From an uncultured Nitrospinota bacterium (lineage in GTDB: Bacteria > Nitrospinota > Nitrospinia > Nitrospinales > JAJDAT01): 64,000 nucleotides of DNA. Every line of letters starts with the position of its first letter. Position 1 is the stretch's first letter. The position numbers and the translations under genes were made by a program. Where the stretch lies: NCBI GenBank assembly GCA_964344185.1, contig CAYFMN010000015.1:12142-76141 (forward strand), given 5' to 3'. Under the pieces are notes generated by a model, which saw only the letters and a list, made by a program, of their open reading frames with translations, was not told the origin of the DNA and did no database searches. This document shows positions 1 to 64,000 of this stretch, in pieces.

Positions 1-379
1 ACGCTTTTAGAATTTGCAATACGACCGCTGAATTACTTTTTAGATATTTGCCGAATAAATCTTTGCCTATTTCCAATAAGGTAGTTGATTCGTTTGCTTT
101 TACGCTAGCCGATCTCGTCATCGATTCGATAAGAGCCATTTCTCCCAAAAAATCAAACTTTCTTTTGAAAGCGACTGAAACTTTATCGCGATAAATCTCT
201 AATTCTCCTTCAAGAACAAAAAACATGGTCTCGCCGATTTTACCCTCAGTCAAAAGAACCTCATCTTTTTGCAAGCTTAAAACAGTTCCCTTATCAGCCA
301 ATACTTGCAAAGCCCCCTCCTCTAAACTTTGAAGAATTTCTACTTGTTTCAAAATTTCTATAATTTGTTCTGATTTCAT
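1..379 (-). CDS. cyclic-nucleotide-binding (cNMP/Crp-type) domain protein, N-terminal part; continues beyond window start
   Basis: My own minus-strand translation from ATG (379-377): MKSEQIIEILKQVEILQSLEEGALQVLADKGTVLSLQKDEVLLTEGKIGETMFFVLEGELEIYRDK...FLGEMALIESMTRSASVKANESTTLLEI. This fits the cNMP-binding signature (FGE.AL....R.A.V.A). Not in the ORF track because there is no in-window stop. Confidence 0.7.
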   Translation of the reverse strand, partial: MKSEQIIEILKQVEILQSLEEGALQVLADKGTVLSLQKDEVLLTEGKIGETMFFVLEGELEIYRDKVSVAFKRKFDFLGEMALIESMTRSASVKANESTTLLEIGKDLFGKYLKSNSAVVLQILKA

Positions 380-708
380 CTAAAAAATGACCGAAAAATA
401 AGAGCTTTAAACTTTTTGAAAAAGGAGGATTACAATATCTTTAAAATACCTCAAATAACACATCCACTTTAACACTATTACAGCTACTTACCAAAACTAA
501 AACGGTATTTAAAAATAGCTGGCAATTGAAAATAATCTATCTATAGCCAGAATTTGTAGGTAAATCGAAAAAGGTTTGGATAAATATAAAGAAAAAACAA
601 AATAAACCGTTCATAAACACTAAAAACCTGGCTCAATATGATGGCTTCAATATTTTTAATTTTGGTAAAAAAGTTGCCAAACTCTTAAAAAACAATAATA
701 TTACTTAT

Positions 709-2759
709 ATGCCCAATTATTCGACAATACCAAACTTTTTATTTGATAAAAAAGCAAATCAAATTATCTCAAAAAGCTCTCCTAATCCCTTCTTTCCATT
801 ACTTTTGATTTTATTTTCTATTTTTATTTTAAAAAATATGGCTTTTGCCCAACCTAAGGGAATGGTTTTAATTCCATCGGGCACATTTCTAATGGGAGCC
901 GATCATTCCAAGGAAGCTTTTCAATGCGCTGAATACTTCGGTAATTGTAAGGGAGACTGGTATGCCAGAGAAGAACCGCTTCATAGGGTATCAATCAGAG
1001 CTTTTTTTATAGATAAGAAGGAAGTAAACCAGGGACAATATTTTAGAATTATGGGAAATAACCCCGCATCATTTAAGGGAGCAAAACTCCCGGTGGAGCA
1101 GGTCACTTGGTTTGAAGCTAATCAATATTGTCGAAAAGTAGGTAAACGTTTACCGACAGAAGCCGAATGGGAATATGCAGCGCGAGCGGGCACGCAACTT
1201 AATTATTACTGGGGACAAAAAATTGGTCGTGGAAACGCCAATTGCGATAGCTGCGGAACCATCTGGGAACAAAAAGAGACTTCTCCTGTTGGATACTTTT
1301 CTCCAAATTCATGGGGTCTTTACGATATGTCTGGGAACGTTTGGGAATGGGTGAGCGATTGGTTTGATCCTAAATATTATTCAAAATCGCCGCGTAAAAA
1401 CCCCAAAGGCCCTAAAAGAGGAAAGCTGAAAGTCGCACGGGGAGGTTCATGGTACGATACGCCTTACTTTTCGCGACACGCTTTTAGAAATAGCTTCCCA
1501 CCCGCTATAAGAAACGACGCATTGGGTTTCAGATGCGCTAAAACTCCAAGCCGACAAGAAATCTTAATCGCTTCAAAAAAAGAAAATGAAACTTCATCTG
1601 AATCAATCCAAACGGCAAATCGTGAAGAAAATAACTCAAAACAGCAAACAACTTTAGCTATGCGGTCTAAAGACATTTTAGAAAGTAACGTTTTTTCTCA
1701 GCCTCGCCCAAAAAAACAATTGGAAAAACAATCTAAACCAACAACCACTAGAAATGCCTCTTCTTTCAAAAAAACTCGGAAAAAGGCGACAGGCAATTTA
1801 CGAATTCGAACAAACGTCCCTTTAGCTAAAGCGACCTTGGATGGGAACCTTGCCGGATTAGCTAGAAAAAAATTTCCGTTACAAATCAACCAACTGACTC
1901 CTGGAGAATTTATCCTAAGATTAGAAGCGGAAGGTTACAAAAATATTGAAGATAAAATCGTCATTGCTTCCAATCGCTTAACTGATAAACGTTATGAAAT
2001 GGAAAAATTACAAACCGCTCAGAGCATAGAACAAAAAGCAAAATCTCAGGATAAAAATAAAGCCCCAAAAAACATGATATTTCTTGAGGAAGGTTTGTTT
2101 CTTGCCGGCGCAAATCCAAAGTTTTTAAATAAAATTTGTAAACAAAATGGTTTTTCCTGTGATAACTTAAAAAATCAATTCTTAGCCTCAAGTCCAGTTC
2201 ATGAAGTTTTTATAGATAGTTTTTATATAGATCGTTTTGAAGTCTCTCAGGCACAGTACCGGGCGGTAACGGGGAAAAACCCAGCAAAATTTAAAGGCTC
2301 TCGTCGTCCTGTCGAAAGGTTACCTGGATTGAGGCAAAAGATTTTTGTAGAAAAATTGGAAAACGATTACCGACAGAAATGGAATGGGAATATGCCGCTC
2401 GCGCTGGCTCTAACGACTTTTTCTATTGGGGAAATCGCCCAAGTGATTCTTATAGTTGGCACACAAAAAATTCAAGGCTTCAAAGCCAGCCTGTCGGGCT
2501 TAAACGTCCAAATAAAATTGGTTTGTACGATATGTCGGGAAATGTTTGGGAATGGGTGAGCGATTGGTTTGAGCCTGAGTATTATAAAAACTCCCCAAAA
2601 AGAAGTCCTAAAGGTCCATCAAATGGAAAACTAAAATCTTTAAGAGGAGGTTCTTTCGGGACCACTCAAGACCTGCAAAGACCTACCGCCCGTCGAGGCG
2701 CCCCTATAGACGCAAAATACAACGATATTGGCTTTCGTTGTGCTAAATCTGCGAAATAG
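709..2759 (+). pseudogene. secreted tandem FGE-sulfatase (SUMF1/formylglycine-generating enzyme family) domain protein with central PEGA-like domain; frame broken once near 2314-2319
   Basis: Domain 1: RVSIRAFFIDKKEV...PVEQVTWFEANQYCRKVGKRLPTEAEWEYAARAG...GLYDMSGNVWEWVSDW...GFRCAK. Domain 2 begins in the same frame (VHEVFIDSFYIDRFEV...RRPVE). It continues in the other frame as (K)VTWIEAKDFCRKIGKRLPTEMEWEYAARAG...GLYDMSGNVWEWVSDW...GFRCAK (ORF 2379..2759). The linker contains GNLRIRTNVP...TPGEFILRLEAEGY (PEGA-like). Confidence 0.75.
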
Positions 2760-2829
2760 CTTTCTGTTCGATAAAAAACAAAATTTAAGAAACAGTAAAT
2801 ATTTGATATTTTACTAATACTCTACTGTC

Positions 2830-3822
2830 TTGTTTCAAGCTGGAGAACTAAACCATCTGCAATTTAGACTTCTTGAGGCCGCTTTGAAAACTAGAAAAAT
2901 CTTTCCTTTTATCCTATTAGCATTTTCTAGGCTTTCCAGAATTCCAATACCATTCGTCCAAAATAAAAAAGCTTCTCTAATTCCTATATACATATTGTTG
3001 GGCTCATTAATTTTTTCTAACGGTTGTAGTCGCACCGATTTTCTTTACTCAATTTCAGGATGGGCGGTATTAGGGAAAATAAGAGATTATTTTGAGCTTA
3101 CGGAACGACAAGAAGCTTTTTTAACCGAAAAGATCGACAACATATTTGAATGGCATAAAAAAGAAGAACTGCCCAAAACGGTTTCTTTTCTCAAGAAATT
3201 CAACGACCGGTTTAAAAACGGCCTTACAGAACAAGAGCTATACGCAATAGGCTCCGATTACGATAAATTATGGGACAACCTTATGGCTAAAGCATTGCCG
3301 GAATGGTCTGTCTTTCTTGAATCTGTAAATTCCGATCAAATTCACGAACTCCCTCTCAAACTCGACAAAAGAAACGAATTTTTAGAGAAAAAACTAAAAC
3401 TGACCGACTCGGAATGGGCCAACGACGACTCTGATTGGCTAATAGAAACTTTGGACGATTGGGTGGACGGTCTATCGAAAGAACAAATTTTAAAAATCAA
3501 AAGCTGGATTAAACCCGATAGAACTTTTGTTGAGATCAGACTAACCCAACGCAGATCTTTTCATGAATGGTTTGTGGAAGAGCTCAAAGCAAATAAAACC
3601 GCAAAAGAATTAGAAGTTTCTCTGAGTCCCTGGGTTATTGACCCAGAATCCGTTTGGTCGCCCGCTTTCAAATCTCAAATGGAAAAGAAAAAAGTTGAAT
3701 GGACAAAACTAATGTTGAATATAGATTCTATACTTACTCAAACTCAAAGAAACTACGCTATAGAAAAAATAGACAGTTATATTTCAGGTTTTGAAAAATT
3801 ATTTAAACTAAAACAAGCTTAA
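2830..3822 (+). CDS. putative lipoprotein of unknown function (possibly DUF6279-like); start uncertain
   Basis: Signal-peptide-like KKASLIPIYILLGSLIFSNGC with a lipobox-like SNGC, then a helical soluble domain. The track start is TTG and no in-frame ATG precedes the lipobox. Family guess is from memory only. Confidence 0.5.
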   Translation: MFQAGELNHLQFRLLEAALKTRKIFPFILLAFSRLSRIPIPFVQNKKASLIPIYILLGSLIFSNGCSRTDFLYSISGWAVLGKIRDYFELTERQEAFLTEKIDNIFEWHKKEELPKTVSFLKKFNDRFKNGLTEQELYAIGSDYDKLWDNLMAKALPEWSVFLESVNSDQIHELPLKLDKRNEFLEKKLKLTDSEWANDDSDWLIETLDDWVDGLSKEQILKIKSWIKPDRTFVEIRLTQRRSFHEWFVEELKANKTAKELEVSLSPWVIDPESVWSPAFKSQMEKKKVEWTKLMLNIDSILTQTQRNYAIEKIDSYISGFEKLFKLKQA

Positions 3823-5261
3823 GAGGCGACTTTAACGGGAGCGGGAATTGTCGTTACCGTTTTAGGTAAAGATATTTTAAATTTAGTCCCAATTCCCAAT
3901 TGGCTTTCCACTTCAATTTTTCCTTTATGCGCTTCGATAATATATTTAGATATAGCTAATCCCAGGCCGCTTCCGCCCTCTTTTCTGGATCTTGACTTAT
4001 CAACCCGATAAAACCGGTTAAAAATAAAACCTAGATCCTCCTTTGGAATTCCAATCCCGGTATCTTCGATCGAAAGAACTGCCATGTCATTCTTATCCTG
4101 CAAATAAACTTTTACTCGACCTTCATTAGGAGTGTATTTAATCGCGTTGTTCAACATATTCCATATGGTCTGACGAAGGCGCACGGCGTCGCCAACAATT
4201 TGAACAGGCTCTAAAAATGCAATAATAATATCGATATGCTTTTCGCCAGCAATTATTGCGGCGTGCTTGCAAATATCCTCTGTTATAACCGCTAAATCCA
4301 GAGGCTGGAATTCTAATTGAATTTCAGCCTCATCCGCTTTCGACAAATAAAACAAATCCTCCAAAATTTTAGACATATAATTAATTTCTTCCAAATTACT
4401 CGAAATAACTTCCTGATATTCTTCAGGGGTCCTCACTTTTCTTAAAATTAATTCACTTTGCCCTTTCAAAACAGTTAATGGAGTTCTCAACTCATGAGAA
4501 GCGTCGCTGCTAAATTGCCTAACCTGAATAAAAAAGTTTTCTAATCTTTCTAACATTTCGTTAAAAGTTTGCGCTAGCCTTCCTATTTCATCTTGGGCTT
4601 CGGGTACGGGTATTCTTCTGCTTAAATCAATACCGCTCCCAATTTTCCTGGCAGTTTGGGTTATTTTATCCACAGGCTTTAAAGCTCTTCTTGCCATAAA
4701 ACCTCCAACCAAAGTCGCTAAAGCGAGAACGGCGGGAACGGCCGTATACAAAAAGATCTTCAAATTCTTCATTGTTTCGTTGACCGCCATCAATGAAGTT
4801 CCCACTTGAATCAAATTAACCAGCTTGCTCCCACGCAAAACGGGTCTTGTCAAAACGCGGATGTTTTGATTTTCCGAAAGAGTAAAAGTTTCGTAAGAGC
4901 TTTTTCCTTCCAGGGCTTTGGAATAAGCTTCTTCCGTCAAGGGAAATTGGGAAGGTTCGATGTTTTTGGACAAAGACCCTACATTTCCGGAACCATCGTA
5001 AATTCGGTAAAATTTATTGATGTTTCCATAGCCCAAAAACTGCTCTAAGAAATTTTCCAGTCCGGGTAATGGAGCGGAGGTATATCTTGTTAACGCTGTT
5101 TTTGCAACGACATTAGCGGAGATTTTCAGGGAATTATCTACGCTTTCATAAAGTCTCTTGGAAAGGAAAAAATAGAGCAGAAAACTAAAAAGTATCAGGA
5201 TACTGCCAAGAAGAGCAACGTACCAAGCGGTCAATTTTAAACGAACGGAGTAGATGACCAC
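3819..5261 (-). CDS. sensor histidine kinase (2 TM + HAMP + HisKA + HATPase_c), CusS/heavy-metal-sensor-like
   Basis: H-box SDASHELRTPLT, N-box NMLNNAIKYT, G-boxes DTGIGI and GGSGLGLAI. GTG start 4 nt after the regulator's stop. Confidence 0.9.
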   Translation of the reverse strand: MVIYSVRLKLTAWYVALLGSILILFSFLLYFFLSKRLYESVDNSLKISANVVAKTALTRYTSAPLPGLENFLEQFLGYGNINKFYRIYDGSGNVGSLSKNIEPSQFPLTEEAYSKALEGKSSYETFTLSENQNIRVLTRPVLRGSKLVNLIQVGTSLMAVNETMKNLKIFLYTAVPAVLALATLVGGFMARRALKPVDKITQTARKIGSGIDLSRRIPVPEAQDEIGRLAQTFNEMLERLENFFIQVRQFSSDASHELRTPLTVLKGQSELILRKVRTPEEYQEVISSNLEEINYMSKILEDLFYLSKADEAEIQLEFQPLDLAVITEDICKHAAIIAGEKHIDIIIAFLEPVQIVGDAVRLRQTIWNMLNNAIKYTPNEGRVKVYLQDKNDMAVLSIEDTGIGIPKEDLGFIFNRFYRVDKSRSRKEGGSGLGLAISKYIIEAHKGKIEVESQLGIGTKFKISLPKTVTTIPAPVKVAS

Positions 5262-5265
5262 CAGA

Positions 5266-5934
5266 TCACTCCTTCATCACATAACCCACGCCTCTTAAAG
5301 TATGTATCAACTTCTTAGAATAATTTTTATCGATTTTTTTTCTAAGATGATTTACATAGACGTCGATCACATTGGTAAAGGTATCAAAATTATAATCCCA
5401 AACATGCTCCGCAATCATGGTTCGGGTAAGAACCTTTCCTGGAGATCTCATAAAATATTCAAGCAAACTGTATTCTTTCCCGGTCAATTCAATTTCTTCT
5501 CCATTACGGCTTACCTTATGCTTCACCAAATCCAAAGTAAGATCCGCAATTTGTAAAACCGTTTTAGCCTCGTTTTGACCGCGTCTCAATAACACGCGCG
5601 TACGGGCAAGCAACTCTGAAAATGCAAACGGCTTGGTTAAATAATCGTCGGCGCCTCGGTTTAAACCATTTACCTTGTCATCTACAGAATCCTTGGCGGT
5701 CAATAGCAATATTGGCGTAGTAATATTTTTCTTTCTTAACCTGGAAAGAACTTCTAACCCGTCAATTTTAGGAAGCATGATATCAAGGATAATGAGATCA
5801 TAGTTTTCAGTTTCTGCCAAACCTAAACCTTCTTCCCCATCAGTGGCGATATCCGCCGCGTAAAGCTCTTCCTCCAATCCCTTTTTAATAAATCCAGCGA
5901 CTTTTTTTTCATCTTCGACAACTAAAATTCGCAT
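5266..5934 (-). CDS. OmpR-family response regulator (CusR/CopR-like)
   Basis: MRILVVEDE...DLIILDIMLPKIDG...LTAKD...GADDYLTKPF, plus a winged-helix C-terminus (LTGKEYSLLEYF...VRGVGY). Confidence 0.92.
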   Translation of the reverse strand: MRILVVEDEKKVAGFIKKGLEEELYAADIATDGEEGLGLAETENYDLIILDIMLPKIDGLEVLSRLRKKNITTPILLLTAKDSVDDKVNGLNRGADDYLTKPFAFSELLARTRVLLRRGQNEAKTVLQIADLTLDLVKHKVSRNGEEIELTGKEYSLLEYFMRSPGKVLTRTMIAEHVWDYNFDTFTNVIDVYVNHLRKKIDKNYSKKLIHTLRGVGYVMKE

Positions 5935-5935
5935 T

Positions 5936-6142
5936 TTAATGGTCCCATTTATCTTGGTCTTTATGTAAGTCGATCTCGCTTTTCAACATTTGAATATGTT
6001 TTTCGCAATCTCGCCTAATAGCGGCATACATCGCTCGGCAACTTTCATCGTTCGCGTCAACCATTGCCTGTCGGCAATTTTCTACAGCCTCTTCGGCGGA
6101 CTCTAAGGCTTTTAGTAAATTTGAGTTAAATTTTTCTGCCAT
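5936..6142 (-). CDS. small helical Cys/His-containing protein, first gene of the two-component operon
   Basis: ORF 5936..6154; the ATG at 6142 gives MAEKFNSNLL.... Its stop lies 1 nt from the regulator's ATG. Three Cys (ENCRQ, ESCRA, RDCEK) and a C-terminal HKDQDKWDH. Confidence 0.4.
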   Translation of the reverse strand: MAEKFNSNLLKALESAEEAVENCRQAMVDANDESCRAMYAAIRRDCEKHIQMLKSEIDLHKDQDKWDH

Positions 6143-6216
6143 TATAAACACCAAATCTAAAAGAGTCTTTCAGGAAAACTTTTTTACTTCTTTTGCATTT
6201 AAAAAATTTAAAAAGT

Positions 6217-6477
6217 TCAATTATCGGCGTTTCCCTTTTCCCATTGATCTTGAAATAATATTCTAACCATGATAACACCCAGCGCAACCCCAAAAAGCGG
6301 TAAGTAATTAAACAATTCAATCAAATACTTGCCAAAGGCTCCGTAATTTCTCACTAAATCGCTTAAAATCGGATTCCCAGATTTTTCCACCCAAATAAAA
6401 ATAAAATTGATAACAATTCCACAAACAAACCCGATGAAACCGCCGAACCCATAATATATTAATTTTGTGATATTCAT
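6217..6477 (-). CDS. small integral membrane protein (2-3 TM), unknown function
   Basis: ATG start; hydrophobic segments YYGFGGFIGFVCGIVINFIFIW and YLPLFGVALGVIMVRILF. Confidence 0.4.
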   Translation of the reverse strand: MNITKLIYYGFGGFIGFVCGIVINFIFIWVEKSGNPILSDLVRNYGAFGKYLIELFNYLPLFGVALGVIMVRILFQDQWEKGNADN

Positions 6478-6697
6478 TATATGTGAATTTTCCGAAACAC
6501 CCTAAGAAACTACCCAGTCAACTTATTTTACTAACTAAGACAACCGTTTTTAAATAAAAACGAATAAAAACAGGGTATCGCAATCTAATCAAGTTGTGAC
6601 TATTTCATTTTATCAATATCTTAGTCCAGGATGAAGGGAATTCCTGAATCTGGTATGATGTATGATCAAAAGGTATTCATAAATAGTTCATACTTAA

Positions 6698-6793
6698 GGG
6701 AACCTCTAAAAATTGAGAATTGCAAAGAGACCAGCCCTAATTATCAAGGGCTAGTCGATAGCAAGCTGGTAAAAATATGAATTATTAGAGGTC
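6698..6793 (+). repeat. copy A of a ~90-nt intergenic long-hairpin element (family also at 22137..22230 and 31911..31998)
   Basis: 5' arm ACCTCTAAAAATT (6701-6714) pairs with 3' arm AATTATTAGAGGT (6780-6792). Inner stem AGCCC/GGGCT. Shares blocks ACCTCTAAAAATT.AGA.TTGC, GATAGCAA, GTAAA and AATTATTAG with copy B. Confidence 0.55.
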
Positions 6794-6971
6794 TTCTTAA
6801 ATTATGCGCCAATGGCATATTATTTTAAATAACCGTCTCACATAACCTAACTTTCTCCAAAATACCTAGACTTGACGGCTTATTTAGTAAAGAATACAAT
6901 ATTTTCCTTTAAAATCCGACTTTCGCAAATTTTATCTCTCGTCAGAAGTTCTATCTTCAAGGGTTAACTTA

Positions 6972-8414
6972 ATGGATTACGAAATCGTCATTGGCCTGGA
7001 AGTTCATTGCCAGCTAAAAACAAAATCAAAAATATTTTGCTCATGTCCAGCTGAATTCGGAAGACCGGCGAATGAAAATACATGCCCCATTTGCTTGGGA
7101 ATGCCAGGGACGCTTCCTGTTTTAAACAAACAAGCCCTTGAATATGCAGTGATCGCCGGTCTAGCCACCCATTGCGAAATTCAACCGTTCAATCAATTTG
7201 CTCGAAAAAATTACTTTTATCCGGACCTTCCAAAAGGCTACCAAATTTCGCAATTTGAATTGCCATTTGCGCGTCACGGTCATGTAACTATTAATGTCAA
7301 CGATCAAGAGAAGAAAATTAACCTCACCAGAATACATATGGAGGAAGACGCAGGCAAATCGATTCACGGCGAAAATTTGGGACATCCAGAATTTAGTTAC
7401 GTAGATTTTAACAGGACAGGAATGCCCTTGATAGAAATTGTTAGCGAACCGGAACTAAGGTCTTCGGAAGAAGCCAGAGCCTATTTAACCGAGCTAAAAG
7501 CGATCCTCGAATACGCAGGAGTTAGCGAATGCAACATGGAAGAAGGAGGATTTCGTTGCGACGCAAATGTTTCCCTTAGACCGAAAGGATCCGAAAAATT
7601 AGGAACCAGAACCGAAATCAAAAACGTCAATTCAATTCGGTTTGTCCAAAAGGCTATTGACTACGAAGCGGAGCGACAGGCGAAAATATTAGATCAAGGC
7701 GACCAAATTGTTCAAGAAACACGCCTGTATGATGCAGACAAAGGCGTTACCTATTCCATGAGAGGTAAAGAAGAAGCCCACGACTACCGTTACTTCCCCG
7801 ATCCAGATTTAGTCCCTATCGTTTTAGAAGACAACTGGTTGGAAAAGCTAAAATCTGAATTACCAGAATTACCGGAGCAAAAAAGACACCGTTTTGTAAA
7901 AGAATACGGACTTTCTGAATACGACGCAGGAGTCTTAACAGCGGACCGCTCTCTTGCCTCTTATTTCGAAGAATGCAATTCTTTCTATAAAAAACCCAAA
8001 ATCTCCGCTAATTGGATAATGGGAGATTTGCTTAGAGAATTAAAAAACGACGATAAAGAAATTACCGAATGCCCGGTAACCCCAAAAACCTTAACCGATA
8101 TGCTAAAGCTCATAGACGAAGGAACAATAAATGGGAAAATAGCAAAAACGGTTTTTGAAGAAATGTACCAAACAGGTAAAACTTCGGAAGAAATTGTTAA
8201 AGAAAAAGGATTAACTCAAATCACCGATGACTCGGAGATTCTAAAGATTATTGACCAAATCCTTGAAGCCAACCCAAGCCAAGTGGAAGAATTCCGTGGC
8301 GGAAAAGAAAAATTACTAGGTTTTTTTGTTGGGCAAGTCATGAAGGAAACGAAAGGACAAGCCAACCCCGGAATAGTCAATAAACTTTTAAAAGAAAAAT
8401 TAAAGGGCCCTTAA
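6972..8414 (+). CDS. gatB: Asp-tRNA(Asn)/Glu-tRNA(Gln) amidotransferase subunit B
   Basis: Full-length GatB pattern: [51 protein letters not shown] (GatB/YqeY tail). Confidence 0.97.
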
Positions 8415-8453
8415 ATTAAGTCTTTCTCCAAAACTTTATATATTGGAACTCAG

Positions 8454-9020
8454 ATGTCACAAACCTATAATTCAATCTGCAAATTATTTTTAGTTTTCTA
8501 TGCGCTTTCGGTCGTTTTTTTACAATCTCCTCTTATCTCCCAGGCAAAAGCCGAAGCCCAGGAAAAAAACATCCAACAAGGCTCTATTACCTCTGCCGAT
8601 AAAAGGTTTATTGATAACGGCGACGGAACAATCACCGACACGAAAACCAATCTAATGTGGATGAAACAAGATTCCTATTTACACTCCGGCCATTGGATGC
8701 ATTGGTTCGACGCCATCAACTTTGTAAAAAAACTAAACCAGGAACAATTTGCGAATTATATGGATTGGGACATACCCACGGTAGACGAACTTAGAACCTT
8801 ATATGAACCGGAAAAATTTAACAGCTCGCAAATAGGAAGAGAAATGAAAATCCACATCGATCCAATTTTTGCAAAAAACGGATCAGGCGGCCATTGGTCG
8901 ATAGAAAAAAACGGAATGCATAACGCTTTTGGCTTTATTTATAATAACGGTTCGGTATTTTCCCATCCAAAAAAATCCAAATCCAGAAAAGCGGTCCGCG
9001 CTGTAAGACGATTACCCTAA
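8454..9020 (+). CDS. secreted DUF1566 (Lcl C-terminal-like) domain protein
   Basis: Signal peptide, then DNGDGTITDTKTNLMWMKQDS...WFDAINFVKKLN...MDWDIPTVDELRTLYE. Confidence 0.7.
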   Translation: MSQTYNSICKLFLVFYALSVVFLQSPLISQAKAEAQEKNIQQGSITSADKRFIDNGDGTITDTKTNLMWMKQDSYLHSGHWMHWFDAINFVKKLNQEQFANYMDWDIPTVDELRTLYEPEKFNSSQIGREMKIHIDPIFAKNGSGGHWSIEKNGMHNAFGFIYNNGSVFSHPKKSKSRKAVRAVRRLP

Positions 9021-9053
9021 TAACTTTTAACTAAAATTTAAACTTAAGAAATC

Positions 9054-10715
9054 ATGAAATTAAAAAGTTCTATCTCTATTTTTGTATTTGCGTTTGTCGC
9101 CTCATTTTTTAGTTTTTCTTCGTTCACATGGGCGGCGTTTCCAGGAAAAAACGTTGAAGACTGGAAAAAAATTTGGATGCCTAGCGCCCAAGCCGAGCCT
9201 TCATTTGTGCAAGCTTATGAACTAGCCCAAGAGGGAAAACTAAAAAAAGCGTTAGATCTATTAGAAAGCGCAACCATAAACCCAAAGTTTCAAGGCCCAG
9301 CCGAAATTATAAAGGGACTTATCTATAACGAAAGCGAAAAATATACGCTCGCATTAAATAGCTTCATCAAAGGGCAAAAGTTATTAGTCACTTCCCAGCA
9401 AACAACGAAAAAACGAAGAGCCAGCCACCCGGCTTTGAGTTACGGCTTTTGCGTTGCATACCGCAATGTTGGCAACGGCGATTTATCTGAAAGGGCATGT
9501 CACATGTCGTCCCAACAAAATTACGAAACTCCCGAAGCTCATTATGAAACAGCTCAAACCTTAATGGCTCTGGGAAAAATGACGGAAGCGAGACGGGAAC
9601 TAAAATTGGCCGCTGAAAAATCAGAAACCCCATCAAAGTATTTTTATGAAATTGGGCTGATTCGCGCCTACGAAAACGATAATCAAAAAGCGGAAGAAGC
9701 TTTCAAAAAATCTTTCGATTTGGACAATAATAATTTTGACGCCGCTTACCAACTTGCATATACCTATACCATTCAAAACAAATTAGACCTTGCTAATAAG
9801 TTTATAAATATAGTGTTATCGTCAAAAGAACCAAATCCCAAAATGGGTTCGGCGCGAGTTTTAAAAGATTACATAAATAAGAATGCGTTAGATAAATTAC
9901 CTAAAAAGATTGAAGCTTCCCAATATCACCTTAGTAGGTCAAAAGCGTTTTACAAATCTAAAAAATATGGCCTGTCCCTTTTAGAAATTGAAACGGCCTC
10001 TCGGCTAGCGCCAAAAGACTTAAAGATTAAAGAAATCCAAGCTGGACTAAATAGCGTTCTATTCCGAATAGAAGGCGCAAAATTCACCGTAAACAAAATC
10101 ATTGAACTAGCGGACCAGGAAAACCACGCTCTACTTTCTCGCAGTCATCAAAAATTAGGCGACCTGATGGTAATGAGCGGCGATGTAAATCAAGCAAAAG
10201 CTCATTACCAAAAAGCCATCGCTTTGGGAGACCCAGATAATTTGGCAAAAGTAGCCCTTAAAGAACTACCAAAAGAGACTAAAGAGAAACCTCCCATTAA
10301 TCCAAACGAGATAATTATCGCTCCAGAAGAAGGATTGAATAAAACAGGAGAAATATTTGCCCACTATGGGATGTATAAAAGCGCTATTGGCGTTTACTCT
10401 ACGGCTTTACGTTTAAACCCAAATTACTTGCCAGGTATGCTTAATACAGGAATGGCTTATTTTAAAAGCGGCGACTATGGACGAGCCATCACTATCCTGG
10501 AAAAAGTTTTAATAAGCTATCCCATGCATCGGCACATAGAAGCCCACCGGCTTTTACTTAGCCGCGCTTATGTAAAAAAGGGAGATCTGCGGGGAGGACT
10601 GGATAATTTAGAGGAACTCGTAAAAATTAATCCCGGCTTAAAACAAGTTATTTCAACCGACCCGATATTCCAACCTCTAAGGAATATGGAACGCTACAAA
10701 GACTTGATGAAGTAA
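9054..10715 (+). CDS. secreted TPR-repeat protein
   Basis: Signal peptide (FSSFTWA) followed by repeated A..Y/A..F TPR-like helices throughout. Confidence 0.75.
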   Translation: MKLKSSISIFVFAFVASFFSFSSFTWAAFPGKNVEDWKKIWMPSAQAEPSFVQAYELAQEGKLKKALDLLESATINPKFQGPAEIIKGLIYNESEKYTLALNSFIKGQKLLVTSQQTTKKRRASHPALSYGFCVAYRNVGNGDLSERACHMSSQQNYETPEAHYETAQTLMALGKMTEARRELKLAAEKSETPSKYFYEIGLIRAYENDNQKAEEAFKKSFDLDNNNFDAAYQLAYTYTIQNKLDLANKFINIVLSSKEPNPKMGSARVLKDYINKNALDKLPKKIEASQYHLSRSKAFYKSKKYGLSLLEIETASRLAPKDLKIKEIQAGLNSVLFRIEGAKFTVNKIIELADQENHALLSRSHQKLGDLMVMSGDVNQAKAHYQKAIALGDPDNLAKVALKELPKETKEKPPINPNEIIIAPEEGLNKTGEIFAHYGMYKSAIGVYSTALRLNPNYLPGMLNTGMAYFKSGDYGRAITILEKVLISYPMHRHIEAHRLLLSRAYVKKGDLRGGLDNLEELVKINPGLKQVISTDPIFQPLRNMERYKDLMK

Positions 10716-10771
10716 TAAATTTAATCCCATCGCGTGTCATTCAGGCGATCCGCTTTAGCGGCAATGTTAAT

Positions 10772-11539
10772 TTAACGTTTCAAAATACTTTGTCGGAAGT
10801 ACTTTTTAGGAATGGGTTTATCAAATTGGATTTCGTCAAAATGGTAAATCGTTTTCGTGTCGGTTTTTAACATATCTCTGAAAATCATTCTCTTCGGAAA
10901 AAAACGACCGCTATAATCCTGGTACTCTTCAAACTTAACGCGCTTTAAAAGCTTTCCGCTTTTAGCGTATCGCTCTTCTTTTAATACTATCTTTTCTTTA
11001 GGCTCAACCCAAACGCGCCTTGTCTGGTAGGTAATCTCTTTATCCTTTGCGGTTAAAAACAATACCGCCGACCTAGTTCCGTCAACCTCTTCCCACTTCT
11101 CCAATATTACGTCGTAAGACCGACTCATTTTGCGGTCTTCCAACATATCTTCATAAGATAAATCGCTTCCCATCATGGATTGGCGAAGCAAATGCCCCGC
11201 AATTAAAATTTTCCGGTCCGTTCGCGGAGTGTATAACCAAAGCTTTCTTTTAATCTTAAGCATTTGGGTACCCTTTTCCCGCGCAGGCGATTTATAATAA
11301 CTATAGGAATTCTCCAACCCCTCCATCCAGGTATCAACCGCCATGGTTCGGACCCTGCGGCCGTTATCAACAGACAATCTGCCGCTAATAATTTTTGTAT
11401 TGGACCACAGATTATCGTCCACCGCTTTTAATAACTGCCAGGGATCTATCTCTTGCGCGTAAGTGTTGTTAAATGGGAAAAAACTTATCCCAAAAAAAAT
11501 TACAATAAAAATATTTATTAAATTTTTATGACTTTGCAT
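10772..11539 (-). CDS. outer-membrane lipoprotein-sorting (LolA-like) protein
   Basis: The ATG at 11539 (MQSHKNLINIFIVIFF...AQE) gives a signal peptide. The track's longer N-terminus only translates an intergenic repeat. Body has KLWLYTPRTDRKILIAG..LRQSMMGSDLSYEDM and WVEPKEKIVLKEERY, typical of the LolA-like family. Confidence 0.7.
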   Translation of the reverse strand: MQSHKNLINIFIVIFFGISFFPFNNTYAQEIDPWQLLKAVDDNLWSNTKIISGRLSVDNGRRVRTMAVDTWMEGLENSYSYYKSPAREKGTQMLKIKRKLWLYTPRTDRKILIAGHLLRQSMMGSDLSYEDMLEDRKMSRSYDVILEKWEEVDGTRSAVLFLTAKDKEITYQTRRVWVEPKEKIVLKEERYAKSGKLLKRVKFEEYQDYSGRFFPKRMIFRDMLKTDTKTIYHFDEIQFDKPIPKKYFRQSILKR

Positions 11540-11547
11540 CTTAATTT

Positions 11548-11576
11548 TTCTTTGCGTCCTTTGCGCCTTTGCGGTT
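11548..11576. repeat. solo copy of the (Y)CTTTGCG-triplet repeat arm seen at 14992..15021
   Basis: TTCTTTGCGTCCTTTGCGCCTTTGCGGTT versus TTCTTTGCGCTCTCTGCGTCTTTGCGGTT; lies between the permease stop and the LolA-like start. Confidence 0.6.
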
Positions 11577-11611
11577 AATCTTTTAAGGGCTATTGACTTA
11601 AATCGCACATT

Positions 11612-12907
11612 TTATCCATGTTCCAATTCACGAAATAACTCCGCTTCAGATCGTTTGAATATCCCAAGTCCTGCGACTAAGGTTCCCAAGACGTTTGCCA
11701 AAATGCCCGGAATGACTGCATAAACAAAAGCCTCTACGCTCATTCTTGCCCGAGAAACATCGCTCAGCATCAAACCGGTTTGGGCTAGTTTATCGCCCAT
11801 ATCAATTCCGTATTCCTGAAAATAATATAAAAAACTTCCCCCTAAAATACAGCCGAAAAAAGCGCCAATTACGCCCACTAAAAAAGCTTCCGTCATCAAA
11901 TGCTTCAGAAGCAATCCATGAGATTCGCCCATCGCAAGCCGCATTCCAAGCTCGCCATACCTGTAAATGCCATTTAACAAACCGGCGTTCCACAAAACAA
12001 TTCCCATTAATATTAAAAAAATGGCGACCACATACGCATTGACGCTTTCAAAAGTCGTAACGATGGTATCTAAATTCCTTTGTTCTAATACCGTCTTTAC
12101 AATCGGCCAATCGTCTTCAGCCCAACCAGGAAGCGGTTTTAAAGATTCTAATCGTTTCTCAAGGTCGGATTTAATAATTCCATACTTTTTATAGGATACG
12201 CCTCTCGGCAAAAAACCCAGCCAGTCAGTAACCATATCTTCCAAATAAAATGAGTCTTGAGCTCCAGTTATATCCATAAGAGCCATGCGTTTATCCATAG
12301 CGTTAACTCCAAAACGAACAAACCCGACAACCCTATAGTTATCCGCCGCCAATCCTCCGTCATACGACTGACCAAGTAACGTAACCGTTTCGCCAATCCT
12401 AAGTTCTAATTCGCGCGCTGCCAAATACCCTACCAATATCTCTTTAGGTTTTTGCGGAGCCATGCCCTCTATAATGACTTTTTCCAATCTCAATCTTTCA
12501 ATTTCGTTTGACGAATCGCTAAGAAGATCTAACGCCGTTCCAATAACCGGTTTTTGCGCTCTCGTTTCGCCGTTTTCGTCGGGGACGTCCATAACCGCTC
12601 CCCATCGAACTCTGGGAGCCCATTCAATTTGCTCAGGCGAATTTTCTTTTAGCCATTTTAGAGTTTCCTTCTGAGACGGCAACGATCTATCCAATGGATT
12701 CATATGTTCGTCTTTATAAAAGTCTCTGTTAACGAACCGTATATGTCCCGTATCCAGGTTAGCCGTCATATCAACCATATCCATCAAAATACCGTCCATA
12801 AAACCCAGCATGACAATCGTCAAACCCACCCCCAGGCAAACCACGATTCCTGGAAACAACGAGCGCGACTTATCCCGCAAAACGCCTTTTAAGATCCATC
12901 GAATCAT
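11612..12907 (-). CDS. ABC transporter permease, FtsX/MacB-type
   Basis: Start refined to ATG 12907 (MIRWILKGVLRDKSRS), 4 nt after the upstream stop. N-terminal TM, large periplasmic domain, C-terminal FtsX 3-TM bundle. Confidence 0.8.
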   Translation of the reverse strand: MIRWILKGVLRDKSRSLFPGIVVCLGVGLTIVMLGFMDGILMDMVDMTANLDTGHIRFVNRDFYKDEHMNPLDRSLPSQKETLKWLKENSPEQIEWAPRVRWGAVMDVPDENGETRAQKPVIGTALDLLSDSSNEIERLRLEKVIIEGMAPQKPKEILVGYLAARELELRIGETVTLLGQSYDGGLAADNYRVVGFVRFGVNAMDKRMALMDITGAQDSFYLEDMVTDWLGFLPRGVSYKKYGIIKSDLEKRLESLKPLPGWAEDDWPIVKTVLEQRNLDTIVTTFESVNAYVVAIFLILMGIVLWNAGLLNGIYRYGELGMRLAMGESHGLLLKHLMTEAFLVGVIGAFFGCILGGSFLYYFQEYGIDMGDKLAQTGLMLSDVSRARMSVEAFVYAVIPGILANVLGTLVAGLGIFKRSEAELFRELEHG

Positions 12908-12911
12908 TTTT

Positions 12912-14069
12912 TTAGAAAGCCTTTCCGACAAGAGCTCTCGAAGCGTCAATACGAGAGATCTTTCTCGCCGGCAACCAGGAAGCAAAAACAATCATTAAAG
13001 TAGCGGTTAAAAGACAATTAACAATTTGTTTAGGATCAAAGACTAACAAAATATTTTCCGTTACGGGTATGGTTGAATCCTTCAAGTGCGAAATATCAAG
13101 CCCAACAGTTTGGAACCATGCGAAAAACGGAACTCCTAAAATAAACGCCAACACAACGGCTCCAACAGCCGTGAAGCTTCCTTCCAAAACAAACATCTTA
13201 GTCAATTGCCCAGGAGTCATACCCAAGGCTAAGAGAGTGCCCGCTTCTCTTTGCCGTTTAAAAGCGTTTAACATTTGCGAATTAAATACGCTGATACAAC
13301 ATAAAAACATTAATATGCTCCACAAAATCGTCGAATTGCGCCGATCATGTTTGGCTAACTCAATAACGTCTTTCATCAAAACGCTAGGAATTAAAAAAGA
13401 TAACCCTTTAACCTCGCCCTGGTCGGATTTCACAGTCACCCAACTCGACTCATTTTCGCGTCGAGTCATATCTCGAAGCGTTTTTAACCCAACCCAAACA
13501 ACTCCATCGTTTAGCCGAGGATTCACAAAACGAACCGTCTCTATAATTTCGATCTCGCGCGCGTCGACGGCCCCATATTTATCGCGCCACTTCAAAATAA
13601 CAAAATCTCCTTTTTCTAAATTTGATTTCTTCGCCATCTTGGTTCCAATGATCGCCGGGATAAAATCCCCCTTATAAGAATTAATAGAGCTTAATGGCAA
13701 TTCAAGTAAATTCTGTCCAAGATCAATCCCCCTTATTTGAACAGGAATAAACCGGTTTTGAGGAAAAATTTGTCCTTGTTGGACCAAAACTTCGGCCTTT
13801 TCATCCCGCGATAATTGTTTTAACTCAGGAGGCGTAACGAAAGCGAAATCTTCCCATTCTGTAGGAGATAAAATATCAAAATCGGCAAGTCTATAATGCC
13901 CTCCTGCCACATCGGTTTTTTTAAGATTTTTAGACGATTGGTCCTGGAACCCATTGACTAAAGAAACCATAAAAACCGCAACAATCAAGGTCAAAGCCGC
14001 AACAACGATATTTAAAACCGCCCTCAAACCTTGGCGGCAAAAATTTTTCCAGGCCGATTGCAATATCAC
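12912..14069 (-). CDS. ABC transporter permease, FtsX/MacB-type
   Basis: SAWKNFCRQGLRAVLNIVVAAL N-terminal TM and a C-terminal FtsX bundle (REAGTLLALGMTPGQL). Overlaps the ATPase gene by 4 nt. Confidence 0.8.
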   Translation of the reverse strand: MILQSAWKNFCRQGLRAVLNIVVAALTLIVAVFMVSLVNGFQDQSSKNLKKTDVAGGHYRLADFDILSPTEWEDFAFVTPPELKQLSRDEKAEVLVQQGQIFPQNRFIPVQIRGIDLGQNLLELPLSSINSYKGDFIPAIIGTKMAKKSNLEKGDFVILKWRDKYGAVDAREIEIIETVRFVNPRLNDGVVWVGLKTLRDMTRRENESSWVTVKSDQGEVKGLSFLIPSVLMKDVIELAKHDRRNSTILWSILMFLCCISVFNSQMLNAFKRQREAGTLLALGMTPGQLTKMFVLEGSFTAVGAVVLAFILGVPFFAWFQTVGLDISHLKDSTIPVTENILLVFDPKQIVNCLLTATLMIVFASWLPARKISRIDASRALVGKAF

Positions 14070-14764
14070 GATTTCGTTTCTCCATTGATGCCGTCTATAT
14101 CGCTCACAATGCGACCGTCGTCCAAAGTAATCTTTCTTTTAACGTAATGGATCAATTTTTCGTCGTGGGTCGAAAAAAGAAAAGCGCAGCCAAATTCTCG
14201 GTTTAATTCGGAGGTCAACTCTAAAACCGCGCGAGAATTTTCAGCGTCAAGATTTGCCGTCGGTTCGTCCGCCAAAACTAAAGCCGGTTTTTTTACCAAA
14301 GCCCGGGCAATGGCAACCCGCTGGCATTGTCCCCCAGAAAGCTCAGTAGGCTTTTTCTTTTCAAGCCCTCCTAAACCAACTCTTTCAATCAATTTCAAAA
14401 CGTCGTTTTTTACCTTAGATTCCTTTTCGTCGTTTAATAATAAAGGAAATAAAACGTTTTCATAAACGTTATAAACCGGCAACAAATTATGGAACTGAAA
14501 AATGAATCCAATTTTTTTTCGACGCAGTTCCGCAAGCTGATCTTTATTAAAATCAGCCAGACTTCTTCCTTCCAGAATAACTTTTCCCTCAGAAGGTTTA
14601 TCCAAACCGCCGATTAAATTTAGTAGAGTAGTCTTTCCCGACCCAGAAGGTCCGATGAAGGCTAAGAAAGCCCCTGATTCAATTTTTAGGTTAACGTCTC
14701 TAAGCGCGTGGAAGTCTTCCGAGCCAACCCGATAAACCTTCTCAACGTGTCTTAATTCCAACAT
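14066..14764 (-). CDS. ABC transporter ATP-binding protein (LolD/MacB-like)
   Basis: Walker A GPSGSGKTT, signature LSGGQCQR, Walker B LVLADEPT. Confidence 0.95.
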   Translation of the reverse strand: MLELRHVEKVYRVGSEDFHALRDVNLKIESGAFLAFIGPSGSGKTTLLNLIGGLDKPSEGKVILEGRSLADFNKDQLAELRRKKIGFIFQFHNLLPVYNVYENVLFPLLLNDEKESKVKNDVLKLIERVGLGGLEKKKPTELSGGQCQRVAIARALVKKPALVLADEPTANLDAENSRAVLELTSELNREFGCAFLFSTHDEKLIHYVKRKITLDDGRIVSDIDGINGETKS

Positions 14765-14783
14765 GATTTCGTTATATCCTCAA

Positions 14784-15021
14784 TAACCGCAAAGACGCAG
14801 AGAGCGCAAAGAAAAACTAAGAACTAAAGTCATACTAACTCCGCGTTAAAAAATATACCGTATTCCAATAATCAAGAAATCTAATTCAAGGAAGAATCTC
14901 CTCAATCCGATTAAATAAACTACCCTTTGCCATCCCCAGATTCTTTCCTCAGACGTTGCTCAGGTCAAGCCTTGACAGCAAAGCTTTAGCCTTTCTTTGC
15001 GCTCTCTGCGTCTTTGCGGTT
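14784..15021. repeat. 238-bp element bounded by perfect 30-bp inverted repeats (MITE-like or very long RNA stem)
   Basis: AACCGCAAAGACGCAGAGAGCGCAAAGAAA (14784-14813) is the exact reverse complement of TTTCTTTGCGCTCTCTGCGTCTTTGCGGTT (14992-15021). No ORF inside. Confidence 0.7.
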
Positions 15022-15031
15022 CAAAAAAGCC

Positions 15032-16186
15032 TTAGTAAAACGCAATCATCGAAAAACCAACTGAAGACTCCGTCCCTGTAAATACCGGACTATCACGGAA
15101 CAAACGCCCAAGCGCATTCTTTTCTTTAACGCTACCGCCAATATTACCTTGCAGATATAAATAAATCTGATCCGTCAATGCGTATTCAACTTGCGGAACC
15201 AATTGGAAACTACCGTCAAAAACGTCAGAAAAGGCAAACCTCCGCCAAACGGTAGCGATCCCAACCGGTTGATCCATCTGCAGCCCCAATTGATGGATCG
15301 TTTGATCTCCCTTAGAATCGACAACGCTAAAACCCTTTTCAGAAGAAGAAATAAAATACTCCAGTAAAACGTGAAGTCCCTGGCCCACGTCAAAGGTATA
15401 ATCAGTTCCGAAAACAGAATCGACTCGAAACAGACTTTCACCAGAAACGCTTTCTAAATCAAAACGGGTTTCGTTCCAATAACCAACCTCATACTCGCCC
15501 TTAAAATGATAACCAAACTGTGTTAATTCTTTATCAAAGTTGGCAAGATCCCTTAAATCGGATACCGGCTTATATTGAAAGGCTACTCCAGTTTCCAATC
15601 CGCCAACCAATCCCTCCCAACGACCCCCAACAATCATGCGAGTCTCGCTTTTTGCTGGAACTAACCAGCTTTGAAGTGTTGTGGTTTCGTTTGCATGCCA
15701 GGTAAACCGGAAGCTATCCACTCCAACGGTTAGAGGAAAAACGCCAGAAATAACGCGATTGTCGTAAAAACCAAGAGGCCGAAATAAAGCCCCGGCTCCA
15801 AACAGGATCTGTTGTCTCCCAGCCCGTAATTCTAAATCTTCAGAACCAGAACTCAACCGAGTCCAAGCCCTGAAAAAATCAACGTCCCAATCTTCGACAA
15901 AACCCACTTGCTCGCTAGCGCCCCAGGCGTTTCTATTATCAATAAGGATTTCGTAATCTAACGACCAGGCGGATTTTTGAATAAAGTTACCATAACCGCC
16001 AAGCCGGATTTCGGTAGCGGCGTCGTAATCGTCAGTATCCGAGGGGGAGCCGGATATCCACCTGGTGTCGGCGCGAAGGCGTCCGTTGAAATTATAATCA
16101 AACGCATTTGCGGAATTAACCGCAGAAAACACAAAAACAAAAACGAATAACGCCTCCAAGCTTTTATATTTGAGGCGTAAATTCAT
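15032..16186 (-). CDS. predicted outer-membrane beta-barrel protein (porin-like), unknown family
   Basis: Signal peptide ...FSAVNSANA, alternating amphipathic strands rich in G/Y/D, C-terminal aromatic residues ...SMIAFY. ATG at 16186, one codon inside the TTG of the track. Confidence 0.55.
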   Translation of the reverse strand: MNLRLKYKSLEALFVFVFVFSAVNSANAFDYNFNGRLRADTRWISGSPSDTDDYDAATEIRLGGYGNFIQKSAWSLDYEILIDNRNAWGASEQVGFVEDWDVDFFRAWTRLSSGSEDLELRAGRQQILFGAGALFRPLGFYDNRVISGVFPLTVGVDSFRFTWHANETTTLQSWLVPAKSETRMIVGGRWEGLVGGLETGVAFQYKPVSDLRDLANFDKELTQFGYHFKGEYEVGYWNETRFDLESVSGESLFRVDSVFGTDYTFDVGQGLHVLLEYFISSSEKGFSVVDSKGDQTIHQLGLQMDQPVGIATVWRRFAFSDVFDGSFQLVPQVEYALTDQIYLYLQGNIGGSVKEKNALGRLFRDSPVFTGTESSVGFSMIAFY

Positions 16187-16236
16187 CAACTAATATAGAT
16201 CCAAAGTTTTACCTGATTAATCAACCTGGAAATAAA

Positions 16237-16722
16237 TCACAGTAATTTTTTAAGGTAAGGAATCAATTGATCCGCTCCAACCGAAGGGGTTCGCGCCAAC
16301 AAATCTCCATCAGGCCCGATAATCAATACCGTCGGCATATCCCTCTGGATATAAGCTTTATGTACCGTCATATCAGGATCAAGATAATATGGAAAATTAA
16401 CCTTGGAAGGGAAACCGTTCAAATATTTTGTAACAGCTTCTTTGGAATCTCCGGCGGTATTTATTCCGATAATTGCTAATTTATCTGAACTCAGGCTAGC
16501 TCTAACCTTTTCTAATTCCATAGCTTGATTTCTACAAGGAACGCAAATATGAAACATTCCTACCAAAACAACTTTACCTTTGAAGTCGGAAAGAGATACG
16601 CTTTTACCATCCATAGATTGAATAGAAAAATCTGGAGCTTTATCGCCTGCAACAGGAGCTTTTGCCATAGCCAATCCCGTCCACAGAAAAAACAGAACCG
16701 CGATTGCCATTACTTTACGCAT
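16237..16722 (-). CDS. periplasmic thiol:disulfide oxidoreductase (TlpA/redoxin family)
   Basis: Signal peptide, APDFSIQSMDGKSVSLSDFKGKVVLV..FHICVPCRNQ (CxxC), thioredoxin-fold length. Confidence 0.8.
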   Translation of the reverse strand: MRKVMAIAVLFFLWTGLAMAKAPVAGDKAPDFSIQSMDGKSVSLSDFKGKVVLVGMFHICVPCRNQAMELEKVRASLSSDKLAIIGINTAGDSKEAVTKYLNGFPSKVNFPYYLDPDMTVHKAYIQRDMPTVLIIGPDGDLLARTPSVGADQLIPYLKKLL

Positions 16723-16836
16723 AATAACCTCGGAGTTTTATGAAATTGATTTTAGACAGTACATAATCAGAATATTGGATGGATTACTAAAAGTCAACGT
16801 GACGTTTGGCGTAAATTTGACTTCCCTTTTGGTTTA

Positions 16837-17256
16837 TTCTGCTGAAGGGCGAACAAGCTCAACGATCTCTTAAATTGTAATTTTGCGTTCAATGAAAGCC
16901 CTTCTCAACATCATTCTTGAGGAACCACGAAGTGGTGACGAAGAATCTAGACTAAATTTTTCCACTTGTTCCTTAGGAACGACTAACTCGTCCTGCGCGT
17001 TTATTGGTAAAGATACTAACTCCCGTCATCTCGACCAAAATAAAATTGTCACCCTGAGGCCCTCGAAGGGTCAACGGTCCACAGGAGCGTTGTTACCGCT
17101 TAAATTCGAGTTAGTTCCTTAGGACCGCCTAATTGGTTTCGCCCGTTGATTGATCAAGAAACTAAGCGGATTCCAACTGTCAGGCTGAGGTTCTCGAAGC
17201 CTCGACCTAATAAACGAAAGCATAGTTTCTTAGGAAGCTCTTAAGGACCGACCTCC
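16837..17256 (+). repeat. array of degenerate ~130-bp tandem units, each with a TGTCA-N5-TGAGG..CGAAG-N5' hairpin core
   Basis: Cores at 16837-16864 (weak), 16911-16947, 17047-17076 (TGTCACCCTGAGGCCCTCGAAGGGTCAACG) and 17178-17207 (TGTCAGGCTGAGGTTCTCGAAGCCTCGACC). Second shared block GTTCCTTAGGAMC at 16968, 17114 and 17225. Confidence 0.65.
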
Positions 17257-17339
17257 TTATTTTAGCGCCCAAGATGCATTATTATCGTGATACCTATTAC
17301 TATATAACTTTTGCTAATTTTATAAATTAATGTTATATC

Positions 17340-17876
17340 GTGGCAAAAAAATCTCGGGGAACTATGGATCTATTTGATAAAAATTTAGAACAAGCTGTCT
17401 TTAAAGAATTATGTTCGCAATCATGGAAAATCTTATATTGCCATTTAGGGTTTTCAGATACGGAAGACGAACTTGTTGAGGCCGTCATAAACTTTGATAA
17501 AGAACCTCAGGAAAAACCCACATGGGAATCGTTTTTACCCGGACTAAAAAGGGCTAAAGAGAACTGTCAGGAAATATCCAGCATCGCTGTAAATTTTGAA
17601 AACTCGATACAAGGTTTGGAATTAATCGATAAGTCTTATTTAGCCAGTATCCTTCTAAAAATTTCCGGGTCTCATTTAAATAAAGCCGCCGTTTTTGAAT
17701 TTGGCGTTCACATGATCCAAAAAAATGAAAAAAATAAAAGTTTAAACTTCAATAATCGATTTTGGGATATTCAAAAAGATTGCATTAACTTCTTGAGCGT
17801 TCTTCGAATGAACATAGAAATCATCACGCATTCGCAGACGGGCGATTTTAAAAATCCTTTTCGGTCCGAGCAATAA
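17340..17876 (+). CDS. hypothetical protein, no recognised family (orphan between repeat clusters)
   Basis: 178-codon ORF with GTG start (alternative ATG at 17364). No motif recognised. Confidence 0.45.
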   Translation: MAKKSRGTMDLFDKNLEQAVFKELCSQSWKILYCHLGFSDTEDELVEAVINFDKEPQEKPTWESFLPGLKRAKENCQEISSIAVNFENSIQGLELIDKSYLASILLKISGSHLNKAAVFEFGVHMIQKNEKNKSLNFNNRFWDIQKDCINFLSVLRMNIEIITHSQTGDFKNPFRSEQ

Positions 17877-17892
17877 GTGGAAAATTAATCTA

Positions 17893-17978
17893 GATCCTTC
17901 GCCCTTCGGGCTCCAGGATGACTGCTATTTGCTCCATTTAGCTAAAACAAGATCCCTCGACAAGCTCAAGATGACAAG
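17893..17978 (-). repeat. two inverted copies of the same hairpin core as 16837..17256
   Basis: The reverse complements of 17893-17924 (GTCATCCTGGAGCCCGAAGGGCGAAGGATC) and 17951-17978 (TGTCATCTTGAGCTTGTCGAGGGATC) match the TGTCA..TGAG..CGA.GG core. Confidence 0.6.
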
Positions 17979-18013
17979 AGGAGGAGGTTGGCCTTTCCAG
18001 CGCCTTTTTTAAT

Positions 18014-18298
18014 TCACCCCTTCTTTTTGGAATAATCTCTATTTACTTCGTATACAAAGGCGAGTAATTCAGCGACAACTTGATAAACGGAAGGAGGGAT
18101 TTCTTTATCAATATCGATTTGCGATAAAACTTGAACAAGGTCAGAGTCCTCTTTTATCGGAACGTCGTTCTCTTTTGCAAGAGCGATAATCTTTTCCGCT
18201 ATATTGCCGGAGCCTTTAGCCGTTACCTTGGGCGACTTGTCTTTCGACGCGTCATATCTTAAAGCTACAGCGGATTTAGCGGTCGATTTCTTTTTCAT
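18014..18298 (-). CDS. FlhB C-terminal-domain-like protein (YlqH/EscU-YscU family fragment-type)
   Basis: AVALRYD....PKVTAKGSGNIAEKIIALAKENDVPI.EDSDLV..L......IP...Y..VAELLAFVY. ATGA start/stop overlap with the fliK-like gene. Confidence 0.8.
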   Translation of the reverse strand: MKKKSTAKSAVALRYDASKDKSPKVTAKGSGNIAEKIIALAKENDVPIKEDSDLVQVLSQIDIDKEIPPSVYQVVAELLAFVYEVNRDYSKKKG

Positions 18299-19773
18299 GT
18301 TTTAATATCCACCAATCGCGTAGACACTCCTTTTAAAGCTTCGCCAGTACTGTCTTCCATCTCCATATCCGATTTTTCTTTAACGGAAGCGTTAATAGAA
18401 GCCGAAAACCCCAATTCATCCAATTTCTTTTTCAAACCTTCTTTTCCCGCTCCGATTAAGTTCACGACGTTTTTATCTTCAGAAGCGAAATCGGCTGCAA
18501 GATTATTTCCATTAAGTTTGGCGTCAATTCTTATATTTCCAATAGCCGACAGATTCAGCAAAAACACCATATGAAAATCTTTTTTGTCTCCGCCCTTTCC
18601 GCCTTCGCTGCCTTCCCCGTCTCTTATAAAAAGTTTGGCCGTTTTCGCTTCCGGCATATACGGATCTGGTATTTGCAGAACTAGCGGGTTTTGTTCCTGC
18701 TTTGAGAATTGGTTCGATAACTGTTGCAATTCAATATTATCCGAGGCTAGCTTAACCTGTTGGATGGTTTCAGAAATGGTCCGCTGCGTTTGGGGGGGTA
18801 AGAGTTCCCCTTCTTTAGCCAAAAACTTTTCCAGTTTAGTTTGAAGTTCCAGCAATTGCCCCTTCAAATCTTTAGACAAAATCGGTTTTCTATCTAAAAT
18901 AACGCCTTCGTCAACCGCTTTTTTAACCTTAGCTTCATAGTTAATTCCAGATCGATCAACCTGCTCTTTTAAGCGAGCGCTGTCGGGAACCGACTCTTCT
19001 CGCGGAATTAACACTTTTATGGTATCGCGCAATCGTTGCACAACATCGGAGTCGATTTTATATTTACCCAAATCTGGATTTTTATTAAAAATACTTTCCA
19101 AATCAGTCAGCATCTTGCCCATATCTTGCTTAGCGGGCAAATAGTTTTTTAGAGCGGCTCCGTCTATTTTTGGCGTTTGGTTTTCCGGATTCAGAATTTG
19201 AAAGCTAACGCCTTCTTTATTGGGAATGGCTTTTATTAAAACGTTTTCTCCAATACGAACCGGCTTCGCTTCGGCGGGTAATTGCGCAGTAACTTCTACA
19301 TTCTGGATTCGCACTTGCACTTTTCCCGACTCCAAAATTTTAGTCGCCGTTCCTTGCGCGGTTTGTCCTGGACGCAAATTGACTTGCCCCTCTGCCTTAG
19401 GTAATTCAGAAGAACCGGAAGGTTTAGACAAAGTGATCTTTACAGATGTTTCCGGAGTCCCTTTTTGGGCAATATTTTTTGCAGCAGTCCCGGAATTAAG
19501 GTTTTCTGGAGAAACTTTTAGGATAACACTCGGGGCAACCGATACCACTTTAGCCTGAATCGGTTGCCCTTTAGTCAAATTACCGTTAGTTTCAGCGGCT
19601 ACTTTTTGACCGTTGAGATCTAACAAGACTTTACCGCCGCTAAGAACTTGGGCTACTTGCCCTTTAATGGATTGCCCAACTTTAATACCTTGAACAGAAT
19701 CCAAAAGTTTGGCAAAAGTTTCGTCCTTAGCAAGAATTTTTACTAAGTTTTGGGGTAACTCGTTAATGAACAA
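18295..19773 (-). CDS. flagellar hook-length control protein FliK-like
   Basis: Long low-complexity N-terminus. C-terminal Flg_hook-like block: LVLQIPDPYMPEAKTAKLFIRD...FHMVFLLNLSAIGNIRIDAKLNGNNLAADF...LKKKLDELGF. TTG start. Confidence 0.65.
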   Translation of the reverse strand: MFINELPQNLVKILAKDETFAKLLDSVQGIKVGQSIKGQVAQVLSGGKVLLDLNGQKVAAETNGNLTKGQPIQAKVVSVAPSVILKVSPENLNSGTAAKNIAQKGTPETSVKITLSKPSGSSELPKAEGQVNLRPGQTAQGTATKILESGKVQVRIQNVEVTAQLPAEAKPVRIGENVLIKAIPNKEGVSFQILNPENQTPKIDGAALKNYLPAKQDMGKMLTDLESIFNKNPDLGKYKIDSDVVQRLRDTIKVLIPREESVPDSARLKEQVDRSGINYEAKVKKAVDEGVILDRKPILSKDLKGQLLELQTKLEKFLAKEGELLPPQTQRTISETIQQVKLASDNIELQQLSNQFSKQEQNPLVLQIPDPYMPEAKTAKLFIRDGEGSEGGKGGDKKDFHMVFLLNLSAIGNIRIDAKLNGNNLAADFASEDKNVVNLIGAGKEGLKKKLDELGFSASINASVKEKSDMEMEDSTGEALKGVSTRLVDIKT

Positions 19774-19775
19774 GT

Positions 19776-20345
19776 TTAATCTTCGCCTTTCCTAAGGCTT
19801 AACGCCAATTCAATTTCTCCCAAAGGCATTTTTGTTTTCTTTGAAATTTCCTCGGGAGAAAATCCCTTTTTCGCTAATCTAAGTGCGTCTGCATAACGGT
19901 CGCCGTCGCCCAGAATTTTTCGAGCCTCGGGTCTTTTTTTCAATTCTGCGGCCACCATATTTAATTCTTCCATCGAAATAGATAAAGCCTTTTTTTCTTC
20001 TTCAATTCTATCCAACATATCGGCCATTTCGTTTTTCTTAACTTCGACGCCTTTATTGATCTTATCGGAAACTTGCAACGCTTCCGTTACCAAATGTTCT
20101 AAAGAATCGTGAAGCTTGTTTAAATCTTTAACTCGAACGGCCCATTCTTGCGTCAAACGAATTTGTTCTTCGCGTGTTTTTTCAAACTCCCCACGAAGCT
20201 TTAATTCGTTTCTTATATAAAGGAAAGCGAAATAAATCGCTCCCAAAAAAATGACATCTAAAATGAATTGAATTCCGGCGGTAAAGCTCATAGTGGGAAT
20301 ACTAAGCCCGAAGGTTGATCCGCCCGCCATGGTTTTGCTCAACAA
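19776..20345 (-). CDS. membrane-anchored coiled-coil protein with C-terminal HTH-like tail (DUF2802-like); start uncertain
   Basis: TM FTAGIQFILDVIFLGAIYFAFLYI, a coiled coil, then a tail GFSPEEISKKTKMPLGEIELALSLRK. The internal ATG at 20291 would remove the 44-nt overlap with the upstream gene. Confidence 0.45.
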   Translation of the reverse strand: MLSKTMAGGSTFGLSIPTMSFTAGIQFILDVIFLGAIYFAFLYIRNELKLRGEFEKTREEQIRLTQEWAVRVKDLNKLHDSLEHLVTEALQVSDKINKGVEVKKNEMADMLDRIEEEKKALSISMEELNMVAAELKKRPEARKILGDGDRYADALRLAKKGFSPEEISKKTKMPLGEIELALSLRKGED

Positions 20346-20640
20346 TTACGGGAGGAGGCTCCTCAGCATTTTCCTCTTCTTCCTCTTGCGGGGCTGCGTT
20401 GTTGGCTTTTGATCTCAACCTGCCCTTTTTACCTTTATCATCGGGATTAGAAGCGTCCGATTGGTAAGCGTCATCAGTTTCCTGGACTTGATTTTTTTTT
20501 ATGTCTTGGTTTTCAACGCTTTCAAGGTCCAGTTGCTGGGCGACAACGCCTTGTTGCTGTTGAATGGTTTGTTGAACCTTTTCGACATGACTCCCCATTT
20601 GTATAACTTGTTGGGTGTTAGCCGGTTCTATTGTAGGCAT
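20302..20640 (-). CDS. Q-rich/acidic low-complexity protein in flagellar cluster, unknown function
   Basis: ATG preceded by AAGGTGAGGA. Composition QQVIQMGSHVEKVQQTIQQQQ...EEEEENAEEPP. Confidence 0.4.
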   Translation of the reverse strand: MPTIEPANTQQVIQMGSHVEKVQQTIQQQQGVVAQQLDLESVENQDIKKNQVQETDDAYQSDASNPDDKGKKGRLRSKANNAAPQEEEEENAEEPPPVIVEQNHGGRINLRA

Positions 20641-20774
20641 GGCAGGGTCCTCACCTTAAATGGCAATTACTTATTAATATACAACCATTTAAGTAATTAT
20701 TCAATCAACGGTTTTTAATTGATTGGAGGATAATTTAACCAAACAGGATAGATTTAAGGAATTTTTACCAATAT

Positions 20775-21410
20775 TTATTTAACCACAAACTCCGTAAACA
20801 GAACGTCTTGAATAGTACCGGAGCCGCTGGCCAATAAACTATTGGATACGGTTACAATTTCTTGTTTCAATCGTTCTTTAATTCTCATTTTATATCTTAG
20901 ATACTCTTTAGGTTTTTTTCTTTTTAGAAGGTTGTAAATATTTTCCCGAATCGTCTGAATATTTTTATCCAGTTCCTTATCTAATTTTCTATTACTTAAA
21001 ACAAAATACAGTTTGATGTTCACAAAACGATCCTGCTCTTCCCCAATCGTTTTAATGGGCAGTAAAAAAGGCTCCAACTGATAAATATTAGCGTTTAGAA
21101 TTTTGGGGCCTTCCTCCGGCGCCTCTTCCTCTACAATTTCAGGAACCGCAAGTTCTTCCTGTTCTTCTTCAGTAATTTCAGTTTCCGAAAAAAAGAACGA
21201 TGCCACTACTCCCAAAAACAAGAGCACAATACCAATGATTATGTAAAGCTTGTATTTTTTAAGAGCGTTTACGAGTTTCTTTAGTGTATCTTGGGATTCC
21301 GCTTCAGCCGCTTCGGCTTCGCCAAGCATTCTCTGAAGTTCCGCCGCCTCGTCACCAACTTCGCCCTCTGCGCCTTCTGCTCCCTCAGGTTTTTCCTCTT
21401 CTTCAGCCAT
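20775..21410 (-). CDS. fliL: flagellar basal-body-associated protein FliL
   Basis: Acidic N-terminus, single TM (LYIIIGIVLLFLGVVASFFF), then LEPFLLPIKT...RFVNIKLYFVLSN...IRENIYNLL, the FliL pattern. Confidence 0.75.
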   Translation of the reverse strand: MAEEEEKPEGAEGAEGEVGDEAAELQRMLGEAEAAEAESQDTLKKLVNALKKYKLYIIIGIVLLFLGVVASFFFSETEITEEEQEELAVPEIVEEEAPEEGPKILNANIYQLEPFLLPIKTIGEEQDRFVNIKLYFVLSNRKLDKELDKNIQTIRENIYNLLKRKKPKEYLRYKMRIKERLKQEIVTVSNSLLASGSGTIQDVLFTEFVVK

Positions 21411-21497
21411 GAATATCCTCGTTTAATCTAGCTTGGCAAAATCCAAAAAACGATCCTAAAACTTAAAAATGACTTACTTCTACATTATTTTAAATAT

Positions 21498-22106
21498 TTA
21501 CTTCATCAGATCTGCTAATTTTTTAAAAATTTCGCCGACTTGTAACTCTAATTCATTTATACCGCCATTATTGTCTATAACATAATCGGCAAATTTAACT
21601 TTTTCGCTCAACGGAGCCTGACTATTTATACGTTTCAAAATCTCTTCCTTAGTAAGAGTGTCCCTTTTGAGCAATCGGTGGACTCTTTCGTCATCGGAAC
21701 ATGTAACCACAATATTTTTATCCATATTACGGTAGTTCCCTGATTCGATTAACAATGCCGCGTCGACAAAAACCAGAACCGCGCCTTTCTTGTCTCGAAG
21801 GCTCTCATATCTGATTCGTTCTTCTTCAAAAACTTTTGGATGGAGAATATCTTCCAGGATTTTTTTTTTCGACGGGTCGTCGAAAACGATACGACTCAAT
21901 TCAGATCGATCTAATCGACCGTCTTTTTGTATTACGCTGTCCCCAAAACTATCTTGAATCTCACGTAAGGCAGGTTTTCCAGGTTCAACTAATTCTCTGC
22001 AAATTAGATCGGCGTCTAAAATATATCCGCCTTTCGTTTTAAAAATTTCAGCGGCCGTCGTTTTTCCCGATCCCATGCCGCCAGTCAAACCGATTAACAA
22101 AGACAA
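21498..22106 (-). CDS. coaE: dephospho-CoA kinase
   Basis: IGLTGGMGSGKTT P-loop at the N-terminus, ...DADLI.RE...PG...., about 200 aa. TTG start. Confidence 0.92.
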   Translation of the reverse strand: MSLLIGLTGGMGSGKTTAAEIFKTKGGYILDADLICRELVEPGKPALREIQDSFGDSVIQKDGRLDRSELSRIVFDDPSKKKILEDILHPKVFEEERIRYESLRDKKGAVLVFVDAALLIESGNYRNMDKNIVVTCSDDERVHRLLKRDTLTKEEILKRINSQAPLSEKVKFADYVIDNNGGINELELQVGEIFKKLADLMK

Positions 22107-22136
22107 AAAACACAGTCCTCCAATTTACCAAAACAA

Positions 22137-22230
22137 GGAAACCTCTAAAAATTCAGATTTGCCAGGAACCTGCCCCTTAAACTCACAGGCCAGGGGATAG
22201 CAACCCAGTAAACCGCCAATTATTAGGGGG
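22137..22230 (+). repeat. copy B of the long-hairpin element
   Basis: ACCTCTAAAAATTCAGATTTGCC...GATAGCAACCCAGTAAACCGCCAATTATTAGGGG, colinear with copy A. The terminal stem keeps pairing via a T/G (U-G) change. Confidence 0.55.
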
Positions 22231-22263
22231 GCCTCGCAAAAAGGTTTTACGCAACTTAATCGC

Positions 22264-23139
22264 TTAACTTTGCAACAATGTCGCTCCTATATCTTCTAAA
22301 ACCGAGCTATATAGTTTCATAAGTTTCTTGGTTACGGGCCCAACTTTTCCATCGCCTATAAGCCTGTTATCAATACGGCAAACCGGCATAATTTTTTTTA
22401 TACTACCGGATATAAAAGCTTCGTCAATATGATCCAGTTCTTCGGGCAGCCATTTTCCTTCCTCGACTAAAACGCCGCTTTCATTTGCAAGCTTTAAAAT
22501 TATTTCCCGGGTAATGCCTGAAAGAATACCGCAATCCAATGAAGGAGTTAATAAAGCTCCGTTTCTTATCATAAAGAAATTACTGGTTGTGCATTCGGTC
22601 AAGTAACCGTCATGATTCAACATCAGAGCGTCCTTCGCTCCTCCTTTAACCGCTTCCATTTGGGCCAAAACGTTGTTCAAATAATTCCCTGTTTTAATTC
22701 CCGGGTTCAAAGCGTCTTTAGAGTTTCGCTTAATCGACACCAAAGAAATTTCAACGCCGTTTCGGTAATATTCTTCTGGAAAAGATTTTAAAGGAGTCAC
22801 ATACAACAATATATTTGGTCTATGACAAGAAGAAGGATCTATATCAATTTCCCCCTCGCCTCTAGTCACAACAATACGTATATATGATTCTGGGTTGCCG
22901 GCTTCTTGGATCGTCCTATTAATTTCTGTTTTAAATTGGTCGTCGGTCCAGGGGATTTGCAAAGCTATTGCGTTAGCCGACTGCCTCAATCGGGCTAAAT
23001 GTTCGCTTAAAAAGCAGGGAACATTTTGATATGTGGGGACCACTTCATAAACGCTGTCGCCGAAAAGAAAACCATGATCAAATACGGAAACAGAGGCAGT
23101 TTCCTCAATTGTTCCATTAAAATTAATTTTAATAGCCAT
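22264..23139 (-). CDS. class IV (fold type IV) aminotransferase, IlvE/Dat/PabC family
   Basis: DHGFLFGDSVYEV, IRIVVTRG, GIKTGNYLNNVLA, ECTTSNFFMIRNGALLTP, ILSGITR. Confidence 0.88.
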   Translation of the reverse strand: MAIKINFNGTIEETASVSVFDHGFLFGDSVYEVVPTYQNVPCFLSEHLARLRQSANAIALQIPWTDDQFKTEINRTIQEAGNPESYIRIVVTRGEGEIDIDPSSCHRPNILLYVTPLKSFPEEYYRNGVEISLVSIKRNSKDALNPGIKTGNYLNNVLAQMEAVKGGAKDALMLNHDGYLTECTTSNFFMIRNGALLTPSLDCGILSGITREIILKLANESGVLVEEGKWLPEELDHIDEAFISGSIKKIMPVCRIDNRLIGDGKVGPVTKKLMKLYSSVLEDIGATLLQS

Positions 23140-23181
23140 AAACCATTATAAAACGCAATAAGAAGAATGAAGGACTCAAGC

Positions 23182-23826
23182 TTATTTTTTCTGTTGGGCG
23201 GCTCGGAGAATATCTTCCAATTGTTTCTTGCTAAGTTGAGTATGATTATCTTGAGGAGCTTGAGATCCATTAGCCGGTTGAGATAGTTCGTTCAACTGCT
23301 TCAGCGCTTCGGCTTTCTTTTTGATATCGTCTAGAACTTGATTTCCCTTATTCAAGGTATCTTTCGAAAACATATTCTGTTTTAAAAGAGCGGCAGACTG
23401 ACGTAAATAGGGAGCCGTTTTAGAACCTTCGGTAATATTTTTGTCCATATCTGGAAACAACTCCAATATCATTATACCTATAGAAAGAAAGAATACCGCT
23501 TTAACGACCCCCAACAACGCTCCTACGAGTCTGTCAAAGGTAGACATACCGCTGGCGGCCATCAGGTTTTTAAACATTTTACCAATCAGTTTTACAATAA
23601 TGGAAACCCCAATAAATACTAAAAAGAAACCAAATATTTTTGCCGCAGTTTGGTTAGTGACAAATTGACCAAGGTAACCAGCCGCCTCTTTATTATAAGC
23701 ATTCGCGCAAAAGTATCCTGTAAAGTATGCCAATAAGGAAAAAATTTCGCGTATCATCCCTTTAAAAAAGGAAAATCCTAAACTTAATCCAATTACAATT
23801 AAAATACCGGTATCAAAAGTTGACAT
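23182..23826 (-). CDS. cvpA: CvpA-family membrane protein
   Basis: N-terminal FDTGILIVIGLSLGFSFFKGMIREIFSLLAYFTGYF, 4 TM, FDRLVGALLGVVKA. Confidence 0.8.
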   Translation of the reverse strand: MSTFDTGILIVIGLSLGFSFFKGMIREIFSLLAYFTGYFCANAYNKEAAGYLGQFVTNQTAAKIFGFFLVFIGVSIIVKLIGKMFKNLMAASGMSTFDRLVGALLGVVKAVFFLSIGIMILELFPDMDKNITEGSKTAPYLRQSAALLKQNMFSKDTLNKGNQVLDDIKKKAEALKQLNELSQPANGSQAPQDNHTQLSKKQLEDILRAAQQKK

Positions 23827-23858
23827 GGCGACGCCTTTTAATAATGACTATACAAATA

Positions 23859-26270
23859 TCAATTGAAAGATTTCGTTAACAATTTTTTAACGTCCTTAAT
23901 TGATCGATCTTGATAAAGAGCCAAATAGATCAAATAATTCCTCAATACTTTTTTTACATAACCGCGCGTTTCGCGATAAGGGATACTTTCAATAAATTCA
24001 AGAATATCTAGATTCTTTCGAATCCTTCTCCAGGACCGAACCTTATGCGGTCCTGCATTGTAAGCCGCCAAAGCAAAAGGAATATTTCCTCCAAACTCTT
24101 TCAACAAACGTTTAAGATACTCGACGCCAAGAGGAACGTTAAATTTAGGATCTTTTAAGCTTTCTTCGTCTGGTAAAACCAAACTCGAAGACTTAGCGAC
24201 CTCCCTTGCTGTCTGAGGCAACAGTTGCATAAGCCCCACCGCGTTAGCTTTTGAAACAACGTCTTTTTGAAAAGCGCTTTCTTGTCGAGACAGAGCTAAA
24301 GCTAAAAAAGGGCTGAATTTCTTTTTTTTTGAATGCTTGGAAATCAATTCCCAATAAACTTGGGGAAACAATGTTTTAGCCAAGTTTAAGGATATCATAT
24401 CCTTCTCTTCACGGTCGATTATTTCCCAAATTAAACCGATAGCATGCTTATACGACTGGCTTTGAAAATACAAACTTGCCAAATAAAATAAAAATCCGTT
24501 AGAAACATTATCAAGACTTTTTAAACGATTTAATTCTTCCAACGCATAATTAAAAAAACCGACAGAAATTAACGCTTCCGCCCGATATAACCTGATATGA
24601 TCGTCTATTCGAAGCTGTTCGTCCCGATATTCTAAGAACCCGTAATTCTGGGGGTCGATTACGTCTCCAATTCCTTTTCCTATCTTTGCCCGCGCAATAA
24701 AGGAGTAAAAACTAAAAGGATGCTCCGCTATTAGTTCCCTGAGGTAATAGTCGCGAGTTTCAAATCCCTTCATGGATTCTGCAGTTTGAGCTAACCAAAA
24801 ATAGGCCGCAGGTAAAAAAGATGTAGAAGCGGAAAACTCTTCCACCAATTCCTCAAAATTCGAACTTTTATAAAAAGTAATAGCTCTCTTAAATCCTTCA
24901 ATAGCTTCCTTTCGTCGGTTCTGGAGCCGGTGAATCCAAGGAATTTTGAAAGCCGCAGCTCCGGTATAAACCCCGTAAGGATAAGACTCTAGCAAACGTC
25001 TATAAAACCCTTGGGCTTTTGAAAACCGCTTTTTATCTTCAAAAATTCTTCCCATAAAAAATAATGATTTGTGGACAATTGGAATTTCCATCGGGTAATT
25101 ATCCACGATCAAACGATAACATTTAGCCGCCATTCCCGACCTTCCTCTTCGCCATAACGAAAGAGCGAGTTCGTTTATTTTTTCAGCAGGCAGTAAAACC
25201 GCCAGACCTTCAACGCTCTGATTCCATGAGTTACTGGACAAATGATTGGATAATTTTTGAACCACTATATCCAATAATTTATTCGAGCTTTTTGTTCCGG
25301 GAAAACTCGTCAAAATAAATTTCGACTTCTCAGAGAACTTATTAAATGAGAACATTCTCCAATTATTTAAAAACTCATCAGCTACCTCGGAACTCTCATC
25401 ATATCTAATAATTTCATCGTCTTTAACTTCTGGTTCTGGGGAACGTTGTTCTTCCAATAAAACTTCAGAAGCGCTTTTATTTTTCCGGATCTCATTTTCG
25501 TGACTTGAAACAAAACTTTTAATTTTTTCTTCTATATCTGGCTCTAAAGGCTTATTAGACGCCAATGCCGTAAATGTTTCTATTGCCAGGGAAATCTTAT
25601 TTACAGTTTGGTAAAGTTCCGCTAATTCAACCAAAGTCGGGATCTTCCATTCGGGAGATTCAACTTTTCTAGCCAAAGCCCTTTTATAAAATAAAATAGA
25701 TTGATCAAACTTCTTTTGAGCGGAATAAACGCGCCCTTTTATTCTTTCCAGTTCCGCTAATTCAATTTCTAGATTTTGAATAAGCGGGCTGCTCGGAAAA
25801 TTTTGAATAAGATTCAACCTTATTTCTACAGCTTTATCGAGATTTTTGATCGCTTTGGAATAATTAGCTTCCTTTATATTTTCTTCGGCTAAGCGAATCA
25901 AAGACCTTCCCAAAATCTCAATGCCGTAATCCCCCAGATAGAATTTATCTGAAACGCGATCGTTTAATATATTAATCGCAGACTCGAATTCGCCTTTTTC
26001 ATAATAAATATAGGCTAATGCCAAACTTACGGGCTCTTTTAGTTCTTCTCTGGAAACAGTCTTTCTTAAATTTAAAAACTTGTTTAAGGTGGAATTTAAT
26101 TCGGTTTTTGGGAGATTGGTTAAATCGGAAATTTCTGCGGCGCTAAGAAAAGAACTTATTGAAAAATGGGTGGAAGTCGACGTTTTGTCATCATTTCCCG
26201 CTTGCGAAAAACCGGAAGAAAATACGTATAAAAAAACGGCTAGAGCTATTCGATAATTTAATTTGGGCAT
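23859..26270 (-). CDS. soluble lytic murein transglycosylase (Slt70-like: superhelical/TPR N-domain + SLT domain)
   Basis: C-terminal SLT catalytic block LALSRQESAFQKDVVSKANAVGLMQLLPQTA...AAYNAGPHKV. ATG at 26270 gives a signal peptide. Confidence 0.85.
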   Translation of the reverse strand: MPKLNYRIALAVFLYVFSSGFSQAGNDDKTSTSTHFSISSFLSAAEISDLTNLPKTELNSTLNKFLNLRKTVSREELKEPVSLALAYIYYEKGEFESAINILNDRVSDKFYLGDYGIEILGRSLIRLAEENIKEANYSKAIKNLDKAVEIRLNLIQNFPSSPLIQNLEIELAELERIKGRVYSAQKKFDQSILFYKRALARKVESPEWKIPTLVELAELYQTVNKISLAIETFTALASNKPLEPDIEEKIKSFVSSHENEIRKNKSASEVLLEEQRSPEPEVKDDEIIRYDESSEVADEFLNNWRMFSFNKFSEKSKFILTSFPGTKSSNKLLDIVVQKLSNHLSSNSWNQSVEGLAVLLPAEKINELALSLWRRGRSGMAAKCYRLIVDNYPMEIPIVHKSLFFMGRIFEDKKRFSKAQGFYRRLLESYPYGVYTGAAAFKIPWIHRLQNRRKEAIEGFKRAITFYKSSNFEELVEEFSASTSFLPAAYFWLAQTAESMKGFETRDYYLRELIAEHPFSFYSFIARAKIGKGIGDVIDPQNYGFLEYRDEQLRIDDHIRLYRAEALISVGFFNYALEELNRLKSLDNVSNGFLFYLASLYFQSQSYKHAIGLIWEIIDREEKDMISLNLAKTLFPQVYWELISKHSKKKKFSPFLALALSRQESAFQKDVVSKANAVGLMQLLPQTAREVAKSSSLVLPDEESLKDPKFNVPLGVEYLKRLLKEFGGNIPFALAAYNAGPHKVRSWRRIRKNLDILEFIESIPYRETRGYVKKVLRNYLIYLALYQDRSIKDVKKLLTKSFN

Positions 26271-26375
26271 TGACTGTCGCAATAAAAAGAAACTCCTTTG
26301 GGTATTTTAAGAGCTTTAATCTGCAAACCAAAACCAAGCTCTATTTACGAAGGTTAAAATAAAAACTCCATAATT

Positions 26376-26894
26376 TCAATCGTTGTCCACCGACCTGATT
26401 AACCGGTCAAAAATTATCTTTAACGTAGAAGTGAACTTTCCCGAGTCTCTTTCAATAGAATCTTTGAGTTCGTCTACCTCCCAAAACTTACCCTCGCTAA
26501 TTTCCGAAGGAGCTAACGTCATTTTTTCATCTGAAACGCACTTGTAAACTGAAACATGTTCCCATAATGTTTCTTTTGAGGCGGCAAGCTTTATCCAAAA
26601 ATTTAATTTTCCTTTAATCCCCAACTCTTCCCACAGCTCTCTCGAAGCGCTCTCATCATAATTTTCTCCGGAATCCACATGACCCGACGCTGATGAATCC
26701 CAAAGGCCCGGGTTTTCGTCTTTTTCTAGCGATCTTTTTTGAAGAAACAATCTATTTTTAGAATTAAAAACAAAAATATGAACGGAACGATGTATCAAAC
26801 CTTTTTCATGAACAACCTTTCTTGAGGCCTGCCCAATTACTCTATCTTCCAGATCGACAACGTCAAAAATCTCTGTATAGTCTTGTGATGACAT
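26376..26894 (-). CDS. NUDIX hydrolase
   Basis: Nudix box GHVDSGENYDESASRELWEELGI. Confidence 0.88.
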   Translation of the reverse strand: MSSQDYTEIFDVVDLEDRVIGQASRKVVHEKGLIHRSVHIFVFNSKNRLFLQKRSLEKDENPGLWDSSASGHVDSGENYDESASRELWEELGIKGKLNFWIKLAASKETLWEHVSVYKCVSDEKMTLAPSEISEGKFWEVDELKDSIERDSGKFTSTLKIIFDRLIRSVDND

Positions 26895-26989
26895 AGTCCG
26901 TCTAGTCTCGTTCCCAGAAAGTCGTTCTTTTAGAATCTAAAAACTTAATAACGCCAAATGGGGGAATGATGGCGAGTAGCTATAGTACT

Positions 26990-28333
26990 CTATCTGGAAG
27001 AATTTGTTAGAGCTTTTAAATACTCTAATCCGGGAGGAACTTCCTCGCCTTCGCAATAATTGCTTTCGGCAAGGATTTTAATATCGTCTAAAGTTTTCTT
27101 ATCTCCTTCAAATGTTACCATTTGATAACCCTTATCGGCTATTAAACCGCCTGCCTGCAACAAACTCATTACCGATTTCAAACTAAACTTTTCATCGTCT
27201 ACCAAAAGGAACGCGTCTTTATTATGCTCTTTCGCAATTAAAGTTAGATAAGTCGAAGGTCTGGCGTGAAAACCCAGAGGTTGCGGAACGGGCAATTCAT
27301 ACCTAACTATTTCCAAGGCGTTTGTTAAAATTTCGTCGCTTAGCTTCGCGCCTTCTTCAATATAGGCCATGCTTAATTTAAAAGCAAAATTGACAATTGT
27401 CGAAAAGAGCGTGTTTTTATCCACTAAGCTGGCGATAGTTTCTTTACAACCGCCCTGCCTGATATCGTCTTCATGCCGTTCGTAAAAATGACATAACCAC
27501 AAAGAAATTTCTTGGAGGTGCAAAGCTAAGGAGATACAACCGCGAATATTCTTTAACTTTGGAAAGGTGTACTCAATTCTCGTATTTTTAACATAAGTGT
27601 CGTAATCGGATTGAACGCTGTGAATAACATTAGCGTACATTCGAGAATTTTTTTCGTTAATTATATCTGGAATTACTTTCCGTAATTGCTCCATATCATC
27701 GGTAAACTTTATCTTTACCTCTTTAATCATTTTTGCGACGTTTCTAACCTTACCGCATAGGTCAATGACTCGTTCCTGTTCGTCTTTTACCCTGTCTTCT
27801 GAAATGTTTTTAGGAAGTTTCTTGTTGCTTTGAAATTCAGGAAACTCGCTCGGCTTTACTCCTTCCACTGGAACTTCCAATCCATTAACCTTTGCGGATT
27901 TTTCGATTTCTTCGAAAAGGCTTAATATCGATTGGTTCAAAAAAGATAAAGTTTGGGCGGACCTTAAATAAAACTCCTTTTCAACTTCGTCGGCTACAAT
28001 AAGATTGTAAAACGGATATCGGTCTAATAAATGCCTGATCAAGAAAGCGGAAATCCCCAAGTTCCTGATTGAAGCTACATATTCGGAAAAATAAACCCAC
28101 GTCTTATTCTCACGCGCTCCATGCTCGTCCAAAAAACTCTCTAAAAATTCCGCCTCTTGAACTAAATGGGAATAAAATTTTTTTGAAACGTCTGTTTCTT
28201 CTTTTACGTATATCTTAAACGAATTAATAGTTCGAAAAAAACTAAGACTGGTTTTCTGAACATAAGGTAAAAACTCTTTTTCCGCAATAAATTGAATTAA
28301 CGACTCAGGCTCTATAGTCATAAGTTTTCTCAA
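26990..28333 (-). CDS. large unknown N-terminal domain fused to a C-terminal HPr (PTS phosphocarrier) domain
   Basis: C-terminal ~85 aa: PLGFHARPSTYL...FSLKSVMSLLQAGGL...VTFEGDKKTLDDI. This aligns with the HPr His15 (GxHARP) and Ser46 (LKSxM) sites, with the same 31-residue spacing. Start is TTG 28333 or ATG 28321. Confidence 0.7.
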   Translation of the reverse strand: MRKLMTIEPESLIQFIAEKEFLPYVQKTSLSFFRTINSFKIYVKEETDVSKKFYSHLVQEAEFLESFLDEHGARENKTWVYFSEYVASIRNLGISAFLIRHLLDRYPFYNLIVADEVEKEFYLRSAQTLSFLNQSILSLFEEIEKSAKVNGLEVPVEGVKPSEFPEFQSNKKLPKNISEDRVKDEQERVIDLCGKVRNVAKMIKEVKIKFTDDMEQLRKVIPDIINEKNSRMYANVIHSVQSDYDTYVKNTRIEYTFPKLKNIRGCISLALHLQEISLWLCHFYERHEDDIRQGGCKETIASLVDKNTLFSTIVNFAFKLSMAYIEEGAKLSDEILTNALEIVRYELPVPQPLGFHARPSTYLTLIAKEHNKDAFLLVDDEKFSLKSVMSLLQAGGLIADKGYQMVTFEGDKKTLDDIKILAESNYCEGEEVPPGLEYLKALTNSSR

Positions 28334-28870
28334 TTAATTAACAAGTTTTCTAAGTTTCTTTGGTAAATATTTATTCCAGCTTTCCAAATGAGATTTTGGA
28401 GCGGGAGGCACAGCCAACGAATATAAATAAAAATCTGGTTTTGAAGGTTTTTTTGCTAAATAAAAACCAATTTCTTCTGGAGTTTTATTCGACTTCTTTA
28501 AATTGCATGGTTTACAAGCGACAACCACATTATTCCATGTAGTTTTGCCGCCTCTTGATTTTGGAACAATATGGTCTATCGTCAAGGTTTGTGAGGTTTC
28601 CAGACAATATTGGCAAGTAAAATTATCTCGTTTCAGAATATTCTTCTTACTGAAAGAAATACTCTTACCTGTTTTTTTACGAACCATTTTTAATACTCGT
28701 ATAACCGTGGGAAGGGCAAAGGTCGCATTAGGGGACTTGACTTGATACCCGTCTACTTCCAACCCTTCGGCACGACCAGACAAAACCATTATTAAGGCTC
28801 TTTTAGCGTTACAAAATTGCAAAGGTTCGTAGGAATAATTTAAAACCAATATTTTAAACGATTCCAACAT
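28334..28870 (-). CDS. HNH endonuclease (about 180-aa stand-alone type)
   Basis: CQYCLETSQTLTIDHIVPKSRGGKTTWNNVVVACKPCNLKKSNK. Confidence 0.85.
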   Translation of the reverse strand: MLESFKILVLNYSYEPLQFCNAKRALIMVLSGRAEGLEVDGYQVKSPNATFALPTVIRVLKMVRKKTGKSISFSKKNILKRDNFTCQYCLETSQTLTIDHIVPKSRGGKTTWNNVVVACKPCNLKKSNKTPEEIGFYLAKKPSKPDFYLYSLAVPPAPKSHLESWNKYLPKKLRKLVN

Positions 28871-29079
28871 AATGGCTCATTCCTATTTTAAGTAGCTTAA
28901 ACTATTAAACTAAAAGGAGAAACGTCATGCCATGCAATCGCATACTTAATTATGCGAATAAGTGAAACTCAATATTTAAAAGAGTTTACTCTTTACTCAA
29001 TCGGAGTGTCAACACCTCGCTATCGAGTTGTCATAAAGTTAATGAATAAAAACTTGGTGGAAAATTAGTAAAGATACTA

Positions 29080-29763
29080 TTATCGAATTGCCAAATACCA
29101 GCGGCTTAAAACTTTTGGCGGAAATCCCATAATAAAAAGACTGGCGATAAGCCAATTTCGTAAGGTTGCAAAAACAATTCCCTCAGCTAACCAACGGCGG
29201 GCGGATGTTGACGCTTTCTCGTCGAGAATAGCAATCCTCCCTTCCCTTCGTAATCTCTGAAAAAATTCCAAGTCTTCGCAAATAGGTAAATTTTTATAAC
29301 CATCCATCCGGCGGAATATTTTTCTTTGGACAAAAATCCCCTGATCTCCATAGGTTAGTCCCAAATACTTGGAGCGCAAGGTCGCTACCGCTGAAATAAA
29401 CTTCAATGAACGTTTGGAAGACGCAATATCTAAGCTAAAAGCGCCGCCTATAAACTCTCCCGACGACATTACTTGAATCATTTTGTCGTAGCCGGTTAGC
29501 TCGACAATGCTATCGGCGTGAAGAAACCAGAGAACATCTCCGGATGCCGCCTCTGCAGCAGCGTTCATCTGAGCCGCTCGCCCCCTCGGAGCGTCGACTA
29601 TTTTGATTCCCAGTCTTTCAACAATAGAACGGGTTTCGTCGTTGCTGCCGCCATCGCTAACGATTATTTCGTAAGGACCAAAGTTTTGAATCTGTAACAA
29701 CGTCTTTTCAATGACCCGCGACTCGTTAAACGCGGGAACAATTACAGACAATTTTAAACTCAT
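29080..29763 (-). CDS. family 2 glycosyltransferase (resembles the TIGR04283-type small GT2)
   Basis: SVIVPAFNE, DGGSNDET, PRGRAAQMNAAAEAASGDVLWFLHADS, ICEDLEF. Subfamily assignment is from memory. Confidence 0.8.
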   Translation of the reverse strand: MSLKLSVIVPAFNESRVIEKTLLQIQNFGPYEIIVSDGGSNDETRSIVERLGIKIVDAPRGRAAQMNAAAEAASGDVLWFLHADSIVELTGYDKMIQVMSSGEFIGGAFSLDIASSKRSLKFISAVATLRSKYLGLTYGDQGIFVQRKIFRRMDGYKNLPICEDLEFFQRLRREGRIAILDEKASTSARRWLAEGIVFATLRNWLIASLFIMGFPPKVLSRWYLAIR

Positions 29764-30061
29764 GAAATTAGGGAAACGATAATTATTGCGTTAGCGTTGA
29801 ATTAGAAAATATATAGAAATAATAATTTAGCCAGAAAAGTAAACCATAAGGATGAATCAATTGCAATAAACTTAGGCTGGTTTTATAGGAAGGGACGCGG
29901 TTTTTTAAACGAAAAATAAAAACTGTATTAGCCTAAAAACTTTAGACAAACGCCTCTTTAGATTAATCGCAACCCCCTATATTGAATAATAATAAGCGGC
30001 GCTGCCAAATCCTTTTTAGAAATGTTATATTAGAAAGTTAAAAAAACTACATTAAGTTAGA

Positions 30062-30862
30062 ATGCTTGCTCATTTTATCGATTCAAAATCATTTCAATGC
30101 GGTTATTTCGACGATCGCCAGTCCTTCTTCGAAGAGTATCTTTTAGAAGATATTTCTGAAGCTGAATTTGAATACTTATTATCAAATGGAATGCGTCACT
30201 TTGGGGATTATTATTTCCGTCCACGATGCAACGGTTGTCATGATTGTATTCCAATAAGAATTCGTCCAGAAAGTTTCATTATGTCAAGGACCCATAAACG
30301 AACGCTTAAAAAATGCGAAAATATTAAAATAAAAATCGGACCGCCTAGATTTACCGAAAAAAAATTTGAACTTTACCTGGAACATAAAAAAAGGTTCCCA
30401 TCTCTTCAAGACGATGTTGAAGACATAGAAAACTTTTCAGTCTCTTTTTATCAGAGCGTTCCTTTTGGAATTGAATTCGAATATTACTTCAATGGAGAAT
30501 TGATAGGAGCCGCTTTGGGAGATTTTACTAAAAACACATTTTCTGCAGTCTACACTTTTTACGTTAACCCCGATCCTCAAATGAGTTTGGGAGTTTTTAG
30601 TATTTTAAAGCAAATTCAGTTTTCCAGAGAATGTGGAATTAAGTTCTTTTATTTGGGTTATTTTATTTTAAAAAATCAGTCTTTAAACTATAAAGCTAAT
30701 TTTAAACCCAATGAGGTGTTCATTGATAATGAATGGATTCCATACAAAACTACAAAAGGGAATACTCTCGTCTCAAACGAACTATTAAATTGGAAAAATT
30801 CGGAGTTTTTAATCAAAGAAACCCAAAGAGAAGAGTTTCATCAAGACATTAGAATCAGATAA
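30062..30862 (+). CDS. bpt: arginyl/leucyl-tRNA--protein transferase (bacterial Ate/Bpt family, N-end rule)
   Basis: QCGYFDDRQS...LSNGMRHFGDYYFRPRCNGCHDCIPIRI (ATE_N) and YYFNGELIGAALGD...SAVYTFY.P......LGVFSILKQI.......I.FFYLGY (ATE_C). Confidence 0.85.
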   Translation: MLAHFIDSKSFQCGYFDDRQSFFEEYLLEDISEAEFEYLLSNGMRHFGDYYFRPRCNGCHDCIPIRIRPESFIMSRTHKRTLKKCENIKIKIGPPRFTEKKFELYLEHKKRFPSLQDDVEDIENFSVSFYQSVPFGIEFEYYFNGELIGAALGDFTKNTFSAVYTFYVNPDPQMSLGVFSILKQIQFSRECGIKFFYLGYFILKNQSLNYKANFKPNEVFIDNEWIPYKTTKGNTLVSNELLNWKNSEFLIKETQREEFHQDIRIR

Positions 30863-31002
30863 TTTCAAAATACTTTAAATAAAGCCAAATAACCAAAAAA
30901 ACGTTAAAAATAACGCCTATGTGAAAAATCCAATTAAAAGATTTACTGTATTTAAATTTGTAATCCATTTAGCGCGCTCCTGATTTTTAACCGCTTTTTC
31001 CC

Positions 31003-31800
31003 CTAATCCATTACTAAAGTCTTTAGTCTCTTTGCCAATGGACCAGGTCTAATTGTTTTTCTAACTGGACGGTCAATGAGGTTTAAACTCATATAAAGCC
31101 TCTCAAGGTTTGGGAAAATGTTTCCTTCGGCGATCAATTTTCCTCCAGCGTCCCGAATTTCGTTCCTCCAGATACTTAAAACTTTCAACGACTTAAAGCT
31201 TTCAGATTTGGCAATGGCGGTAAACCCCTCATCCCCAATTTTATTCGAACAAAGATAAAGGTTTGTTAAATTTGTTAGGGTTTCTGTAGAGGCTAGCTCT
31301 AAAGCCCCTTTATCCCCCATCTGAGTTGAATCCAAATGTAATGCGGTTAGTTTTGGTAATTTATTGGATCTAGCTAAAAATTGAACCCCTTCATGGCCAA
31401 GAGGGTTTGAATCTAAAAAAAGCGTTTCTAAATTTCTTAATTTTTCGGATTCAGCAATGGCTTTAGCTCCGAGCGAATTTATTTTATTCGCTTCTAGCAT
31501 TAAGCAAGTCAAACTTTTTACCAAATCTGATTCAACCAGCGCTTTTATTCCCTCTCCTCCAGATTCCCCTATGTTATTATGGTTTAAATATATATGAGTG
31601 ATATTATCGGATATTTTGCATTGAGCTAAGATTTTTATTTCTTCATCCCCTAATCCATTATCGCTTAAGTAAATCTTCTCCAGAGTTGGGATCGGTTCTA
31701 ATTCTAAAAATTTCTCCAATTCAACTTTTCTAATTCCCTGATTTTCTAAATCGAGAAGCTTTCCATCCTCGCTCAATTGTTTTTTAACTAACTCTTTCAT
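31003..31800 (-). CDS. leucine-rich-repeat protein, ribonuclease-inhibitor (RNI)-like ~28-aa repeats
   Basis: Repeats such as L..L.L..N.IGDEG...IA.S......L..L at regular spacing. No signal peptide. Confidence 0.8.
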   Translation of the reverse strand: MKELVKKQLSEDGKLLDLENQGIRKVELEKFLELEPIPTLEKIYLSDNGLGDEEIKILAQCKISDNITHIYLNHNNIGESGGEGIKALVESDLVKSLTCLMLEANKINSLGAKAIAESEKLRNLETLFLDSNPLGHEGVQFLARSNKLPKLTALHLDSTQMGDKGALELASTETLTNLTNLYLCSNKIGDEGFTAIAKSESFKSLKVLSIWRNEIRDAGGKLIAEGNIFPNLERLYMSLNLIDRPVRKTIRPGPLAKRLKTLVMD

Positions 31801-31910
31801 AAAGTTTTGCCAATACTTGATCTAAAAATAAAACAGAAATTCAGTCTTTCGACTAATATAACTAAAGGGTTTCTCCAAATAATTTTAAAAAATTCTGTAC
31901 TTTAAAAGGG

Positions 31911-31998
31911 CTCCTCTAAAAATTTAAACTTACCGGTCCCATCTTTGCTTTTAAGAATTGGACGGTACAAAACAATAAAAACAACAATTATTTGAGTC
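31911..31998 (+). repeat. degenerate copy C of the long-hairpin element
   Basis: 5' CCTCTAAAAATT (31913-31924) and 3' AATTATTTGAG (31986-31996) pair at 9 of 11 positions. Inner stem TACCG/CGGTA. Confidence 0.35.
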
Positions 31999-32042
31999 TC
32001 GTTAAAGTATATCAGTAAATATATTGAGGCGCCTTCAAAAAT

Positions 32043-35000
32043 TCATTGCCTACCATATCCTCCTCCGCCTGGAGTAAGAATCCTAATGGCGTCGCCAATT
32101 TTTGCGGTTTTTTGATTTTTACCTCCAAGATCCTCAACGCTCCCGGAGTTCGCAATCCAAAGATTTTTTCCCGCTTGACCGTCTTCTCCTCCATCTAAGC
32201 CATATGGCGGATAGACTCTTCTCTCGGATAAAATGGCTACGTTCATAGGACTTAAAAATTCTATTTCGCGAATCAAACCATCGCCGCCGCGATATCGCCC
32301 GCGCCCCCCCGAACCTGATCGATAAGCGAACTCTCTCAATAAAACAGGGTATCTGGACTCCAATATTTCAGGATCGGTTATTCTGGTGTTTGTCATATGA
32401 GTGTGTATGCCGGAACGACAGTTCCACCTAGGCTCGCCCCCAGCCCCGCCGCCAATAGTTTCATAGTATCCAAATTCTTCGTTTCCAAATGTGAGATTGT
32501 TCATACACCCTTGGGAACCTGCCACAGCTTCAAAAGATTTTAAAATAACATCGGTGATTCTTTGGGACGTTAAAACATTGCCGCCACAAACTGCCGCCCC
32601 ATCCATTGGATTTAATATAGAACCCTCTGGTATCGCTACTCTTATAGGAATTAAGAAACCCTCGTTTAATGGAATATCTTCTTGAATTAAGCAACGTAAA
32701 CAATAAAGAATTGCCGAAAAAGTTACCGCCTTGGGAGCGTTTAAGTTTCCTTTAACTTGGGAAGCCGTTCCCGAAAAATCAAACACAGCCTCCCCATTTT
32801 CCTTATCAATTTGAAGCTCTAAAGATACTTTAGAGCCATCGTCCATTAGTTCAACTGACTTGCCGCCTTTCAATCCAGTCCAACTTCTTAACAAAGATCT
32901 AACTGAATCAGCGGAGTTTTTTTGAATCAGGTCCATGTAATTCCGGACCGTTTCAAGCGAATTCTCCTCAACCAATTTTATTAATAACTCTTCGCCTCGA
33001 CGATTTGCCGCAACTTGGGCTTTAAGATCCGAAATATTATCTTTTAAAATTCTTGTTCCTAAAGTTCCATCTTTTTCTCCAGATAATATTTGAGAAATTT
33101 CCTCTTCGCGAAAAGTTCCATTTTCAACTAATTTAAAAAACTGAATCGCGATTCCTTCGTCCTCCAACTTGGTCGAAAAGGGAGGCATAGAACCGGGGGA
33201 AATTCCTCCAACATCGGAGTGGTGACCGCGATTGGCGGCGTAAAACTCTGGAACCCCATTATAAAAAATAGGAGTCGCCACTGTTATATCCGGTAAATGG
33301 CTTCCTCCCATTTTTGGGTGATTAGACACCCAGACATCCCCTTCTTTTGTATTACCTCGAAAAGCTTCAATTAGTTTTCGAACCGTTTCTCCTATAGCTC
33401 CAAGGTGAACTGGCAAATGAGGCGCGTTAGCTACCAGATTTCCCCTCCCGTCGAAAATAGCGCAGGAAAAATCTCTTCTTTCTTTTATGTTGGTGGAAAT
33501 AGCCGTGTTTTCAAGGATGCGACCCATTTGTTCCGCTATTGCCATAAAACGGTGCCCGTACAAAGATAATAAGACTGGATCTTCCGATGAATCGCAATCA
33601 GTTTCAAGGGTCTCAGCCACTATTATTTCAATATCGCCAAATTCAGTAATTTCTGCGCTGCATAAAGGGTCTACAACAATGGTAGACGACGAATCAATAA
33701 TAATAGCGGGACCGCTTATTTTATCGCCGGCTCCCAAATCGCAAAGTTGAAAAACGGGCGTGGGCTTCCATTCTTTATCAAAAAAACAATCCACACTGGT
33801 AATTTGCATAGGGCTACCGGCGCCAGAGAGAATTTTTCTTTGAACAATATTAGGTGAAAGACCTATAGAGCGAATCACGATTTCATCTATCACAATCTCT
33901 CTATCCTCTAATTGAAACCCCATTTCTTTCAAATGCCAGTCTAGAAAATTTTGTTTTATATCCCCATACTCTGAATACCGAATGGCTTTTGATGTATCGG
34001 TATTTTTATATCTCAAAACCAGATATGTTTGAATCTGAATTTGATCTTCTTCAAACCCCTGATCTTTAATATTAGCTATAGCTTTAGCTCGCAGGCGATC
34101 AATATCGTCTAATAGATGAGAAAGATCGTTCAATTCAAAAGCTGTCGGCTGACGAGTTTCTTCAAAAACATCCGCCAATCCCATCCCAAAAGCTGAAAGA
34201 ATTCCAGCAAAACGATGAATAAAGATTTTCTCAATGCCTAAAATTTTTGCAACGGCGCAAGCGTGTTGTCCTGCCGCCCCTCCAAAACAAGCCAGAACGT
34301 GATCAGAAGGGTTAAAACCTTTTTCAGAAGTAATTTCCAGGATTGCTCGCGCCATCGCCTCGTTTGCAACGCGAACAAAACCCGCCGCCACTTCTTCAAG
34401 ATCATAAGGGCGTATCCCTTTCGCCACGTTTTCTTTATTTACTTTTTCCGTAATTTGTTTGATAGAGTTCCTAGCCGCTTCTTTATTTAAAGGTTGATCG
34501 GCATTTGGACCGAAGATATTTGGAAAATAATTTGGCAACAACTTTCCCAAAACTAAATTAGCGTCGGTTAAAGCGACGTGACCATTTTTCCCATAACACG
34601 CCGGCCCGGGGTTAGCCCCTGCCGAATCGGGTCCAACAACAAACAAACCATTTTTAAAATAAAGTCGAGACCCCCCGCCCGCTGCGATTGTTTTAATTTT
34701 TAAATGTGGCGTTTGTAGATGAACGGCTGATATTTCCGATTCATCCATCCATTCAAACTCACCGTCAAATCTGGAAACGTCTGTCGACGTTCCTCCCATA
34801 TCAAAACCAATAAGCGGTTTTTCTGGATATCGATTCCTACCAGTTAATGCATACCCGACGACTCCGCCCGCAGGCCCCGAATAAATTGACCGGCTACCGG
34901 AAAAACGTTCGGCTCCAATCAAACCTCCATCGGACTGCATAAACCATATAGGGAGGTTTTTATTTTGAAAATTAGAACGAAACTCTTCCACATATTTTTG

Positions 35001-35732
35001 AATAATGGGATTTAAATACGCTTCAACGCTCGTCGTTTGACCTCTATCAACAAATTTTATTTTTGGCGATACCGCATGCGATAAAGATATATAGGAAAAC
35101 CCGATTGATTTAGCTAGCTTTTCTATCTCAAGCTCATGTTTTGGAAACGCGTAAGAATGCATACAAACCACCGCCAGGCTTGTTATGCCCTTTTTCTTTA
35201 TTTCCAACAAATCGTCTTTTAATCGACTGGTATCTAAAGGTCGAATGATTTTATAAAATCGACTTGTTTCGGATAAATGCGCGTTTTCCTTATCCTCCCC
35301 AGGTTGTAAAAGCCTGATTCGTTCTTCAACCTCGACAACGGTTTCATAAAATGGCTCGGGTATTTGAATCTTTAAATTAAAAATATCAGGGCGATTTTGC
35401 TTGCCGATACTCAAAAGATCTTTAAATCCTTTGGTTATGATAACTGCGGAACGAACCCCTTTTCGCTCAAGTAATGCATTCGTCGCTAAGGTCGTTCCCA
35501 TTCGAATCCACTCTATCGAACTTGAGTCTTCAAATGGTTTCCCAAGCCGCTCCATAATTCTTCTAATTCCCTCAACGGGAGCGTCCGGGTATTTTTCGGG
35601 ATTTTCAGAAAGGAGTTTTTCTACTATAAACCCAGGAGCCTCTGGGACTTCGGCGTATACATCGGTGAAAGTCCCTCCTCTATCTATCGCAAAGCGGATT
35701 TGCGTTGATCGGAAATTTTGGGAGGATTCCAT
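32043..35732 (-). CDS. 5-oxoprolinase (ATP-hydrolysing), fused hydantoinase A + B domains
   Basis: 1229 aa. N-terminal FAIDRGGTFTD, DMGGTSTDV (HyuA-type). C-terminal hydantoinase_B blocks (NIKERRDFSCAIFD, HLPDITV..PIF, GGGGYG). Confidence 0.93.
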   Translation of the reverse strand: MESSQNFRSTQIRFAIDRGGTFTDVYAEVPEAPGFIVEKLLSENPEKYPDAPVEGIRRIMERLGKPFEDSSSIEWIRMGTTLATNALLERKGVRSAVIITKGFKDLLSIGKQNRPDIFNLKIQIPEPFYETVVEVEERIRLLQPGEDKENAHLSETSRFYKIIRPLDTSRLKDDLLEIKKKGITSLAVVCMHSYAFPKHELEIEKLAKSIGFSYISLSHAVSPKIKFVDRGQTTSVEAYLNPIIQKYVEEFRSNFQNKNLPIWFMQSDGGLIGAERFSGSRSIYSGPAGGVVGYALTGRNRYPEKPLIGFDMGGTSTDVSRFDGEFEWMDESEISAVHLQTPHLKIKTIAAGGGSRLYFKNGLFVVGPDSAGANPGPACYGKNGHVALTDANLVLGKLLPNYFPNIFGPNADQPLNKEAARNSIKQITEKVNKENVAKGIRPYDLEEVAAGFVRVANEAMARAILEITSEKGFNPSDHVLACFGGAAGQHACAVAKILGIEKIFIHRFAGILSAFGMGLADVFEETRQPTAFELNDLSHLLDDIDRLRAKAIANIKDQGFEEDQIQIQTYLVLRYKNTDTSKAIRYSEYGDIKQNFLDWHLKEMGFQLEDREIVIDEIVIRSIGLSPNIVQRKILSGAGSPMQITSVDCFFDKEWKPTPVFQLCDLGAGDKISGPAIIIDSSSTIVVDPLCSAEITEFGDIEIIVAETLETDCDSSEDPVLLSLYGHRFMAIAEQMGRILENTAISTNIKERRDFSCAIFDGRGNLVANAPHLPVHLGAIGETVRKLIEAFRGNTKEGDVWVSNHPKMGGSHLPDITVATPIFYNGVPEFYAANRGHHSDVGGISPGSMPPFSTKLEDEGIAIQFFKLVENGTFREEEISQILSGEKDGTLGTRILKDNISDLKAQVAANRRGEELLIKLVEENSLETVRNYMDLIQKNSADSVRSLLRSWTGLKGGKSVELMDDGSKVSLELQIDKENGEAVFDFSGTASQVKGNLNAPKAVTFSAILYCLRCLIQEDIPLNEGFLIPIRVAIPEGSILNPMDGAAVCGGNVLTSQRITDVILKSFEAVAGSQGCMNNLTFGNEEFGYYETIGGGAGGEPRWNCRSGIHTHMTNTRITDPEILESRYPVLLREFAYRSGSGGRGRYRGGDGLIREIEFLSPMNVAILSERRVYPPYGLDGGEDGQAGKNLWIANSGSVEDLGGKNQKTAKIGDAIRILTPGGGGYGRQ

Positions 35733-35774
35733 TGATCGGTGAAAACTTCGATAGGATTTTAAAACAAAAAACTT

Positions 35775-36752
35775 TTAGAAAGCGTTTAAATCAACCGTTT
35801 CCCCTTCGCAAGCGACAAAAACTTGCAAGTCCGATCCTTTTCCAACTTTTTTCAGATATTTCTCGGCAAGTTGAAATACATCCATAATCTTAAAATCGCT
35901 ATAGGTAGGTTCATGATGGTATAAAGCCAATTGCCCAACGTTCGCTTCCAAAGCTATGTCGATACCAATAAAAGCCGAACTATGTCCCCAGTTTTCTTTA
36001 AACTCAATACCTTCCATGAAAGTGTATTGAGCGTCAAATATAACTAAATCAGCGTCTTTAAAAAAATCGATAACTGATTGCAGGGCTTGTTTGCCAATAT
36101 CTTTATACTCCGAATCAGTCGCGTAAATAAAAGATTTCCCGTTATAGTCAATTCGATAGGCGTATGAACCGCCTGGATGATAATTCTTTTTCCAGGAAAT
36201 CTTGGCGTCTCCAATTTTCAAATCAGAAACTTCATTTAAATCTGTAAAAGAAATATCCGAGGGGAAAATACTAAAAGGAACTGGAAAAAACTCGGGTCGT
36301 TGGTGACTCGCCAGGCGGTCTTCCAAGTCTCTATGCCCACCGTAAAACTTAAAACGATTGCCTTTAACATAAAAAGGGACAAAAAATGGAATTCCCAATA
36401 TATGATCGTAGTGAGTATGACTCACAAAAATATGCGCTTCGCCGCCGCCCTTGCCAAACTCTTGGCTCATCCAATGCAATCCCAATTCTCGCAAACCGGA
36501 ACCGCAATCAAAAACAAAGTTTTTTCCCGCTACTGAGGCTTGAACGCATGATGAATTTCCCCCAATTACCCCCCCAACCTCGACAGGCAACCTGTCTATA
36601 AACGCATTGCGAGAATCTTGATCTTGCAAATCGCTTGGTTTAATGCGTTCAACTAAGGCTAACATTTTTTCTTTCATTTTATCTGGAGTGATAGGGGTTG
36701 GGATAGAACCTCTTACGCCTCTAAATGTCACTTCAAATTCTTCTGCAGCCAT
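35775..36752 (-). CDS. MBL-fold metallo-hydrolase
   Basis: HIFVSHTHYDH metal motif, ...DSEY..., HS. Confidence 0.8.
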   Translation of the reverse strand: MAAEEFEVTFRGVRGSIPTPITPDKMKEKMLALVERIKPSDLQDQDSRNAFIDRLPVEVGGVIGGNSSCVQASVAGKNFVFDCGSGLRELGLHWMSQEFGKGGGEAHIFVSHTHYDHILGIPFFVPFYVKGNRFKFYGGHRDLEDRLASHQRPEFFPVPFSIFPSDISFTDLNEVSDLKIGDAKISWKKNYHPGGSYAYRIDYNGKSFIYATDSEYKDIGKQALQSVIDFFKDADLVIFDAQYTFMEGIEFKENWGHSSAFIGIDIALEANVGQLALYHHEPTYSDFKIMDVFQLAEKYLKKVGKGSDLQVFVACEGETVDLNAF

Positions 36753-36773
36753 AAGTGTTTTTCAGATCTTAGA

Positions 36774-37613
36774 TTAATTTATAAATATCGACGACACTTG
36801 GTCCAAGCTATTTTCTACTTCCTCTTTAATCGCATTCATTTTTTCTTCCGAAACGCCTAAGATTTCAACGAAATCTATATCTTCTGTTCCGGCTTTAGGG
36901 CCGACTCCATTGGATACTTTTTGGCAATTTAATAGCATATTCGATAAAGCGACAACTTCTTGTGATCCCTTTTTTAAAGGTTGATGATGCTTCTGAACCA
37001 AGGAAACTACTTGAGGTGCAATGGGCCACCATTTTTCTATATACTTCGCGCCTACCTCCGCATGATCAATTCCAAAGGTCTTAACTTCTAAAGTTTCTAA
37101 CGGTTGCTCGATATCCTTCGATTTTGCCAAAAACTCCGAATATTCCTTTGGAAAAAAATTTAAAAAAACTAAAACTCCAATATCATGCATTAATCCCGCC
37201 AAATAGGCATTATCGCGAGACTCTTCGTCTTGCTCAAAAAGTTCGCTTAGAGATTTAGAACAAATGGCGGCGGCAAATGAATGTTTCCAAAATAATACCT
37301 GATTAATAGCTTTTGTTTTTGAAGAAACTTTTGGCAATTCCAGAGTATATGCCAGGTCTAAAACCATTTTTAGGCCTAATCTGCCTAAAGCGTTTTCTAG
37401 GTCTTCTGCTTTATCTCTACCTCCTCCAATAAAAACACTATTTGCTAGCTTCATCAGCCGTCCAGATAAAACTGGTTCGGTTTTTATCAAATCGGAAATA
37501 TCGGCTATGCACGAATCTGGATCGTCTATTATTTGCTCTAATTTTATGAGTATTTCTGGTAATGGAGGTAAGTTCTGTTGAGTATTTACCGCTTCCAGTA
37601 TTTTATCCCGCAT
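36774..37613 (-). CDS. HDOD-domain signalling protein (paralog 1)
   Basis: LPPLPEILIKLEQII.DP......ISDLI..EPVLSGRLMKLANS...; AYLAGLMHDIGVLVF; DHAEVGAKYIEKW. Confidence 0.85.
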   Translation of the reverse strand: MRDKILEAVNTQQNLPPLPEILIKLEQIIDDPDSCIADISDLIKTEPVLSGRLMKLANSVFIGGGRDKAEDLENALGRLGLKMVLDLAYTLELPKVSSKTKAINQVLFWKHSFAAAICSKSLSELFEQDEESRDNAYLAGLMHDIGVLVFLNFFPKEYSEFLAKSKDIEQPLETLEVKTFGIDHAEVGAKYIEKWWPIAPQVVSLVQKHHQPLKKGSQEVVALSNMLLNCQKVSNGVGPKAGTEDIDFVEILGVSEEKMNAIKEEVENSLDQVSSIFIN

Positions 37614-37718
37614 ATAGAGCTTTAATAATTTCTTAATTTATTAACTAAAGATCGAAAAGCGCAGAATTATGGGCGCTTATCCGCCAAATTATAAGAGGAA
37701 ATAGTGTGAAAATAAAAG

Positions 37719-38561
37719 TTAATTTCCTCTAAAAAGAGAATTTAATTCTCCAATAGAATCTGAAATATTTTCCTTTAATTCTAAAAGCTCCATCTCAGAA
37801 ACCCCTAATAATTGGTTAAAATCAAGTTCTTCGTTGATCGTTGGTCCAACTTTATTTTCAAAACCAAGGGAGTTTACAAAGCTGTTTGCTAAACTTAGAA
37901 CATTTTTTACATCGCCCTGAAGCGGATCATGGTGTCTTTTTATTTGCTCCACAACCGCTTCTGGAACGGGCCACCACTTTTCAATATATTTTGCTCCTAA
38001 TTCAACATGGCTGATTCCAAAACGTTCGTTTTCCAGCTTTTCCAACGCTTTTTCTTCCTCGGCAATCTTTTCTAAAAAACTTCCATATTCTTTGGGAATA
38101 TTATGCAAAAAAACTAAAATTCCTACGTCATGCATTAATCCGCTTAAATATGCGTTTTCCCGTTGGTCTTCACCTTGTGAAAAAAGTTCGCTCATCGCAC
38201 GGGAGCAAATTGCAGTTCCAAACGCATGTTGCCAAAAAGCGCTTTGATTAATAATTTTATTTCCTGAAGAAATTTTAGGTAATTCTATGGTGTAAGCTAA
38301 ATCTAGCACCATTTTTAACCCTAACCTTCCAATAGCGTTATCCAAATCTTCCGCTTTTTCTCTACCGCCGCTAACAAAAACGCTATTCGCAAGTCTCATT
38401 AAATTTCCAGATAAAACGGGTTCTGTATAAATCAAACTGGAAATGTCTGAAATACAAGTTTCTGGATCGTATACCTTCTGCTCAATTTTTGATAAAACTT
38501 CTGGCAAAGGAGGTAAGTTTTGCTCTTTATTAATGATGTCTAAAATCTCATCGCGTGTCAT
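37719..38561 (-). CDS. HDOD-domain signalling protein (paralog 2)
   Basis: Colinear with paralog 1. ATG at 38561 (MTRDEILDII) preferred over the TTG at 38588, by analogy with MRDKILEAV. Confidence 0.85.
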   Translation of the reverse strand: MTRDEILDIINKEQNLPPLPEVLSKIEQKVYDPETCISDISSLIYTEPVLSGNLMRLANSVFVSGGREKAEDLDNAIGRLGLKMVLDLAYTIELPKISSGNKIINQSAFWQHAFGTAICSRAMSELFSQGEDQRENAYLSGLMHDVGILVFLHNIPKEYGSFLEKIAEEEKALEKLENERFGISHVELGAKYIEKWWPVPEAVVEQIKRHHDPLQGDVKNVLSLANSFVNSLGFENKVGPTINEELDFNQLLGVSEMELLELKENISDSIGELNSLFRGN

Positions 38562-38763
38562 AACCCCACATAACTCTAAAAAATTCAAATAGTTATAAGA
38601 AAAATAATATTTATTTTTATTGACCTTAAGTTAAACAAAATCTACAATATAAAATAAAAATAACTTTATTTTACAATAATTTACATAAATTAAAAACTGC
38701 TTCTTTCGGCAAGATACCGAAAATTTTGCTGTTTATTGATTTTTCTTTGATTTTTTCAATCCA

Positions 38764-39516
38764 ATGATCAGAATTTTCCTAAATAATAGATTCCAGAAAA
38801 CACTGATCCCAATCTCCGTCGTTCTAATTGCCCTTTGCTTGTCAATTAGCTGCTCAAAAAGGAAACTAACTCCGATTAAATTTACCCCCTCTCCCCAAAA
38901 AGCTCAAACTACGTATAACCTACCATATCGAGTTCAAGGAAAAACTTACTATCCCATTTCCTCTTCAAAAAATTTCACTCAAAAGGGGATAGCCTCTTGG
39001 TATGGACCCAAATTTCATGGTAAGTTGACCTCTAATAAGGAGCGATATAATATGTATCAGTTAACTGCCGCTCATAAAACGCTTCCTTTTAATACGAGAG
39101 TTCGAGTAACTAACATAGATAATGGACTGGATGTCCTCGTTAGAATAAATGATCGAGGACCTTTTGTCGGCAACAGGATTATAGACCTAAGCCTTGCCGC
39201 CGCCAAAAAATTAAACATGCTCGAATCCGGTACTGCGCCAGTTAAACTAAGAGCGGTGTATTACCCCAATCAAACCGGAAAAACTAAGCGACCAGCTAAT
39301 AAGTTTGGAGTACAAGTAGGCTTTTTCAAAGAAATCCAGAACGCAAAAAATTTAAAAAGTAAAACTAGAGAAAGTTTTGTACAAAAATTTAACTCAAATG
39401 GCGACCAATTTTATCGAGTCGTTGTTGGGAACTATAGTCACTTTGATCAAGCTTGGAATCTCTTGAAAAAACTTAAGTCCGATAGCTTTCCAAAAGCTTT
39501 TATAATTAATTTCTAA
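38764..39516 (+). CDS. rlpA: septal ring lytic transglycosylase RlpA (DPBB + SPOR domains), lipoprotein
   Basis: Lipobox LSISC; [43 protein letters not shown]...VRINDRGPF; C-terminal [12 protein letters not shown]....A......YRVVVGNY. Confidence 0.88.
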
Positions 39517-39572
39517 CCGTTAAACGAATCTTTTTAAAAAATCGTTAAAAATCATTTAGGAGTTTCATTAAG

Positions 39573-40055
39573 ATGCGCCTGCCCGTTTTGGATAAATTAG
39601 AAAAAGAATTGATGGAATCCGAACGAGAATTAAAAGTCGATATTCCAAAAGCGTTGAAAATTGCTACCGATATGGGAGACCTTAGCGAAAATGCGGAATA
39701 TAAAGCCGCTAAAGAAAGACAAATGCTTTTGGAGGCCAGGATTTCTTTACTGCAAAAGCGGATATCCGAAGTCACTTCTTTAAATATTAATAGAATTCCA
39801 AAAGACAGGGCTGGCATAGGAAGCCAAATAGAACTAGAAGACGCAGAAACCGGCGAAACAAAAAACTTTGAGTTAGTTTTTCCAGAAGAGGTTTCTCCAG
39901 ATGAAGGGAAAATTTCCCCCGGCTCGCCGCTTGGTAAATCTCTTTTGGGAAAACAAGAAGGCGACGAAGTCCGAATTTCTATTGCTGGTAAAGTTAATCT
40001 TTACGAATTGGCGAATTTAAAAACTATCCATGACATTATGGAAGAATCAGAATAA
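39573..40055 (+). CDS. greA: transcription elongation factor GreA
   Basis: GDLSENAEYKAAKERQ...EARI..L, and C-terminal ISPGSPLGKSLLGKQEGDEV. Confidence 0.9.
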   Translation: MRLPVLDKLEKELMESERELKVDIPKALKIATDMGDLSENAEYKAAKERQMLLEARISLLQKRISEVTSLNINRIPKDRAGIGSQIELEDAETGETKNFELVFPEEVSPDEGKISPGSPLGKSLLGKQEGDEVRISIAGKVNLYELANLKTIHDIMEESE

Positions 40056-40060
40056 TCATA

Positions 40061-40690
40061 ATGGCTGTTAAAGCGTTAATCCCATTCGACGAGATTGCTT
40101 CCAGTCATCCGATGTTTTCCCATTTGGACGCAACTCCTGACTGGAACCAAATATTTCCTAATAACTACCCAATAAAACTGGAAATAGGCTTTGGTAACGG
40201 TAGTTTTATTATAGATATGGCAATGAAAGAGCCCAAAACAAATTTTGTGGGCGTTGAAATGTACCATAAAGGAATCCGCAAGACGATTACGCGTGCGGAA
40301 AAACGGCTTATTGAAAACATCCATGTTGTTTATGGCGACGCTAGAAAGAGAACCCAAAGTATTTTTAGTGACGAAACGCTGGAAGCAATATATATTAACT
40401 TTCCAGATCCATGGCCCAAAAAACGACATGTCAAAAGACGTCTTATCACCGCAAATTTCGTTGAAATTTTATCGAATATGCTGGTTCCATCAGGAGAACT
40501 TAGAATTGCAACCGACTGCGAAACATACGCTCGAGATATGTTAACGTTTCTTGAAAACTCTTCGCTGAGAAATAAAGCTGGCTCTTTTGAATTTACCAAT
40601 TCTCGGGAAGATATTCCACAATCGAAATATGAGAAAAATTATATCAAACAGGGTAAAAAAATATATTATTTAGACTACATTAAAAGCTAA
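40061..40690 (+). CDS. trmB: tRNA (guanine46-N7)-methyltransferase
   Basis: LEIGFGNGSF....A...P..NFVGVE....; INFPDPWPKKRH.KRRL. Confidence 0.9.
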   Translation: MAVKALIPFDEIASSHPMFSHLDATPDWNQIFPNNYPIKLEIGFGNGSFIIDMAMKEPKTNFVGVEMYHKGIRKTITRAEKRLIENIHVVYGDARKRTQSIFSDETLEAIYINFPDPWPKKRHVKRRLITANFVEILSNMLVPSGELRIATDCETYARDMLTFLENSSLRNKAGSFEFTNSREDIPQSKYEKNYIKQGKKIYYLDYIKS

Positions 40691-40752
40691 AATAGCTTAA
40701 GTAAAGATGCTCTTTAAATACAATAGAACATAACGATTTTTAGGAGGCCTCC

Positions 40753-42783
40753 TTGCCCAAAGAACGCATTCTAGTCGTCGACGACGAAAAAAATATCGTA
40801 AGCTCCCTTTCTGGAATTCTGTCCGACGAAGGTTATGATGTCTCATCCGCTGAAGATGGATTAGAAGCTCTGGAACGAATTCAAAACGACCCCCCTGATT
40901 TAGTTTTATTAGATATCTGGATTCCCGGAATGGATGGTATCGAAGTATTGAGAACTATCAAAACTTACCAAAAGGAATTGCCGGTTCTTATTATGTCGGG
41001 GCATGCTTCAATAGATACCGCTGTACGAGCGACAAAATTGGGCGCCATCGATTTTGTCGAAAAACCGTTTTCGTTAGATCAAATTACCCAAGCTGTCGCT
41101 AATGGACTTAAAGAGGGTAAAGGAATTACAAAGCAAAACGGCGTCGATTTTACGGATAAAATGGACAGGATACTCCGTTTTCAGATGATGATTGACGTGA
41201 AAAAGGGAGTTAAAAACGCTTCTAAAAATTCTCGTCCGGTACTATTAGTAGGCGAAAAAGGCACAGGAAAAGAATTAGTCGCACAAGCAATACATAGGCA
41301 AAGCAAACAAAATGATAGACCATTTATCAAACTAAATTGCGCTGTTAGACGCATGCAAGATATCCAGGCGCAACTATTTTGCTCGGCTAAAAAAAATGGA
41401 GATTCATCTCAAAATACCTCTGGAGCAAAAGAAAAAGCTGTTTTTTTAAGTAACATCGAATCGCTATCTAAGGGACTTCAGGAAAAACTATCCCTCGCTT
41501 TAAGAAATGAAACCGTAAAAAAGAACGAAACAGTTTTAGATTTTTTGCCCATCCGAGTGTTTGCTTCCTCATCTAAAAACCTTGAAACGCTTGCCAAAAA
41601 AGGTCAATTAAATAAAGATCTTTACGACATTTTCGCTAAAGATACTATTCAAATTCCACCGCTTCGAGAGCATTCCGAAGCTATTCCTGAACTGATTGAA
41701 AATTATTTTGAATCTTGGGAAAAGAATGGAACTCCAAAACCAACGATCAAAGAAGACGCTATAAAAACTCTCTGCGAATATGATTGGCCTGGCAATATCA
41801 AAGAGTTAAAAGAAGTTTTAGAACAAATCTGGCTGCCTGGCACCGGAAATAAAGAAATAAATCTTCAAGATTTGCCTTCTTATATTCGACTTTCGAATTC
41901 TCCAAATTTAGAGGATAAATCCACAACAAAACCAAAAAGTGGAAAGAAAAAATCACTCCACCAGCGAACCCTTAAAAGAAGCGTTGTCTTGTGTGGAAGC
42001 GGACTTCACTCAGGAATCAAGACGGGGTTAATATTACAACCTCTTCCGGCTGGCAGCGGCATTGTATTTGGAGATATAACTACTGGGGAAACAATTCAAG
42101 CAAAACTAAATAATGTCCAGTCTACTAATTATTCCACCTGCCTGCGAAAGGGACTTGTCTCTATAGCCACTATCGAACACATTATGGCTGTTCTCCATAT
42201 GTATCGCATAACCAATCTATTGATAAAAATTGGAGACGAAGCTCCAGTAATGGATGGCTCCGCTAAAGACTTTTGCCAACTAATAGAAGATGGCGGATTT
42301 GAAGATCAAGATGATTTCTACGAAGAGCTAGTAGTTGATAAAACATATACTTTTGGAACGCCAGACAGCGGCAAACCTTATATATCTATAGAACCTTTCG
42401 ATACATTTAGCGCAAGCTATCATATGGAATACCCAGAACCAATAGGAACTCAAGATTACACTTATGAATTTTTTGGTTCAGAGAGCTTCAAAGAGGAAAT
42501 AGCTCCAGCCAGAACTTTTGGTTTTTTGGAAGACGTCGCTCAATTAACTAAGATGGGGTTTGCTTGCGGTGGAAAATTAGACAACTTTATCTTACTTGGC
42601 GATAAAAAGGTGCTTAATACAGAGCTAAGATTTAACGATGAGTTTGTTCGTCACAAAATCCTTGATATCATTGGCGATTTTTATCTATTGGGTAAACCCA
42701 TTCGAGGAAAAATTAAAGCTTATAAATCTGGACACACTGAAAATGTTGGCTTGATGAAACAAATTCAAGCCAATTTGTGTTAA
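40753..42783 (+). CDS. lpxC: fusion protein: response-regulator receiver + degenerate sigma54-type AAA+ module + complete UDP-3-O-acyl-GlcNAc deacetylase (LpxC)
   Basis: TTG start 5 nt after TAGGAGG. REC: ILVVDDE...LVLLDIWIPGMDG...KPF. AAA+: GEKGTGKE retained, Walker B DE replaced (AVFLSNIE), no GAFTGA loop, no C-terminal HTH. From aa 403: HQRTLKRSVVLCGSGLHSG...TIEHIM...APVMDGSA...ARTFGFLED...FVRHKILDIIGDFYLLG...YKSGHTEN, colinear with E. coli LpxC. Confidence 0.85.
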   Translation: MPKERILVVDDEKNIVSSLSGILSDEGYDVSSAEDGLEALERIQNDPPDLVLLDIWIPGMDGIEVLRTIKTYQKELPVLIMSGHASIDTAVRATKLGAIDFVEKPFSLDQITQAVANGLKEGKGITKQNGVDFTDKMDRILRFQMMIDVKKGVKNASKNSRPVLLVGEKGTGKELVAQAIHRQSKQNDRPFIKLNCAVRRMQDIQAQLFCSAKKNGDSSQNTSGAKEKAVFLSNIESLSKGLQEKLSLALRNETVKKNETVLDFLPIRVFASSSKNLETLAKKGQLNKDLYDIFAKDTIQIPPLREHSEAIPELIENYFESWEKNGTPKPTIKEDAIKTLCEYDWPGNIKELKEVLEQIWLPGTGNKEINLQDLPSYIRLSNSPNLEDKSTTKPKSGKKKSLHQRTLKRSVVLCGSGLHSGIKTGLILQPLPAGSGIVFGDITTGETIQAKLNNVQSTNYSTCLRKGLVSIATIEHIMAVLHMYRITNLLIKIGDEAPVMDGSAKDFCQLIEDGGFEDQDDFYEELVVDKTYTFGTPDSGKPYISIEPFDTFSASYHMEYPEPIGTQDYTYEFFGSESFKEEIAPARTFGFLEDVAQLTKMGFACGGKLDNFILLGDKKVLNTELRFNDEFVRHKILDIIGDFYLLGKPIRGKIKAYKSGHTENVGLMKQIQANLC

Positions 42784-43148
42784 GCGTTCTAAAACTGCTT
42801 CTATCATCCTCCTTATTTAGAATACTAGAATACAAGCGTAAACCTTGTCTTTGATCCGTTATTTTTCATATCCTAATAAACTTGGGACTTCATATGAAAT
42901 ACGGTAGAAAATACTTTCACCCCAAATCAAAATTAAAGACTTTTCCTATCTCGATATAGAATAAGGCTAAAGTGAACTCAATCAATCAATGGCCATTTTA
43001 AAAAAGTATTTTATTGATCTACTTAAAGCTAACAGCTAGGATAAATCTAGTGTATATGTAGCTCTAGAATATTTTACCCTCGGTTTTATTTTCAATATCC
43101 ATAATCCAATTATAAACCACCAATCATACACAAAGGGTCTATCTACAA

Positions 43149-45179
43149 ATGAGTTTTAACGAAAAAAAATTTAGACATATTTTTTTGTTTTGGTTTGCAT
43201 GGACACTAACAATCAGTGCCTCTCTCGCTTACGGTAAAAACGAACTTGAACTAAAAATCCTAAAAGAACTTTCGTTAAACGAACTATTAGATATTAAAGT
43301 TACTTCCGTCGCTAAAAAGGAGCAGCGACTTTTTAAATCCGCTTCGGCGATTTATGTAATAACAAACGAAGACATTCGTCGTTCTGGTCACACGACTATT
43401 GCGGAAGCCTTAAGAATGGCTCCAGGAATGCAAGTGGCCCACTTGGATTCAAATACTTGGGCTATTACATCACGCGGTCTAAACTCACGGTTCGCAAGTA
43501 AACTTTTGGTAATGGTAGATGGCAGATCTGTTTACTCTCAAGTTTTTTCAGGAGTTTACTGGGATGAAGTGGATGTTGCGCTTGAAGACATAGATAGAAT
43601 TGAAGTCATTAGGGGGCCAGGAGGGACAATATGGGGAGCTAACGCGGTAAACGGGGTAATAAATATCATTACTAAAAATGCCAAGGACACACAGGGTGGA
43701 TTCATCAACGCTGGCGGAGGCGATCAAGAACAGGGCTTCGGAACGTTCCGTTATGGAGAAAAAATAGATCAAAATAAAAGCATTAGAGTTTATGGAAAAT
43801 ATTATGAAAGAGACAAGTTTGGGGAAAGATTAGGAAATACGCCCGCCGATGCTTGGAAAGCTTTTCGTGGCGGCTTTAGAATGGATTGGGAAGTTTCTGA
43901 AAAAAGCTCCTTAACTTTCCAAGGCGATTATTACAATGGGGAATCTGGAGAAAAAGCAGACAACAATGTCGTATCTTTTGCATTTCCCGGAACTGCAAGC
44001 TTTGATCGCAATGTACAAATAGATGGCGGTAATTTCCTAGCGCGTTGGAAAAAAATAAATTCTGAAAACTCGGATATGGAGCTTCAATTTTATTTTAACC
44101 GACAAAAGCGCGACGGAAGCCCTTTAACTGAAATCCTATTAGATACTTATGACGCAGACTTTCAACATCGATTTCAATTAGACCAACGACATGAAATCAC
44201 CTGGGGCCTGGGTCAACGTTTTATTAGAGATTCCTTTGCCAGCAGTCTTTCATTACAATTTGACACAACCAGCCGCTGGAACTACCGTTTTGGAACCTTT
44301 ATCCAGGACGAGATTACCCTAATTCCTGATAGCCTTATAATGATCTTGGGATCCAAGTTCTCGCAAAATAATTACACAGGGTTTGAGATTCAACCCAGCG
44401 GAAGACTTCTATGGACTCCTAATGATCGTCATACAGTTTGGGGAGCTGTTTCCCGCGCAGTTAGAACCCCCTCTCGAGCTGAAGACTCAATTAGAGCGAA
44501 TGGAAACGTCTTGCCCGGTCCAGCAGTGGTTTCATTTCTTGGAAGCCAAAACTATGACTCTGAAGACTTATTAGCTTTTGAAACAGGTTACCGCTTTCGG
44601 CCTTCAAATCAACTATTCTTTGACTTGTCCCTGTTTTATAACTTTTATGAAAACTTAAATTCTAGAGAGCCAATTACTCCATTTGTTGAAGCTTCACCTA
44701 CTCCCACACATTCTGTTATTCCATTCATTTTAGAAAATAAAAGTTCGGGAGAAACGTACGGCTTGGAGTTTGACGTTAAATGGAAACCTAAAAATTGGTG
44801 GCAATTAAGCGCAGGTTTTAATTGGTTAGAAGTTTCTTTAAATTTGGACCCAGGAAGCCAAGCTATATCTACATTATCTACCGAAGGAAACGATCCTGAA
44901 TTTCAAGCAAACATAAGATCTCAGTTAGATCTTCCTTATAACTTTGAGTTTGATACCGCATTCTACTACGTCGACAATTTAGAGAGGTTTAGGGTCCCTA
45001 GTTATATAAGAGCCGATTTGCGATTAGGATGGCGACCTACCAAAAACTGGGACATTAGCTTAGTGGTCCAGAACTTACAGGACTCTGAACACTTGGAATA
45101 TGGAGAAGAAACTCCTCGGTTATTATCGCTAACAGAAGTACAACGTTCCGTCTACGGTAAAATCACCTGGAATTTTTAG
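43149..45179 (+). CDS. TonB-dependent outer-membrane receptor
   Basis: Signal peptide. Plug: ELSLNELLDIKVTSVAKKEQ...SASAIYVITNEDIRRSG..TIAEALRMAPG..V; RGPGGTIWGANAVNGVINIITK. C-terminal barrel ending ...YGKITWNF. Confidence 0.9.
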   Translation: MSFNEKKFRHIFLFWFAWTLTISASLAYGKNELELKILKELSLNELLDIKVTSVAKKEQRLFKSASAIYVITNEDIRRSGHTTIAEALRMAPGMQVAHLDSNTWAITSRGLNSRFASKLLVMVDGRSVYSQVFSGVYWDEVDVALEDIDRIEVIRGPGGTIWGANAVNGVINIITKNAKDTQGGFINAGGGDQEQGFGTFRYGEKIDQNKSIRVYGKYYERDKFGERLGNTPADAWKAFRGGFRMDWEVSEKSSLTFQGDYYNGESGEKADNNVVSFAFPGTASFDRNVQIDGGNFLARWKKINSENSDMELQFYFNRQKRDGSPLTEILLDTYDADFQHRFQLDQRHEITWGLGQRFIRDSFASSLSLQFDTTSRWNYRFGTFIQDEITLIPDSLIMILGSKFSQNNYTGFEIQPSGRLLWTPNDRHTVWGAVSRAVRTPSRAEDSIRANGNVLPGPAVVSFLGSQNYDSEDLLAFETGYRFRPSNQLFFDLSLFYNFYENLNSREPITPFVEASPTPTHSVIPFILENKSSGETYGLEFDVKWKPKNWWQLSAGFNWLEVSLNLDPGSQAISTLSTEGNDPEFQANIRSQLDLPYNFEFDTAFYYVDNLERFRVPSYIRADLRLGWRPTKNWDISLVVQNLQDSEHLEYGEETPRLLSLTEVQRSVYGKITWNF

Positions 45180-45256
45180 TGGAAAAATTCGCAATAAGCA
45201 ACCCTAGATTGTTTTAAAACTGCTGATTTAGATAAAACTTTTTTATAAGAATCGTT

Positions 45257-45799
45257 TTGAATAAGATATTTATTTTTTTAATTATTTTAATTTCAATATC
45301 GCTCAATTTGTTTCCCAAAAAAACTTTTGGAGACATTCGAGAAGATAAAGTTCAAGCTGCTTTTATTTATAAATTTATACAGTTTATTGAATGGCCAGCT
45401 AATCTAAAACTAACGTCAAATAAATTCATAATTGGGGTTTTTGGGGAAACAAATATGCGTGAACTGCTAAAAACCTTTTCCGGTGAAAAAGTAAACGGAC
45501 GTTTTATAGAAATACATTCTATAAAGAACTTAAGCGATATCAAAAAATGTCATATTCTTTTTATAAGTCCCTCGGAAATCGGCAACTTAAATAAGATTTT
45601 AGAGACTTCAAAAGAGTCAAGCGTTTTAACAATAAGCCGGATGAAAGACTTTGCGGACAAAGGCGGAATGATTAACTTTTTTATTAACGAAGAAAGAGTT
45701 AGGTTCGAAATCAACCCAGATTCAGCTAAAAAAGCAGGATTGAAAATTAGCTCTAAATTGCTAAAAGTTTCCAAAGTGATCCGATCTCCAAATACATAA
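45257..45799 (+). CDS. YfiR-family (DUF4154) periplasmic protein
   Basis: VQAAFIYKFIQFIEWP, CHILFIS, SVLTIS....FADKGGMINFF......RFEIN...AKKAGLKISSKLLKVS. TTG start. Confidence 0.78.
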   Translation: MNKIFIFLIILISISLNLFPKKTFGDIREDKVQAAFIYKFIQFIEWPANLKLTSNKFIIGVFGETNMRELLKTFSGEKVNGRFIEIHSIKNLSDIKKCHILFISPSEIGNLNKILETSKESSVLTISRMKDFADKGGMINFFINEERVRFEINPDSAKKAGLKISSKLLKVSKVIRSPNT

Positions 45800-45858
45800 A
45801 ATTACTTTGCGCTTTTAAATTTGCTAATTGGAGAATACTCGGGCCAAAAACTCAATCC

Positions 45859-46917
45859 TCAAAGAAGTTGTTGCTGTTCTATAAACTTTTTCATTTCTAG
45901 AGCCAAAAGTCTGGAACCTTCTGGCGACATATGGTAGTGGTCAATATAAAGTTTTTTGGACTCTTCTAGACTATATAATCCTTTAGTCTTTTCTAAAAAA
46001 TCTAACGTGGGATAACTTGTTTCTCCAAGCCATGTTTTAAAAGCCAGCCAATTATTCTTAAAATAAAATGGCGTTGAGTCGACAACAAGCTTTGCATAAT
46101 TCTTAGGGTCTTTCTTTTTCGCTTCTTCCATAAAATCGAGAATTGATTTTTTATCGTCGAAATTGCTTTGAGAAGGCCACAAAACATAAAATAACTTTGA
46201 ATTATGAGATTTAGCCAAATCGTTAATTTCTGCCAATAACCGCATAATCAGCTCTTTAATTTGCGCTGGAGGAATATTCTCGATTGAACAATATTTTTCC
46301 CTTAATTTAGCAAATGGATTTTTCTGTAAAAACCAAGAAGTCGAAAATAGGTTAGGGCAAGAAAAACGGGAAATTCTTGGCTCAACCGTCTTCAGCTTAC
46401 CGTTTTCAATTTTAAATAATGGCTTTGAATATCCATAACTAACATTTGACTGTGTATTCCTAATGTCGTTACCAGTACAAATAACTACCCCAACCAATTT
46501 CGGCCTCAGTTCTCCAATGAACTTTTTTAACCGAAGATAATATTGACCAATCCCATAACCTCCTACGCCTAAATTCAAGACCTGAAAATCTGGCAGCTTT
46601 TGATCTAAATAATAAGTGGCAGTTTCGTTATCCTGGACACCCAGCCCATAAATTATAGAATCACCTACAATAAGGATTTTTCCCTTGGCAGGGTCGGCTT
46701 CTTCCCCTCTTAATCCATCTGAGTTAGTTGTATAGGTAATTTTTTTTTTGACGATAACTTTACTAGGAAAATTAGACCAACCAAGCTCTTCATCGTACAT
46801 TTTCATACGATCGGCGTCTCGCGTTATGTAGTTAAAACCTTCAATTATTCCTATCAACACAATTAAAAACGCGGGAGTAATCAAAACCATAATCAAATAT
46901 TTTAATGAGGATTTCAT
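45859..46917 (-). CDS. membrane-anchored SGNH/GDSL-like hydrolase (paralog of 60072..61109)
   Basis: N-terminal TM; ILIVGDSIIYGLGV (block I GDS); GVGGYGIGQYY; TGNDI; DHYHMSPEG (block V DxxH). Confidence 0.7.
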   Translation of the reverse strand: MKSSLKYLIMVLITPAFLIVLIGIIEGFNYITRDADRMKMYDEELGWSNFPSKVIVKKKITYTTNSDGLRGEEADPAKGKILIVGDSIIYGLGVQDNETATYYLDQKLPDFQVLNLGVGGYGIGQYYLRLKKFIGELRPKLVGVVICTGNDIRNTQSNVSYGYSKPLFKIENGKLKTVEPRISRFSCPNLFSTSWFLQKNPFAKLREKYCSIENIPPAQIKELIMRLLAEINDLAKSHNSKLFYVLWPSQSNFDDKKSILDFMEEAKKKDPKNYAKLVVDSTPFYFKNNWLAFKTWLGETSYPTLDFLEKTKGLYSLEESKKLYIDHYHMSPEGSRLLALEMKKFIEQQQLL

Positions 46918-47432
46918 AATTTAGGGAGGGAATGGCCTAATGCGAAAAGGGTCAAAATATAAGTTTTTATTAGAAAAACTATATTAATAAAGTATCTTAA
47001 ATTATTTTGTACATATTTAGGAAGGTAATACAAACTTTGTTTATACTATATAAAATACAGTTTATTCGCAAGGCTAAAGGCCACAATGCCGTCATTCAAC
47101 TGGGTTAGGATATCTGAACATTCAATTGAAACTAATTAGTAAGAAACTCTTTAATAGATAATGGTTCTTGAGATTTCTACCTGTTTTTGGTACTTTCATT
47201 AGGGTTAAAAATAAAAGCATCTACATAATTCGCCAATCGCTCCCTCACTTCGCACAAATTAAAAATTCTAAATCAATTTTAAACAAACGTTATAAAATTC
47301 TACCGTCTAAAGTTATCTTAAAGTTGTATTCAGAACAAAAATTTTTAACTTAAAAAACCAAAAAATGAGTTACGCACAAATATTTAGCTAATAATTAAGA
47401 AATAAATATATGCTGGACGGATAAATTCCAAT

Positions 47433-48008
47433 ATGAAAACTTGGACTATTATTTTTAACCTAACTAAAGGAAAATTTTTTTATCCTTTTTTCCTTTTACC
47501 TTTTTTTCTGTGGAACTGTGGATCTTCCGATCAAAAAGTTTCTTCATCCCCCCCTGCAGCTTCCCAAAAAACAAATCTCCTCCCATATCATTTTATTTTA
47601 GGAAACGAACTATTTAGTTTCCAATCTTTCGATAAAGCAATTGAAGAATATGAAAAAGTATTAGAATTAGACCCTAATTATTCGCCTGCCGTCCAAAGCT
47701 TGGCAAATTCGTATTTAAAATTAAAAAACCACAAACAAGCTATAAAGCACTGGAAAAAGCTATTAACTTTAGTAAAGGACGAAAAGCAAAAAACAGACAT
47801 TTATTTTAATCTAGGTATTGCTTCTTTTGAGAATAAAGAAAAGGAGAGCGCCTTATTTTACACGTTTAAAGCGTTACAACTATCTATACAATACGGAAAC
47901 CTTAAAATTAATTTTTATGCTAAAGATAATTTAAAAGCCTTTAAGGGATTCTATAATCTAACCGACGCCGAGATTATCGATATTGTTAAAAGTTTTAAAG
48001 AAACTTGA
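47433..48008 (+). CDS. TPR-repeat lipoprotein
   Basis: Lipobox-like FLWNCGSS; TPR helices (AIEEYEKVLELDPNYSPAVQSLANSYLKLKNHKQAIKHW). Confidence 0.65.
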   Translation: MKTWTIIFNLTKGKFFYPFFLLPFFLWNCGSSDQKVSSSPPAASQKTNLLPYHFILGNELFSFQSFDKAIEEYEKVLELDPNYSPAVQSLANSYLKLKNHKQAIKHWKKLLTLVKDEKQKTDIYFNLGIASFENKEKESALFYTFKALQLSIQYGNLKINFYAKDNLKAFKGFYNLTDAEIIDIVKSFKET

Positions 48009-48055
48009 TGTAGAACGCTCAGAGGAAGTAAGGGGAAGTTATTAAGTTATAAAAC

Positions 48056-49150
48056 TTAAGGAGCAGGAGACCTATCTAATTTCAAAAACTCCCCTTTATT
48101 TAAATCTATTAAAAACTGGTTTTCCCAATCTGTTCGAAAATGATCTAAAAGCGGAGAATATGTTTTAACCCTTACGGTTTTCTTTTTGGGATCAAATTTC
48201 ATCAATCGTAAGTAGCCATTCCCCCCATTTTCTTCCCATTGATAATTAGCCCCAACTTGAAAAACAGGGTTCCCATGGTCTCCTTTACTTATAAGTTTTC
48301 CAGGCCCTTTGGAATGACCGCTAAATACGAATAATATATTTTTGTGTTTTTTAGCGAGTCTTTCCCAAATAACATCTCCTCCATTCGCCCAACCTTCTTT
48401 TGTCGAATACCCGTAATCTTTCTCTTGGTAAGGAACTTCTTTCATCTTTGGAGAATATTTAAGTCCTGCTTTTAAACGCTTCGGGCCTTTTGCCATATAA
48501 GCATGAGTTACAATAATAGCCCTCTTTTCAGGGAATTTTTTGACAATCTCATTTGCCCAATCCAAAACCTTATCTCTAGGACCATATTCCAAAGCCAATA
48601 TTATGTATTCGACGCCTGCAAATTTAAAAAAATAATATGCATTTTCAATTTTTCCTTTTTGGTACACGCCGCCAAACCAAGGAAACTTATTAAAACGTTC
48701 TTCAGGAATTGTTTTATTAAAAAGCTGATATGATTCCGTATAAGTTGAAGTTCCTGGGTCTACCAACTCTGCAATATCATGATTTCCCGCAGTTAAAACC
48801 AACGGCACTAAATCGTCTAAATAACTAAGGCTATTTAATGCATCATTCCAAAGACTATCAACGGAAATATCGACTATATCTCCGACATGAAGCGTCAGCA
48901 CAATATTTTCATCAATAATATGGTCCGCTATCCACTGGGTTTGAGAATCAAATATATGAGCTCGCGCAATGCCAGAAAAATTTTTATATTTTTGAGTGTC
49001 AGGTAATAACGCTATTGTAAAAGGTCTCTTATCATTTTGAAAAGAAGACACCGCAAAAGAAGAAGGCTCTAAGAACAAAAACAAAACCAATAAAAAAATA
49101 ATAGATACAATAATATTCTTCTTAAATCTTTCAAATGATCGACAAATCAT
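48056..49150 (-). CDS. calcineurin-like metallophosphoesterase, secreted
   Basis: LPDTQ, HVGDIVD, AGNHD, VTHAY, GHSKG motif series; signal peptide. Confidence 0.8.
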   Translation of the reverse strand: MICRSFERFKKNIIVSIIFLLVLFLFLEPSSFAVSSFQNDKRPFTIALLPDTQKYKNFSGIARAHIFDSQTQWIADHIIDENIVLTLHVGDIVDISVDSLWNDALNSLSYLDDLVPLVLTAGNHDIAELVDPGTSTYTESYQLFNKTIPEERFNKFPWFGGVYQKGKIENAYYFFKFAGVEYIILALEYGPRDKVLDWANEIVKKFPEKRAIIVTHAYMAKGPKRLKAGLKYSPKMKEVPYQEKDYGYSTKEGWANGGDVIWERLAKKHKNILFVFSGHSKGPGKLISKGDHGNPVFQVGANYQWEENGGNGYLRLMKFDPKKKTVRVKTYSPLLDHFRTDWENQFLIDLNKGEFLKLDRSPAP

Positions 49151-49191
49151 AAAGATTTTCCCATTAATTCGACAAATTACTCACTTATTTT

Positions 49192-50337
49192 TTAATTAGC
49201 TTTCTTAACTTTTCCATTTTCAAATATTGTTTCGCTTTGGACTTTCCCATCCTGAGAATACATAACAGCTTTTCCATGTAACAAATCATTCTTAAAAAAA
49301 AGAACGTTTTTTAACTTTCCATCAGGGTAATTACCAATACTTTTTCCATGTCTCTTACCAGCTCGAAAACTTCCAGAAGCGCGAACATTGCCATTTGGAA
49401 AGTATTCTTTAGTAACTCCTTCCAAAACGTTATTCTTGTATCCCCATTCATAATGGAGCGGTCCTTCCGGATAATATTCATAAACGGCGCCTTCTGTTTT
49501 TCCATTAACAAGCCGCAAAATTGACTTTATATTTCCAGTTGGTAAAAATTCTATGAAAATTCCGTCAGCCTTGTCTCGTTTCCAATGCTGAATGAGTTTT
49601 ATCCTTCCATCCTCATAATAAATATATCGTGGACCATGTATAGCATTTTTAACGCGAACTAACTCTATTTGCTTGTTACCATTTTTATAATAAGTAATTT
49701 CTGGACCATTTTTAGCGTGATGGTCATGCATACCTTTTATTTTTAATTCGCCAGTTTCGTAATATTCTTTCCATTCTCCCTCCAAATTCCCATTCCTATA
49801 TTGTATGAGAGAACGAGTTTTACCTGAATTATAAAAAGTCCTTACAGTTCCATTTATTAAATTGTTTTCAAAACCTACTTCTTTGTTCACTTTGCCATTT
49901 CCATCAAAAAACTTGCTTAGTCCCTTCAAAACATTATCTTTATAAGTTTTTTCTGAAAATTTATTCCCATTAGGATAAAAGGTTTTTACATGCCCATTTA
50001 GTTTTCCACTTTTAAAATTAGATTGCGAAAATATTTTTCCGTTTGGATAAAATACTTCAGCCACGCCTTCCCGACTGCCATCCAAATATTTAATTTTACT
50101 TTTTAGCTCACCATTCGGGTGAAAGTGCCGAACTTCTCCTTCCAACACACCATTTTTAAAGTTCCATTCGGCAATAAGTTTACCACCAGGACTAAACATT
50201 CTACTTAGACCGTTTAATTTCCCATTTTCCCACTTTTCGGTTTTATAAATTTTGCCATTTGGGTATGTAAACTTTATTTCTTCAGCATAAACTGGCTGAA
50301 TGGCAAAAAATAAAACGAAAAACAAACAAATTTTCAT
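49192..50337 (-). CDS. MORN-variant repeat protein (YwqK-family-like), secreted
   Basis: More than 12 repeats of G...G....Y/F.PNGK......(Y/F).NG.L.G. ATG at 50337 gives the signal peptide MKICLFFVLFFAIQPVYA. Confidence 0.8.
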   Translation of the reverse strand: MKICLFFVLFFAIQPVYAEEIKFTYPNGKIYKTEKWENGKLNGLSRMFSPGGKLIAEWNFKNGVLEGEVRHFHPNGELKSKIKYLDGSREGVAEVFYPNGKIFSQSNFKSGKLNGHVKTFYPNGNKFSEKTYKDNVLKGLSKFFDGNGKVNKEVGFENNLINGTVRTFYNSGKTRSLIQYRNGNLEGEWKEYYETGELKIKGMHDHHAKNGPEITYYKNGNKQIELVRVKNAIHGPRYIYYEDGRIKLIQHWKRDKADGIFIEFLPTGNIKSILRLVNGKTEGAVYEYYPEGPLHYEWGYKNNVLEGVTKEYFPNGNVRASGSFRAGKRHGKSIGNYPDGKLKNVLFFKNDLLHGKAVMYSQDGKVQSETIFENGKVKKAN

Positions 50338-50423
50338 ACTAAATTTTCCCAAAACTTTCGACTCCAAATGGCAAAAAATTTAAATCATTAAAACAAACGC
50401 AATCTACTTTTCGTCAGAACCAT

Positions 50424-52139
50424 CTAACTTTTTTTTATTATTTTTGCCCAACTATCGCGAAGAGTTACTGTTCGGTTAAATACAAGTCGATCACTAGTTG
50501 ACGATAAAGAATCAAAACAAAAATAGCCCAGCCTTAAAAACTGATAATGATTGTATATCCTTTCTTTAGACATCGATAGCTCAATTCTACAATTTTTTAA
50601 AACTTCAATTGAGTTTGGGTTAAGAATTTCTTTGATCGCTGGATTCTTTTTTTCATCTCCTGGGTTAGGCGCTGAGAACAAATTTTCGTACAATCGTACC
50701 TCTGCTTTTTCACAATGTTTTGCTGAAATCCAATGGAGAGTCCCTTTAACTTTACGACTTACACCTTCGCCGCTTTTTGTTTCTGGATCGTAAGAACATC
50801 TTAGCTCAATAACTTCTCCAGTTCTCGGGTCTTTAATTGCTCGTTCACATTTAATAATATAAGCATATTTTAGACGAACCTCTTTCCCTGGAGTCAAGCG
50901 AAAAAACTTCTTTGGCGGATCTTCCATAAAATCATCGCGTTCAACAAAAATCTCTCGACCAAAGGGAATTTTTCGCTTTCCCATACTAGGATCTTCCGGA
51001 TTATTTTCCGCTTCCAATTCTTCGATTTTTTCTTCTGGATAATTTTCTATTACTATTTTTAGCGGTCTTAAAACTACCATCACCCTAGCAGAGCGTTTGT
51101 TTAAATCTTCGCGGATACAGTGTTCTAACAAAGGCATTTCTACTATACTTGCGCTTTTGGCTACGCCAATGCGTTCGCAAAAATCACGGATCGACTCAGG
51201 CGTATACCCTCTTCTTCTCAATCCCGAAATAGTCGGCATCCTGGGGTCGTCCCAACCGCTCACATGGTTTTCCTGAACAAGTTGCAAAAGCTTACGTTTA
51301 CTTAATACAGTATAATCCATATTCAATCGCGCAAACTCAATTTGCTGAGGTCGATACACTCCTAATTGAATTAAAATCCAATCATACAAAGGCCTGTGAT
51401 CCTCGAATTCCAAAGTACAGATGGAATGAGTTACATTTTCCATAGAATCCGAAAGGCAATGCGCAAAATCGTACATTGGATATATACTCCATTTCCTTCC
51501 TGTACGATGATGATTGACTTTTGATATTCTGTAGAGAACAGGATCTCGCATATTGATGTTGCCCGAGTTCATATCAATCTTTGCTCGCAACGATTTTGCG
51601 CCTTCGTCAAATTCCCCGTCCTTCATTTTTTCAAGAAGATCTAAGTTCTCTTCCACTGAACGGTCTCGAAAAGGACTTTCTTTTCCCGGTTCGGTCAACG
51701 TTCCTCGATACTCTCTAATTTCGTCCGGACTCAAATCATCAACATAAGCCTTTTCTAATTTTATTAATTGAACTGCATATTGGTATAACCGGTCAAAATA
51801 GTCGGAAGCAAAAAACAACCTATCCCCCCAATCAAAACCCAACCACTCTACATCTTCCTTGATTGAATCGACAAAAGAAGCGTCTTCTTTGGACGGGTTA
51901 GTATCATCCATTCTCAGGTTACATAATCCATTAAACTCACTAGCTAATCCAAAGTTTAAACAGATCGACTTAGCGTGTCCGATGTGTAAATATCCGTTTG
52001 GTTCGGGAGGAAAACGAGTGTGAACCCTTCCGTCAAACTTTCCGGTTTTTAAGTCGTCTTTAATTATGTTTTGAATAAAATGGGAAGGACTTGCAACTTC
52101 GTCGGCAGCCTCAGTATCATTATTTTTATCGCTTTTCAT
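50424..52139 (-). CDS. glnS: glutamine--tRNA ligase
   Basis: [17 protein letters not shown] (HIGH), VLSKRKL (KMSKS), class I GlnRS length and C-terminal anticodon-binding barrels. Start refined to ATG 52139 (MKSDKNND). Confidence 0.95.
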
Positions 52140-52444
52140 TTTTTTAAAGTCCTTTAAATCAACAAACCGTAGGGCAAATTGTAACACAAACGTCGTTGGC
52201 AAATTTTTGAGAGTTTCTTATTCAAACTTTCTTTCAGTTTTTGAAGCGCCAACTCATAGTTAAAAAAATTATAAAATCCTCCCAAAATAAAAAATAGAAT
52301 TATTTTTGATAAATTATTTCTTGGATAAAAAACTTTCGCCTTTTTTACTTTAGCCTAGTATGATAAAAGGCGATTTGCCTTTCTAATAGTTCTAGTAAAG
52401 CTCCATCTCTCTTCATTGACAACTATTTTTAAAATTCCTTTTAA

Positions 52445-53386
52445 ATGCTAACTGACCTCTTTTTAATCATTACGGGAATTGCTCTTCTTTATTATGGAGG
52501 CGACTTCTTAGTTACCGGCAGTATTCGTATCGCAAAACAATTCAAGCTGAGCCCATTTGTTATCGGCGCGACCATCGTTGGGTTTGGAACTTCAGCCCCA
52601 GAACTTTCCGTAAGCATTTTTGCTTCGTTAAAGGGGGCTCCTGAAGTGGCAATGGGCAATGCTTTAGGCAGCAATATCGCCAATATTTGCCTCGTTTTAG
52701 GCTTGACTGCCCTTATTAAACCTATTCAGATTAATCTAAACCTAATAAAAAAAGAAACGCCAAAATTTCTCTTTTCTGCTTTTCTAATTTTATTTTTTGC
52801 TTGGAACCGTTCCTTAAGTCGATTGGAAGGAACTATTCTTATTCTTCTGCTTGGTATATTCATATGGCAAACATTTTCAAATAATAGCTCTGAAACATCT
52901 GACATTGAAGAAGAAAATGGGCTGTTTGCAGATAAAGGAATCCCTGCTCAATTTGGACTCATCTTGGGAGGCTTGATATTTTTAGTATCCGGCGCAGACT
53001 GGTTAGTGGAGGGTTCGGTTAATATAGCTCGGCTTTTAGGGCTGAGCGAGTGGTTAATTGGAATATCTATTGTGGCTGTCGGAACCAGTTTACCAGAAAT
53101 CGTTTCGTCAGCTATTGCAAGTTCCCGAGGTCATGGAGATTTATCGATAGGAAACGTTTATGGAAGTAATATTTTCAATATCCATATGGTCCTTGGCTTT
53201 GCGTCAATTATACAACCTTTAAAAATTCAAGAAAAAATTGAGCCCGACCTCATTATTGCTACCGTCTTAACATGTATGCTAGCGATTATGCTAAGGTTTA
53301 AATCTAAACTTTCTAAAGCCAGCGGTTTTTTTCTACTTGTATGTTATTTCAGCTATATTTCTGTGAAATCTTTAAAACTAATTTAG
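52445..53386 (+). CDS. Ca2+/Na+ antiporter, CaCA (YrbG) family
   Basis: Two alpha-repeats: GTSAPELSVS...GNALGSNIANI and GTSLPEIVSS...GNVYGSNIFNI; about 10 TM. Confidence 0.9.
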   Translation: MLTDLFLIITGIALLYYGGDFLVTGSIRIAKQFKLSPFVIGATIVGFGTSAPELSVSIFASLKGAPEVAMGNALGSNIANICLVLGLTALIKPIQINLNLIKKETPKFLFSAFLILFFAWNRSLSRLEGTILILLLGIFIWQTFSNNSSETSDIEEENGLFADKGIPAQFGLILGGLIFLVSGADWLVEGSVNIARLLGLSEWLIGISIVAVGTSLPEIVSSAIASSRGHGDLSIGNVYGSNIFNIHMVLGFASIIQPLKIQEKIEPDLIIATVLTCMLAIMLRFKSKLSKASGFFLLVCYFSYISVKSLKLI

Positions 53387-53396
53387 TAAAATTGCT

Positions 53397-55391
53397 TTAG
53401 CCATTTATTGGTTTTGGCTTTACGTTTTTAAATTTCCAGAGTTGCTGTTTATAATAAGACTCGTTTGGATCAAGCTTGATAGCCGCTTTTATATTTGCCA
53501 CCGCTTGTTCTATATCCCCTTTTACATAATATATTTCCGAGAGAGTATCGATATATCCTGGTTTTTTCGGAAACGCTTCCAATGTTTTGTTTGACAATAC
53601 TAAAGCTTCTTCCAGGTTTATCCTCTTTTTGGCAAATAACCAAGCTAAACGATTCATTGAATCGTAGTAATCGGACTTCAATTCCATAGCCTTTTTACAA
53701 TAACCAATCGCAACCGTGTAATATCCTTTTTTGCTATAAACATTACAAAGCGCATAAGTTAATTCATGATTTTTAGGATCAAAACTAGAAGCTTGTTTTA
53801 AAGTCTCCACAGCTTTATCCAACTCTTTTTGCCCCACTAAAGATTCGGCTAATAATAAGTAATAATCTGGGTTTTGAGTGAATAAATTCGTAGCTTCGGT
53901 TAATTCTCTGGTGGAGTCATCAAACTTGGCCATTGAGAAATAAACTTTTCCCATTTCAAATAAGATCTTATGGTTTTGCGGATCAAGCTTTTTAGCGGAT
54001 TTTAAAGCTTTGATCGCCTCGTCCCATTTTTCCTCTTGGCTCAATATTCGGCCTAATTGAAAGAAATCCTCCCAACTTTCAGGTTTTAAATTAATCGCCT
54101 CCCGGAAAGCCGCTTTTGCTTTTTGATTTTGTTTTTTATCAAGATAAATCTTACCCAATTGCGAATGAATTCCAGCATTTTTAGGCTCTAGGTTTTGCGC
54201 CGCTTTATAATGTCGAAATGATTCATCTAAAGAACCTTTTTGAAAATACCAATCCGCCAATCGAATTTGAGCCTCGAAGTTTTCTGGAAACATTCCAACT
54301 ACTTTTTTGAACGATTTTATGGCCTCGCCTTCTCGGTTCAAGTCTAAAAGAAGTTCGCCCAGAGTCAGATGCGTTATTGGATCGTCGTCATTAACCCCAA
54401 CAGCCCTGTTTAAAACTTCTAAAGCTTGTTCTCTTTCCCCCGTTTGACTTAACAAGCGCCCTAGTTCTCTTAAAGATTCAAAATAATCAGGTTTAAGTTC
54501 GATAGATCTTTTATAGCTTTCAATCGCTTCTCCCAGATTCCCCAATTTGGCTTCTAATAATCCTAATTCGTAGTACCCTTCATAATTATTGGGATCAGTT
54601 TTAATAAGAGACTGAAAAGCAACTTTAGCTTCATCTAAGCTGCCCTTTAGAGATAAGGTCTTAGCTAAATACATCTGGTAGGAGCTTTTGGACGGACTTA
54701 ATTCAACAGATTTTTTGAAATGTCTAAGAGCCTGATCGTAGTTTTCTCGACCTAGTTGAACTTTTCCCAATCCGAAAAAAATTTCTGGGTTTTCCTTCGA
54801 GACTTTAAGGGCTTTTTGAAATTCATTTTCCGCCTCGGTATATTTTTTCTTTTCAAGCAATCTAAATGCTTGATCTACGGTACCTTTCAAATTGTCGAAT
54901 TTAAGAAGTCCTGGAAAAAAATAAAATACCGCACAAATAGCCAAAACGCCCAGAGCAACAACCTTTTTCTTATTTCCTCCTCCAGAACGCCGAGCTTGGG
55001 CTTGAGAGGCCTTTTTAACCTCCTTTTCCGCTAAAACTTCTAATTCAGCGTTTGAAATATTTTCTTTAGCCGCGGAATGCGTCTCAACCATCTTACAACT
55101 TCCCTCAAAATTGGAACCCTCGTCAATAACCAAATGGTAGGTTGTAATATCGCCTATTAAGCTGCTTTCGTTAGCTAACGACACTTTATTTTCGGCAATA
55201 ATATTACCGCGAACTTTACCCATATTCGTAACGCTATGGGTTTTTATATCTCCAAAAACCATTCCTGATTTTCCAACCATAAAGTGGTCGGAGGAATATA
55301 TTTCTCCTTCTAACTCTCCATCAAAATGGACGATTCCCTTCACCCACAAGGTGCCATTAAGTTTTACGCCCGACTCAAAATAGGAATCCAT
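53397..55391 (-). CDS. bactofilin-domain / TM / multi-TPR fusion protein
   Basis: aa 8-100: LNGTLWVKGIVHFDGELEGEIYSSDHFMVGKSGMVFGDIKT...IGDITTYHLVIDEGSNFEGSC (bactofilin beta-helix pattern). TM at aa 144-163. About 12 TPRs follow. Confidence 0.8.
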   Translation of the reverse strand: MDSYFESGVKLNGTLWVKGIVHFDGELEGEIYSSDHFMVGKSGMVFGDIKTHSVTNMGKVRGNIIAENKVSLANESSLIGDITTYHLVIDEGSNFEGSCKMVETHSAAKENISNAELEVLAEKEVKKASQAQARRSGGGNKKKVVALGVLAICAVFYFFPGLLKFDNLKGTVDQAFRLLEKKKYTEAENEFQKALKVSKENPEIFFGLGKVQLGRENYDQALRHFKKSVELSPSKSSYQMYLAKTLSLKGSLDEAKVAFQSLIKTDPNNYEGYYELGLLEAKLGNLGEAIESYKRSIELKPDYFESLRELGRLLSQTGEREQALEVLNRAVGVNDDDPITHLTLGELLLDLNREGEAIKSFKKVVGMFPENFEAQIRLADWYFQKGSLDESFRHYKAAQNLEPKNAGIHSQLGKIYLDKKQNQKAKAAFREAINLKPESWEDFFQLGRILSQEEKWDEAIKALKSAKKLDPQNHKILFEMGKVYFSMAKFDDSTRELTEATNLFTQNPDYYLLLAESLVGQKELDKAVETLKQASSFDPKNHELTYALCNVYSKKGYYTVAIGYCKKAMELKSDYYDSMNRLAWLFAKKRINLEEALVLSNKTLEAFPKKPGYIDTLSEIYYVKGDIEQAVANIKAAIKLDPNESYYKQQLWKFKNVKPKPING

Positions 55392-55627
55392 CTACGTTGT
55401 CCCGAAATAGTTATTAGTTCCAATTACATTAAATTCTAGCAAAATAACTAAAAATAAACAACTTAAGCCATATTTGCATCGATTCATTTTTCGTACTATT
55501 CAAACCGTAAATATCAATTTTACCCCTGAGAATTTTTAAATTCATTGATTATCGATAGGATTATTGTTAACTTAACCGTTTTTAAATGTCGTTTTTCATA
55601 ACTCGCCCTAAAAGTTAAGAGAATTAA

Positions 55628-56350
55628 ATGCAAAGAAACAGCGGTAGAAAACCAAACCAACTAAGACAAGTTAAAATAACTAAAAACTATATCAAACATC
55701 CACATGGGTCCGTTTTAATTCAGGCCGGCAACACAAAAGTTATTTGTTCCGCTAGCGTAGAGGAGAAAGTTCCGTCTTTTTTACGCGATAAAAAAACTGG
55801 TTGGCTAACCGCAGAATATTCAATGATGCCAAGCTCCACACACACGCGAAGCCCTAGAGAAGCGGCTAGAGGAAAACTTTCCGGAAGGACTCAAGAAATT
55901 CAACGACTCATTGGACGGTCGCTCCGCGCAGTTGTTGATTTGGAAAGTTTAGGGGAACGAACTGTTTGGATAGATTGCGACGTTATTCAAGCGGATGGCG
56001 GCACTCGATGCGCGTCCATCACGGGATCATTTGTAGCGCTTTGCCTCGCTCTAAAAAAACTTAAAAAACAAAAGTTAATAAAAGATATCCCAGTTAAAGA
56101 TTTTGTCGCTGCGGTAAGCGTTGGCATTTATGAAGGCAAAATTATTTTAGATCTCGATTACAGCGAAGACTCCAAAGCCGAAGTCGATATGAACATAATT
56201 AAAACCGGAGCGGGTAAATTTGTTGAAGTGCAAGGAACCGCCGAAAGCGATCCCTTTGACGAAAAACAAATGAAGGGAATGATGGACTATGCTAACAAGG
56301 GCATTCAAGAGCTAGTGGCCATTCAAAAAAAGGCCATTGGCGCGATGTAA
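55628..56350 (+). CDS. rph: ribonuclease PH
   Basis: GR...QLR...IT........GSVLI..GNTKVIC.ASVEE.VP.F......GW.TAEY.M.P.ST..R; [12 protein letters not shown]. Confidence 0.95.
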
Positions 56351-56371
56351 ACACACTTCATAATTTCCAAT

Positions 56372-57028
56372 TTATCTAAACTTCGCTACGCCTTCTTTAG
56401 GACAAAGCTCCTTCAAGCAACAACTGGTACAATAAGGTGAAACAGGTTTACAACAGTTTTGCCCAAAAGTGACCAAAAGCCGATTCCAATCTTTCCAATA
56501 TTTTCTTGGTAGATTTTTCCGCAAAACCTCTTCCGTTTCATCAGGGGTCCTGGTTTTTATATATCCCCACCGGTTCACTATACGATGAACGTGCGCATCC
56601 ACACAGATTCCCATCTTGTCGTATCCCAACGTCAAAACCATATTAGCGGTCTTTCGCCCCACTCCTCTCAGAGATAAAAGATCTTCCATATTCTTAGGAG
56701 GTTTTCCCTGATACTCTCTAACGAGAGTTTGGCTTAAACTTTTCAGGTTATGCGCTTTTTCTTTAAAAAACGCCACAGGATATATGGCTTTTTTGATTTC
56801 AGATTCTTTAAGGCTTGCTAAGCTCTTAGCATCCTGCCCCAACTCGATCAATTTATTAAACGCCGACTCTGCTACAGGATCGCGAGTCCTGAGACTTAAA
56901 ATAGCTCCCACTAAAACCCAAAACGGTTTTTTGGATTTGCTAAGTCGTATGGCAAATGGAACAGCCCAATCTTTATTAGATTTTTTTATCTGACGAACGG
57001 CGAGAGAAACAGGAAAAGCTTGTGACAT
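56372..57028 (-). CDS. nth: endonuclease III family DNA glycosylase/lyase
   Basis: HhH-GPD LLSLRGVGRKTANMVL; VDAHVHR; 4Fe-4S loop CKPVSPYCTSCCLKELC. Confidence 0.85.
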   Translation of the reverse strand: MSQAFPVSLAVRQIKKSNKDWAVPFAIRLSKSKKPFWVLVGAILSLRTRDPVAESAFNKLIELGQDAKSLASLKESEIKKAIYPVAFFKEKAHNLKSLSQTLVREYQGKPPKNMEDLLSLRGVGRKTANMVLTLGYDKMGICVDAHVHRIVNRWGYIKTRTPDETEEVLRKNLPRKYWKDWNRLLVTFGQNCCKPVSPYCTSCCLKELCPKEGVAKFR

Positions 57029-57042
57029 TTAAGCAAATCTAA

Positions 57043-57327
57043 TTAAGGATCAGGAGGACTAAATGAACGAACAACAGACCAAATTCCTGATAATAAAATT
57101 AAAACAAATCCAATAGTGGCAGAAAAGTTTGAAACAAACTCCTTATGAGCTTTTCGTATTTCCTTAATTACCGTAGATTCATCTAATAAATCGTCTTCGC
57201 TCTGTTTAATATCGTCAAGATTAATATTCATAATTTCCGCCAAACCCAATAAACTTTGAAGACGTTTTTCAGGATCGGAAATCTTATAGATTTCATTTAA
57301 TCTTGAAGGAATTTTAAATTTCTTCAC
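57043..57327 (-). CDS. small C-terminally anchored membrane protein, unknown function
   Basis: GTG start; single C-terminal TM ATIGFVLILLSGIWSVV. Confidence 0.4.
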   Translation of the reverse strand: MKKFKIPSRLNEIYKISDPEKRLQSLLGLAEIMNINLDDIKQSEDDLLDESTVIKEIRKAHKEFVSNFSATIGFVLILLSGIWSVVRSFSPPDP

Positions 57328-57379
57328 GTTAAATAACCTTACCGTTATTTGGTGATTTCATATTAAGAGTTTTTATTAA

Positions 57380-64000: not shown

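Follow-up and report, generated by a model that had tools for sequence, protein, structure and literature searches.

An LpxC domain fused to an NtrX-type receiver and a degenerate AAA+ module in Nitrospinota

We describe a protein of an uncultured Nitrospinota bacterium in which an NtrX-type receiver, a sigma54-type AAA+ core and its lid, a linker of 18 residues and an LpxC of full length follow one another, from N- to C-terminus, in a single polypeptide. It is encoded by one 676-codon ORF with a TTG start (40753..42783, + strand) within the 64,000-nucleotide stretch of DNA analysed here, which we refer to as the window. LpxC catalyses the committed step in making lipid A; it controls flux through LPS synthesis and is a major target for antibiotics. 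Comparison of the fusion with its relatives suggests that a two-component kinase switches this committed-step enzyme directly. In our preferred reading, to which we assign a probability of roughly 0.6, LpxC would serve as the output of a response regulator derived from NtrX and would be phospho-controlled by an NtrY-type kinase.

Domains and residues of the fusion protein

The gene, its parts and its upstream neighbours are located as follows:

38764..40690, + strand: upstream genes rlpA (38764-39516), greA (39573-40055) and trmB (40061-40690); from Pfam and synteny
40741..40747, + strand: Shine-Dalgarno sequence TAGGAGG, ending 5 nt upstream of the TTG; from inspection of the letters
40753..42783, + strand: whole ORF, 676 aa, REC - pseudo-AAA+ - lid - linker - LpxC; from the ORF call, Pfam and full-length homologues
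40768..41097, + strand: NtrX-type receiver, aa 6-115, with D10/D11 acidic pocket, acceptor D54 (codon 40912-40914), S82 and K104; from PF00072
41182..41664, + strand: degenerate sigma54-type AAA+ core, aa 144-304; from PF00158 and Foldseek
41251..41274, + strand: retained Walker A, GEKGTGKE, aa 167-174; from residue conservation
41371..41436, + strand: QLFCSAKKNGDSSQNTSGAKEK, aa 207-228, where the sigma54-contact loop ELFGHEKGAFTGA would be; from alignment with stand-alone relatives that keep GAFTGA
41437..41466, + strand: Walker B remnant AVFLSNIESL, aa 229-238, with Asp-Glu replaced by Ser-Asn (S233/N234); from alignment
41665..41904, + strand: AAA+ lid, aa 305-384, with PPLREH and WPGNIKEL; from PF25601 (AAA_lid_14, E 1.4e-15)
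41905..41958, + strand: basic flexible linker, aa 385-402; from alignment and AF2
41959..42768, + strand: complete LpxC domain, aa 403-672, without a C-terminal FtsH-type tail; from PF03331, TIGR00325 and structure match

The three upstream genes lie on the same strand as the fusion, with a spacer of 62 nt between trmB and the fusion, and the order rlpA-greA-trmB-fusion is kept at about 35 Nitrospinota loci. The four genes probably form one transcription unit. The best promoter-like site lies at 38620-38648; as a scan of 38.5-43.3 kb for promoters and terminators gave counts no higher than in shuffled sequence, the operon structure is read from synteny and short spacers only.

The receiver matches Response_reg (PF00072, aa 6-115, E 3.5e-33; Pfam), and, as judged by alignment, it keeps the acidic pocket, acceptor Asp, Ser and Lys expected of a two-component receiver. 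D11, D54, S82 and K104 are invariant in 121 of 121 family members, and D10 is present in 120. The best NCBIfam match of the N-terminal part of the fusion is NtrX.

The AAA+ core matches Sigma54_activat (PF00158, aa 144-292, E 1.4e-23; Pfam), and its top Foldseek matches were NtrC1 (1ny5), followed by NtrX (5m7n/5m7o/5m7p). In its catalytic site Walker A is kept, with G167, G170, G172 and K173 invariant in all 121 family members, while Walker B, the Arg finger and the sensor II Arg are all missing. The Walker B Asp-Glu was found in none of the 121 members, where stand-alone relatives read LFLDEIG; the alignment places GQLNKDL where bEBPs have the Arg finger motif FREDLYYRL, and the lid has a Lys (GNIKEL) in place of the Arg of bEBP GNVREL. 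GAFTGA is absent from the window protein and from all fused forms in the alignment, whereas stand-alone relatives keep it; in the window protein, the region where this loop would be (aa 214-225) has an AF2 pLDDT below 50. We propose that the module binds nucleotide without hydrolysing it.

An AF2 pLDDT below 50 was also obtained for the linker region (aa 382-399). At this site, 84 of 121 relatives hold a Fis-type HTH of ~50 aa (hhalign Prob 98.5%, E 3e-15). A Pfam search with an E-value limit of 10 reported no HTH for this 50-aa insert in the long relatives, a negative that we set aside because the profile-profile comparison did detect it. In basal long forms the Fis-type HTH still looks canonical (for example P0363, 'TAEKIGISEKQLKKYVKQYGI'). 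In the window protein, neither Pfam nor the alignment revealed an HTH, which has been lost by deletion relative to the HTH-bearing relatives.

The LpxC domain matches PF03331 almost end to end (aa 404-672, profile positions 1-267 of 268, E 4.8e-81) and scores 244.3 bits against NCBIfam TIGR00325, passing the equivalog threshold of 187.25. Its motifs GLHSG, TIEH, MDGSA, ARTFGF, RHKILDIIGD and KSGH match P. aeruginosa LpxC in every column of the alignment and do not vary among 121 family members, and its AF2 model superposes on the LpxC structures of P. aeruginosa, E. coli and A. aeolicus with TM 0.82-0.89 and rmsd 2.7-3.1 Å. H419, E475/H476, T588, H634/K635/D638/D642 and H661 are present in the fusion and invariant in 121 of 121 long forms; the catalytic and zinc residues are invariant in 17 short forms as well. 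Following the established LpxC literature, we take H476, H634 and D638 to be the zinc ligands H79, H238 and D242 of E. coli LpxC, E475 and H661 to be its catalytic E78 and H265, and T588, K635, D642 and H419 to be T191, K239, D246 and H19. By alignment and model, the fused domain has the two-layer beta-alpha-alpha-beta fold of LpxC and retains all of its catalytic residues.

The protein terminates 4 residues past the end of the LpxC profile. The initial annotation had pointed to the missing FtsH tail; the tail is indeed absent here, but such absence is normal outside enterobacteria (PMC12444477), and neither A. aeolicus LpxC nor the alpha- and betaproteobacterial enzymes have a C-terminal FtsH degron (PMC12444477). 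In the AF2 monomer of the fusion, the domains are well folded and the linkers disordered (pTM 0.48). The inter-domain arrangement is not confident, so that the model gives no structural hint of the receiver acting on the active site across the disordered 18-residue linker.

The initial annotation had read the locus as a single 676-codon ORF with a TTG start and TAGGAGG, comprising a CheY-like receiver with D54, an AAA+ module lacking the Walker B DE and GAFTGA, and a full-length LpxC with its catalytic residues, but no HTH. This description was accurate. The sequence itself confirms the ORF and its start, the three Pfam models named as a check (PF00072, PF00158 and PF03331) all matched, residue conservation supports the receiver, and TIGR00325, alignment and fold support LpxC. 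Its motifs (LVLLD54IW, GEKGTGKE, AVFLSNIESL, PPLREH and QLFCSAKKNGDSSQNTSGAKEK for ELFGHEKGAFTGA) were all recovered, Pfam and alignment agree on the missing HTH, and the degeneration of the AAA+ module extends, by alignment, to the whole family.

Conservation and loss across the family

More than 120 full-length homologues with 57-95% identity were found in Nitrospinota MAGs, complete chromosomes and a cultured Nitrospina, among them the long-read complete chromosomes OZ253496.1, OZ250172.1 and OZ245011.1 and the isolate Nitrospina sp. 32_T5. The scan of contigs for homologues used query-specific peptide patterns. Proteins of the REC-pseudo-AAA+-LpxC type are standard in Nitrospinota and are annotated in databases simply as LpxC; the NCBI and JGI pipelines name them as the LpxC of their MAGs. 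The architecture, which the initial annotation could not place among characterised proteins, is therefore not rare. No second LpxC was found within the 64-kb window.

Conservation is distributed unevenly along the chain. Across 121 members, the mean pairwise identity is 0.82 for REC and 0.83 for LpxC, compared with 0.54 for AAA+ and 0.49 for the lid. Four architectures occur, namely REC-pseudo-AAA+-HTH-LpxC, REC-pseudo-AAA+-LpxC, REC-HTH-LpxC and REC-LpxC, in which the only constant parts are REC and LpxC. The REC-HTH-LpxC and plain REC-LpxC relatives carry Deltaproteobacteria, Acidobacteriota and Spirochaetota labels. There are two receiver-less exceptions, P0142 (AAA+-lid-LpxC) and P0160 (LpxC only), whose gene calls may be truncated. 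On a neighbour-joining (NJ) tree of LpxC, long forms branch among short ones, and the presence or absence of the HTH needs at least 7 changes on an NJ tree of 121 proteins built from REC, AAA+, lid and LpxC columns; as these trees carry no support values, they argue for repeated loss only and not for exact numbers of events.

These patterns fit an origin in which an ancestral NtrY/NtrX two-component operon would have fused to lpxC, yielding a REC-AAA+-HTH-LpxC protein. After the fusion, the parts that serve transcription control would have decayed, with GAFTGA, the Walker B catalytic residues and the Arg finger lost and the HTH degenerating. The decayed parts would then have been deleted repeatedly in different lineages: the window protein is without the HTH, while others are without the AAA+ module or without either part. 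The family offers a natural reductive series, from loss of the ATPase residues through loss of the HTH to loss of the whole AAA+ module, which helps to understand how bEBP-like modules are repurposed.

Kinase genes and the proposed control of LpxC

An NtrY-type kinase is encoded immediately upstream of the fusion at five independent loci (L042, L043, L085, L087 and L091) and also at L088. The upstream kinases have the domain order NtrY_N-HAMP-PAS-HisKA-HATPase. A DUF4390 gene accompanies the kinase at L042, L043, L087 and L091 and is missing at L085 and L088, and the stop codon of the kinase overlaps the start codon of the fusion at L043 and L088. The occurrence of DUF4390-NtrY directly before the fusion in several lineages argues that the fusion is an NtrX-derived response regulator with LpxC as its output. 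No adjacent kinase gene was found in the window or at any Nitrospinaceae long-form locus. Nitrospinaceae-type contigs hold an orphan DUF4390-NtrY with no regulator beside it, which complements the orphan fusion. The only histidine kinase of the window (3819-5261) was rejected as a partner; it is of the heavy-metal CztS/CusS type and is paired with its own regulator.

In R. sphaeroides as well as in C. crescentus, NtrYX controls lpxC expression and the level of LPS, and it represses lpxC transcription in Alphaproteobacteria (PMC12444477; PMC7240162). Because the effect in R. sphaeroides is transcriptional and indirect (PMC7240162), the analogy with the fusion covers the pathway and not the mechanism.

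The analysis shows which domains and motif states the protein has, how conservation is distributed, which architectures the family contains and which genes lie nearby; from these we infer phosphorylation of the receiver, NtrY as its kinase, and a resulting change in LpxC activity, be it up or down. In the proposed mechanism, an NtrY-type membrane sensor kinase would phosphorylate Asp54 of the fusion receiver; in the window clade, the gene for this kinase would sit at another place in the genome. The receiver would respond, probably by altering its dimer or oligomer state, and this change would be relayed through the nucleotide-binding, non-hydrolysing AAA+ module and would raise or lower the activity or stability of LpxC. 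In this way, an envelope or redox signal would be coupled directly to the flux into lipid A. The initial annotation had suggested that lipid A synthesis might be gated by phosphorylation or oligomerisation of an ATPase-dead AAA+ scaffold. Gating through the receiver gains strong comparative support, since REC and LpxC are the constant and most conserved parts and NtrY-type genes lie upstream; the AAA+ scaffold, however, is not essential, as it has been deleted in relatives.

A variant of this explanation, which we consider unlikely, is that phosphorylation governs LpxC turnover, with REC and pseudo-AAA+ acting as a regulated degron or adaptor surface for FtsH, Lon or Clp in place of the enterobacterial C-terminal tail/LapB system. 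In the organisms studied, LpxC is controlled mainly by proteolysis, and outside enterobacteria the enzyme has no FtsH tail (PMC12444477). The window protein itself ends almost at the LpxC profile boundary, and its flexible linkers (aa 123-135 and 382-399; AF2) could be sites of protease entry. However, the neighbourhood survey found no protease or adaptor gene conserved beside the fusion, and the short REC-LpxC forms have no AAA+ surface. Between control of turnover and control of activity, the sequence data do not separate.

LpxC might also be constitutive and its N-terminus vestigial, a neutral fusion accident fixed in the clade whose receiver and AAA+ module no longer signal. In favour of this, decay or deletion of the AAA+ and HTH modules is plain to see, and the window clade has no adjacent kinase gene. 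Yet conservation of the receiver equals that of the enzyme, with the residues of phospho-chemistry invariant or nearly so in 121 sequences; it is kept in nearly every architecture, even where everything between REC and LpxC has been lost, and kinase adjacency is retained in several lineages. We regard a vestigial N-terminus as rather improbable.

The initial annotation had raised the alternative that the LpxC fold was recruited as a ligand sensor. In such a reading, the domain would sense UDP-3-O-acyl-GlcNAc or a lipid A intermediate, and a separate housekeeping lpxC would exist elsewhere. The HTH-bearing basal long forms could indeed combine a transcription factor with an enzyme or sensor in one chain. 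For the window protein, this reading is disfavoured, and we think it very unlikely, because there is no DNA-binding or other output domain and the zinc ligands and catalytic residues are all invariant; the fused domain also passes the lpxC equivalog cut-off, and proteins of this type are named by the pipelines as the LpxC of their MAGs.

Finally, an artefact, with a missed frameshift or a chimeric contig making one ORF of adjacent ntrX-like and lpxC genes, has a negligible chance. It is ruled out by the same uninterrupted ORF in more than 120 independently assembled homologue clusters from independent samples and assemblers, long-read chromosomes and an isolate included, which upholds the continuity over the AAA+/LpxC junction claimed in the initial annotation. 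In addition, the family alignment and the window sequence show no conserved start codon inside the ORF ahead of the LpxC domain.

To our knowledge, the controls established for LpxC all operate by proteolysis, by protein partners in trans or at the level of transcription, and the signal and core role of NtrYX are still debated. No description of an LpxC-receiver fusion was found in the literature (open-access papers and preprints), and a review from 2025 on how lipid A is regulated makes no mention of an LpxC that is fused or linked to a receiver (PMC12444477). If true, direct two-component control of LpxC would add a new principle to the regulation of outer-membrane biogenesis. The fusion also provides an independent genomic argument tying NtrYX to LPS homeostasis, which fits the repression of lpxC in R. 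sphaeroides and Caulobacter. Tentatively, and at a little under an even chance, we put forward a bolder reading: a membrane sensor kinase would directly turn an essential envelope enzyme up or down via a fused receiver, defining a new class of enzymatic-output response regulators over several phyla; HTH-bearing members would be bifunctional as transcription factor and enzyme, and the fusion would be a 'Rosetta stone' for control of LpxC and LPS as an ancient core function of NtrYX. In Nitrospinota, which are the main nitrite oxidisers of the sea, the gene annotated as lpxC is as a standard the long form with the AAA+ module.

Comparison with known systems

NtrX (Brucella abortus, 5m7n/5m7o/5m7p) resembles the fusion in combining REC with a sigma54-type AAA+ module without GAFTGA, and for the N-terminal 380 residues no NCBIfam or PDB sequence matches better. 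At its C-terminus, NtrX carries a Fis-type HTH with which it acts on DNA; the window protein lacks the HTH and has an enzyme there instead. Walker B is also kept in Brucella NtrX as 'ILYLDEVADM', where the fusion has 'VFLSNIESL'. Against the NtrX model NF051870, the fusion scores 256 bits (cut-off 600) over profile positions 3-388 of 452. Judged from these matches, it is related to NtrX by descent and is not a member of NtrX. With bEBPs (NtrC, NtrC1, DctD, ZraR), the fusion shares the order REC - AAA+ - lid, Walker A, PPLR and WPGN. Unlike them, it has no GAFTGA, Walker B Glu, FREDLYYRL Arg finger or HTH, and a Lys replaces the Arg of GNVREL; it therefore cannot remodel the sigma54 holoenzyme.

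Stand-alone LpxC of E. coli, P. aeruginosa and A. aeolicus has the full domain and its residues in common with the fusion, at 35-37% identity, but not the approximately 400 additional N-terminal residues of signalling modules. Known regulation of LpxC works in trans, by FtsH/LapB/PbgA, by Lon and, in other taxa, by small proteins. A precedent for a multidomain LpxC is LpxC-FabZ of Bacteroidota/Chlorobiota (NF009667 / PRK13188), whose model matches only the LpxC part of the fusion, with 203 bits; its partner is a second pathway enzyme at the C-terminus, whereas that of the fusion is a signalling module at the N-terminus. In Desulfovibrio vulgaris, the single mapped target of DVU2934, a response regulator with a DNA-binding domain, is lpxC, and in Syntrophobacter fumaroxidans lpxC adjoins the orthologous regulator operon (PMC3333781). 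The control by DVU2934 is transcriptional and the two proteins are separate; an lpxC neighbourhood of this type is a plausible source from which a fusion could arise.

Further parallels are CheB methylesterase, PleD/WspR GGDEF, RpfG HD-GYP and RsbU-type PP2C proteins, which, like the fusion, join an N-terminal receiver to an enzyme. In enzymatic-output response regulators of this kind, phosphorylation gates the enzyme through relief of inhibition or dimerisation, and such gating is the working model that we propose for the fusion. Unlike these proteins, the fusion has an AAA+ relic between receiver and output, and its output is an essential enzyme of envelope lipid biosynthesis rather than one of signalling or chemotaxis.

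Domain composition and occurrence of the LpxC fusion

The gene at 40753-42783 is best read, from its sequence, as encoding an NtrX-derived response regulator in which a predicted functional LpxC forms the output. Its features are as follows:

40741-40747 (+): TAGGAGG, 5 nt before the TTG (sequence reading)
40753-42783 (+): fusion ORF, 676 codons, TTG start, uninterrupted (ORF reading)
aa 6-115: Response_reg domain (Pfam, E 3.5e-33)
aa 144-292: Sigma54_activat domain (Pfam, E 1.4e-23)
aa 305-384: AAA_lid_14 domain (Pfam, E 1.4e-15)
aa 404-672: complete LpxC domain (Pfam, profile positions 1-267 of 268, E 4.8e-81)

The receiver, sigma54-type AAA+ and LpxC domains named in the initial annotation were all matched by Pfam, and every motif that it listed is present. 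The protein scored 244 bits against the NCBIfam lpxC equivalog TIGR00325 (cut-off 187). In an alignment with P. aeruginosa LpxC, TIEH, RHKILDIIGD and KSGH occupy the zinc and catalytic positions, whose roles in the fusion we take to be those assigned in the LpxC literature. For the N-terminal 380 residues, NtrX was the best-scoring NCBIfam model, at 256 bits far under its cut-off of 600. An AF2 model based on the family alignment (mean pLDDT 78.8) was disordered at aa 123-135, aa 214-225 (the GAFTGA position) and aa 382-399, and at a pTM of 0.48 left the mutual placement of the domains undefined. By Foldseek, the N-terminal half of the model resembles NtrC1 (1ny5) and Brucella NtrX (5m7n/o/p), and the C-terminal part resembles LpxC structures (TM 0.82-0.89).

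Among 5.8 billion proteins searched, more than 120 full-length clusters share this Pfam set (REC, sigma54-type AAA+, lid, LpxC), at 57-93% identity. The named homologues come from Nitrospinota/Nitrospinaceae MAGs and are labelled LpxC, sometimes NtrX; the closest, in a scan with each GTDB species represented by a single genome, are from Nitrospinales/Nitrospinia MAGs (92-95%), which places the window in that lineage. The ORF is also present in long-read complete chromosomes (OZ253496.1, OZ250172.1 and OZ245011.1), the isolate Nitrospina sp. 32_T5 and two MAGs with a Thermodesulfobacteriota label. Synteny is kept in about 35 loci, where rlpA-greA-trmB-fusion has hydantoinase-MBL-HDOD beside it on the opposite strand. 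The fusion is thus real, conserved and widespread in sequence databases; the homologues, chromosomes, isolate and syntenic loci exclude a chimeric join or missed frameshift.

In most loci the fusion is followed by formyltransferase, lolA and rseP genes, none of which occurs anywhere in the 64-kb window. Only in the window's own clade do a TonB-dependent receptor (676 aa) and a YfiR/HmsC-like DUF4154 protein stand there instead (43149-45799, +). Just downstream of this pair lies one of two GDSL-like lipase/acylhydrolase paralogues, which are 35% identical (45859-46917, -; 60072-61109, +). Within the conserved HDOD-MBL-hydantoinase block adjoining the fusion, the window carries tandem HDOD/HD-domain paralogues (36774-37613 and 37719-38588, -; 56-57% identical), transcribed divergently from rlpA-greA-trmB-fusion, where many other Nitrospinaceae loci have one gene. 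A 1229-aa protein at 32043-35732 (-) joins hydantoinase/oxoprolinase A and B subunits, and its position is conserved in Nitrospinota loci. A 385-aa ORF at 15032-16189 (-) had no Pfam match at E <= 1e-5.

A degenerate AAA+ module and variable central modules

Our alignment of the family comprised the window protein and 120 homologues (n=121). The receiver and LpxC were the most conserved parts (mean pairwise identity 0.82 and 0.83), followed by the AAA+ core (0.54), lid (0.49) and linkers (0.2-0.34). Receiver residues D11, D54, S82 and K104 and all LpxC catalytic residues are invariant (121/121), as is the Walker A lysine; D10 is Asp in 120. No member has the Walker B Asp-Glu (consensus YLSNIE), GAFTGA or the FREDLYYRL arginine finger, and the GNVREL arginine is replaced by lysine. 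All four motifs are kept in stand-alone NtrC/NtrX-like relatives from a 1.84-billion representative library, so the crippled AAA+ module noted in the initial annotation is a trait of the whole family. More divergent fused proteins (P0135, P0138) have also lost the Walker A lysine. The AAA+ module of the fusion has probably kept nucleotide binding and a role in oligomerisation, but is predicted to be incapable of ATP hydrolysis or sigma54 contact.

Most family members (84/121) are 720-750 aa long, with about 50 extra residues between lid and LpxC. This insert has no Pfam call; in profile-profile comparison it matched the C-terminal HTH of 17 stand-alone NtrX/NtrC-like regulators (probability 98.5%, E 3e-15, 50 columns), which suggests that the ancestral order was REC-AAA+-HTH-LpxC. 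The HTH looks canonical in basal fused lineages, is degenerate in Nitrospinaceae, and is deleted in the window protein, where its absence had been correctly noted, and in 36 others. Its presence or absence changes at least seven times on a rough NJ tree.

Shorter architectures exist as well. In the representative library, proteins of 417-461 aa that consist of REC and LpxC, wholly lacking AAA+, form about 20 clusters at 50% identity. Such short forms were numerous in a profile search, with source names including Deltaproteobacteria, Terriglobales and Spirochaetota. A 505-aa REC-HTH-LpxC protein on a Tara Oceans Nitrospinota contig, with AAA+ deleted and HTH kept, is of intermediate architecture:

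L091 9234-10751: REC-HTH-LpxC gene, 505 aa, downstream of DUF4390-NtrY and upstream of formyltransferase-lolA

In an NJ tree built from LpxC domains, long forms branch among short ones, which suggests that the central modules were deleted more than once; receiver and enzyme are the constant pair. Two further proteins may be truncated gene calls or genuine architectures: P0161 (417 aa) resembles REC plus pseudo-AAA+ with fused-type motifs (LILNEI, no GAFTGA, GNIKEL) and lacks LpxC, and P0142 (615 aa) is AAA+-lid-LpxC without a receiver.

A candidate partner kinase

In L042 and L043 (short forms), L087 (long forms) and L091 (REC-HTH-LpxC), the genes immediately upstream of the fusion encode a DUF4390 protein and a kinase of 740-752 aa. 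In L085 (short) and L088 (long) the kinase is present without a preceding DUF4390 gene, and L041 has the C-terminal end of a kinase just upstream. The kinase domains (NtrY_N, HAMP, PAS, HisKA, HATPase) are those of NtrY, and kinase stop and fusion start codons overlap in L043 and L088. In L087 the fusion is followed by purM, formyltransferase, lolA, rseP, rimP and nusA, the same order as 3' of the Nitrospinaceae fusion; this common order indicates that the loci are homologous and that the kinase gene has moved away from this position in Nitrospinaceae.

NtrY-type kinases are common in Nitrospinota, and three Nitrospinaceae-type contigs carry an orphan DUF4390-NtrY pair by mutS with no regulator alongside, which fits the orphan fusion of Nitrospinaceae. 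Immediately 3' of the orphan pair, at the very position that ntrX or the ntrX::lpxC fusion occupies in other lineages, is a conserved 74-76-aa ORF without a Pfam hit (L089 9432-9662, L090 6076-6306, L092 7378-7602). No NtrY was found within the 64-kb window, whose sole kinase is of heavy-metal type with its own regulator; the pair appears unrelated to the fusion:

3819-5934 (-): CztS/SilS/CopS-type sensor kinase (TIGR01386, 293.3 bits, cut-off 292.55) and adjacent response regulator (5266-5934)

Proposed function and comparison with known systems

Judged from gene context, an NtrY-type kinase is the likely phosphodonor. It would phosphorylate the fused receiver and thereby change LpxC activity or stability, up or down. 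Of the earlier proposal that lipid A synthesis is gated through a receiver and a dead AAA+ scaffold, the pairing of receiver and LpxC stands; AAA+ as a required scaffold does not, given the short forms without it. The most likely rival is that the N-terminal part is a regulated degron for LpxC. A vestigial N-terminus, ranked second, is contradicted by the conservation of the receiver. Less likely still is an LpxC fold serving as a ligand sensor, as alternatively proposed, since the window protein lacks any output domain and the catalytic residues are invariant. Last, an assembly artefact is refuted by the intact ORF in all the sources described.

The architecture is common, but as far as could be found in open-access papers and preprints, a receiver-LpxC fusion is undescribed, and the words 'fused' and 'receiver' are absent from a 2025 JBC review of lipid A regulation (PMC12444477). 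The C-terminal tail is indeed missing, as first noted, but this is ordinary, because the FtsH degron is absent from the LpxC of bacteria other than enterobacteria (PMC12444477).

Loss of NtrYX in R. sphaeroides indirectly raises lpxC mRNA 8.8-fold and increases LPS, and NtrYX represses lpxC in Caulobacter (PMC12444477; PMC7240162). In D. vulgaris, lpxC is the single mapped target of the regulator DVU2934 (PMC3333781). The fusion's N-terminal part is nearest to NtrX, yet under that model's cut-off, and unlike stand-alone NtrC/NtrX-like relatives the window protein lacks the Walker B Asp-Glu, GAFTGA, the arginine finger and the HTH. The fusion belongs to a known kind, the response regulator with enzymatic output, and is a proposed case of NtrYX control of lpxC; it offers the clear, testable hypothesis that a two-component system controls lipid A synthesis directly.
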